Positions 1-64,000 of a stretch of 64,000 nucleotides of DNA are shown here, in pieces. Each line of letters starts with the position of its first letter. Positions within the stretch are counted from its first letter, which is position 1. This stretch comes from Basidiobolus meristosporus CBS 931.73 (taxonomy: Eukaryota > Fungi > Basidiobolomycota), in contig MCFE01000276.1 in NCBI GenBank assembly GCA_002104905.1, forward strand, positions 1 to 64,000, written 5' to 3'. Both the position numbers and the translations under genes were made by a program. The notes under the pieces are model-generated. The model ran no database searches and was not told the DNA's origin. It was given only the letters and a program-made list of their open reading frames with translations.

Positions 1-1304
1 AGCCGCCAATAACCTAGAAACATTGGAAGAGACTAAATCCAGCCTATCTAAGGAGTTCAAGATGTCCAATCTAGCAGAACTTAGTTATTACTTAGGGATT
101 AAGTTCTCCATAGACAGAAGTACCCAGACTATTACCCTAAGCCAATCCAAGTATATTCAAGATATACTAAAGAAGTACAAAATGGAAGACTGTAAACTGG
201 CAGCTACCCCAATGGAGACAAACCTTAGCTTGGTCAAAACTCATCCAAATCAAGAGAGCTTGGTGCCATCTGAAAGCCCTGACTTTCCTTATCAATCTGT
301 GGTTGGCAGCTTGATGAATATCATGCTTGGAACACGTCCAGATATCTCATATTCAGTGGGAGTTGTCAGCCAACATAATCAGAACTACAAATCTGATCAT
401 ATTGCAGCAGTTAAGTGGGTTTTTAAATACCTAAAAGGAACTGCTGATATCTGCTTAAGATACACTTATAAGAATTCAGAACAGGATCTTGTGGGATACT
501 CTGATGCTGATTGAGGAAAAAATTTAGAAGACAGAAGATCCACCACAGGATACAACTTTCTTTACTGTCAAGGAGCAATTTCATGGAATTCAAGAAAGCA
601 ACCAACCATAGCACTTTCTACCACAGAGGCAGAATATATGGCAGCCTGTGAAGCTACAAAAGAAGCAATGTGGCTAAGAAAGCTTTTTACATATTTAGGC
701 CTATGTCAAAAAACACCTATTACTTTATTTCAAGATAATCAAGGATGTATACAATTAGGTAGAAATCCAACTTTTCATGCTAGAACCAAGCAAATAGATA
801 TTAGACCTCTTTTCATACATGAAGCTATAGAGAACAACTTAGTTATCTTAGTTTACTGTCCTACAGATGAAATGATTGCAGACATATTTACCAAACCATT
901 AGCTAGAGACAAGTTTGAATATCTTAGGTCAAAATTAGGACTAGTCAGTAAGAACATTTAGCTGAGTGGGAGTGTTGTAAAAGTTTGTATTTCCATCTAA
1001 ATATTCACCTAACTTAGTCACTTTGATCATTACCTTCAAATCCTAGAGAATACTGACCAAATTCCTTGTTGGGATTTACTTAGAATATTTACCCAGAACA
1101 TAAAAATTTGATAAGTTGTCCAAACAGCCCCAAACTTTGCACACATGTTCTTGGGACCTTCCTTAACCTATTCTACATGTATGCTATGCCAAGACCATGT
1201 AAAAGTATAGATACTACTTTTACATTCAATAAATCATTAAGTGAAAACCACATAATCTACTTGTCCTCCAAATCACTCTCAATATTTCCAAGACACTTAC
1301 AACA
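1..1304 (+). mobile_element. 3' part of a Ty1/copia retrotransposon (family A): RT C-terminus, RNase H, PPT and 3' LTR; defective
   Basis: ORFs 23-514 and 638-961 share one frame and are separated by a TGA at 512-514 (YSDAD-W to stop). Copia motifs TRPDISYSVGVVSQ, ALSTTEAEYMAACEA and ADIFTKPL are present. PPT GAGTGGGAG precedes TGTTGTAA at 973. Confidence 0.93.
973..1304 (+). repeat. Copia family A LTR (3' LTR, ~332 bp)
   Basis: TGTTGTAA...TTACAACA termini; homologous to seven other LTR copies in the window (e.g. 35998-36346, 49791-50139). Confidence 0.9.
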
Positions 1305-2100
1305 ATTATATCCCAGATTCCACCACTGCACCAACCCACTGATCAAGGCCAGGAAGAGTACTCACCACACTGCATTGGGTTCCTGCTGGAGAATCATGCT
1401 TGGAAATCCAGATATCAAGAAGTTTGCTAATTATATCCTGCAGTCAGAAAGACCCAAGTTGGCCTATATGAAGTACTTGACAGATCTTTGGCTGCAATAT
1501 CTGAAGTGGCACACTCCCTTTATGATGAGTATCAGCCTGTATTGTATTCCCCTTATTAATGTGGTTGACAAGTCATTCTTACCATTCTTACTACCCCTCT
1601 TCCCACTGAACAGTGTCTTAAGCACTCAAGAGCTATCATTTCTTCCTGTTAACTTACCTACCAACTGCCCTCAGCTACACACTCTTGTATCAAAGCTACA
1701 ACAGTAGCGCTGGCTGCTTTGTTTCAACTGAAATAAAGATTTTACCTGTTGGTGACTGTCTCCCCCCCCTAACCCTGAATTCTGAATAAATTGGGGCACA
1801 TACATAACTTTGCGCATAATGTGAATGGATTAAATCAAGATTCCACCTAAGAATTTTTGGTGATTATGAGCACCTAATTAGAGTGAATACAGACATGCGT
1901 GTGTAAGCTCCAGGCCCTCCAAATAGCGAAGAAATGATGAGGTTGTACCAGTTCAAGAGATGTCCGTAAAACCTCGCCAGTCAGGGGACTGAGATAAATT
2001 TGTTGGCAACTCAAATGGCTCGCGTCATCATTTCAATGCATATTAAAACAGATATGGACTAGTTTTTTCTGTTTATTTGGATCAACAAGCCGGCGCACTT

Positions 2101-3530
2101 TCAAATCATATGCTCACCGTAACATACACCATTACCCCTAAACCTTCTTTTCACGCTCCTATAGGAATGAGCCAGTGCATGCTTAAACGTCCGTGGATTC
2201 CGCTTTCTGTAGAGATGGATGGCCCAAAGAAGTACAATGAATAGTAATATTTGCCAGAAATATAGCACCAAAAAATTGGGTCGATAGATGGACCACTTGT
2301 TGATGACGCACGTATCATCAACCTGTATTCCACTGGCATACTGTGGTTGTGGGTCCAATTGTGTGGTTGCAAAAGTCCAGAACTCCTCTGGGGTTGCCGA
2401 TGGGTGGTTTCTCTTGTACACGGCAATGTCTCGAGACACTCTACAGAGATTGCAATAACTACGCTTTGTCGGAGGTAGCGCGTCCAGGCCTTTCTTGCCA
2501 TAAAAATCCCACCCTTTGTGAAATGCATCCGTCAGCTTTACATCTTTTTTGTAGGAAAGTAGTTGCTCATATCGATGGGGGTTGGCAAGCAGGTTTTTAA
2601 GATATGTGGCCAGCTGCTTGGGATGTTCGAAGGAATTTACGTTGATGAATGCATTTTTGGTAGGAGCCACAAAGTCATACGTGGCAGGACCATCAACAAT
2701 AGGAACCGCCCCAGCTACGGAATAACAGACAATCGGATTTGAAATCAAGATTCCTGATTAGAACAAGGACTGGAGGGCGTGGCAACAGATAGTGTAATGA
2801 TGACGTATTGAAGATTACCTGCGATTGCATTTTCCAGTTTTTCGGTCACATAATCTTGGCAATTGCTGTTCTCCAGAGCTAAATAGAATTTGTAGTTCTG
2901 AATCACCTCGACAATGGGCTTGTCTATCATGTGGATTCATATCTGCTTTTAGTATCACTATGCGCCCATGGTAGTAGAAAGGAATTCACCTTTGGGCCAC
3001 TCCTTGTTGTTCATGCAGTGTCCGTAGATGTCGATGTCAATGTACTTCATGAGCTCCCGTACATAATAATGCCGCTTGTTCTTTGCTTTACAATTACTGA
3101 CAATCCATGCAATTGGTGCATGGTTGGTGCTATTTGCTCTGGGTATCTGAGGCCTCCGAACATAATCAAGCAGCTCTGCTCCGAAGTATGAAATGGGAAA
3201 ATGGGAGTCTCTTCGGTAAGTACTGCTGTACTCGAAATCCTTCAGCTTTCTAGCGTCTAATTGCCAAGGATCATTTACTGGTGCCTCCGCAGTATTTAGA
3301 ATCCAAGGAAGAGTTTTTATCGCCTTATCTCTGTATATTGGCGCTGGCAAGTCTCTGGGGTTATAGTCAGGTGCGTGAAATATAAGGAGTGACGTGCTGT
3401 TGATCTCCTCTCTGTTGTAAGTAAATGTACAAGTGTAGGGATATCCGCAATAATCCACGTTCTGGCCTTCCAGTATGGGCTCGCCAAAGAATTTGGTCCA
3501 ATAAAGAATACTGTAGTTCTCAGCCATCAT
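2101..3530 (-). CDS. GT10 alpha-1,3-fucosyltransferase-like protein (spliced; 5' exon unresolved, may extend to ~3700)
   Basis: GT10 motifs LLIFH, YRRDS, WIVSNC, IDIYGHC, YKFYLALENSNCQDYVTEKL and GAVPIV. Introns 2989-2924 and 2818-2715 (GT..AG) join the three ORFs in frame. Confidence 0.9.
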
Positions 3531-5566
3531 CCAGGTTTACGTTGGAGTAAGGGCAAAGCAAGGGCTTTTAACATCCGAAGTCACGCACCTGTGGGACACC
3601 TTGTGAAGTACCATACTTCATCAATCGTAATTGTCATTGGATTGTGTTCCAAGTCTTGCGCTGGTAGATACTGAGCTATTTATTTGGTATCCAGCCTCCT
3701 ACCATAAATAGATATCATTGAGGACATGTACTAATGGCTGCATTATTACAAACGGAAGGCTGGGGAAACAAAAAAACGATGGCCCCCAAATTGCCTCTAG
3801 AGCCTCCCCAGGGCGCTTCATGAGGCCCCCGAATCCCTACCAGCCAGCCAAGACAAAGTCAAGCCGAGATAAAAGGCGACTGTATAATCAGCCGAGCAAA
3901 CATAGAAAATTAAGTAGCATGTAACCATTACCGCATAGAAAATCCGATGGAATCGCCTATCCGTATCTATACATTACAGGTGTAATTCTGCTAATAAGGG
4001 AACTCCAGGCCCGAACCAGTTGCGACTCAAACATAGATTCAGTTGTGCCACCATTCACAAATCAGGTTCTAGTTTACCCTTCTAGCACTACAGGAGGGAT
4101 CAAAAAACACCGCCAATTGGATTTTGTCTCTATCAAACACAAATCCACTCCTCAAGTCCAAGTCAGAATACCTCAGGTAGTCATGGATCAGGTAACACTC
4201 CTTGGTATGGTATACAAGAAGTGCCAAGAGGTTACCTTATGCAGCTTACATTCATGGCAAACTGAGAATCACTTGCTTATGTAGCACAGATGATGATGAG
4301 TCTAATTATCATGGTTACAAGAAAGCCTCTAAAGAGCCTGCGGCCTGGATGCAGCAGCGCCCTGGTCGCCTCCATCGGAATTTCCTCTCGTGTCCACCTG
4401 GAAGAATGTAGCCATGGCAATCATGTTGCAACGAGGATTGGAATCGTTCCTAGAAAGCAAGAGACAAGAACCATGGTTGTCGTGTATGTAGAAGGGAATA
4501 AGTGGTACTGGTAAGTAAATGCTGATGATTCTCCACTTAAAAAGCCGCCAATATTTCATATAATCCACCATTTTGGTTACACCAAACCAAACCCTGCTGT
4601 ACGTATTTCGGCATTGAACTAGATACTCTTGCGGCTTGTGAACCCCTTGGTAAACTACGGATTTGTTGATTCGACTTTCCATCGGATCTAGATTCATTAA
4701 ATGTTCACATGGTTCGTTGGCTCAATACCAATTCATCCAATTAGTGTAGCGAAATAGAATCAAGTCACCCATGGCCTTATCACATGTTTGTGTAACTGGT
4801 ACTGTAGGTTGTTGGAGCATCCTTAGCCAGCTCTACTACGCGTAGTTATGAGCACCAATCAGATACCATCTAAAGTACTAAACAGTCTCACGTCTGGCCC
4901 ATGTCCCCAAGCATTATATTAGTAGCAGACGGGCAAAATCGATCGTTTTGGTTTGAGTTTATCTGTCAGAATGAGTTCTTGTGGAGAAGCATCTTTGGCT
5001 CATCTCAGGAGAATTACTAGACTTATCTTCCATTTAGAATGTGGAGAAATGAATCTGATCATGTGGTGAGCTACATAGATATTTCATACTCTAAATAACC
5101 TGATCTTGGAACCAATGCACCAAGGTGATGTGCGTAGACATCCAGCATCACTTCAAAGGCTTCGAATGTATTTAAGGGTGCTTCAGAAGAGTATCGCGAA
5201 CTCGTACTCCTTGCTGGATGGCCTTCCTAATTGTAACACCAACTAAACCAATGTTTGCTCTGTGACAGATTAGTAATGATGCATTTTCATACTGATTATC
5301 CTACCTTTGGCCCCTAGTGTAAGGATTTTATACAAAGGTAGATACCAGAATTAAGTGTATATGATCATGCCACTAATTCCTAACAGTCTGGAAATATTGA
5401 TATGATAAAGATGCTTCCAAGCTGACTTTCAGACCAAACACTTACACATATTTCTCAAGACACATTTTGTATCGAATTTCGCAAAGTTTACCTATGCGAA
5501 TTTATCAGTACCTTGGTTACTATGCCAACAAGCAAGAACCGGATTTGTACTTGTTTTGTAACTCTG

Positions 5567-6322
5567 TCAGGTTAACCCCGTTGTAGCAAAATATTGTAAT
5601 CCTATGTGAAATTCAATGTTTGAAACGGCGAACTCACTCATTGGGAATATTTTAGCTGGATTGCCTCCTGCACTGTTATCAATGGTAGTTATAATACCTA
5701 GTATAGATTCCCCGAACAACCTGACCGCAAAACGAACGTCAATAGAGATCAAACATTTGCTAAAGTCACGACTGCGGGAATGGAGGGCCAAGGATATGCT
5801 AAAGCATAGTAACGTAGGCTATACATAGGATCTCAATAAAACGACCATGTGTAAACTTGGGAACCAGTCGCCGGCAATTGCCAAACCTGGGATCAGATTG
5901 GTAGGCTTATTTGTACAAATATGAAGAGCTGAGGTTTGCAATCTTGTATATGAGGATATCACAGAGCCTTTCAGTATGATAGATTTATATGGATTACCAC
6001 ATTTAGGATCATTTTCCCCTTGGCACACCCTTGTGTCAGCTTGCCCTGCAAAAACATAACTCAAGAACCAAATCTTGGATTTTTGCCAATATGCTTTGGG
6101 CAAGGTGCATTGTGGATTCAAGACAAATAACAACACTGCTGAATCACCAAACAAGTTCAATGGTAATTTGGTGAAGCGTATGAAGGCAGCCAGTTGGAAC
6201 TTGGCAATTATCAGTTTGAGATAATAAGAGAGTAATAACACAACTGCAATGATTTGCTGTAGTGGCAGCAACATCAAGAGAATAGAATCTGCTATTTTAT
6301 TTACATCGATGTTAAACCCCAC
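5567..6322 (-). pseudogene. Possible degenerate multi-pass membrane protein ORF (~250 codons, one in-frame TAG at 5819-5821)
   Basis: ORFs 5819-6322 and 5567-5791 are in the same frame across a single stop and contain several hydrophobic stretches. No family recognised, and the start is a GTG abutting the upstream gene's stop. Confidence 0.25.
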
Positions 6323-7725
6323 TAAGAATTGCTAGTGGGTGCATACTTATGTAATTCCGGGTCGGTCAACAGCTTATCCATGTGTTCGCGCAGCATACTA
6401 GTCTGAATTGATATACTACCTTTCGCCCTACCCTCCACAAGCTTAAACACTCCGTCCATGATTGTTGGGATCTCACCAACAAAGCATGGCTTTTCGCAGT
6501 TCTCGAATACAACCGAATATAGATCGAATGATGTCCAAGACGTGGCAAATACGTCAGTGCCAAATATCACATTTGTTACCGGCTTTGCTGTATGGTTTAC
6601 GCTAATCCAATCGACGAAAGACCGAACGTATGCAGGGGTAATGTTGTTGATCGCCCGGCGAGAAAATGCGGCTATACGTGAAAGAGGAGAAGATCCTAGC
6701 TCCTGAGCAGTCATGGAATCCGTATGTGCATATGCTAGTACATTGCCAACATAATCTACCAGCATTCCATTATCAGTAAGAAATCACAGAATCTATGATA
6801 CATGCTCGTTCCAAAGGATTGAGCTCTACATACCAGATGTCAATGGTGGGGTAATCTTCTTTCGCACGTTACAAGAGTGTAGCATGGCGGTCTCAGTACT
6901 TGGCGGCAGCCCTCTAGCTCTTGTGATGAGTCGCCACATATGTGAGCATAGGGCATCGTTTGTACTGATCCAAGGAACGTCTTTATCGATTAGGTTCTGA
7001 GCATCTAACTTCATTGCTTCCAACTCTTTTGCGGAGAATTCGATTCGTTTGGCAGTACTAAGCAGTAGTTTTGGATACAACGTTGCGAAATCTGGTTCGT
7101 AGCCATCTGCTTTCCAGAGCGGCATTGTTGACGGGATAGGATTCCCCGAAGCACGGATTAGCGTACGATCCAGAACCGGTGGGGAGTACGGTTGGTTTGC
7201 GTGAATGTTTGCCCATTTTTTCATTAGAGCAGAATTGGTTTCGCCATCGCCCAGTTGATGGAACATCTCAGATACCAAAATAACTCCACCACAACGAAAG
7301 TAAGTGAGCTGTACTTGCCAAACGGGATCACTTGGATTAGTCCATTGAGTGCAGAGTCCTTTTGGATACTGGTCGTAGTCTCCAAAATCAAAGTCTTTCA
7401 GGGCCAGATCAGAATGAGCGACAACAAAAGAGACGCCTGCATCGTTGCAGTCTATGTACCACTTCTTGTCTTCTACGCTGGCCCTTCCTGCCATCAAAGG
7501 ATACTCCACCAACAACTTGGCCAAGGATGATTTCATTGCATCCGGATGCATGAAGTTTGGATCATTGTTGGCGTTTTCGTAGACAAACTGGAAGTGAAAT
7601 GAAATGACAGGCAGAACATTGTCGATAGGAGATAGAGCAATAACCTGAGGTTTAGAAGGGGAATCGGGCTTGATCAGTACGGCTGGCTGATGCGAGACGC
7701 GATTGCTAAGATCTGAGACGGCCAT
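6322..7725 (-). CDS. BAHD/transferase-family CoA-dependent acyltransferase (2 exons)
   Basis: YPLMAGR, QVQLTYFRCGG, HxxxD (HQLGD), STNDALCSHMW. Intron 6833-6756 gives PPLTSDYVGN. Start taken at ATG 7725. Confidence 0.88.
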
Positions 7726-9926
7726 TAAATGCAATTTCGATCGGGAGACCGTGGTGGTGGTTTTCGCGGGACAAGCCACGCTTAAATATTCCTGAGAACC
7801 GAAGCCTTTTCAGTTGCTGATGAGCGACATGGTGAATTACCCATACATTGGTCGGTTGAAGACCTCCCTGTCACACATCGGGCGCTTGACAGTAAATGTT
7901 TCTCCGCTTCCCGATAAGCAACTGTCATGATTTCTGTTTCTGACATGGATTACGGCTTTGCCTACCCTGGATTAACTGCAAGCGGAAGAGCTCGGATATA
8001 TTGGTGTTGCCTTAAATAGATGTTGCCGGTTGGAAATGGTAAGATATGCGTGGTGCTCGGAAGCTGGCAGTTTTTTGTTCCTTACCATTTGTTATCAGTA
8101 GGAATCTCATGTGCACCATGCTTGCTCAAGGTGGTAAATCTAATGCTGGCCTTGCCGCATAACCAAGTGTATGGCTAGAGCTTACAATTTAGGCACGCCC
8201 CATAAGTGTGCATATGCGTGAGTATGGAGACCTTTTCGAGAGAGTGTATCAATCTGTACAGACTTTGACCATCCTTGTGTTGGGCCGGCCATGCCTAGCA
8301 CTTCATTTTGGAACAAGTGAGCTCGAGATGGCGGCCGTACCTGACCCCAAACACTACTACATTGGTGTCGCTCTACTCCCTTGTGACTATGGCTCGTTTC
8401 TCGAAGCGCACTTAGTGACCTCGAACTGGCATGCAGAGTTCCCAACAGCACGTGCCATGCTTGCTCAGCACTAACCAAACGGCCCAGTGGATTTCCCCGC
8501 ACGATATCAACCATTAACATGAATGAATTTCTCTGGCTCTCGCATACCCCTAGATGATCGATCTACTGGAATGCACAATTATCATCCAGATGCTACCACT
8601 GCGCTGATTGGTTGTAACCATTGTACCAAACCACAGTTTCCCAGATTGCTTGTCATGTCGAGGTCTAGGATTTTATTGAGCCGATGATTAGATCAAGATA
8701 GCCCCTGCGGAAGCCCATTCGAAATAATACCCCACCCGAGTTGACTGTGGAGGAGTTGAAGAAAGCTAGCCACGGGGCTCTGTAGTTCATGTGCTCAGTG
8801 CGTTCATCGGTCAGATATATGAGTGGAAAGTGCAGATCCGACTTTTAAGACCGCCGCATAGAGCCGAAAAGATGTAACCAGCCGCCGCAATGATGACATC
8901 CGGCTCAGCAAAAGCAGATGCGACACCAGAATGCAACTTGGCCCACAGATGCGCATGGTGCTGGACCATGGACGGAACGGCGATAGGCTGATTAATATGA
9001 TATGAAACTCCATAGCCTTTGTGTCGTTTTCAATAGTAAGCAGAGACTCAGTTTACAGGCACCATCAGGATATCTAATCTATTCGGCAACTGCCGTTGAT
9101 ATTCCCCACCTTGGCCCATTTATCACACCATGTGAGATTGAGGCAATAAGGTGGCCAAGTGGGTTGCGAGCTCGGGGTCCAACTCATTGAGCCTGCTTCC
9201 TTATCCTCCTCACCCCTTTCGTGCAATTCAGAAGAGTTCAGTGCTGACAAGGCGGAGCCATCCACCTCACACTTGACTATGGTCACACATACGAAGGCCT
9301 GCACGAGATGTTAAAGCCGTTAGCCAACCGCCGACTTGTGAGTACAAGCTATCCCCGCTGCTGCAGGATCACAGCACACCCACCCACTTTGGACCTCACG
9401 CAGAAGGCGATTTTCCTACTGACAATATCTCGGTATCACAGACTCCGGCGGTACACATGATGCTGTACATGAATGCAACAATTGAGCAATATCGTGTTGT
9501 TATCAATCAAGTGCGGAGAGGTGGATCAAGGGCAGCAGCATATTTTATTTGGATCTGAAGAACCACTTATTTCAGCCATCTCAAACAAGTACAGCCAAAA
9601 ATCCATCACTGCGTATGGTCGCAAGTCACCACGACATCCGATCAATTCGATTGCTACAAAATTATCGATAGAGTTTCATTTCAAATAATCAGTTTCATGC
9701 AATGAATCCTTGATTTGAGCAAGTGCATTTATTGCAGACATGGAAGTGGTATTTATTAACTGATGGGTCATCACCAGTACATATCTCCTTACGAGGTTGG
9801 CAAGCTTCGCTAGGGTTAGCTTGGTATCTCTGAAAGCGAATTTTCTTGTTTGGCTTGACCCCTACGACCGTAAGAACCTTACCATCCACCACCTATTGCT
9901 CAGTCACGTAGAGCCTTTCCCACCGC

Positions 9927-12142
9927 ATGGATTCAACGGACAATAGCGGGGCAGGCTCTGAGATAGGAAATACTGCAGTATGGTTTGCAGGTTTCTTCTC
10001 CATCCTGGCAACAGGTATATCTTTTTTCTGCATGTGGAGTCACCTAAAAAATTACGCTCGGCCGGTCAGTGAACTATTCAGCTGCGCATTTCTTCGTGGG
10101 CAACTACCCTAACCTGAACTTCTAGAACCTACAACGTAACGTATTGAGGATAATATGGATGTAAGCAGGAACCATACTCCACCTTCAATTATCCTTGCTT
10201 ATTCTGATGTTACATAGGATTCCAGTCTATGCCATCTCTTCCTGGATTTCGCTGCATTCCTTAGAAATTGCCTTCTACGTTGATGCTCTACGAGACGTCT
10301 ACGAGGTATGGATTTCGTACAAGCATTTGTGTGGACCAATTCCTAATGTTTCCCATATGTAGGCATTCGTACTATACTGCTTCTTCAATTTGCTAGTGAA
10401 CTATCTAGGAGGAGAGCGGGAATTACTGAGCTTGTTACACGGCCGTAAGCCCGCCAAGCATATGTGGCCTGTCAATTGGTGGTCGAAAGAGATAGATGTA
10501 CGGTTTGTTGCTTAGCCAATAGCTTCAAGGCTACACACTAATGTTAAGCATATGCCATCAGATCGGTGATCCGTATAATTTCCTGTTTGTGAAGGTAAGC
10601 GCTAGCTACCAGCCAGACTACAGTTTGGATGTTACTGACATCGGATTGGGGTTAGCGCGGGATACTACAGTATGTATACGTTAAGCCTGTGTTAGCCGTG
10701 GCCACAATGGCACTGAAGGTGTGTAATAACTTCAATGAGGGTGATCTCTCAATGACCTCTGGCTACTTCTGGGTCTCCTTTGTGTACAACTTAAGCGTAT
10801 GCTTGAGCCTATATTGTCTTGTTTTATTTTTTATGGCCGCACAGGAGGATTTGAAGCCATACCGGTTCGTATATTAGACTCCGTAATCGAGCTACCGTCC
10901 TGGTGCCACTTGTGCTTACCTCTAATCCACAGGCCCTTCCCCAAGTTTATTTGTGTCAAATCAGTGATCTTCTTTTCATTCTGGCAAGGCTTGGGAATCT
11001 CGATCCTGGTCATGCTGGGGATCATTCGAGGAAGTACGCCTCTTGATTCTACTATGCGCGCCTTTCATTGTTTAACGGGCTCTTGGTCTGCATTCTATAG
11101 CTGATAATTTCAACGCCGACCAACTCGCCGTTGCCATCCAGGACTTTTTAATCTGCTTTGAAATGGTCTTTGCCGCCATCGGACACTGGTGGGAGCCTTA
11201 ATGCGACCTTCCACATCTAGCGCCTCGACTAACCCAGCTACAACATTTTTTAGGCATTCGTTTACGTATAAAGACTACAATAATTACGACCTTCATTTTG
11301 GTCGGATGACTCTTTCACATGCCATTCGTGACGCACTAGGTTTGCGCGATATCATTCAGGATTCACTTGAGACTTACTCCGGGGAGCGATTTAATTACCG
11401 TGCTTTCGAGCCAGCAGAAGGCATTGTGCCAGAAGGACCTAGTCGAAACCAGCGAATCCTGGCGGGCCTTCGATATGTTGATGGGGGACAGACCAAATAT
11501 TGGATTCCTACACCTGAACCGGGGTCCAAGACAGCCTTGTACCTATCACAAAATCAATGCGAGCATGACAATATTAGCCTGGAATTTCCGGATATCCACG
11601 ACCCAGAAAACTCCGAGGACTATTACGAGGCAGCTCGACAGTTAGTCCATGGTGACTATAACTACCCCATTATTACTGTTTCTTCACCAACCCACCAACC
11701 AAATGAGAATCAAAGTATCAAGGGCAAAAGAGTGTTTGCCTCGTATGCGGCTACGGAACCTTCATCAGATGATCTCAATAGCCCTGGCGTTAACCCACAC
11801 ATCGAGCGCCATGATGACAGTTGCAAAACAAACTTCAACAAGGGCACGTTTGGGTCTGCAGAATCACCAGAGTTTCTGGGAAATCCCAGTGGAAGACGCA
11901 TAGAACAAGGAGGGCACATCTCCGCAGAACAGGCGAACTGTACAGAAGCAACTCTACAATCTGGCGATCTGGCACACTTGGAAGAACTGGCAACTTGTTC
12001 TGCTGTTGCCCAGTCAGGTACCAACATTGGCAGTCCTCACGTGCTTCATAAATCACGCTCCTCTATTGATTCCCTGGGTGGCTGGTATAAGCAGGCTGTA
12101 GTAACAGGCAGCCGCTCGAGTTTGGGCAATCCCTGGTCCTGA
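9927..12142 (+). CDS. TMEM184/OST-alpha (DUF300) organic solute transporter family protein, about 9 exons
   Basis: Spliced motifs HLKNYARP, IPVYAISSW, RDVYEAF, GILQYVYVKP, KFICVKSVIFFSFWQG and IQDFLICFEM, joined by short GT-AG introns. Confidence 0.92.
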
Positions 12143-13487
12143 AGCCTTTCACGCTTGGTTCTGTGGCAAGGGACTGCTTAAAATTGGCCCGTATTGTTGA
12201 TTAACTATCGTTGGTGGTTACCTTGGTATTCTCGCTTATGCATGGACCAAAGCCGAATCATTGATCCATATGAGGAATCCATAGTTGACCTTACATGCAA
12301 TCGTCTGCCCAAGATGGTTATTGGACGTTTGCACACAATTGATGAGCTCGAAACCTTTTCCCTGATGGCCAATGGTCAGCCAGCAAGGCATGATTTATAA
12401 AAGCCGAATTTTTCTTGCCAATGCATATTTTGCTGTGGGTTGGTTTCAAGGCAAGAGCTGGCGATTTAGGCTCCACAGGTAGTGTGCTGTAGTAAGAAGT
12501 GGGTGGTTGTGTGAGCCGAGCGTTTGGGGAATATATATCGCAGGATCGGAGTTGGACCCCACAGTGGACCAACCAGAGGGCCTGGCCATCTGGTGCATAG
12601 ATATGGATGGGATACGTCGATGGGTGTCATGTTCTGAAACCGTCGACACGTGATCCCAAGGATTTATCTAATTGACCAGCTGCATACGGCCTGCACACTG
12701 CAAGTGCTGGGCGCAGTGGTGGTAGGAAGCACCCGTCACCCAGCGTGTTCCTAAAAGACCATTGCCATTTTCATCCAAATTAGCACGCCCCAGAATCTCA
12801 TCAACGGCAGGCAGATTAGAGACGCTGCCAGAGCTAGACTAGGTGTCTCATGGACGCGAGCTCGAGTGATCCGCAGGAACAAAACGAAGCGAAGAGCCTT
12901 AAGAAACCTTATTCAGATCTGGGAATCCAGTAGCATCATCGATCCGAGCTCTAGCTGGACATGAGGAGTGGATCGAATCCAAGTTTGATTATGAACCAGC
13001 TGCAGGCAATTGGAGTGTAATGGTTATGAAATTTCCAAAAATGTTAAGATTCGGGACTATTTCAGTCTAAACGAAATGATAAATATTCAAGGCGGTTGCG
13101 CTTAGATTGGTTCCTGTTCAAGAGAATCGATTTCTCATTTAATTTAAAATGACCGCCGATATTAGTTGGGCCTCTTATACTAAATAGATTTGATGGTTAT
13201 TTGAGCCATTCACCCCGACCCGATTGTTGAACTCCATCTTTCTCTTTTTCTCCTTCGAGTCCTTGCCCACTAGCGACCCCACTCCACTTGATACATTTCT
13301 GTGACCATAACTCAGTGTTGAGCCTAGTGAAGCGATTCCCATTCTTTCTAACCGGCCATTCGAAGCATTTGTCAGCAATACTGGCCCTCTCTTTCTTTCT
13401 CTGAATTCTACCCAACATACTTCCCCTGGTGCTACACAGCAGGCTATTCACACCGCAGGAAGTTCATATAAAACAAAGCCAACTACC

Positions 13488-14964
13488 ATGTCCACCCTAA
13501 GTTTTCGTAGGAGAAATGTTGCCACTCCTTTCAACCTGCTAGTGGCAGGATTCTCAGGCTTGGGCAAGTCCACCTTTCTTCAAACGTTCTATCATTCTCT
13601 CAACCTCACCCGTGACTCTCGGTCTCTCGAGATGGACCTCGTGCCCATTACTAAAACCATCGGACTGACAACAAAGCGTGTTCTGGCCCAAGAGGATGGA
13701 GTGAAGTTTGCCATCACTTTGATTGACACTCCGGGCTTCATAGACGACTCCACTTTGGAGGAGCAGAGTAATTTTCTTCTAAGGTACATCGAGGGGCAGC
13801 TGGAACTAAAGCTTGCAGAGGTGAGTGCCCTAGCTGGCGGAGGCCAAGTCCTATGCCACCCCTAGAAGCCAACAGAGATACTGAATTTTCTTGTAGGAAT
13901 CCAAGCTGAAGCGTAATCCAAAGCCTAAGGAGGAGCAGGTCCACGCATGCCTATATTTTTTGTCACCTAGCGATACCGGTATATCGGATACAGATGCTTC
14001 CTTGATGAAGAAGCTTGGCAAAAGGGTCAACATCATCCCAGTGATTGGCAAGGCTGACACCCTGACCGTCTCTGGGTTGAAGCGTGCCAAAGAGGCCATC
14101 ATGCGGGATGTTGATCAGCAAAATATCCCGATCTTCAACTTCCCGGACCTGGAGGATGACGATGCGGAGCTAATAAAAGAAAATGCCGATCTCCGAGGAA
14201 TGCTGCCCTTCAGCTTGATTGCAAGCGATGAATTCCCGGAAAAAACTGATAAAGGCCCCGTATTTCTGGGTCGGAAATATCCGTGGGGGGTTGTGGACTG
14301 CTTGAACCCAGAGCACTGCGACTTTGCCCCATTAAAGAATCTACTGATCAACAGTCATCTGAGCTCACTCAAAGAAGTGACGTACACCATCCTTTATGAG
14401 CAGTACCGTACCAATAACCTACTTAAACGCATGAGCCTCAGCCCTCAACCGGAAAGCTCCCGCCACTCATCCCCCAAATCGCTTAACCAAGATACGAACA
14501 GTGAAGTGCATTCGTCCGAGAACGAGAAAGACCATCGCAATGACGATGAATCCTTCACAACAAATGAAGACTTCCACGATGCCCATGGAGATATTCTGGC
14601 CCACGCGGAGAAACAACAAAACACCGTCCCGAAACCCGATTCACTAGACTCGCAACAGGCTGACAAACTCCCAATCCTGCCAGCCATTGACTTAGATTCG
14701 GGATTGATCGCGTCCAATGCTGAGCATAAATCGAGCGATGCCAATCTCGAGAACCACACTGGTGAGGAAACTGGATTCTCCACACCACGAAGCAGCGATG
14801 AGGATATTCGGCAGAACTATCTGCAACGCACATGGGGTCATGCCTCTCAGCCCGCCCTCTCCCAGCCCACGTTGAAAAAGAAGCCGAGCGTGCGAACCAT
14901 CCAATTCGGAGGCAAGCAGAAAGAAAAGAAAGAAAAACGCCGGAGCACCAACTGTACCATGTAA
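13488..14964 (+). CDS. Septin (2 exons)
   Basis: G1 GFSGLGKST, G3 DTPG, VHACLYF, G4 IGKAD, GRKYPWG and HCDFAPLK. Intron 13821-13896 is phase 0. Confidence 0.93.
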
Positions 14965-16564
14965 GTGAGCATCCGTGGATCTGCCAAATCTGGCCTGCAG
15001 GCTAACCCCGATCGTTGATCTAGCGCATAAATCACCACCGCAACCGCAACCGCAACCACGAAAGCCATGTCGTCATTTTGTTATCACTTCTAACTATTAT
15101 TCTAATTAGTAATACAGCCAGACCCAGCTACTGATGGACCCATTGCTAACCCTTGTTTTGTTTTTCAATTAACCAACCTATTTTGCCGATTCTCAACACT
15201 GCTGGCGGGAAATCCTCAGCCCTAGCCCCCATCGAATCCAACTACTTCCTTGCCTTCTCTTCCCTCCTTTCCCTTCCCCTGCCTTCCCGCTCTTACTCAC
15301 CCCTCTACGCCATGGCTGTGGCGAGGGCGGGATTCCTGGGTGGGGCCTCTTTTTTGATCTATTTTACCCAATAAACCTAACGTGCAGGTGCGTTCCATGT
15401 GCACGAACGCTCCACCGTTCCCATGCCGGGATGCACACCATATGGTCTCGATTGGATATCCCTCACCCGAAGCGTCAACAACCTTCGCGGGGGATGGTGA
15501 CATGTACGGATCACCGCCTGTTATCTGACCGCGACCTCACAATGTGCCTGGGCAGCGAGTTCTTTGGCAAATGGATGGCGATCGAACCATTTGGGTGGCT
15601 CCAAATCGTGTGGATCGATCCAGGGTGGCAATACGCCTACAGCGAGTAAGTCCACGTCTCTTTGGTGTCTAAGCGTTTATTCATGCCAGATGTGGGCAGC
15701 GGGGGGCTCTCCCACCTTTGCTCCACCCGTAACTGGGGTAAGAACTGAACAAGGGGGACGGCTGAATCGGTCAGGTGGGCCATTGTCGGTCCGGTCGTAC
15801 GAGCAATGGCTATTGGTCGTCCCCCCTCAACCTGTGTACGGATCTGTGATTATGGATGATCGGATTTTCCCATAGCCAGGATCTGATCGATGCTTCCGCT
15901 CAACGCTAAGATGAGGTAATGATTGCCTACGTGTGGATTGCTGCTTATGGTGGTGCCGTGGAATCACTCCCCTTTCGATTTGCCGAGCGAAGCCACACAT
16001 TTGGATTGGGGAATTAGGCTAAATGTGAAATGTAGTGACGAGTCATGGGTTAGGGGGATATGCCGGTATGGCTCGCCACTGTTCGTTAAGTTGAAGAGAT
16101 GCAACCTGCCTATCCACACGGCCAGATTGGACACGGATGATGCGTGTGCTGTGCTAGTCGGATTAATATCATGATGAATGGTCTTTTCGAATAATTGGAT
16201 GTCCAGGGTTGGACGAAGTATATAAAAAATTTCAATGTAGCAGGGTGGGATAATGAAAAGATAGATGATGTTGGTGACGGTGAGGGGGAAGAAGGAGAGG
16301 GAGGGCAAGTTGCTGAGTTGCAACTGGCTCTCTATTTACCAAGTGAGATTATTGAAGATGTCGAACAATCGTGGGGACAGCATGGTGTTGCACATTACGC
16401 AGACACCGAGTTGGCGAAAGCGAAGTATGGGTGCGTGAAGCTATTGATACATAGACTAGAAGAGTTGAGCTCTCGATGGCCAAGAATCGAAGAAAATATA
16501 ATACTAGGTTGTGGATAGTTTGCTCTTTGCGTGTATACAGATATATGGGCTGCTCTTGCATGCT

Positions 16565-18468
16565 CTAGTTGACCATCTCTGGCTGCTTTTGCTTCCTTCT
16601 ACTTAGTAAAGTAGCGTTATTCATGTTCAATTCGAAGCCTGCTCGTTTACTTTCTTTCTTGGAGTCTATCGGTCGGCCTGTGTTCATCGGCATTGCCTGG
16701 TTCGATCTTCCGATGTTACGAGTGCGTGGCTGGTATGGATCTTTCGTCTGAGCACCCAGGGCTAAATTAATGGTGTTCATATCTTCCTCATATCCACCGC
16801 CATCCACGATGTCCATCAGTGCACGCTGGTGATAATAAGGCGCATACGGGGTGGCGATTCCCTGGGCTTTGTCGTATTGCTCCTGCATGGCTCGCATACG
16901 ACGCTTACCCGCCTCCTCGTCTTCCATTCGATGCATAGCGTAGGATACGTCGAAAGCTTCTTTGATCGAGACGTTAGGCGTTACTGGGATAGGATGGCGC
17001 TCTCTACGCACGTGGGTTCTGGGCGCCTCATTATATGGTGTACTGACATGCTCTTGCGTGGGGCGGTACATAGGAGCCACCTCCGGATGATAACCTGTGG
17101 GGGAAGTGGGCAAGTTGGATGCAATGGGCTGCGGGGTGATCTCGTTTACCGAAGGCTCGAACTGAACAGCCTTCTTGGCGCGGATCCAAGGATGTGCCAG
17201 CAATTGGTTGATGGTGTAGCGTCTCTCTGGGTTGATATCCAGTAGGTGAGAGACGAGGTCTTTGGCTGAGTCGGAGATGTCATCCCACCAGGGAGACAGA
17301 AAAGAGTAATATCCCCTGGCCACCTTCTCGGTTAGAACCTTGATGTCATCATCGTAGAATGGGGGAAATCCACAGAGCATGGTGTATAGCACACATCCTA
17401 GAGCCCACATGTCCACTGCTTTGCTGTAACCTTCATCTCTGACAATTTCGGGAGCAGTGTATCCCACTGTGCCGCATGGTGTCATCGTGTCCTTGTTCCA
17501 GATGACTTTGGACAGGCCAAAGTCGGCGATCTTGACGACTCCAATGCCACCACCACCTATACCCTCTATAAACTCCCCTTCATCGACCTTCTCTTCGTCA
17601 AAACGATCGACCGAGGTGGGTTTTTGGGGCGTCGACTTGAACGGAATCGGCTCAAATAACAGATTCTCGGGTTTGATGTCTCGATGGACCACCCCCTTCT
17701 CTTCGTGTAGATAGTGAATTCCATGGGCGACCTGGGTGATGACATGTCGGGCCAGGTCTTCACTGAAGTATGTCAGCTTCACAATCCTATGGAAGAGTTC
17801 TCCGCCAGTGAGCAACTCCAGCACCAAATAATAGAAATCCTTGGATTCCTTGAAATCCAGCAGCTTAGCGATGTTGGGGTGGTTCAATGTGCGCATGATG
17901 GTAACCTCCTTGAGGATATTGCCTCGCTACAATTCAGTTGCGTTTAGAATGCAAACGGGAACGGGAATGGATCGAGCGGTGTTCAGGTCTTACCTGCAGA
18001 GAGTTCAGTTCGAACTTTCGCACAACCTTGATGGCGATTAATTTTCTACGATACCGGTCGTAGGCCTTATAAACGTTACTAAATGCTCCACTAGAGAAAC
18101 GCAGAGAGGTTAGATACGCCGATAGAGCACTCTCCTATCAAAGATACCTACTCTCCAAGTTTGGTTAGAAGCTGGTATCTATCCAGGTTAGGGTAGACTG
18201 GAAGGTTAGGGTCGGCAGCATATTTGGGATGCTTAAATATGGTGTTCTGGTCCACGATGGCTTCAGGCTTGGCTTGGGCGAGGTGGACAGCCTTGTCGGC
18301 GCTGGACGGGTTGTTTGAGGAAGTAGGAGAGGGAGGGTCGGAATTAGGGACTTTGGAAGAAATGGGTTAGAGTTGACCAACAAGAACCACAGTCACCAGC
18401 GCAGACCGTGAAAATTTTTACTTACTGGAGGTAGCGGTTTTTAGGAAGTTTTTAATTTGTCTTATCAT
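16565..18468 (-). CDS. srk1: MAPK-activated CaMK-family Ser/Thr kinase, Srk1/Rck2-like (4 exons)
   Basis: N-terminus MIRQIKNFLK; spliced LGDGAFSNVYKA and IAIKVVRKFEL; HRDIKPENLL; glycine insert IGGGGIGVVKIADFGLSK; TPCGTVGYTAPE. Confidence 0.9.
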
Positions 18469-18985
18469 GGCGTTAGGGTTGCGACTAGATTAAATGTAGC
18501 TGATACTTGATGGCAGATTGAGGAAGAGTCGCAGCTAAAGCGAGATAAACCGTCTTAATGGATGCTGGTAAGTTGAACTGTAAGAAAGCGGGACGTAATA
18601 AAGAATAGTGAAATGGTTCACTGGAAGGCCAAGATATTTGTATTCAGGCAAGTGTAGGACAAGCTAGATCATTGGTCTGCCTCAGCGGGGGAACACGAAG
18701 CAAATTAATGAATGTAGTTAGATGAAACTTAAGGTAAAACTGAATCGGATTGGTAATATTGGAAGGGGAGAATAGTCAATAGATTGAATGATAAACATAA
18801 ACGCTTGTCAAATATAGACAATGGTTGTGCACATATGACGACACTAGCGCCCAAAGGGGGGCATTGTGATCGAAACTTGTGGGATTGACTTGCCTCAATT
18901 GGTCTTTCATTCATCATCCTTTTTTTCCTCCACTTGCACAGGCAGACGCATATTTACTGAGTACTCTTCCATTCAGCTAGCGAAA

Positions 18986-20725
18986 ATGAACACCTCCTCT
19001 TCACAAGCACTGACATCACTGATCGCTGATGATGAAGATGAACCACCGAATTAGACCGCATTCGACGGTGGCACTTATTAGTGCACAAGTGCGTAATGTC
19101 GCAACCAACAAAGCTTTCGAACGTAGCGATTATGTCGGCGCTGTGGTAAGAAGTCAGGGTGCAACCGCGGTATCCTTTCCTCAAGCACAGCGTGATGGAC
19201 AATCGGTTGCGTGAAGTATTGTAAGACTTGTCTGGCATGCCATTCATTATCGAAAATAGGGGCTGATACCAGATAGGCAACACCGGTTTTCCATCTCTCC
19301 TCCTCAGATGCCTAATCTCTCATCGGGATCACTCTCAGCCACTATTCACGCTCCTGAGCAGCCAGCCAGAGCTGCTGCATCTATTTGGCGCGATTCCGTG
19401 CATGCCATGCAACGATGCTAGTCCCCTTTGGCAAGCGTCTGTTCTCTCACTGGAGAGAACAAGACATCCCCAATCCTCAGGCTTCCCTAGCGAAGAAGCG
19501 TCTCATTCCCAACTCGAATGACGTAATCCCATGTCTGGGTTTGAATGAGGTTTGGCTGACCTTTCCAAATGGGGTTTCAGTGGGCTTCGCCATCGTGCCA
19601 TGGAAACTACCTCAACATGAGCATTGGACACACGAAACACCTATCCTCATTGAAGATCACCTGCGAATGACTGGAAATTCATTTATTGCAACCAAAGCGG
19701 TACCTTCTCTGGACATCATCAGAGCTGTAGAAGGTAGCAACCGCATTGCATCATACCCACCATTGGGTTCACAACTCCAACTAGACAGCTGTCTAGGTTG
19801 ATTTCCGAGATCGCATGCTGAGCCGGCCCAACGAGCCAATCACCCAGCGTGGCTGCCCACACCGCCCGCCAATACAAACCTAACCCAGTAAGTAATCATG
19901 CTATCACTCGTGTCGCTTGTTGCTCCACGTGAATTCCGAGACTAGTCACAGATGGGTGGCCAGCCAGCTATGATGGGCCACAGACTCACCCATGAAGTTC
20001 GTGTATGGCCATCATCCTAACGTAATCGTTAGGTCATGGTGACCGAGGACGCTTTCAGGGACGTCGCGCACTTCCTTGCAGATGCAAGTCAACGAGAACT
20101 CCAGCTTGAGCGAGTGTGCGGTCACCCCACAGAGGAGTCAACACGAACTCTCCTGGCGAATTCAATTCAAACCTTCCGATCCTACATCAAGAATGACCTA
20201 ATGAATCCTGCGCTCTACTGATGCATGACCAAATAACGGAGTCATCCATCTACTTGTGGGCTAGGTGGTGCATGGCAAATGGTGGCACAAGATTGACGAT
20301 GATTTATTGGAATCCCATGCGGGATACCGAATCCAGCCAAGCTGAGATCAAGTCGATTCCATTTGGGTCCCATGAATCCACCCTCCCACTATGGCATCTC
20401 AACCCAACACAGACACGGGATATAGGATATGGGAGCGCTCAGTCTTTTCTGGCGTCACCTTCACTAGACCACCCGCTGGTCGCATTGGGTTGCTCCGTTT
20501 TCCCTGACCCTTTCGCCTGCTCTTGTGGGCCATAGGGTACTGCCCAAGGCCCTAGCTGCTGACTCGATACCTCTTCCATTCGCCGTGGCCAGAGTAATGG
20601 GAAAAGCCCAAATCGAATTCCACCCTGAAATCGCCAACGTCAAGGGATTGCTCAATGGGAGCCTGAACGATCAGAACATTGGTGTGCGCCGCTCCCTGTT
20701 TCATAGGCATACTGACCACGGGTGA
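18986..20725 (+). pseudogene. Probable degenerate spliced gene of unrecognised family
   Basis: Three canonical introns (19221-19272, 19523-19580, 19888-19951) link one continuous frame interrupted by TGA codons. Frameshifts appear near both ends. The exon model is hypothetical. Confidence 0.3.
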
Positions 20726-21401
20726 ATCGGCACCAATGCCAGCTACTGCTGCTCATTGCACCGGAAAGTAAGACAGATGCGAATTTAACCCTAACCCTAA
20801 GGATCCAACGGATCTGCATACGACACCGCACCGCCTAGCCGATGAGCGCATCCAGCGTAAAGCTGGTCCTGAGAAGTGCTCTGAAACACGGATGGGCTTA
20901 TTTGACCGAGCAATGCACTCTACGGGTTGATGGCTAACCTGATACCTCACTGTCAACAGAAGCCCTACTGCACACGCTAGCTGAAAGTAACTTCACCATC
21001 CCCGACGATCCGACCACCGTTTCTCTGAAGCCTATTCCTGATCATCCGGATAGCCTTGCCATGTATAGCTCAAAAGTGGAACTAGATCCAGTGGCGGCGC
21101 TAGGAAGATCTTTCGCTAGCCCAACCTCTTTGATGCGGCACTGCCTGCGCAATGCAGCCAACCAAACCCACCCCTCGACACCCACACAAAGCATTCTTGC
21201 ACACCCATGTCGGGCCCATATCCTATCGTTTGGGAAAAGGAAGCCTCGCTGCTATTTATAGGGTTTGTATGTTCGGTACATTGAGTGGCCAGTGTAATAT
21301 AATTTGAGGGATTAATGGTACGACGCAAGTGAGAAGAGAACGGATTGATTCGGGATCGTGGATGAGAGGTCGATAGAGCTGGATTCGTGATCATGAAGGT
21401 A

Positions 21402-22700
21402 TTATAGATCGCCTTGCTTGAAGTTGCTAATAAGTACAGGTGAGCATTCCAAGCGAACCTTTTCTACAATCAATTGAACTTCCGTGGTTGTGCTCTTGTG
21501 CGCCTGTTCTGTGGTCAGTTCCTCTAGTAGACATACAATATCCTGGGCCTTGTGAAGAATATCTGGATACTGGGTGTTGCACACCAAGGGTGGCAGCACT
21601 TCGAGATATGCCCGTCGTAGCTCCGCTTCCTCGTCCGGTAGGTCATATAGCTCTCTAATGATCACGTCCACCAAAACACGTAGGTCGTTCGTGTAGAAAT
21701 AATCGTAGGTCACATCATTTGTAAACAGCGCGTACAGGAACTTCAGAATCAGCAGTTGAATGGCAGGCTTGGCTCCACGATTCATCATAAATAGCAGGTT
21801 CTCCCCGAAAGATTTGCTCGTTTCGCTTCTGTCGCCTAATACTTTGATAACCATGTTTTCTACCCCCTGACGCTCGCCAGTAAACTGTGCGTTGATGGCC
21901 AGGATCAGCTGAATACCCATATAATTTAACGTTTCGTCTCCACATTGAGTCTCTTCGACGATATCAAGCAACTTGTTGATCAAGGGCTCTCTCAATAACT
22001 TGAGGTCTGCGCTGGCGAGTAGGTTGCTTTGGCATAATTCGCATAGCAGAAGCATAGTAGAAAAGAGATGACCATCCTCATTGTCTAGACGCGATCCCAA
22101 TGCTTCAGTACTAGTAAAAGAATGAGGGGTTTTGATAACCACCGCCTACCTTTGTTGAGCAAGTCTTGAACCAATTCGGAGATCATCCCGCGCTCCAGCA
22201 TCACGTCCAAAGAAAAAGGATAGCTCTCTCCAGCGAAGTATAAAACACTATTCAGCATGTTGGGGTTGCGCGATGACTGAGAAGTAAAATGTTAGGCGAC
22301 ACTTGGTATTGGAAATACATCCAAACGGACTCACCTTTAAGGTTTCGTCGATGATATACTCGACGGCATCATGCTGGTTTCTTTCAAATAACGCCGACTC
22401 GACTAGAGCGCAGCAGATTGTGGCTAATGCTTCGGCACGGACGATCGATTCTGAAATAGTATCAAGGTCAGCCAAGTCAAGACTGGTTGGTGCTCACAGG
22501 TTCCTACCAAAATTCTGTTCGACAATATCGAAGTAGGCTTCCAAAGCGCTGACAATATTTGACTGCAGCAGGTCTTGATTTAGGATAGAGTCCAGCTCTA
22601 GTAAGAATTGATCAAGCTGTTAACACTAGCGGTGCTATAAATACCACCATGACCCAACAAAACAAATATTCGGGTGCTGATGCTAGAGAGAAATTACCAT
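21402..22700 (-). CDS. LDB17: Ldb17/Dip1/SPIN90 (DUF2013) Arp2/3 activator, about 5 exons
   Basis: SKSFGENLLFMMNR, ILKFLYALFT and YFYTNDLRVLVDVIIRELYDL. Upstream exons join by GT-AG introns; the start ATG at 22700-22698 is tentative. Confidence 0.85.
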
Positions 22701-24765
22701 CGAAATAAGATAGCGCCTGTTCTTGTTCCTCTGAATACAGCATAGCAATATGCAACGGCGTGTATGAAAAGATATCTAGGGATTGCTTCTAAGAAGTAGT
22801 GTGTTGGGCAAGAGAGACGAGAAGCGATGGTACGCCAAATAGCAAAACAAGGTTTTTGGACTTAAATGGGCTATAGATAATCAAGGTATAGCTTAAATAG
22901 GACTGGGGCCCAATTAGCCGAAGATTTCCGCGATTGTTTCTCTGTAGAAGTCCTCAGATTGAATGGATATTTTAAGGCCATAGGATATTAATAAAATATA
23001 GATTAAGATCAATAGGGAAATGCCGTTTAATCCAGATCACCCCAATTTGCAAACCACATAACATTAACCCTCCTAGCTGCTGACCAATCAGCCACCGTGG
23101 AATCCAGGTTGAATCTTCACATGAGTCACTCTCAGGATTTGGTGGATTCGAAACTCTAAATAGAGTCAAACCAATAGTAGGCAGAAGTGAATGCGAAATC
23201 CGAGGAAATTCAGCGATGTTTCTCTGGTGGGATACGAGAGATCCTTGCACCCACACTACAGAAATGGAAGGAGTGCTTGGAAACCACTCCACGAACAGAT
23301 GTGCATTGGTTACACGCAGCAATTGGAATCTTTCCTTGTGACCTCGATCTAATTCTAATCAATCGGGGGAATTTCCATGTACTCGTGACACACGTTTGAT
23401 TTGGGCAAGAATCAAATGAATAGCGAATATTTGGCCGACATGCTGGTTTGTGATGCGTTGATTTACAATCAGCATGAGCCACATAAATTGTCAACTCAGA
23501 AAGGGGTAGTACAATGGCATTACATGCAAGTGCGTTTCCCAGTGGACTTGGAGTGAGGCCACCTCTGAAAGGTTGCGCGGCCTTGCTACGATGGGCAGGC
23601 TAGAATCTTGAGACGTACCGCTGATATGGGCATCTCCAAAACACCGACGTGGACTGCAGTCCACTTTGGCCACGACGGTCTACGAAGCCCGCGTCTCTAT
23701 GAGGATTGAACGAATGTTAGTGGGCGATTTACTGTGCGCCATGAGCTTGCATGATAGTAGTCAAGCCATCTGCGTAGCTTCGGCAAACGGCTGCTGGGTG
23801 GATTCCTGACTCTTGAATCCCATGTTTCCCGGTCGCCCAACAATTGACCATTTCAATGGATCTATCGTGCGTCCGGACGATCACTTAAGGGCTGCAGTGA
23901 ACTGCACCAGATGTGTAGGTAACTCGGTTTGGCCGACATCTGTTTCATCCAGATGCCTTGAGTGGTCTTGGCTGCTCAAGGTTAGCCCGATGAGAAGCGC
24001 TTGGATTATACAATCAATCGATGCTCGCTTCCCTGGCGCAGACGGTGGTTTACCCCAAGTTGCTCAGCAAATACACTTGTCCGTTGAATCCAGGTTGGGC
24101 AGGAGAGGAGCTGCGGAGACGGCCTTGCCGTTGAGGCTTGTGTGTGCCCAGCGGGATTCATCCCTTTAGACATCGCAAGACTGTGGTGATTATGGGTGTA
24201 GCGGGCATTCAAGGGCTAGGAGTCTCAGAGCAGTGTTGAATCCCTCAACCCGTTTAGCTCCTGGTGGATGCGTGAGCCAATGGGGAAGGCCCGATAATGG
24301 CGGGGAATGTTGATACAAATTTCTACCGAAATGAAAATGCACACACCTGCGTGGTGGAATTGCTTGTGGAAAACAGAGTAATGCCATTCAATGGATAGAC
24401 TGTAGTTTAGCCAGAAATAGGAGAATTCCACAAGTGGGGTTTGCCCTCATTCCTTTCAGCCTGCCATGATTGAGGATGACAGGACAGGTGAATTAAATTC
24501 CTAGCTGCATACGCTCACCTCGGTTTATTATACTTGATGTGGCATCTGGTAAACCTCCTGTGCATGCTACCCACATCCTTCTCTGTATTTTTCTTTTCAT
24601 TTCCTCCCACACCCCCTTCATTATTGTGGTGCCGATTGTCCGACGGAGCGGCAAATCTTTTTCTTATAAACAAATACCTGCCTGCTCTGCTACCCCCACC
24701 AATATTCTCTCTTTTTCAGGCAACCGCTACATCCCATTCATCACCACTTCCCGAATTTGCCGGAA

Positions 24766-26429
24766 ATGCACAACGATATGCTGGAAGCAAAAGTGGTTAT
24801 CTTAGGAAGTCAAGGTAACATTCCCCAACCGTTCCTCCTTTTCTTGGCTGGGCCTACCCCTCACACACCCTACCATGTCAGCCGATGGCTCCCTCTAACT
24901 TGCTCGAATCATGCCGTCTCTCACACCGATCATGCCCCTTCGATCAATCTTCTGCCTACCTTGCTAACCCTGTCTAATGTTTACGACTTAGCCGTGGGAA
25001 AGACATCTCTTGTTGTTCGCTATGTTCAAAAGATGTTTTCGCCAAACTGCCCCTCGACCATTGGTGCCTCCTTCATGACAACTAAACTGTAAGTAAGAGC
25101 GAGAGTAGCCCAGAAAGATAGCAAGGGTGAGGTGCCCTTTTGTATTCTCACAGTGACTGTGATATCTCTGCCCTTTATGTGGTCGTCAATCCCCTTCTTC
25201 TCTAAGCGGGTTGGAAGTACAGAAAGAGAGCGGGTGGGTGAGGGTGAGATGAGAGTAATTTATGGAATAGATAGAGTGAGGAGATTCCAAAGGTAGGTGG
25301 GACTCTTAAGAGTCGGGGGTAAACATGCAAGGCTACAGAAAGGGTAGAGTATCCATGCTGTTTGCGCAAACATAATACGACCTGCCAATTCCTTGCCTTT
25401 AACATCGGACACCTTTAGAGTCGTGGACAACTGTAAGGTCAGATTGCAGATATGGGACACCGCTGGCCAGGAACGATTTCGTTCGATGGTAAGTACATCC
25501 ACAAGAACATCTTCATCGCGCATCCTGCATTGTTTGGCTACCAGAAGCTGGATATCTGCGCTCGGAGGCCACGGATGTTCGAGCGAACCACACTCCATAC
25601 AGTATCCCGATCATGCCATTAATCATTTGTTTCCCACAGGCGCCCATGTACTATAGAGGGGTAGGGGCAATTTGCACTTGGCGTCGGATCGTTCCTTATT
25701 GCTAAATGATTCTCCCAAGGCAAACGCGGCGATTATCGTGTACGACATCACCAACCGAAAAAGTTTCGATGAGATAGGAACATGGTTGCAAGGTTAGGGA
25801 TGTTTACAACTACATGTGAGAGTGGTTCCCAATAGCCTCGAAAGTGGAGGTGGTCCCGAAAGGATTTGCACTCTCCTCGACTCCGCCACAAAAGATATGT
25901 GCTTGCGCGAGCTGGATGGTTGGAGGGAACACCCAGTGGTGTAGTTTGCTGCCACAAACAGAGTGTTAACCGCGGTTTTTTGTTACTGGTAGAGTTGGGC
26001 AGAAATATGGCTGAAGATCTAAGTGAGTAGTTTCAGCTGTTAAGAGCTTGTTATTCCAGTTCACTGAGCCTCAATGTGTTCAGTCATTCATATCGTTGGT
26101 AGTAAGTTTGACTTGGCCAACACTCGACGAGAGGTTTCACCAGGCGAGGTGACGGATTTCCTGGAGAAAGTTGTGGGGGCTGGATACACCGTTCACGAAG
26201 TATCTGCCAAGGAGAACGAAGGTGAGAAGTGCAGGCTCTCATTATCTGGTCGCTCAGACAGAACAGCTAACTTTGAGGTGTAGGAGTTGACGAAGTGTTC
26301 ATACAAATAGCCCGTCAACTCGTAGAGAATAAGTTCGAGCTAGAGAGGGCGAGACAGTACAAGACGGACGGAAGTATCTACTTGAACGACGAGGACCAGG
26401 AAACAGCCAAGAGCCGATGCTGTAACTGA
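24766..26429 (+). CDS. Rab5/Rab21/22-related small GTPase (8 exons)
   Basis: Spliced G1 GSQAVGKT, effector TIGASF, G3 WDTAGQERF, APMYYRGANAA, G4 GSKFD, G5 SAK; C-terminal CCN prenylation motif. Confidence 0.92.
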
Positions 26430-26844
26430 AGCACTCTAGGCTTCGTGGCTATATGCGTGCGTTGATCTTGAACAATGCTATTTGAAGGATTTTGCGTAGC
26501 TGTTCGCCATGCACCAATCACATCAAGATCTGAGTGGCTACTGTGTAAATAACTGTTAGATAGTGATCCTTCATTTGCTCAGCTTGTACAACGGTTCAGT
26601 CATAACATTGTGTTTAATCTTCTACCCTAGAGGGCTTTGTATATCTATGGATATAAACGCTTTATTAAATCTGTCGCTTAACCAACCGCACCATGTACAT
26701 GAATTCGCGAAAGTTGAATGCTTGCTGAGGAAGCAACGAAGATCGATATAATATATGTAAGTACGCACGTGGTAGAGGATGGAGTGCCTCTACTCGACTA
26801 TATGCAGGAAGACGGGTATTCTTGAACTGTATGGCGGTGGAGGC

Positions 26845-27181
26845 CTACTCGTTCATCCTTTTCTTCAGCTGCTCGGCCAGTTTGGTTTCGTCCACTGCAT
26901 GCATCAGGATCTCTTCTCCATTCAAATGCACCACCGGTATATCAAACGTGTATTTTTCCCAGCGTTTTTTGTGTTCGGGTTGGTGAATGTCCACCTCCTG
27001 GAATTCGAAGGGAATCTAGAAGGCAAGTTCGAGTGAGCTACGCTGAGACCTGGGGGAACATAGAGTCGCTAAGCCCGGCACTTACCGCCCTTCTGACGTT
27101 TAGAATGGATTCCTTGGCCTCGTGACAGAGGCCACACCCCTTGGAGCCGAAAAGTGTCAGAAGCAGGCGTTTGGAGGACAT
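26845..27181 (-). CDS. Glutaredoxin-like DUF836 protein (2 exons, ~88 aa)
   Basis: LTLFGSKGCGLCHEAK, then after a GTAAGT..TAG intron IPFEFQEVDI...YTFDIPVVHLNG. Confidence 0.87.
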
Positions 27182-29175
27182 GGCACAGGGGAGTTTCCGT
27201 GTGGACAGAGAGCGGGTGGGGAAAAGTTGATTGAACCTGGGCTGGTGATGCACTTCCTTAAATACCTTGGGTGGCAAATCCATCCCATTGATCCCGGTCA
27301 CAACTGCTAATCAAACTTCATTTGTAATCTGGATTAAATCCCTTTCTAGCCTCAATCTAGACATATGAGATCCACCCAGGATGGTGTTTGATCCGAATTT
27401 CATTTCAACTGGTCTTGATGCATGGAATCAACACGACGAGGCAAGCCTGCGTATGGTCATCCATGGCTGATGATTGCCAATGCCGACCAGTGATTAGACA
27501 GCCTTGATGTCGATCAGATGCTATGAAAGTCGCGACGGAAGGATGTGCAAGCGTCCAGCAGAATGCGGCCCAGCCGTGCCCAGGCCCGAAGATGCTGGAG
27601 ATCAAGTGAAGGAAAATAGATGGGGTTTTTGGGGATTGTCAAGGCCGCCAGCCGAGGCACAGCGATGTTTCCGATCATCGAGCTAAGTTCCCCTGTGCGC
27701 AGATTGGACTCCAAGGCGGCATGGCAAACTTGTGCCACCTCGGGTTCTATGCACTATATGACCGTATATTCAATCCCAGCCCCCGCTAGTTGGCGCAGCA
27801 GCAGTCGGTTAGTCCCTACTTCCCCGCTCCAGAAAGTCGATATGTTTCATATGCCCCTTGAGAAACGGCTTGGATCGACCACCATCGACGGACAAGCAGC
27901 CGGTAGAATACCTACTGAGCTACGGATTCTCCCGAGGGCACTGGTTTCAAGATCTGTGGACATTTTTGGCAGGAGAAATGGGCGCCTATTTGATTCGCAC
28001 TGCCATTTGTGTGACGCTGGTCCTTATGGTTGCTAGATTGATGGGAAATTTCGGTGGAGTAACCTGCCAAGCGGCTATTCCTGAGAACCGATTGGTGTGG
28101 GCAGCATCTCCTCGGCTTCAAGGGTCCAGCGTAGTAGCACCCTAGGGGACGGAGAAATAGCATGGCTCCAATCTGGTAGGTATCAGTGCCAGTGATTGCT
28201 CCGTTCACCGCACCGAGCGCAAGAATGCCAGTCACTGTGTCCCATCCCATCCCAAACGCGCCGTCCTGGAAGTTGCCGATGTGAATCTCCCTGCAATCAT
28301 GCTTCGGAGTGGTCCTTCCAAAAACATCCACGATCTCGTTTCCACCAAACATCTCCCTTCCATGCCATAACCGGAGTGTTCGAAGAGCCTTGAGCCAGTG
28401 CTTGTGCCACTGTGGCCTCATCCTGTGCCAATTGTTGGGTCGCTTTGGCTTGGACGGCAACTACGCGGCCTACCAGATATATCTGGGATCCGCCTGGCCA
28501 AACCTAGCTGTTGAACACTTCAAGTAATGGTCCCGGATGTCTTCACGCTGCTGTTTCAAGCGCAGGTTGGTCAACGCTATACGATAACGGCAGGCCTCTC
28601 AGATCTCTCTGCTCGCTGATTGGCCTTTGTCCTTGGAATCGCTGCAAAATCCTAGAATTCAATGCCGGCGATGGATCCAGCGATGCTTATCCACAAAAGG
28701 TTCGTTGATGGTTGGTCATATGATCAGCACCTCGATAAGGTTTCAATTGAGCCGAAAAGGGAATGCGAGGGAGTGGAGACGCCCACAGCACATGCCATTT
28801 ATCTTCCACAACGCTGGTGGAGCTCTATTCCACGATGCTCTGATGAATGAGGGGTTATATGGCTTACCTAGAGCAAAGCAAAGGCGAACCGTATTGAGCT
28901 ACAAGTTGTTGATTAAGACTTGGGGTATTTGCTAGATGCTTGTTTATTTGGCTCAAACCGCGACCCATTCCTACGAGTTCTATGACATTTGTAAGGGCCG
29001 TCGCTTGGCTGAGGTATAAAGAGTTCCTGTCGAGCTAGTTATGTATCTCTCTTGTTAATCGGTAAATATGGACAGTATACACAATACTTGTTGAAGGCAA
29101 GTGCTTCAGTTTGGTCACTAATAATAAGAATATGCACGAAGCCAAGACCTCTGGAGGGTTAGAGTGTTCAAGCAG

Positions 29176-30899
29176 CTACGCAGATCTGTAGAAGAATCTA
29201 AGAAAGCGATGAGTATCCATCGTGAAGGAGGTTCACATTCACTCACTTACCTGCTGAAGGTGCAAGCAGCCAAGAAGATCATAAGGAAAGATATTGTGGC
29301 TGGAATCTTGAACAGCTGAGGATCGCTCCAGATCATGGTCAGCAGAAACTGGCCGAGGTCGAACAGATTGCACAGGGTGAAATGCCATCCGTGAATTAGT
29401 CCCGTCTGCGAGTTGGTCACATTTTCTTGGAGAATCTGCATCTGGCTGAGGTCGAATATCCACACACACATTCTTGAGAGTGATATGCCTGCGATGAGCA
29501 GCACTCCAGTAAACCAGCTTTGATAGATGAAGAATGAGCAAATCACTGGTATCAACGCAAGCCACTCCAATATCAACGAAACCTGGGCTGTCTTCATCAG
29601 GCCCCAGCGTCGTGACATAAGAGGCATCAGGAACGTCCCAACAATGGCTAGCAGAGTCATGATACTGCGCATGCCTCCAATGTGCGAGTCCGAATAGCCT
29701 TTCCATTTGAGCCAGGATACCATGGTACCTGCGATACTCAAGACCGACATGTAGATCATTGCGTAGGAGAGGGACACTAGGAGCAATGTAAGCAATGGGA
29801 AGGCCACACCAATATGGATGGATCGTCTCACCTGCAAATATCGGATGGTTGTAATAGATCAGCCAGTCTCTATACACACGCTTGAAATAGGAGGTATGAT
29901 GCTTGTGATTACGGCTTAGGGTGTCACTCGGGTCCTCATCAGCGCCACTCATATCATCGCCAGTAGGAACACCCAGATAATGGCCTACCATGAGCTCCTT
30001 GTCCTCTGACAAGCAAGGGATGCAGTCGTACACTTTCTGGATCAGATGCAGCTCCAGGAACATGGAGATGGCCGACCAGAAGCCGATGAAGAGAACGCAA
30101 AACCTGGGCGATTGCGCGGCGACGACGAATCCGAACATCAGCGGTGTAACCATCTTGCTGACGAGCTCGATGCGTCGCATGATTGAGTTGACGCCTAAAC
30201 AGACGCGGCCATTGAGTATGGGTCCCTCACGAAGTCATCCTGAAAATACTTACGAGTCAAGACTGCCGAGTTGGATTGGGCCATCATGACAAGCCAGTCC
30301 TTTTCGACGACTATGCTGACCCCCACGCTAGACAGTTTCAACGCCCCCCCTGTCGCCACTATCAGGCCGAAGATGGTGTAGCACAGAGGCTTAGCATCCT
30401 CGGGAATCGCCTCATAGTCGAAGTACGTGAAGAGTACCAGGAATCCAAGCGAGGCCAAGACGTTGCTGATTCTCTTGACCGGGATAAGAGTCCTAATCGC
30501 TATGGAACAAGAAAAGTTAGAACGCGGGATGCGAGGGACGTACACTCCAAATGGGCTACCTTGAAGCCTCGCGGTGCAATCAATCCACTTGCCAACTACA
30601 CTGCTGAACAGGATGCCGGACGCAGTGAATACAAACCCATACAATGAGGAGGGGAGTAGCGTGTCCTTGAAGATATCCATGATAAACACGAAGGTGGCGA
30701 ATTCGAAGAACCTATCATTCCAAGTGCTTCGACGGAGGTGGGTTAGCGGCGGTTGAAGTGAACACTGGGGAAGAGCGACAGCTTACTTGAAGAAATGGTA
30801 CAGATAGAGCCAAGCGTAGGGAAGGTTGGCTGCTACGGCCTCTCTGGTGCGACTTTGCAGTAAAGCGGTGCTTTCCTCTTGTCTTGGGGTATTCTCCAT
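29176..30899 (-). CDS. FPN1: Ferroportin (SLC40/FPN1) family metal exporter (6 exons)
   Basis: Spliced LYLYHFFNTWNDRFFEFA, VVGKWID, SIVVEKDWLV, MRRIELVSKMVTPLMFG, SRMCVWIFDL and LCNLFDLGQF. Confidence 0.9.
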
Positions 30900-31888
30900 G
30901 GCGCAAACCAGAACAAGCTGCGTTGGTCAACCAATGGCCAACTTATTAACTGGTATTCACTATGGGACCCTAACTGCTGGTAATGGCACCATGAGGTGGC
31001 CAAACATGACAATTGGTACTCCTGAATACTCCAGGTGATTGCCAACCCACCTGGCCGACCCACATGATTGGATGTTGTCTGCTAGATCAATCTAAGCAAT
31101 ACAATATAATCAGTGGATTTTTCATGCACTTCCGTGGCTTCGCACATCTCCATGTGTATCACACACCTGTGATACATTCGTCTGATGTCCCACTTCGGTT
31201 GCTCACCAAGCTTAGTAACCGCTTAGTGAGGAATGTGCATCGACCTGGGTTGCCCACATGCTGCCGACTGGAGCCGTTGTGGCTGATATACGGACATTCT
31301 GCGAGTAGCACATGGCGCTTCACCTACAAGGGTGTATTCATGCATCGTAGGAACAGGCGGTAGGTCTAATGAAATTCCCGCTCACTACTCTGCCACAGGG
31401 ACGGGTGTGATACGTCATTTTGTGCCAACTCAATCTTGAAAATCCCGTCGCGGTTCCCGTAAACCCGATCCCATATCGGGTCTGCCAGACTCGTTTGCCC
31501 AATAAATCTGCCCAACCGTATCCTCCATTTGCCTAGTGGAAGCACTCGATGAGACCGACCTCCCACTGTGGTGCTTCTTGTTACGTTGTTGATCTCTCTC
31601 TATCTTCCAAGCTCATGCCACCGGGTTTCATTCAGTCAAGTTGCCAGAATTGATGCTCCATTGTGAGTCTGATGGCTGCCTACTACGGCTTAGTCAAATA
31701 TGTGCCTGGGTTCTCTACCCTCTAGGGGCTTCACCAAGCTCAACTGGTGGTTCTCTCTTGCCGGAATAAAGCAACCGAACATCTTGTAGAGCTTGCTTGC
31801 AGTCATAGCAAGAATGCTTTGTGGGAGGTCCTAGGGAGCTATTTGAGTGATGCGGGGTCATTGAGGGTTGTAGCTGGTTAGTGACTAA

Positions 31889-33788
31889 TGTTGTAAAAGT
31901 TTTGGAGATATTGGAAGTGATTGGCAGAACAAGTGGATGCTGTGGTTTCACTTAATGCTTTGTTGAGAGTCAAAGTGGTATTTGTACTTTTACATAGCCT
32001 TGGCAAACACGCAGAATATTTTTCGAAAGGTCCCTAAAGCATGTGCGCAAAGCTTGGGGACGTTTGGGCATCTTCGAGGATTTTCTTGTCCTTGGTACAT
32101 TGTATTTTGGTAAAATGTTCTAGGCGGATCCCAACAGCAAACTTAGGCGAGATATTCTTGGACTTGTAGTCTATGGTCTCAGTGACTAAGCTAATGGAGT
32201 ATCCGGTACAACCATGAGATTAACAGTATTCCCACTTAACTTAATGCTCATATTGACTAGGCATAACTGTGATCTAATATATTCCAACTTGTCTCACACT
32301 AATGGTTTTGTAAGTATATCTGCAGTTATTTCACCAGCTGGGTAGTAATCTAAGGCTATCCTCTGTATCTTCCTAGATGACATGACACCTGACCTATATT
32401 TATATAGTTCAAGCACAAAAACTGGGATCTCTGCCAAATAAACTATATCATTGATTGTGCTGAAATATAGTGGTAAGAAAGTTTTCATTGAAGCTCAAGC
32501 CTTTAAAATGCTTTCTTCACCACATTACTGCTTTTGTAGCCATACATGCTGCTATATCTTGCACTTCTGTAGTGGAAAGACCCACAGTCAGTTGCTTTCT
32601 AGAATTTTATGAGATGGCCCCTTGATGATAATTGAAGGTATGGCCTACAATAGATTTTCTACTTTCTAGATACTTTGCCCAATCTGCATCAGGATATTGT
32701 AAATGTTCATGTCCTAAAATGTAAAAGTAGCATGGATACTTTGGCCAGGTCTTGGCAAAACAAGATAATGCACCATGTTTAGGAAGGTCCTAAGAACATG
32801 GGTGCAAAGTTTGGGGCTGTTGAGACAACCTTGAGAAATCTCATGTTCCAGGCACCTGAGACTTTGGTGAATATATTCAGGTAAGTCCCATCAGTAATTT
32901 GGCCAATATTGTTTAAGATTTGTGGGAAATATTTCAATTAGATCCCACCAAGGAACTTGGTCAGTATTCTCCAAGATTAATAGGTAATAATCTAAGTTAC
33001 CAAGTCTGGTCAGTGTTGAGGTGTGATTGCATATTTATACAACACTCCCACTCAACTAAGGGTTTAAATCAACTAGTCCCAAATGTGATCTGAAGTACAT
33101 GAATTCTGTTCTAACCAGTAAGTTTTAAGAGTCTGAGAGATATTAGAAGTGATTGGAACAACAAGTAGATTATGTGGTTCTTACTCAATAATTTGTTGAA
33201 TATAAAGGTGATATTTACACCTTTAGATAGTCTTGGCAAAACAATCAGACAGAATATGCTTGGGAAGGTTCCCAGAACATGTGTGCAAAGATTAGGGTTG
33301 TTAAGACAACTTTCAGAAATTTTATGTTCTGGGTACCTGATGTTTGGTGAAGGTATCCTGAGCAAATCCTAACAAGGAGTTTGATCAGTATTCTCTGAGA
33401 TTTGTAGGTAATGATCTAAGCCTTCCAGACTTAATGGTTAGATCTATCCAACTTTTCAGCAGAGGGAAAACTTTCAGCAATGGCCATAGTAGACTTGCAG
33501 AGAATGACAGCTTAGGGCTCATCACCAGTTGTAGGAATTGTGGACAATTGGAAATGATTGGGAGAGCAAGTAGATTATGTGGTTTTCACTTTACGCTTTA
33601 CTGAAGCTTCACTGAATGTAAAAGCAGTAATTATACTTTTGCATTTGCTGGGGTGCCTGATGTTTTGGTGAGAATATTCCAAGTAAATCCCAACAAGGAG
33701 TTTGGTCAGTACTCTCTAGATTTATAGGTAATTATTCAAGTTACCAAGTCAGGTGAATACTCTGGTGATGTTAGAAACTTTTACAACA
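31889..33788 (-). mobile_element. Stack of copia family A debris: four LTR copies, RNase H stubs, and one PBS+gag start
   Basis: LTRs at ~31889-32228, ~32755-33044, ~33121-33420 and ~33527-33788. RNase H remnant ADILTKPL at 32294-32488. PPT beside 33044. PBS-like GGTGATGAGCCC at 33526-33515. Confidence 0.82.
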
Positions 33789-33849
33789 TTGCTCCTACGG
33801 TAAGGGATTCCTGACAAGTTGGACACCATGCAATGTTTCTAATCCCCAT

Positions 33850-34590
33850 GAGAAATAACTTGGTCCTGCAGGTGGATCCAATCAGGATCAGCTGTCAAGA
33901 TCCTGCATTGAGGCTGTCACAATGCTGGCACCTTGGAATTAATGACCCTCTTTACAATCTTATGACAGAATAGTTCTGGGGTTTTGCTGATTCTACTGCT
34001 AAATTAGTAAATAGACTTGACAGCAATTAAGCAGTCCTTTGATGGGATTTCAATGATATTTGAACAGTCTCATGGTGGTCTATGCTTATTTGAGCACACC
34101 CAACCAGCCAGTACATGCAAACACAATATATTGAAAAAACTTGATGGTATTTCAATGGCCTAGATGCAGTCATCTGTTGGCATTGTAGCAGCAGTACAGC
34201 TGCCTAGAGCTAGTCCTATGTAATACTATCATACCAATTTATAAAATGGAATTCTCTATTGTTACCTCCCCTTGCACCATTCATATATTGCTTTGCAGTA
34301 TCACCCCAATTTATTTGCCTACCCATTACTACAGTGGATTTTGCACTTATAGTTTGAATCAAAAGAAACTATGGCCTCCTGCTTAGTAACCTCTACATAC
34401 ATGTTTACCCACTGCAATTGATGCACTTCTATCACCTCAACTTTATGGCTTTCAGTGTAATACTTGCAAAGTTGCCATAACCTTGTATTGCTGGTAACAT
34501 ATACATCCTCCAAACATATGTACAGCTGCCACCACTTTTGCCATGAAAAGCTCCTGAATATCTGAAAAGAACCTTTTGGTAATTGGCCGG
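33850..34590 (-). mobile_element. 3' fragment of a CMC/En-Spm-like DNA transposon (copy C)
   Basis: Inverted homology to 53150-53930 and direct homology to 44620-44790 (the KVEVIEV..Q coding segment plus downstream sequence). Confidence 0.65.
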
Positions 34591-35389
34591 TAGACTTGTT
34601 CCATTGTACCATGCCAGGGCAAATGGCGCTATCTGTGGTTGCAGAGAACAATTGGGCGCATTATTGTAGCTACCAGTAGGCAGAATAGCTCTTGGACAAT
34701 TTTGCATTATGTGGGACAATCTTGCACACTATGACACAATCTGACACAATGAGGTTGGCACAGATGATTGTGTCAGCTTGCAATCTTGCATCATATATGA
34801 AATTGGAGACCACTATTGTGGTAGGTAAAATCCAGTATTTGGATATGTTTCTTTAAGGTCAATGGAAATAAATGTGTATCACACTATAAGCTACACTCAC
34901 AGCCCAAGTGTTCATTGTCAGTCAGTTCACCAGAAGTAACTTGCTGATGATAAGGTGTAACAGCACTTGCAGAACTTGATATGTTGGCATGTCCCTTGTC
35001 TAAGTATAATCTGATGTTACATGTTGATGCAACTTGGCCTGCTCCAATGAACTTAGGTCTAAATGAGCAGTTTGGCAAGTTCTGGTAGTTGGCATCAACC
35101 TGATCTTATATGAAGCACATATGAAAACTAATGTGATTGTTGAATTTTCCATAAATTATGCATAATGCATCTTGACTTGCATTGACACAGATCAGATCAC
35201 ATCAATTGCGGATTTCCTATTTTATTATAGACTTGTGAGTAAATCATCAATAAAATTGCCAAGTAATTGTTTGAGGATGATGTTGCAATATAATGATGGG
35301 ATACATAGCAATTGATGAAGATTTGATCATAATGCATGGAAAATCAGATAAATTAAGCTGATTGCACCAAACCAATCCAATTCACATAA

Positions 35390-35960
35390 ACTTGAGTACC
35401 TATCAGCTTTTTATTGCATACACATCTAAATGGCCTTTTCTCATCAATCCCATCACTACCACTGGATTTCCTTTTGACACATTGGAGGAGATCTATACCA
35501 AGTAAGGTGGAAAATCTACCCCAATCTACTAAAGGAGATCCTTTGTTAAGCTTCTCTGCTATTACAAGAATTATTGCCCTACAAGGTTTGATCTCACAAT
35601 CCATGCCAACAAAGTCCTAGAAGCTTCTATTCCCAGCTGACAGCAATGGAGAACCACCTTGCAGAGGGTATGAATGACTTAGAGCAAGCTTGGAGTACTA
35701 GGTTCAGAAGCTCTAAGAGACTTCCATATCCAGGAGTGCTGAGCAACAGGTTCCATATCAGGAGTACTTTGGGTACCTTCCCAGTCAGGATTAACAGACC
35801 TTCTAGAAGGCAGAGGCCCTTTAATTCTTGCAAATACAAGGCACATTGGGTGATGTTTCAAGCACTCTCTGACCTTGAGGGTAACATCATCTGGTTTAGT
35901 AGGCCATTTGCTGGAAGTAGGCATGACAAAGCACTCTGGGAAGAGAATTGTTGTATCTAA
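35390..35960 (+). mobile_element. PIF/Harbinger- or ISL2EU-like (DDE_Tnp_4) transposase remnant
   Basis: GTFPVRINRP...KAHWVMFQALSDLEGNIIWFSRPFAGSRHDKALW resembles the DGT-x-I-x-RP / H-x-K-x-Q / GS-x-HD pattern; contains stops and frameshifts. Confidence 0.7.
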
Positions 35961-35997
35961 GAGAAAAGTGTGAAAAAACTCTTGAATGAGTTAACTG

Positions 35998-36346
35998 CGC
36001 TGTAAAAATATATAAATCCACCTATGTATTCACCTAACTTAGTGACTTAGATCATTACCTGCAAATTCTAGAGAATACTGACCAAGTTCCTTATTGGGAT
36101 TCACTTAGAATATTTCACCAAAATTTCAGGTACCAAGAACATGAAAATTAGATAAGTTGTCCAAACAGTCCCAAACTTTGTACACATGTTCATGGGACCT
36201 TCCTAGGCCTATGCTACATGCTTGTTATGCCAAGACCATGCAAAAGTATAAATACTACTTTTTGATTCAATAAATCATTAAGTGAAAACCTCCTATTCTA
36301 GTTGTCCTCCCAAATCACTTCCAGTATCTCCAAGACTCTTACAACA
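35998..36346 (+). repeat. Copia family A 5' LTR
   Basis: Homologous to 973-1304; ends TTACAACA; the 5' end is slightly decayed. Confidence 0.88.
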
Positions 36347-36358
36347 GGTTATGAGCCC
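36347..36358 (+). promoter_or_regulatory. Primer-binding site GGTTATGAGCCC, complementary to the anticodon arm of tRNA-iMet (tRNA-half type)
   Basis: Directly abuts the LTR. It is the reverse complement of GGGCUCAUAACC and has variants at 33526 and 62394. Confidence 0.8.
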
Positions 36359-36568
36359 CAAGCTGTCACTCTCAGCAATGTCCACTACTGCTATTACTGG
36401 GATTTTTCCCTCTGCTGAAAAGTTGAATGGTTCCAACTACCAAGTGTGGAGGGTGAAGATGAAGATGCTGCTATGAGAAAGAGGCCTTTAGGATATTGTT
36501 ATGGGAGAAGAATGCCCTCCTAAAAATGTGCGAGATGAATTCTTAAAGTACCAGAAGAAAGAACAATG

Positions 36569-37097
36569 TGTCATGATCACATGACAACCATGAACACCCA
36601 TGCCAAGTTTCAGCTTCCTAGCTCAATTTCTAAGAAATTCCTTCTGGAACCTTCTACCACCTTCCAGAAAGTTCCTGACCATTCCAAACCATTGTCACAC
36701 AATGGAACATTCCATGGAAGCTTTCCATTGTATTTTCATAGTCCAGTACCATATATGGAAATACCAGGTCACATGACTTAGTCACATGATCAGGTGACCC
36801 AATCCATTTCCCCATCCTGTCTCAGTGCCGTGTCATCTATGTCATTATCCCTAGCACCATTGCTGTGCCTCACCCCACAACCCCATTAGTATTAGCTAAT
36901 ATCTCTCGGCATCAGTATAGCCAAAAAGTATATATAGTCCTATCCCCCCTTAAAGTATTCCTCAGTCTGATAAACACAGGTCTTGAATAAACAGCCTTGC
37001 CTTGGAAATCCGCCTTGCCTTGTTGATCCACACCTAAGTCCTTTCTTGGTCCTGCCTTGCCTAGCCCTACTCTCCTGCCTTGTGTCTATTCATAACA
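36569..37097 (+). repeat. Chromovirus 5' LTR (529 bp)
   Basis: TGTCATG...CATAACA; TATATATA at 36929-36936; AATAAA at 36986-36991; nine mismatches to the 3' LTR by eye. Confidence 0.95.
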
Positions 37098-37099
37098 GT

Positions 37100-37110
37100 T
37101 TTATCAGACT
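37100..37110 (+). promoter_or_regulatory. Self-priming PBS TTTATCAGACT
   Basis: Exact reverse complement of LTR bases 36964-36974 (AGTCTGATAAA); no TGG-type tRNA PBS is present. Confidence 0.75.
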
Positions 37111-37503
37111 CTCCTGACTTACCTGTGGATCCCTGCCTTCTGCCCAAAGTTTGAAGAAAACTTGTAAAAGGAATACTCACCGTAAGTATCACCCATCATC
37201 TTTCACTAGTCTTGTCCTATAAAGGCAAAGATACTTTATCTTTGTAAAACAATTGGTCAAAGCTGCATTCACTTTATTACCCTGCTGGTGGAGTTTACAG
37301 TTGTTACAGTATTGGAAGCTTTAGTACAATACTCTATCAAAGGACATTGAAACCAGTACCTTCTGAAGTGACGCTAACTTATTTAAGTTGGGGATTGTGG
37401 CTTAATAGTTGTATTCTTGACATACTAGTGGCTTTACAAACCCACAACCTAGTTTAGTATATTCCAGTATTCCTTGCAAGTTCATCCGCCTTCCACTGCT
37501 ACC

Positions 37504-38436
37504 ATGTCCAACCTAGAGCTGAACTTTGCCCAGCTCATGGCTGCCTTTACCCAACTGCAGCAAGATCATGCAGACCTCAGAAACACTCTTGCTCAGTTCC
37601 AGAACCAAAGTGTCCAGCAAACTAGCCATGTCCCAGTCTACCAAGAACCCAAGTATACTCCTGCTACCAAGTTCAATGGCTCTCAGAATGAATTCCGTGG
37701 CTTCATCAACATGGTGAAGAACAATCTTGCACTCCAGCCCAACCGGTACCCCACTGACCAGGCCAAAGTTGGTTTCATCTCCAACCTGCTTACTGGTACA
37801 GCTCTCAACTGGTTCTCCCCATTAGTGGAGACCAACTCCCCCCTCCTCAGAGACTACCAAGCTTTTCTCACTGAAATGGAGCTAACATTTGGTAACCTTG
37901 ACCAAGCCAGAACTGCTGCCAACAAGATCAAGACCCTCAAACAAGGGAACAAACCAGCATCAGTCTACGCCTCAGAATTCCGACAACTCTCCAGTGACCT
38001 CAGCTCCTGGGGTCAAGCAGCCTTGATAAGCCAATTCCAAGATGGCCTTAGTGATGAAGTTTGTGATCTGCTACTCACACTCCCAGATCCAAATACATTG
38101 GTTGAGGCTATGCACCAAGCAATCCGGTGTGATAACAGACTATTCCAGAAGAAGCAAAAGAACCGTTAAAGACATATTCCTGTTGCAGTCCCAGCCCCTC
38201 CTGCTCCCCAAGTCACTCCAGAAGATCCTATGCAGATTGATAGTGCCAAATACAAGAAACTATCAAAGAGTGAAAAGTCCAGACGTCAACAAGCCAACCT
38301 CTGTCTATACTGTGGCCAACCAGGTCACTTTGCCAAATCCTGCCCCAACAAGAAGTCCAGCTTCAAGCTGATGCAGTCCTCCAGTAACCAACCTGATTCA
38401 GATCTGTCAGGAAACTCCAATGTCCAGTTGCACTGA
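37504..38436 (+). pseudogene. Chromovirus gag (one in-frame TAA at 38167-38169)
   Basis: Retrotrans_gag-like LTGTALNWF and YASEFRQL; PMQID; zinc knuckle CLYCGQPGHFAKSC. Confidence 0.9.
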
Positions 38437-38453
38437 CAGGCTTGCAACTGGAC
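38409..38453 (+). promoter_or_regulatory. Candidate -1 ribosomal frameshift signal (gag-pol)
   Basis: AGGAAAC, then a 6-nt spacer, then an 11-bp perfect stem (38422-38432 / 38443-38453). The -1 frame is open from 38415 into the protease. Confidence 0.7.
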
Positions 38454-41400
38454 CCACCCATGAGAATCCAGCATATCCAAGAATCTTCCTTTGCCACAAA
38501 ATCTATCCAGTCCTTGAGAATGCCTGTCAAAATCCAGATCCCGGACTCCAGTCCTGTCCCAGCCCTAACCCTGATTGATTCCGGTGCTTCATCCTGTTTC
38601 ATTGACCAAGCCTTTGTCCAGAAGCACTCTATTCCTGTTACCTTGAAATCCTGTCCAGTCCAAGTAGAAGTTATTGATGGAAGATCACTCTCCTCTGGTG
38701 CCGTTGTGGTAGGGTAAACATACCTCCCACAGACAAGTTTATTCATATAGTCATTATGATATACTTATCCATATTTTATCTTATCAGTGTTATCCCATTC
38801 TTATTTTGCCCATATTATCAGTATTATCCCCATATAATGTTTACCCTGATTAGTTATTAGCATTAGTTATCCCAGATGTTATTCAGTTTTGTGATCAGTA
38901 GATGTATCTATATAAGGCAAGTACCCACGTCAGTACCCATGACACATGACCTAGGTCTGTGTTACCATCCCTACCATTTCAATACCATATATGGTATTTC
39001 TATGTTGCACAGGTTTCAGACTACTGATACCTGATTGGTTGAGAGTGCTGTGCCTTTTAGAACCTTCCAGGACATTCTTGGCATATTTTTAGCTCATAGT
39101 GATGTCATCAAGAATTCCACTGATACCTAGAATCTTCTAGAACCTTGTCATTAGTAATCACTTGGCAATCAGGAAAAGTATTTAAGGGAAAGCAATCTCT
39201 CATCAATAAATCATCCCTTCTATCAGTAACACTTCTACCTTATTGATTAGCAGTTGATCACTGCACCTGCCTTCAACAGTACATCTCAGACCTGCCATCA
39301 AGGAGCTTTTCAGGGTAGTGCACAAGACACACAGAGGCCTTTGGAGACACTTGGAGCACCTAGGAAGCTAGAGAAGCAGGAGCTTTTACCATAGTGACAT
39401 ATTGACAAAGACACCAGCAGTTTAGACACAGAGGTTATTGCACCCATCAGACACCTCACACACCTTGAGTTGTGTAGCTTCTCCCAGGAGTACCTCTACA
39501 GCACCACACTGTTACCCATGAAACATGCTTACTCCAGCTGTCCAGTACTGCCCACCAAGAAAGAATTGCCTTCAACATCATCAACTCACCACACTATTCT
39601 ATTGTGCTTGGAAGCTCATGGTTGAGCTACCACAATCCAAGTATTGATTGGAAATCCAAGATCCTGTCATTCACCAGATCCCACCAAGTCAACTCCATGA
39701 AATCTCCAGACCCTGATAACCGTGAAAAGACTGTTGCCAACAGTTCAAAAACCCAAGATACCTTGTCAGCTGAAGGAGCCCCCTCAGCAAATATACCAGC
39801 CAAGTACCAAGAGTTTGCCCATGTCTTTGACAAGAAGAAAGCAGAACTCCTCCCTGATCATCAGCCTTATGACTGCCCTATTGACCTTGAAGATGGAAAA
39901 GCCCCTCCATTTTGCCCAATATACAACCTCTCCCAGCCAGAGTTGAAAGAACTCCATGGTTATATTGAAGAAAACCTCCAGAAGGGTTTTATTCAGCACT
40001 CCAAATCACCTGCTGGAGCCCCAATCCTCTTTGTCAAGAAGAAGGATGGCACACTCAGAATGTGTGTGGACTACCGTGCTTTGAATAAGATCACAGTTAA
40101 GAACCGCTACCCCCTGCCCCTGATCAACACACTGTTGGATCAGCTATCTGCTGCCCAAGTCTTCACCAAGATTGACTTGAGAGGAGCTGACAATCTTGTC
40201 AGAATCAAACCCGGTGATGAATGGAAAACTGCCTTTTGCACAAGATATGGTCACTTTGAATACAAAGTAGTGCCATTTGGCCTCACCAATGCCCCTGCTG
40301 TGTTTCAACACCTCATGAATGACATATTCCGTGAATATCTTGACCAGTTTGTGGTACTCTACCTTGATAATATTCTCATATACTCCAAGAGCCAAGATGA
40401 ACATGATGAACATGTCAAGAAAGTATTGAGAAAACTAGACTCTACCGGTCTCTATGCCAAGCTAGAGAAGTGTGAATTTGACCAGAGAGAAGTGGAATTT
40501 CTTGGTTATCTCATCAGCCCTGAGGGAACAAGAATGAACCCAAAGAAAGTTGACTCAGTCCAATCCTGGAAAACTCCAAGCTCAGTCAAGGAAGTACAAT
40601 CCTTCCTGGGATTTGCCAACTTCTATTGCAGGTTCATAGCCAACTACTCCAAGATAGTCACCCCTCTGACAAAGCTTACCCAGAAGAACACACCTTTTGC
40701 CTGGAATGAGGAGCAATCCATCTCATTCAACCAACTCAAGAAATCTTTCCTGAAGGCCCCCCTGCTTGCCCACCCTGACCTTGAGAAGCAATTCATAGTG
40801 GAGATTGATGCTTCTGATTTTGCCCTTGGTGCCATACTCTCCCAGTTTGATGAGGACAATGTGTTGCACCCCATTGCATTCTACTCTTGGAAGTTTTCCC
40901 CTGCAGAGATCAACTATGATATCTATGATAAGGAGTTGCTTGCCATCATTGTAGCCTTTGAGCAATGGAGACACTACCTGGACGGTGCAAAACATAAAAT
41001 CAAAGTCTTCTGTGACCATAAGAACCTTGAGTACTTTGCAACATCCAAAGTACTAAACCGGAGACAAGCCAGATGGTCACGCTTCCTGTCCAGCTTTGAC
41101 TTTACTATCACCTACAGACCTGGTGCAAAGCAAGGAAAGCCTGATGCCCTGTCCAGAAAAAAGGAATATGCCCTGGAAGAGGGAGATGATGCCTGTTGGC
41201 AAATGGAACACCCATTGCTGAGCAAGAAACATTTTGAGATTCTTGCCACCCAGTCCTCAAATCTTGTCATCCCTTCATTCCTAGTAAGGATATCAGAATC
41301 CCAAGCCTCTGATATGACTTCCAGCTCCATCAAGAAATATCTGGAATCCCCAGTTGGGCCCCCTCCCAAGTTCCCAAACATCCAGAACCTGCATTTGGTA

Positions 41401-42764
41401 AACAACCTCATCTACAACAAGCAGCAGCTTTATGTCCCAGACCTTGCCACCCAGCTAGACATCATTAAGTCTTGGCATGATTCAATGGCTGCAGGCCACT
41501 TTGGTACTGCCAAAACCTTGAATGCTATCAAAAGAGATTTCTGATGGCCTAGAATGATAACTCTTATCAATGAATACATTCTGACTTGTGATATTTGCAA
41601 CCGTGCAAAACCAGCCAGACACCAGCCCTATGGACTTCTTCAGCCCTTGCCTATCCCAGAACACCAATGGAGATCTATATCTATGGACTTCATTACTGAC
41701 CTCCCTGAGTCATGTGGCTTCAATGCCATACTTGTAGTGGCTGACAGGCTGACCAAGATGGCTCACTTTATCCCTTGCTGTAAGAACACTGATGCAAAAG
41801 AAACTGCTGCATTAGTCCTGAAGAATATTTTCCGCCTTCATGGTATCCCCAGTGATATTGTGTCAGATAGAGGCCCACAGTTTGTGTCCAAGTTTTGGAA
41901 ACACTTCATGCAATACCTTGGTGTTCAAGTCAAGCTCTCTACTGCCTTCCATCCACAGTCTGATGGCCAGACTGAAAGAATCAACCAGATTCTAGAGCAA
42001 TACCTCCAGTGCTATATCAATTACCAGCAAGACAATTGGGTTGATCTACTCCCTGTTGCTGAGTTTGCCTACAACAACTCAAGCCATAGTGCAACCGGTT
42101 TTACACCATTCTATGCAAACTATGGATTCCACCCTCAGTTTGATATCCAGATTCCAACAAACCCAATGAGCCCACATGCGGCTGAACATGCCCAAGCAAT
42201 CCAGGACATCCAGAATACCCTCAGGGAAGAACTATCCTTAGCTCAGGAAAGCTACAAGAAATTGACAATCTAAAACGGCATCCCAGCCCTGATCTTAATG
42301 AAGAAGATTCTGTATGGCTGCTCAGAAGAAACATCAGCACCAACCGCCCTTGTGACAAATTGGATTTCAAGAAACTTGGTCCTTTCAAGATCAAGAAGAA
42401 GCTTAGCCCTATAGTATATCAGCTACAGTTACCAGCAAGTATGAAAATCCATGATACTTTCCATGTGTCCCTCCTGGAGCCATATTGTAGGAACACCTTG
42501 CCAAACCTGCAAGAAGCAAAGCCCCAAGCTATCCAGGTTGACCAACATCAAGAATTTGAAGTTAAACAGATTCTAGACTCTAAGTATATCTGGTCAAAGC
42601 TGTACTACTTAGTAGACTGGATTGGTTATGGCCCAAGTGACCAAACATGGGAACCAGCTACCCATCTCACTAATTGTCAAGAACTAGTTATCCAGTTCCA
42701 CCAACAATATCCTGCAAAACCTGCCCCAAAGGAAAAAAGAGCTTTGCCTGGAAGAGGAGAATAG
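38415..42764 (+). pseudogene. Chromovirus pol (protease, RT, RNase H, integrase, chromodomain), disrupted
   Basis: LIDSGAS; solo-LTR insertion within the protease; RT YLDD reads YLDN; stop at 41542-41544; frameshift near 42265; chromodomain YYLVDWIGYGPSDQTWEP. Confidence 0.92.
38705..39508. mobile_element. 804-bp solo LTR-like insertion of an unrelated family inside the chromovirus protease
   Basis: TGTGGT...CACCACA termini; flanks CCGT/CTGT (4-bp TSD with one CpG transition). Excision restores GGT GCC GTT ACC CAT GAA (GAVTHE). Confidence 0.85.
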
Positions 42765-43293
42765 TGTCATGATCACATGACAACCATGAGCACCTATGCC
42801 AAGTTTCAGCTTCCTAGCACAATTTCTAAGAAATTCCTTCTGGAACCTTCTACCACCTGCCAGAAAGTTCCTGACCATTCCAAACCATTGTTACACAAGG
42901 GAACATTCCATGGAAGCTTTCCATTGTATTTTCATAGTCCAGTACCATATATGGAAATACCAGGTCACATGACTTAGTCACATGATCAGGTGACCCAATC
43001 CATTTCCCCATCCTGTCTCAGTGCCGTGTCATCTATGCCATTATCCCTAGCACCATTGCTGTGCCTCACCCCACAACCCCATTAGTATTTGCTAATATCT
43101 CTCGGCATCAGTATAGCCAAAAAGTATATATAGTCCTATCCCCCCTTAAAGTATTCCTCAGTCTGATAAACACAGGTCTTGAATAAACAGCCTTGCCTTG
43201 GAAATCCGCCTTGCCTTGTTGATCCACACCTAAGTCCTTTCTTGGTCCTGCCTTGCCTAGCCCTACTCTTCTGCCTTGTGTCTATTCATAACA
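42765..43293 (+). repeat. Chromovirus 3' LTR (529 bp)
   Basis: About 98% identical to 36569-37097. Confidence 0.95.
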
Positions 43294-44609
43294 CAATGTG
43301 CCTACAACTGCATTTGCCTTAATGTCAAAGACAAATTGCTAATTCAATGCTCAAGGGCAAAAACAGGAAAGAATGCCTGGAAGACATTAGAAGACACCTA
43401 CCAGTCATGTTTAGCTGCTAAGAAGATGTATCTAGGACAAAAATTCTTTACTGCAAAGATGTAGCCAGAGAAGAAATGAAAAATCTAATTAACAGAATTA
43501 CCCTGCTGGTGGATGAGATGGAATCTGTGGGCATACCAAATGCTGAAGAGGAAGTGATTATAAACATCTTGAATAGCCCAACAGACAGGTTTCAGGGCCC
43601 TGTGTCAGCCCTAGAGTCTAGAACTGAGGATTTGACCTTAAATTATGTATGTTGAAGGCTCCTGGATGAAGAATTGAGAAAATCAAGCACTAATAAGAAG
43701 GAAGAAGAAAATGCTTTAATAAGCTACAAAAACCAACAATGGAGATACCAAAGACCCTACAAAGGCAACAGCAACCTGCTTTGCAGCTACTGCAAAAGGA
43801 AAGGACACACATCCAACAGGTGTTTTGAAAAGAGAGAAAATCAGCCAAAGAAGCCAGAATATGGAAATGCTGCAACTACAGAAGATAGACTTTTCATATC
43901 TGCACTAAACATGGCCACAAACAAGGATTCTCAGATGTGGTACATTGACTCTTGAGCATCTCAACACTTTACACACCAAGAAGAACGTTTTACCCAATAC
44001 CAAGAAATTCAAATTAACAAGGTTTTCATGGGTGACAATAGAACACTTGATGTAGTGGGAAAAGGAACTATCCAAGTAAACCTTAGAAGCAGTGAAGGAA
44101 GCCATACACTGACTTTTAAAGAAGTACTCTAGGTCCCAGAAATAGCCAAGAACCTGCTATCTGTAAGCAAGGCCAATACAGAAGGACTTAATTTCAGCTT
44201 TGACAATTCTGGATGCAGGATCACTGATCAAAAAAGTGCCAATATTGCTTTGAGTATCAGAGATCAGAATCTATACAAGTTGACTTATATTTCATCTGAT
44301 CTGAAAGCCAATAAATTAATATCAATGAAGAAGCACCAATGCTTTGGCACAGGAGATTGGGGCACATCAATTTTGATTATTTGCACAAAATGATCAAAGA
44401 TCAGCTGATTTCCAGGGTAAAAATTGATCCCCAGCTGGTTTTGAGCACTGTGGAGCCTCAAATATTGGAAACAAGCCAGAAAATTGCCCAAGAGCTTTGG
44501 GTTAATCAAAACTAAAAAAAATTGATTTAATTTATGCAGATCTGTGTGTACCTATGCAAAATTTATCCTTAGGCAGGATGAAGAGTTTAATAACTTATAT
44601 TGACTCAAC

Positions 44610-46340
44610 TTATATGTATACCCACTGCAATTGACACACTTCTAACACCTCAACTTTATGGCTTTCTGGTGTGATACTTGCAAGGTTGTCATATTACTTG
44701 TATTGCTGGCAACATATACATCTTACAAACATGTACTTGGTTGCTACCACTTTTGCAATGAATACCTCTGCAATATCTGCAGAGAACTTCTTGGTATTTG
44801 ACAAATTTATTCATTCTCCTTGATGGACTCTGGTCCCCTCTATGGATGTAAAAGGGTTCTTGTTTATGTGAAATCTGTGTTGAATGGTATAGAAACTAGC
44901 AGGTGACCAAGAGAAACCTGGCATACTTTGGCAAAGTTGTCCTAATAAAAATTAGTTGCTGGTTGCACCCAACCAAGCTTTACATTACATGAGTGACCAC
45001 CCATGCTAGAGACTGCATAGCTTCTTAATACCAAAGGGATAGGTGTCTACATGAGCATATCTGTCCTCAGTATTTTCCAACTCTTCCTGGCTGTCCTCTT
45101 TGTGCAACTCTTCATATCCATGATGAAATTGAGTGTAATACTTTTAATGAGATTGGGGTATGGTAGTATCTGCAACTTGACATGCATTTCTCTCTTCTCA
45201 CATATCTGCTCTATAGGAAACTTCAAAAGGTGAAGCAAGGTCCATTATTTGCAATACAGCAAGCAAGATGGAGTAGAGAATGGATACAGTAGTGGCTGAG
45301 GTCTACACATTCTGCTTTATGCTTATAGTATAGATACTCAAATCCCAGTACAAACCCCTTGAACAACGCTGTGAATGTGTCAAGTTGGCATTGGTGATCT
45401 GGTTCTGGATAAATATCTCTACAATGTCAGCATATGACGCCTAATGCTTTCAATGTACTCAAGGTAGAAATGGCTGCAGAAGGCCATTTGAAAAAACACA
45501 TATCTGGTTCATCGAGTCCTTGGATTGTATTGTTGCGTATGCATATTAGTTTTGATTGGAGCCTGTGTGAAGTACTTAGGGCAGCTATTACTCTGCCATA
45601 TCTTGCCAATTCTTTAAATTTTTCTGGTATCTCAATGGGCTCATTCAACTTGAAATGCCCCATGTACAATTTGGTCATCAATATGGGCATACTGATAAAG
45701 TGCAAATGGATTGCTTACAGTGGAAAGCTTTTGATCCAGCAGATACCCTCTATTGTAAGTATCTGTGCTTTCAATTAACACCATGTTGCAGCCAATGACT
45801 AATGACTTACCAACTTTGCTGCAATTGCATGCTGATTTCTGTACATACTCTCTAAGGGAAGATAATAGATTTGTTCCATTGGATAGTGCCACATTGAGCC
45901 ATGAGTGCCAAATAGTGCCATTAAGTGCCAGAAAGACATAGAAGACCTACACTTGACCACAGAGTATGAAATATTGCACTTCATTTTCATGCAAAGCAGC
46001 CCCTGTGTTTCACCCACTGTGATGGAGAAAATCCATTTTTTGACTTTTTTTTTGGATCAATGTTGTGCAGCATGTGTAAGAGCACAGAAGGACTGAAGAC
46101 ATGCATCTGGTACTCAATACCCATGGCACTATGAATCTAGCTCCTCTAGCCTGTATCATGTCATAAAAATGCATGGCACTATCTTGGTTCTTAGTGTTAG
46201 TGTCTGGAAAATAGTAATGTGTGTGAGTGATGAAGTAAGTTCCTTGGATTGGACACATCTGACAGAAAAAATGTCCATTATGCCCAGAAAAGCTGGCTAT
46301 CTTACTGATGGATGGGGTATATCCAATGCACAAAATTGGC
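44610..46340 (-). mobile_element. CMC/En-Spm (Transposase_21-like) remnant, copy B
   Basis: GHNGHFFCQMCPIQG; inverted homology to 51640-52600 and 53050-53400; interrupted by one arm of the foldback repeat. Confidence 0.75.
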
Positions 46341-47010
46341 TTGCTCCATTGGATAGCACCACACTGAGCAATGAGTACCTATCAATGCCATAGTGTGCTA
46401 GAAAGGCAAAGTCAACCTACATTTGGCCACAGGGTGTGAAAAATAGTTGTAAGACTTTATGCAAAGCAGCCACTGCGATTCACCTTCTGAGCTCAAAAAT
46501 ATACATTTTTTGGCCTTTTTTTGGATCATGTAGTCCTTGATGTGTCAGGGTGCCAAAGGACCAATGGCATGCATTTGGCACCCAGAATCTGGCTACAGCA
46601 GGTTTATAACTTGTCAAAAAATGTATGGTATTATCTTGTTCTGCTAGTACTATCTGGCACTTTAAGTGGTTTGTATAGGTTTTCCTTGAGGACAAATATT
46701 CAAACATAATGCCAGACCCTATGAGAGATGATTCTGATGATCCCATCAAAAAACTGCCACAGATTCAAAGTCCTGTGACTAAGAGGTACTGATTATGTCA
46801 GGACACCATGCAGAGACCATTGAGAAATAATTGCACCCCAGATTTTGCAAAAATTTTTATCAAAGTTTCCATCACAATAATACATTAATGGCTTTGGATC
46901 CATTACCTGCCAATATGCTCACTTTTGAACCCAGACACTTGATCACCTCCTTTGTTTGGGTACATTGATTGGCTATTATCTCATTTCACACTCCCTACTT
47001 CCTTACTCAG

Positions 47011-47742
47011 TAGACTTGTTCCATTGGATAGTGCCACATTGAGCCATGAGGGCCAAATGATGCCATAGTTTTGCAGAGAAGCCAAGTGAGCTATACTTGG
47101 CCACAGAGTGTGAAACATAGCTCTGCATTTTCATGCAAAGCAGCCCCTGAGTTTCACTATGATGCAGGGACAGAATTCCTTTTTTGATGTTTTTTTGTGG
47201 ATCAATGTTGTGCATAATGTGCAAGAACACAGAAGAACTGAAGACATGCATCTGGTACTCAATAACCATGGCATACTGAATTTAGCTCCTGTGGCTTGTA
47301 ACATGTCACAAAAATGCATGACACTATCTTGGTCCACTGATACCCTCTGGCACTATAAGTGCTTTGTATAGATCTTGCTTTGGGCCAATAATTAAATGTA
47401 GTTCCAGATAGTTCCAGTGGACCACAATAGTGCCATGGATTTTTGTGACGTGTTACAAGCCACAGAAGCTAGATTCAGAGTGCCATGGGTATTGCATATC
47501 AGATGCGTGTCTTCAATTCTTTTGTTCTCTTACACATCCTTCACAACATTGACCTAAAAAAAGGTCAAAAAATGGATTTTCTTCAACTCAATGGGTCAAG
47601 CATAGGGGCTGCTTTGCATGAAGATGCAGAGCTATGTTTCACACTCTGCGGCCAAGTATAGGTTCACTTGGCCTCCCTGGCACACTATGGCATCATTTGG
47701 CACTCATGGCTCAATGTGGCACCATCCAGCAGAGCAAGTCTA
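47011..47742. mobile_element. Foldback/MITE-like element with ~325-bp inverted arms, ~75-bp spacer and TA at both ends
   Basis: Left end TAGACTTGTTCC; right end GAGCAAGTCTA; arms 47011-47339 and 47415-47742 align along their length at roughly 80% by eye. Confidence 0.8.
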
Positions 47743-47849
47743 ATCATTTTTCTTACTTTTCATGCATACAAATTGATTCATTTCTGTTGAAACTTCAGCT
47801 ATACCTCAATTGCCAATTGTATTGACCTCTTCAAGTCCCTACATCCTAC

Positions 47850-49790
47850 ACTAACATTAAGCCCAATCTCATACTCAGCAAGTAACTCCATTAATATCTA
47901 CCACTCAAGAAGTTTTTCTGCTGCAATGCTCTGGTTCCATGACTTTGGCATGAACCCAATGGCTTTATGCAATTATTCATTCACTGGTATCCACATATCC
48001 TGGTCTTCAGCTGGCACTGCAAGGTCTAGCACCTCATCTACCAGTCATTGCCATAAGTCCTTGCAATATTCTAGTGCATTTTCTTGAGCACTGCTCTTGA
48101 AGAAGTGCTGCAATTTCTTGGTGTGCCTAATAATGTTCCAAAACTCTACTGAAGGCATTGTGGAAGTCTTTCAATCTCTTGTCATTGTAGCTTGTCTGTC
48201 AGAAGGATCTCCACTCTGTCAACAATGGAGGCTGTGGAGGCAGTGGTAGACATATTGCCTTTTTCTGCAAACTCATCTACCTTGCTGGAGTGTAGCGCAA
48301 CTGCATGCACTTCCAACTCTTGTGAGAACAACTGTTTTCTTGCTGGTCATTCTTCTTGGCTATGATAGGATTCAGTCTGCTCCAGGCTTGTGGCTTTAAT
48401 TGGCAAGAACTGCAGTTTTGTTTGTATGCCTCCCTGTCCCAGGCTTAGGTGACATTTTTACCTTTACCTTTTCCTTAATCACTGCCAGGTTTTCCACTGC
48501 TACTTTGTGTGAGTGCTTCTTGTAAAGAACTAAGTTTTCTCCTTGATAAGTTCTGCTCTGATGCATCTGTTTTGGCCTGCTTGTCCCTTGCTGGCACTCT
48601 TTGGGCAGCCTGATGTTTCTTTACCACTTGTTTCAAGCTCTCAACCATAGCTGCAATGGGCTCCTGTAAAAGCTGCTGGTTTTATCACTGCCAGGTCCTC
48701 TGCTGCCACTTTGACTAAGTGCTTCTTGAGTGGTAATACACCTTTACCTTGATAAATGTTGTGCTGGTGGATCCACGTCTGCCTGCTTGTTCCTAATTGG
48801 CACTCTTCCAGCAACATTACATCTCTCTGATGCTTATCTGGAGCTTTTGGTCATGCTTGAAATGGGCTCTTGAGGAAGCCAATGGTTTTTAGCCATTGAA
48901 CCCTTGTTCTACCGCCTTTGATAGTTTCTGCTATTCTTAAGATACTTTCTTAGCAAACAAATGCTGGCCTAAGATCCATTTTCCGGTTTGAATCCTGAAT
49001 AATACTCAAGGAACAAGTCAAGTGCATTCTGCTTGGCCTTGAGTTCCTGATAGTCCCATGGTATGCCAGCCTTAAGGTGGTGGCAGTCTAGACTTCTGAC
49101 AGTCTCTTAAATAATAGACCACTCTTCATTACCACACTCAACAGCTTCACAGATCTTTAATGTCTTTTGATTTTTTGGCTTTGATATAAACTTCACATTG
49201 TCTTGCTCCCATGCTGTGATAGGTTTTTTGGTAGGCTTTATCTTTTGGCACTGTTGTTGTGCTTCAGAGACTGAATGGTGCTCCTCTATTGTTACATTGG
49301 GAAATGGCATAATTCTTGGCTGTGACATTGAGCTGCTTGAGTTGCTTCTTTGCAGCAGAAGATACTGCTTTCTCTATCTGGGATATTGATTGCTCTTCAT
49401 GTATCATCCACTCATCCTATTTATGGACTATAGCCTGATTTCCCTGGGCCATTGCATCTATGCTATCAGCCACTAAACCTAATTGCTTCATTAATGCTAT
49501 GGTACAGGTCAACAACATATTTGCTAATATGGGTAGTGGTGATATTATGACAGTTACTTCATGGTCTTCAACTGAGAGTACTGTGTTTGCTAAATTCTCA
49601 TCAGCCTGAGCATGACAGTCAGCTTGTGGCTCTACAGAGGGTCCCAATTGCCTACTTGACTGGGAGCATGAGGAGCCCACATTATCATCTTCAATGCATA
49701 TACTGTCCACAGGGCCTTTTTTGGATGTAGCCCTGCTTTTTGCACTAAATGTCAAAGCAGGCTGTTGTCCAACCATTCTTCTGTTGTTAT
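47850..49790 (-). repeat. Unclassified decayed repeat with coding remnants and an internal ~206-bp duplication
   Basis: CpG-free; units start at 48481 and 48687; a deleted second copy lies at ~53940-54115. Confidence 0.5.
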
Positions 49791-50139
49791 TGTTGTCAGA
49801 GTCTTGGAGATATTGGAAGTGATTTGGAGAACAAGTGGATTATGTGGTTTTCACTTAATGATTTATTGATTGTAAAAGTAGTATTTATACTTTTACCTGG
49901 TCTTGGCATAACAAACACATAGAATAGGTTAAGGAAGGTCCCAAGAACATGTGTGCAAAGTTTGGGGCTGTCTGGACAACTTTGAGAATTTTCATGTTCT
50001 GCGTACCTGGTATTTTGGTGAAAATTTTCTAAGTAAATCCTGACAAGGAATTTGGTCAGTATTCTCTAGGATTTGAAGGTAATGATCTAAGTGACTAAGT
50101 TAGGTGCATATTTAGGTGGAATTACAAATTTTTACAACA
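49791..50139 (-). mobile_element. Copia family A solo LTR (349 bp) with perfect 5-bp TSD GTTAT
   Basis: TGTTGT...ACAACA; GTTAT at 49786-49790 and 50140-50144. Confidence 0.93.
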
Positions 50140-50339
50140 GTTATCAGTGGTGGGGTTTGGCTGGGAACCAGTCAGCTTTGCTTTATTTTTTGGCAGCATA
50201 TATATGGAAGTGATTCAAATCAAAGGGGAAATAGTGTTACATATACATGTGTATGTGGTGCCACAACTTTATTTATAATGTGTACTATGGCAGGTCATCA
50301 CTGAATCTTACATTCATGTTGGTGTAATGTCTCAAATAC

Positions 50340-53300
50340 AAGACTATCTTAATTTCACATTAGTATTTACCAAAAAGTGAGATAATTGCATTATGTTGTT
50401 GAAGGTCAAACTGTTTGCCCCATTGACAAGACTACTTTGACTCAACGCTGTAAGAGAAGAGAAAAAAGAGCATGTGGCTATTGTAGCAAGCCACTCAGCC
50501 ATGAGGCACACAGACAGCATAAGAAGTATTGCAAGGATCATGGCCAGTGTTTTGCCACACCAGTTGTATTTGACCACTCATTGGTTGCTATTATACCAGC
50601 ATTATCTTGCTGGCCAGTTGATACTTCTATATTGGCACCTGGCCATCTTTGCTTCCTTGCACAAACTGAGTCAGGTGAGTTTTGACGCCTTTAGGCTCAC
50701 CTCAGCCTTCTGAATATTGCATGCAGAGTGATAGCTCTGATAAAGAAGGTTCACTGATGAATTTTGAGCCTATCTCCCCTAACAGCAGAACCATGTGTGA
50801 GCCTGGTCAAATCCCTATATGCAATAAAACAACATCTGTTGAAATAAATCCTAGCAATACTTTATGGAGTGAGCCAAGTAATCCATCTACTGGCAAATGA
50901 TGTCATGTTGTGGCTACAGAAGTAGGGTGTTTCTACTAATATTTGTAATGGGGGCTTCGCAAATTTATTACTATTTCTTACCAATATCATACTGGGATGC
51001 AACTTACCATGTACATAGTACAAGTGCACAAATGTCATGCGGCTGGCAACATATGATCCAGAGACTGTCCTGATTCTAGCATATGGTAACAGTTGCATGG
51101 CATTAACATCCAAAAATGCTACCATTGCAATGCATCCAAATTGTCAGGAATCCACCACCATTGAGGGAGTACATTGTTCACACTCTGGATACATTCTGGT
51201 CATTCCCTGTCTGCAGAAGCTGACGCAGTCTAACAAATATTGCAAATCTATACAGTACTGCACTCAGTAACAATCAAGCACAAACGTATCCAATATATTT
51301 AATGGCAAACATTACAAACAACTAAAAAGTAAGCGCTACTTTGAAGGTATGTATGACCAAGCCTTTGCCTTAACACTTGATAGATTCTCTTTGAACAAGT
51401 ATTCTACCAGCAAATTCTGCTGGCCACTGATTCTCATCAATCTGAATATGCCACCCAACTTACAGTATCTGAGCAACAATCTTATGGTAGTCTTAATGGC
51501 ATCTGGATCAAAATCACCGTCCAACCTGGATAGCTACCTGTATTCATTGCTGGATGATTGTTGTATACTTTACAGCAGGATAATGGTTGATGACCATTAT
51601 GTAAAAGCACATATAATTATCTACAGTGAAGATACCCCAGCCATCAGCAAGATAGCAGGTTTTTCCAGGCACAATGGATGGTAATGCTGTCAAATGTGTG
51701 AGATCCAGAGGATTTACTCCATTACTCACACACATTATTATTACCCAAGCACCAGCACTAAGAACATCATCTTTCCACAGAGATAACATACAGAAGGCAG
51801 CATGCATTTGCAGCAAAGTTGGCAAGCTATAAGCCATTGGCCAGACTGTGGAATCAATTGGAAACCAAATATGCTAAAGATAGTGGGTATCTGTTGGAGC
51901 AAAAGCTTTACACTGTGAGCAATGCATTTGCTTTTCAACAATGTCCCTATATAGATGACCAAGTAGTAGATGGGACATTTCAAGCTATTTGAGCCCTTTG
52001 AGATACCAGTGTAATTTGAAAGAATTGGCAAGATATTACAGAGTATCCACCACTGTAAGTACTTCTCACAGGCTCCAATTCAGTATTCATATGCATATGC
52101 AACAATACAAATGCAACAACTGGATGAGCTGGATATGTATTTTTTCAGGTGGTGTTCTGAAGCCATTCCTATTAAGAGTACATTGGAAGCATTGGGAGTC
52201 ATTTATGGAAATTGTAGAGATATTTATTCAGCAGCAGATCACCAATGCCAACTTGACACATCTACAGCTGTAGTGCAAAGAGCTTGTGTCAGGATTTGAG
52301 CAGCTATACTACAAACACAAAGCTTACTGCTTGGATCTCTGCCCCTGCTGTATCCATTCTCTACTCCATCTTCCACTGTGTGTGGAGACTATTGGACCTA
52401 GCTGCACCTTTTGGGAGCTTCCTATAGAGTGGATGTGTTGGGAGAGAGGAAGACAAGTCAAATTGTAGTTAATACCATATCCTAATCTCCCCAAGAATAT
52501 TTCCATCATGTCCATCATGGATGTGATGAGTTAACACAAGGAGAACAGCCAGAAAGAGTTGGAAAGTACTGAGTACAAACATGCACATGGAGACACTGTT
52601 GCAATTTAAGATGTGATTTCAATATAAGGAACTTATCAAGAAATAGTGATAATAGTTGAACTGTTGCTTATTCATAAAGAAGCTCAGTATTTATACCCTT
52701 ATAGAAGTAATACAGCTGTAATACTAAGTAGGGAGGGTTTCTCAATATTCAGGAGCATTCTGTAACAGCTTCAGGGTTAGAACATAATGTTTGGTAATAG
52801 TGCTAATTTGATCCTGACTATAGGGGAATAATCATAAGGCCATATATCTGGAGAAAGTGGCAAAGTTAAGGCAGTAAATGAGTCTTATGGTGACTAAGAC
52901 TAGTCTAGAATTGTTAAGTAAATTTTTAGCTGCTGAATGATACCAAATAGTCCAATATTTCAACAGGCACCTATGCCCATGGAATTAAGAAGCAAAGCAG
53001 CCCCAATGCATGGGTAATCAGTTAAGTAATGCAAAGTTGGGTTGGGTGCAACAAGCAGCTAAATTTTACTAGGAAAACTCTACCAAGGTATGCCGGATTT
53101 CTCTTGGTCACAAGCCAACTTCTACACCATTCAATACAGAGTTCACATTAACAAAAGCCAGGGCACACCTATAAGGGGGACAAGAATCCAGCATGGAGAA
53201 GGAATATATTGGCTAAATACCAAAGGTTCTTTGCAGATACTCAGGAGGTATTCATGGCAGAAGTGGCAACAGCCAAGCATATGTTTGCAAGATGTATATG

Positions 53301-53935
53301 TTACTAACAGTACAAAGTATATGGCAACTTTGCAAGTATCATACTAAAAAGCTGTAGAGTTGAGGTGATAGAGGTATGTCAATTGTGGCAGGTGTGAGCT
53401 TTTGTAGAGGTTAGTAAGCAGAAGGCCATAGATACTTTTGACTCAAACTATAAGTACAATACCCAAGGTAGTAGTGGGTAAGCAAATGAAGAGGGGTGAT
53501 TCTACAGTGTAATATATGAGTTGCACAAGGGGAGTTAGAAAAAGGAAATACCACTTGGTAAATTGGTAAGGTAGCATTATACAGAATTAGCTGTAGCCAT
53601 CATACTGCCAATATAATGCCATGAGCATCTTGCTGTGAGGCCGACAAAATACAATCAAGTTTTTTGTCATATCAGGCAATTCATATCCTGGCCAGTTGGA
53701 TCCACTTGAAATAGTTGTAAAATGCTAAAAGACTGCAACAATACCAGCACTAATCAAATCCTGTCAAGTTTTATCCCTTTATTTGTTAAAAAATTAGCAA
53801 AACTCTGTTGTGATCCTGTCATAAGAATATCAAGAGGGTCACTAATTTCAAGCTACTGGTATTAGGATGGTTTCTAAATGGGATCCTGGGGGTTGATATG
53901 GATTGGATCCACCTACAGGACTAAATTATTTTACG
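50340..53935 (+). mobile_element. CMC/En-Spm (Transposase_21-like) DNA transposon remnant, copy A (longest)
   Basis: CWPLILINLNMPP, SPSNLDSYL, DTPAISKIAGFSRHNGW*CCQMC, IHSLLHLP...IGP...WELPIE, plus an upstream Cys/His-rich segment; many stops; termini not defined. Confidence 0.8.
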
Positions 53936-54129
53936 TAGGGTTGTCTGTCAGTGGAATCTCCACTCTGTTAACAATGAAGGATGTGGTGGCTGTGGTAGAC
54001 AAGTTACCTTTCTCTGCAAACTTATGCAGGTTTGCAGTGGTAGTTGGCAAGAAAAATCCAGAATTAGGCTCATGGACCAAGTAAAGCACATCCTGTTTGG
54101 CCTTGAGTTCCTGTTAGTTGTGCACCAAC

Positions 54130-57011
54130 AAATAAGACTTGACCAATTTTACTCCAATACATACTCAATGCAGGTGTGATCAGTCATGATGGTGCACTTG
54201 ACTCCTTCAATGTAGCATCTCCATGTCTTCAAGTAGTGTATTGTAGCAAGCATATCCTTCTTATGCACTGGATAGTTTTGTTCTGCTGAGTTCAGTTTCT
54301 TGGATTCAAAGGAAACTGGGTAGTTCTTTCCCTTGAGTTCTGGGCTCAATACTCCACCAATTGCATAATTTGAAGCATCTGTGCACAGAGTAAACACTTT
54401 TCTGAAGTTGGGATTCTTAAGCTTGGCAGCTTAGCAAGTTCATTTGTAAGCTTCTAAGAGGCAGTCTCACAAGTTATGTCCCACTTACAGGTATTATCTT
54501 TCTTGAGGATATCAGTTAAAGGGGCTGTAATACTTGCAAAGGAATTGACACATCTCCATTGGTGGAAAATATTTCCAAGAAATGATCTGAGTCCTGATGT
54601 GCTATGGGGGCTGCTTCAGATTCTTAATAACTTCAACCTTTTGAGAGTCCAAGGTTGCTCCAGTGCTAGTCACTATGTGTCCTAGATGTTCAATGTGTTC
54701 CTTAAAGAGCTCATACTTGGGCAGCTTGCCATATAGCTTGTTCTCTCTTAGCTTCTTCAGGACCTTTTTGATGTGCACCAAGTGATCCTCTTCTGTCTTG
54801 CTGTATATCAATATGTCATCTAGGTAGATTATCACACACTGCCTAAGTACTAATGGAAGACAGTGTGCATCAGAGTCATGAATGTTGCAGGGGCATTGGT
54901 GAGGCCAAAACTCATGACTAAGTACTTGTAATGTGCATATCTGGTCCTGAATGCCGTCTCAGGGATGTCTTCTGGCTTCACCCCAATCTGGTTGTATCTT
55001 GACATGAGGTCAATCTGGCTGAATATAGTGGCTCCATTGAGTTGGAGCAAAAGCTCATCAATCTAAGGTATGGGGTACTTATTCTTCACAGTAACTGAGT
55101 TGAGGGCTCTGTAGTCAATGCGCATCCTAAATGTTCCATCCTTCTTCTTCACAAAAAGCACTGGTGCTCCCCAAGGTGACTTGCTGGATCTGATATATCC
55201 TTGTTCTAATAACTGATCTATATGTCTCTGCATCTCTTCCAGCCGCAATGGACTCATTATGCATGGTGTTCTGCCCACTGGAGGGCTATCTCCTGTGTTT
55301 ACGGCATGATCCACATCTCTGACTGGAGGTAGGCTGAGAAGTTCATCTGGAAATACATCTGAACATTACTTCAAAAGGGTCTGGACCTTCTGGGGTACTA
55401 GAGTAGAGGAATCATTCTGTAATACTGCCATTAGGGACACCTGGTTGCCTTTTCTAAGTGCTTTACAGAACTGTGTCTTGCTAAGCTCACTTGTTTCACA
55501 GACACTGAAATAGACTAAGTTGAAATCCAGTCTGGCAGGTAATAGCTCATAGGTCTTGTTGACCTTCTAGCTCCAAGTAGCATGGGTTCTCCATTTGATT
55601 GATGGATTGCAACAAAGTAGCCAGGTTTTTTAAATACAAGTTCAAGCTTGCAGCTCTCAAGTATATAGGCCTGTTGATCTTCTTCATAGTCATTGATCTT
55701 CATCCTAACTGGCTGAGTAATATGGTTAATTATGTGAGAGTTCCCAAAAGCTATTGAGACTCAAGTTGATTTGGTAGGTTCTGAGTTGATTCCAGCTTCC
55801 AAAGCAAATTGCTCTAGCATGTACTCATGTGATGCTCCTGAGTGAGTCATGATTGCGGCAGGTACTCCATCAATTACTCCATTCAAATTTAATGGCTTTC
55901 CTGAGTTTGAGGTCATCTGCTATAGGTATTCTTCTATCATATGGAAGGTGAGTTCTAAGTCTTCTTCAAGTTCATCCTATATGTTATTATATTCAAGGGC
56001 TTCAATATGGCTGAAGGTTCCCAATGGCTGGTGTCCATTTCTTCTCTGAGGGCAGTACTTTCAAATATGTCCATGCTGGTGGCAATTGAAGCAAAGTCCT
56101 TGCTTCTTACATTGTTCCAAGGTAGGATTCTTCTGCATAGCAACTATTTCCAATAGCTCTGCTTCTGATTGCCTTCTTTCATGCTTTTTGTAGCCCCTCT
56201 TGCTAGTTGTTGTGGGCTTCCCAACTCCAAACATGGATAAGTCATAGTCAATGGCAATCTTGATGGCTACAATAGTCTGGGGTGTTCAATTATTCACTCA
56301 CTTGCAAGTTCTTTCTTTCAACCCATCACAAAAGTATTCCACTTGACTCAGGAGGTCAACTCCCTTAGCCTTGAAAGCTTCTTCAATTGGGAAGAGCCAA
56401 GTTCCCTGGTTTTCATTGACTATATTATGGTACTGGTTGACCTTCACACTAAAGTTGCTCTTGACAGGGCTTTGCTGGCTTTGGATCATGGTAGTCATTC
56501 CTTGTTGCTGATGGCTATGGATCTGGAGTAACTGTTGCTGTTGGGCTATGATTTGCTACATAGCATTCTTCCATTCTTGATTTTTGGACATTTTGAGGGA
56601 GGCTTTGTTTCTCTTTGAAAGGGAGGTTTCTGCTTATTGCTTCTACAAATGTTACAAGTCTTGGTATAAGAGTTGTAGAGAAATAGGGAGTTTAGCTAGT
56701 ATTGTACTCACTAAATCTTCAACTGATTTTTGTCAAGGTTCCAGCAGCTCATTGTATACATTATGCCAGATTAATTGCTAACTAATTGTATTTGCTATTG
56801 TGATTGTGGCTGATGACTCAAATGATAGCCTCATCCAATAAGATCCTACTCAATGTATCTATTCCTGTCTGATATGGATCTGCTGATTCATTTGCTGACT
56901 AATACTACTGATTTGATAGAGAATACTGATATGCTGTTAGGCTAAAAATACTGCAAACTGATCTGAATAAAAGCTGATCTAACTTAAACACCCAAGCAAT
57001 AGATCATTACA
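54130..57011 (-). mobile_element. Old, 3'-truncated Ty3/gypsy copy (family B): 5' LTR 57011-56650, decayed PBS, gag-PR-RT-RNase H
   Basis: Colinear reverse-complement homology to 57285-60400 ([37 protein letters not shown]); internal deletion in gag; numerous stops. Confidence 0.9.
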
Positions 57012-57653
57012 TATGTAATTCACAGTTAAATCCTCAATTCTGGATTCTAGAGCTTATATAAAGCCTTAACACATGCCTGCCATACTAGTTACAATGGCAA
57101 CTATCACATCTCATGATATCTGGTACACCCACAGAATCCACCTCATTAGCCAACTTCAAAATTTGGTTATCTAGGTCCTACATATCTTCTTCTGATGGTA
57201 TCTTTGTAGTAATCAAGTTGTGTACAGGATGTGTTTTCTTAGCTGCTGAGCAATGGCTGGCATGAGTTTCCTTAGGCCTTCAAGTGTTATGATCTACCGC
57301 TTGAATGTTTAAGTTAGATCAGTTTTTAGTCAAATCAATTAGTATATGTTTAGGTTATCAGTATATCAGTATTATCTATGAAATCAGTAGCATTAGTCAG
57401 CAAATGAATCAGCAGATCCTTATCAGACAGAAATAGATATATTAAGTAGGATCTTATTGGGTGATGATGATGCAATCAAATGAGTCATCAGCCACAACCT
57501 ACATTAGGAAATACAATTAGTCAGCAATTGATCTGGCAAAATGTATATAAGGAGCTGCTGGAACCTCAATAAAAATCAGTTCAAGTTTTAGTGAATACAA
57601 TACTAGCTAAACTCCCTATTCCTCTACAACTCTTATACCAAGACTTGTAACAT

Positions 57654-57665
57654 TGGTAGCAGCGA
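57654..57665 (+). promoter_or_regulatory. PBS TGGTAGCAGCGA, complementary to a tRNA 3' end (initiator-Met-like)
   Basis: Begins 1 nt after the LTR; the implied acceptor stem AGCAGCG has the A1:U72 pattern of eukaryotic tRNA-iMet. Confidence 0.75.
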
Positions 57666-57710
57666 TAACCAGAAACCTCCCTCCTGAAGAAAGAAGAAAC
57701 CACCCTCAAG

Positions 57711-60700
57711 ATGTCGGACAATCAAGAATGGAAGAATGCCATGCAGCAAATCCTGGCCCAACAGCAGCAGCTACTCCAGATCCTCAGCCAACAGCAACAA
57801 GGAATGACTACCATGGCTCAGAGCCAGCAAAGCCCTGTCAAGAGCAACTTTAGTGTGAAGGTCAACCGGTACCATGGCAGAGTCAATGAAAACCTGGGAA
57901 CTTGGCTCTTTCAGTTTGAAGAAGCTTTTAAAGCTAAAGGAATTGCTCCAGAGAGCAAGTTGCATTATGCAGCTTCTTACCTGGCAGATGCAGCTTTACA
58001 GTGGTACCACAACAAGATCAGGTCAGCTACTATGATGGGATGCTCTACAATCTCTACCTGGGATGAGTTTGTGTTGGAAATTCAGGATGCTTTTGAACCT
58101 CCACACCAGCAGACACTACTAAGAAGGAAGTTAAAGACACTCAGACAGAAAGGAATGGTGCAAGAATACATCTATGAGTACAGATGTCTACTTGGACAAA
58201 TTGAAAGAATGGACCCCTTGGATCAAGTTGAATACTTTATTGATGGGTTGAAAGAAAGAACTTGCAAGGAAGTCAATTACCGAAGACCTCAAACTATTGA
58301 AGAAGCCATCAAGATTGCCATTGACTATGACTCAGCTATGTTTGGAGTTGGGAAGCCTACAGTGACTAGTCAGAAAGGCTATAATCATTATAAAAGAAGA
58401 CAATCAGAAGCAGTACCAATGGAAATAGACGCTATGCAGAAGAATCCCTCCTCAGAAGAATGCAAGAAGAGAGGACTTTGCTTCAATTGCCACCAGCAGG
58501 GACATATTGCAAAGTACTGCCCTCAGAGAAGAAATGGACACCAGCCAACAAGAACCTTCAACCATATTGAGTCCCATGAACACAGTAATGAGGAAGATGA
58601 GCTTGAAGAAGACTTGGAACTCACCTTCCATATGACAGAAGAGTACTTGTCCCAAATGACTTCAAACTCAGGGAAGTTATTGTACCTGAATGGAGTAATC
58701 AATGGAGTACCTGCCAAGATCATGATTGACTCAGGAGCATCACATGAGTACATGTCAGAGCAATTTGCTTTGAAAGCTGGAATCAACTCAGAACCTACCA
58801 AATCAACTTCAGTCTCCACAGCTGATGGGAACTCCCACATAATCAACCGTATTACCCAGCCAGTAAGAATGAAGATCAATGACTATGAAGAAGACCTACA
58901 GGCTTATATATTTGGGAACTGCAAGTCTGACCTTGTACTTGTGAAAACCTGGCTATTTTGTCGTAATCCATCAATCAACTGGAGAACCCATGCTACTCAG
59001 ATCCAAAAAGACAACAAGACCTATGAGCTATTACCTGCCAGGCTGGATTTCAACTTGGTCAATTCCAGTGTGTGTGAGACAAGTGAACTTAGCAAGACCC
59101 AGTTCTGTAGAGCACTTAGAAAAGGTACCCAGATGTTCCTCATGGTGGTATTACAGGAGGATTCCTCTATCCCAGCACCCCAGCAGGTCCAGACTCTCTT
59201 GAAGAAATATTCAGACGTGTTTCCAGATGAGCTTGTAAGCCTACCACCAGTCAGAGACGTGGATCATGCCATTGACACAGGAGATAGCCCTCCAGTGAGC
59301 AAGACACCTTACAGAATGAGTCCATTGGAATTGGAGGAAATGAAGAAACAAATTGATCAGCTATTGGAGCAAGGATACATCAGGCCCAGCAAGTCACCTT
59401 GGGGAGCACCAGTGCTTTTTGTGAAAAAGAAGGATGGAACACTTAGGATGTGCATTGACTACAGAGCCCTGAACTCAGTTACCGTCAAGAATAAGTACCC
59501 CATACCTCGGATTGATGAGCTTTTGGACCAACTTAATGGAGCCACTATTTTCAGCAAGATTGACCTCATGTCAGGATACAACCAGATTAGGGTGAAACCA
59601 GAAGATATCCCTAAGACAGCATTCAGGACCAGATATGGACATTACAAGTACTTAGTCATGAGTTTTGGCCTCACTAATGCCCCTGCAACATTCATGACAC
59701 TGATGCAGACTGTCTTTCAGGAGTACTTAGACAAGTTTGTGATAATCTACCTGGATGACATATTGATATACAGCAAGACAGAAAAGGATCACATGGTGCA
59801 CATTGAAAAGGTCTTGAAGAAACTAAGAGAGAACAAGCTATATGGCAAGCTAGCCAAGTGTGAATTCTTCAAGGAACACGTAGAATATCTGGGACACATA
59901 GTGACTAGCACAGGAGTAACCTTAGACCCCAAGAAGGTGGAAGTAATCAAGAATTTGAAGCAGCCCCATAGCATATCAGAACTCAGATCCTTCCTTGGAA
60001 TGGTTTCCTATTATTGGAGATTTGTCAAGTCATTTGCAAGTATTGCAGCCCCTTTAACTGATATCCTCAAGAAAGACAATACCTACAAGTGGGACATAGC
60101 TTGTGAGACTGCCTTCCAGACACTAAAGAATGAACTTGCAAAGCTGCCAAGCTTAAGAATACCAGACTTCAGAAAAGAGTTCACTCTGTGCACAGATGCT
60201 TCAGATTATGCAATTGGTGGAGTGCTGAGCCAAGAACACAAGGGAAAGGACTACCCTGTTGCCTTTGAATCCAAGAAACTGAACTCAGCAGAACAAAACT
60301 ATCCAGTTCCATGAGAAGGAGATGCTCGCTATAATACACTGTTTGAAGACATGGAGATGCTATATTGAAGGAGTCAAATGCACTGTGAAGACTGATCATG
60401 CCTCCCTCAAGTATATATTTACTCAGAAGGTACTCTCTAGAAGAATGACAAGATGGAGTGAATACATTCAGCAATTTGACCTGGAGATTGTCTACTGTCC
60501 TGGAAAAAACAACACGGTTGCTGATGCCTTATCAAGATTAGATCAAGTTGCACAACTCAACTTGGTGCATGAATCAGATTGGCCTAGCCTACTACCAAAG
60601 TACTTGGAGGACCAAGCCATTCCTAATGAGGTGGATGAAGATATCAAGATGATAATCCGTGATGAAGCCAGCAAATTTGTTGTACAGGAATGAAACACTC

Positions 60701-61846
60701 TACCAAATTGTTGATGGAAGCCCTATTGCCTATTGTCCTTATATTGCTAGCCTGGATTTAATACATAAGCTACACAATGGATATGGACATCTTGGGATTG
60801 AAGGAACCTATAGCCTTGTAAAAGCCAGAGCATGGTGGCCCAGAATGAAACAAGACATTGAGAAGCTAGTAAAAACATGCCCAAACTGCCAAATCAATCA
60901 AGGCCAGCCACAAAGAATTGCTGAACTCTTCCCTTTGGAGCCTGTAAGACCATTTGAGAGATGGGGAATTGACTTTATTGGAAGACTGCCAACTACCAGG
61001 AAATGCAACCGTTGGATCCTAGTAGCAATTGACCATGCCACTAAATGGCCAGTTGCTAAAGCTGTACCAATAGCCAGTGAACAAGAAGTTGCAAGTTTCA
61101 TTTACCATGAGATCCTGATGAAGTTTGGATGCCCTGTGGAGATCTTATCTGATAGAGGTGCAAACTTTATGGCAAAGACATTAGAGGCTTACCTGGAAAT
61201 GCAGCAGATCAGACACTTGAAAACCTTGGCATATCACCCCAGAACTAATGGAGTCACTGAGCGGTTTAATGGATTATTTGGAAAAATGCTGACCAAGTAT
61301 GCAAATGGAGTTGTCAGTAGATGGGATGAGTATATAGACCAAGCACTCTTTGCATGCAGAGTCAGAGTACACAACACCACCCAGCAATCACCATTTTACT
61401 TAGTTTATGGATGTGAACCAAGGATTCCAGGAGATCTCACACAACCAAAGCTTACAGACACCTTAGAAGATGAACTCAGTCAGCCAAGTAGACACCAGCA
61501 ACTGGAACAAAGACGTCAAGAGGCACAGACCAAAGTATCTCAAAGTGCAGAAAAGATGAAGCAGAGATTTGATAAGACTATAGCACCAGAAGCATTGACA
61601 GTTGGGAACTTTGTATTGCTAAGAAACAACACTCGGAAGAAGTTTGAGCCACAATGGACAGGACCATTCAAGATCATCAGAGAATGTCCATTTGCAACTT
61701 ACCAACTGGTGGACAAACAAGGCAATATCCGGGAAGACTTAGTGCATAGGGACAGACTCAAGCTTGCAAGACTTGCTGATAATACTGAACCATCAAGATA
61801 TTGGTATCACAAGAAAAGAGATTCAGGAGAACCCTCTCAACTTTAG
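57711..61846 (+). CDS. Single gag-pol polyprotein (~1377 aa after removing two single-base insertions at ~60310 and ~60690)
   Basis: CCHC knuckle [32 protein letters not shown], and DDE integrase (GIDF, SDRG, TERFN). The three ORFs fuse if one C and one A are removed. Confidence 0.9.
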
Positions 61847-62394
61847 TAGGGGAGAATGTTATGATCTGCCGCTTGAATGTTTAAGTTAGATCAGTTTTTA
61901 GTCAAATCAATTAGTATATGTTTAGGTTATCAGTATATCAGTATTATCTATGAAATCAGTAGCATTAGTCAGCAAATGAATCAGCAGATCCTTATCAGAC
62001 AGAAATAGATATATTAAGTAGGATCTTATTGGGTGATGATGATGCAATCAAATGAGTCATCAGCCACAACCTACATTAGGAAATACAATTAGTCAGCAAT
62101 TGATCTGGCAAAATGTATATAAGGAGCTGCTGGAACCTCAATAAAAATCAGTTCAAGTTTTAGTGAATACAATACTAGCTAAACTCCCTATTCCTCTACA
62201 ACTCTTATACCAAGACTTGTAACACAAGTCAATTTTGATCATTTTTGTCCTTCAGAATTGTATTGATAATTTGATGTTAACATTAAGGCAAATGTGGTTA
62301 AAGGCACTTTGCTGTTTTTTCTGGTACTTTATGGAATATTCCACTAATAGCAGTAGTCAATAATGCAGTGAGTAACAGCTTATGGCTCATGACC

Positions 62395-62743
62395 TGTTGT
62401 AAGAGCTATGGAGATTTTGGAAGTCACTGGGAGATTAACCAGATTGCGTGCCTTTCACTTGATGATTCAATGATTATGAATGTTATATTTGTAAGTTTAT
62501 ATAGTGTTGGCATAGCAAGCCTATAAAATGTGCAAAGGAATGTCCCAAGAACATGTGTGCCAAGTTTGCCACTGTTTAGTCAGCTTTGAGAATTCCCACA
62601 TTTTGGATACCTAATATTCTGGTGAAATCTAGTCATGTGAATCCCAGTAAGGATTTGTTCAGTATTTTCTGAGATCTGTAGGCAATCAATTAAGTTACCA
62701 AATTAGGTCATGTTGTAAGTGAAATTACAAATCTTTTACAACA
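62395..62743 (-). repeat. Copia family A LTR (349 bp) with RNase H end/PPT upstream and PBS/gag downstream
   Basis: TG...CA termini; PBS-like GGTCATGAGCC at 62394-62384; upstream flank matches 935-972. Confidence 0.85.
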
Positions 62744-64000
62744 CTCAAACCCAACTGAATGTTCATACTGACTTGTCCTAATGGGCACCCAGGATGTTTA
62801 AGCTTGTCTCCAGCTAATGGCTTGGTGCATATTTCTGCAATCATCTGCTCAGTTTAACAGTAAACTAAGTAAACCAGGTTAATCATTTCCATTTCACAAA
62901 TGAAATGCTGTTTAATATCTATTTGTATACATCCTTGATTATCTGAAAGTACAGTATCATTCAATGTTTGACATAGGCCAAGGTGTTTGGAAAGCTTTCA
63001 TAACCAGGTTGCCTCTTTTATAGCTTTGCCAGTTGTCATATATTCTGCATCTGTGGTGGAAAGTGCTAAAATTGGTAGCTATCTTGAGCTCTATGAAATT
63101 GTTCCTTCACATTAAAGAAAGGCTGTGACCTGTTGTGAATCTTCCGTCATACAAGTCTGCCCCCAATCAAAATCAGATTATCCCAAAATTCTTTGATGTA
63201 AATGGAGGTAAATGCATATCACACTATAAACTACACTGACACTTACCATTTTGGCTACCATCACTCCAATTGGATGGTATCTCAGTGGTTAATTGGACCA
63301 AAAGTATTCTGAAGCTCTCAGCCCCCAATTTGCTCTTTGACCAATACACAAGCTACCTGATTTGCCATCAAATATCCCATTTTGCCCATTAAGTAAGAAA
63401 ACCCCTGATCCTAGTTATTGGACCTGGTGTCATAGCTAGCATGCACCAATTGTATGGGTGCAAATCAGATCAAATGGCTGCACTGGTGCCACAGATGATG
63501 AATACATATGCAGGGTGTTTATTTATAGGGGTCCTGTCTCAAATTTGAAACAACCTTGATATTGTTTATATTAAAAATTTAGTGATCACTGATTTGCAAT
63601 GGCTCAATGCGGATTGCAAAAAAAATGCATTGTTTGGATCATTACAAACAATAGCTATTCAATGCAATTACATCACCTACTCCTAGGCTTTTGCTCACAG
63701 GGATTACTACTGAAGCATTTGGTACTGATTCACTTTGCACACCTAAGCTGCTTTTTTTCTTGACTATCCTCTTGGCTACTTCTGTGTATGTAGTCAGTAT
63801 TTTGCCTCCTAATTGATGAGTGCACTGCTGTAGCTTGGCCATGCTGAATTGCTCCAGATGATGCAACTCAGCTGGCCTGCAGTGCTACATGCTGACACAT
63901 TCTTTTACTTGCAAAGGCTCTGGTGGTGGAGGCACTTCATGTGGGTCATTGTCAGTCAGTTCACCAGAAGAAACTTGCTGATGGTCAGGTGTAATGGCAT

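Follow-up and report, generated by a model that had tools for sequence, protein, structure and literature searches.

Genomic context and organization of the elements

The window, i.e. the whole 64,000-nt stretch of DNA analyzed here, contains two Ty3/gypsy retrotransposons, E1 and E2, and an additional RT-like fragment (Table 1). The neighbouring genes of the window are compact and fungal in kind, encoding a septin, a protein kinase, a BAHD-type transferase, a SPIN90/Ldb17 protein, a ferroportin and a family-10 fucosyltransferase. The septin shares 99% of its residues with an incomplete protein from Basidiobolus meristosporus CBS 931.73 and 71% with a protein from B. ranarum, in agreement with the early-diverging fungal host suggested in a preliminary description of this DNA. 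The G+C content of the window is 44% and the observed/expected ratio of CpG is 0.45, a value compatible with cytosine methylation in Basidiobolus. The immediate surroundings of E1 are repeat-rich and gene-poor (31886-36453 and 44604-53931). A unit of about 200-300 nt recurs there on both strands (31886, 32720, 33122, 36001-36453 and 49788), and longer inverted matches with 70-86% identity link 44628-46337 to 51615-53385.

Table 1. Positions of E1, E2 and their parts in the window
Feature	Position	Strand	Basis or remark
Left target-site duplication, CAATG	36564-36568	+	Identical 5 bases at 43294-43298
Element E1	36569-43293	+	LTR retrotransposon copy, degenerate
E1 5' LTR, 529 nt, TG...CA	36569-37097	+	Aligned to 3' LTR
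TATA box TATATATA in E1 5' LTR	36929-36936	+	Direct reading
Putative self-primer arm AGTCTGATAAA (predicted transcript nt 1-11, start of R)	36964-36974	+	Reverse complement of 37100-37110
Post-arm motif CACAGGTC	36975-36982	+	Consensus fold of 17 sequences; predicted to pair with GT spacer and U5 end
AATAAA polyadenylation signal	36986-36991	+	Direct reading; sets short R
GT spacer, 2 nt, LTR end to PBS	37098-37099	+	Direct reading and LTR alignment
PBS TTTATCAGACT, complementary to predicted own 5' end	37100-37110	+	Direct reading, shuffle test, covariation
gag, broken	37504-38433	+	Outer bounds by homology to intact gag of L001 and L008
Capsid-like domain of gag	~37774-38052	+	Pfam Retrotrans_gag, DUF4939, Ty3_capsid
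pol, broken	38433-42764	+	Pfam domains, approximate bounds
PR (aspartic protease)	~38556-38693	+	Pfam
RT	~40033-40509	+	Pfam
RNase H	~40702-41097	+	Pfam
IN zinc finger	~41449-41541	+	Pfam
IN core	~41674-41955	+	Pfam
Tf2-1-type SH3	~42369-42485	+	Pfam
Chromodomain, C-terminal	~42555-42704	+	Pfam Chromo and solved structures
Polypurine tract adjoining 3' LTR	42750-42764	+	Direct reading
E1 3' LTR, 529 nt, TG...CA	42765-43293	+	Aligned to 5' LTR
Second copy of self-primer 11-mer, in 3' LTR	43160-43170		
Right target-site duplication, CAATG	43294-43298	+	Matches 36564-36568
RT-like fragment, third	54771-55183	-	DNA 70-77% identical to part of E1 RT region
Element E2, second, young Ty3/gypsy element	57285-62224	+	LTRs 57285-57652 and 61857-62224

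The two LTRs of E1 differ at 9 of their 529 positions, as found by alignment and checked with a script. The junction between the polypurine tract and the 3' LTR (GATAG followed by TG) is common to E1 and two of its relatives, L009 and L011. The domains of pol are arranged in the order PR-RT-RNase H-IN, which is that of Ty3/gypsy elements, and its closest relative of solved structure is the Ty3 Gag-Pol/RT (E = 1e-87); for gag, it is the capsid domain of PEG10. A chromodomain was located after the SH3_Tf2-1 domain (Pfam Chromo, E = 2.5e-13) and matched the solved chromodomains of MPP8, CDY and HP1 with E values down to 1e-11. Since a Ty3/gypsy pol is combined with a chromodomain at the integrase terminus, E1 is a chromovirus. 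The preliminary description had classified it in the same way, and we detected the full set of domains: gag, PR, RT, RNase H, IN, Tf2-1-type SH3 and chromodomain. The copy is decayed. Its gag carries one in-frame stop, and comparison of its pol with the intact pol of relatives revealed about two shifts of frame, an additional piece of DNA and one or two stops within the frame. With both genes broken, this copy is unable to supply its own proteins.

E2 has LTRs of 368 nt with a single mismatch between them, one reading frame for gag-PR-RT-RNase H and one for integrase. No chromodomain match was found in E2. Its primer-binding site (PBS) is of the TGG type and lies one base after the LTR.

An 11-nt complementarity between the LTR and the primer-binding site of E1

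The sequences AGTCTGATAAA, within the 5' LTR, and TTTATCAGACT, downstream of it, are exact reverse complements of each other. The bases that flank them (C36963 and C37111 on the one side, C36975 and T37099 on the other) are unpaired, which limits the contiguous match to exactly 11 nt. The downstream 11-mer starts 2 nt past the end of the 5' LTR, after the dinucleotide GT, which places this 3' arm where a PBS is expected. The upstream 11-mer begins 35 nt past the T that opens the TATA run and 33 nt past the last match to TATA[AT]A, and lies upstream of AATAAA; it is preceded by a C, so that it opens with a C-A step at the distance from the TATA box expected for a start site. The preliminary description had reported the 11-nt match, its offset from the LTR and its placement between the TATA box and AATAAA, and all of these were reproduced by direct reading, by alignment of the LTRs and from the coordinates. 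It had also stated that a tRNA-type PBS is absent, and indeed a script check found no TGG within 13 nt after the 5' LTR of E1. A tRNA scan revealed no tRNA genes in the 64,000-nt window, and no Rfam family matched it.

We estimated how often such a match would arise by chance by shuffling the LTR 20,000 times with its dinucleotide composition preserved; the complement could start at any of six offsets after the LTR and pair anywhere within it. A complement of at least 11 nt appeared in 0.06% of the shuffles (about 6 per 10,000). In the control element from the same window, E2, the longest complement between the post-LTR sequence and the LTR was 6 nt. Across the whole window, the inverted 11-mer pattern with one mismatch allowed was not enriched. 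Because E1 carries a self-complement and E2 a TGG-type PBS, two predicted priming strategies are found side by side in one genome.

Compensatory changes in related elements

A word search with a piece of gag retrieved 38 relatives, one of them 80% identical and the others about 40-55% identical; nearly all are proteins known only from metagenome or read-assembly collections. Most of the relatives come from environmental hosts other than Basidiobolus, and the reading frames that flank the metagenome relatives yielded no host identification. A scan with a gag alignment added 80 loci from metagenome contigs, while the same kind of scan of viral_contigs found no relatives. L001, the relative nearest to E1 with 80% identity in gag, has retained the two 11-mers together with the bases next to them, while the intervening R/U5 sequence has diverged. 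In the loci L008-L011, the corresponding two positions are occupied by another pair, of 12 nt, and two double changes separate L009 from L011.

The contigs of L008-L011 have the order pol-LTR-gag. Their LTRs were apparently merged by the assembler, or else the source was tandem or circular; the order keeps a whole LTR beside the PBS. In three intact relatives (L001, L008 and L011), pol is read in the frame one back from that of gag and the two overlap by 37-40 nt, an arrangement that suggests expression by frameshifting.

About 31 of the metagenome loci reached through gag share the layout of E1: TATA[AT]A, 31-33 nt, a C followed by the arm, which begins with A, then C(A/G)C and, further on, ACA, GT and the complementary arm. 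This layout was found by listing inverted pairs of at least 10 nt upstream of gag, and was recovered again with the 3' arm anchored at ACA plus 2 nt. LTR ends were determined from two copies for E1 (exactly) and L059 (roughly), and from conserved termini for the other relatives. The loci contain 13 distinct arm sequences, each with a perfectly complementary PBS of its own. The pairs are 10-12 nt long, one subfamily having a 10-nt complement and others one of 12 nt. The spacer is mostly GT, with AT or GA in a few relatives. In the 13 lineages, the arm begins at the C-A step and the complementarity ends at that very base.

Covariation was quantified in an alignment of 17 contiguous arm-to-PBS stretches, with 11 pairs counted. 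In this alignment, 98.4% of the cells were paired, compared with 25-50% when the partner was slid by 1-3 columns. Changes on both sides were observed at 9 of the 11 helix positions and one-sided changes between lineages at none (0/11). The covariation score was 0.766, against 0.187 in shuffles, and not one of the 500 shuffles reached it. The two pairs that never vary are A-A/T-T, located at the predicted cut. All differences between lineages are Watson-Crick double changes, with no G-U intermediates.

As the first searches had required complementarity, the census was repeated using the flanking context alone. Among the 42 loci collected in this way, 31 paired at 10/10 positions, six at 9/10 and one at 8/10. 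Unrelated combinations of sites paired at 6 positions at most, and the distribution was bimodal. Four of the six loci with 9 paired positions have a T opposite a G, a mismatch of the G·U type. The imperfect loci all belong to one subfamily, and their pairs look like the decay of individual copies.

Contigs of the P0025/P0022 gag subfamily (L002-L007, L012 and L013) yielded no PBS at the first pass, because they either lacked the 5' LTR or had a leader of 600-770 nt. Longer loci of this subfamily were later found to carry the arm/PBS pair. In the subfamily with the arm AGCAGATCAA (L002, 4784-5299; L020, L042, L054, L059 and L089), U3 contains tandem repeats of roughly 60 nt, and R and U5 together span just 81 nt in some copies. 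The leader between PBS and gag, which has the 600-770 nt given above, also contains repeated units.

The preliminary description had proposed that this family primes its own reverse transcription, and had named compensatory changes between the 11-mers of other copies as the evidence to look for. The conservation in L001 and the matched pairs in twelve further lineages support the proposal, and the changes on both sides of the helix supply that evidence in strong form.

Predicted structure of the leader RNA

When the E1 RNA was folded from position 36964, the 11-bp duplex was present in both the minimum-energy and the centroid structure. The overall folding energy of the 5' region was ordinary (z = -0.96), hence the folding energy by itself provides no argument. 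In the consensus fold of the 17 sequences, the duplex is followed by a bulged C, after which the helix continues, first with A-C against the G-T spacer and then with G-U-Y against R-A-C, where U5 ends. The statement of the preliminary description that the match extends in neither direction thus holds for the contiguous 11 nt, but not for the helix as a whole, in which a single bulged C is followed by two more pairs and then by the U5 end. The post-arm motif that takes part in this extension reads CACCAGTY in most relatives and CACAGGTC in E1. In the five-pair extension, 94% of the cells were paired, compared with 12-47% after sliding. Most of these positions are invariant and one pair covaries (CG in 8 sequences and UA in 6); E1 itself has one mismatch within the extension. 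With mostly invariant positions and a single covarying pair, we consider the extension of the helix into U5 suggestive only. A U5-IR-like structure has reportedly been described for Tf1, and the U5-extended helix of the E1 family recalls it.

A model of self-priming and its alternatives

The duplex between the LTR and the post-LTR sequence is real as sequence, lies at the position of the PBS and is maintained by compensatory change. Together, these data make it highly probable that E1 is a degenerate copy of a chromodomain Ty3/gypsy element whose family self-primes minus-strand DNA synthesis in the manner of Tf1. In the model that we propose, transcription would begin in the 5' LTR about 33 nt past the TATA box, at A36964, a start site suggested by the constant distance from the TATA box, the C-A step and the end of the complementarity at this base. 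Nucleotides 1-11 of the RNA would fold back onto the PBS and, past the bulged C, the duplex would be prolonged by the post-arm motif together with the GT spacer and the U5 end. By analogy with Tf1, the RNase H of the element would cut behind base 11, and synthesis from the 3' end released in this way would proceed across the 2-nt spacer, U5 and R. In the retroviral scheme, integrase removes two extra terminal bases, and the 2-nt spacer could represent the two extra bases of the cDNA end that integrase trims. The plus strand would copy the primer back into the PBS, so that a change in the arm would reach the PBS within a couple of cycles. Such recopying of the PBS from the primer would explain why only clean double changes separate the lineages.

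Four other explanations of the pairing were weighed. The first retains self-priming but places the arm inside the transcript, which would start farther upstream and provide a longer 5' fragment as the primer. The start site in our model is a prediction, and a complement that varies between 10 and 12 nt across subfamilies indicates that its 5' limit is not rigid, both of which would accommodate an internal arm. However, the distance from TATA[AT]A to the start of the arm hardly varies (31-33 nt), this start always falls on a C-A step, and in 13 lineages the complementarity stops at precisely this base; we therefore regard an upstream start as unlikely.

According to the second explanation, the helix is real but serves another function of the RNA, such as packaging, dimerization, translation control or protection of the 5' end, and priming takes another route. 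Covariation proves pairing and not priming, and a helix extended into U5 resembles structural elements of leaders in general. Against such a function, the 3' arm lies in every lineage 2 nt past the CA of the LTR, exactly at the place of a PBS, and there is no other PBS. Double changes that bypass G-U intermediates also suit a site copied anew from its partner better than they suit an ordinary stem, and experiments on the related Tf1 have demonstrated self-priming (PMC7175516). On balance, a function of the helix other than priming seems quite improbable.

Priming by a host tRNA or tRNA fragment at 37098-37110, with an incidental match to the LTR, would be the default for LTR elements, and copia-type elements include cases of half-tRNA primers without a CCA match (PMC6317226). 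No tRNA gene with which 37098-37110 could be compared occurs in the window. Nevertheless, TGG is absent after the E1 LTR, and the 13 lineages have 13 different sites, each matching its own LTR, whereas a shared tRNA would hold the site constant. We consider tRNA priming of this family very improbable. Finally, short inverted repeats are common and the one-mismatch pattern shows no enrichment in the window, but a functionless chance match, with a shuffle probability of about 6e-4 at this position and a pair that is kept in L001 and changed in a compensatory manner across lineages, has a negligible probability and is ruled out by the covariation in relatives and the context-only census.

Comparison with known self-primed elements

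Tf1 and Tf2 of Schizosaccharomyces pombe are chromodomain Ty3/gypsy elements, as is E1, and they are self-primed, as we predict for the E1 family; the integrase of E1 moreover contains an SH3 domain of the Tf2-1 type. The host of Tf1 and Tf2 is a fission yeast, whereas that of E1 is Basidiobolus. Tf1 consists of a single reading frame, unlike the intact relatives of E1 with their separate gag and pol frames, and the gag of E1, of the sushi/PEG10 type, constitutes a further difference from Tf1 and Tf2. No Tf1 or Tf2 protein was among the named matches in our protein searches with E1, and the search of solved structures gave Ty3 and no Tf1.

In Tf1, the RNA's first 11 bases form pairs with the PBS and the RNase H cut falls between bases 11 and 12 (PMC7175516), and self-priming has been proposed for the Tf1/sushi group (PMC4600332 and PMC6317226, each with reference to Butler et al. 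2001); on both points the literature agrees with what the preliminary description had stated. For Tj1 of Schizosaccharomyces japonicus, self-priming was predicted from the complementarity between LTR and PBS, which E1 shares, and a cleavage site was proposed (PMC4600332). Tj1 resides in a different host and its gag ends in a stop codon, in the manner of type-C retroviruses (PMC4600332), whereas in the relatives of E1 pol lies in another frame. Self-priming was also predicted for Tcn1 of Cryptococcus (PMC7175516) and for a group of moss and club-moss elements, the Tcn1 clade, that falls together with Tf1/sushi (PMC6317226), although an earlier study found no self-priming site in one Tcn1 element of Selaginella (PMC2864245). 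These Tcn1 elements, from Cryptococcus, mosses and club-mosses, are chromoviruses with predicted self-priming, as is E1. The JGI metagenome contigs from which many of our relatives originate may be of the Tcn1-clade kind.

The likeness of E1 to the sushi group of vertebrates rests on proteins, its gag matching DUF4939 (RTL1-8/LDOC) and the PEG10 capsid structure, whereas the host of E1 is a fungus. The RT-RNase H piece of E1 shares 47-58% identity with named proteins from frogs, fish and a lizard, and is about equally similar to proteins of fungi (Absidia, Morchella, Pleurotus, Tremellales) and of a charophyte alga. The closest named relatives of this piece come from Lithobates, Pristimantis, Mixophyes, Phyllobates, Pseudophryne, Aquarana and Ascaphus (49-58% identity). 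Basidiobolus is an amphibian-associated fungus. The frog matches may only reflect the many annotated copies in large frog genomes; the likeness might also reflect past exchange between host and gut fungus.

Ty3/gypsy elements primed by tRNA, such as E2, share with E1 the plan LTR-PBS-gag-pol-PPT-LTR and a short spacer between LTR and PBS. E2 differs from E1 in that its PBS begins with TGG and its self-complement is at most 6 nt. By predicted mechanism, chromodomain, SH3 domain and gag type, the E1 family fits among the known self-primed chromoviruses of the Tf1/sushi type. The SH3 domain, the gag and the vertebrate, fungal and algal relatives of pol lend indirect support to a candidate place in the Tf1/sushi clade.

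Implications

With E1, predicted self-priming now includes Basidiobolus, a fungal lineage that diverged early. The mechanism itself is not new, since it has already been described or predicted in the Tf1/sushi and Tcn1 groups, and E1 leaves the knowledge of how reverse transcription can be primed unchanged. What the relatives of E1 offer is an unusually clean natural covariation series, in which 13 matched variants are combined with a fixed distance from the TATA box, a fixed 2-nt spacer and an invariant A-A/T-T at the predicted cut. For annotation, elements of the E1 type should not be scored as devoid of a PBS, and the layout provides a usable search signature: TATA, about 32 nt, a C followed by the arm beginning with A, then CAC and, further downstream, ACA-GT and the complementary arm. 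More speculatively, each lineage may possess a private primer/PBS 'address' (13 were seen), which would be altered by clean double substitutions as the PBS is recopied in each cycle and would insulate the lineages from one another if a full match is needed. We put this idea forward as a doubtful but conceivable one; if it is true, the addresses would amount to a built-in route to lineage splitting that is absent from tRNA-primed elements.
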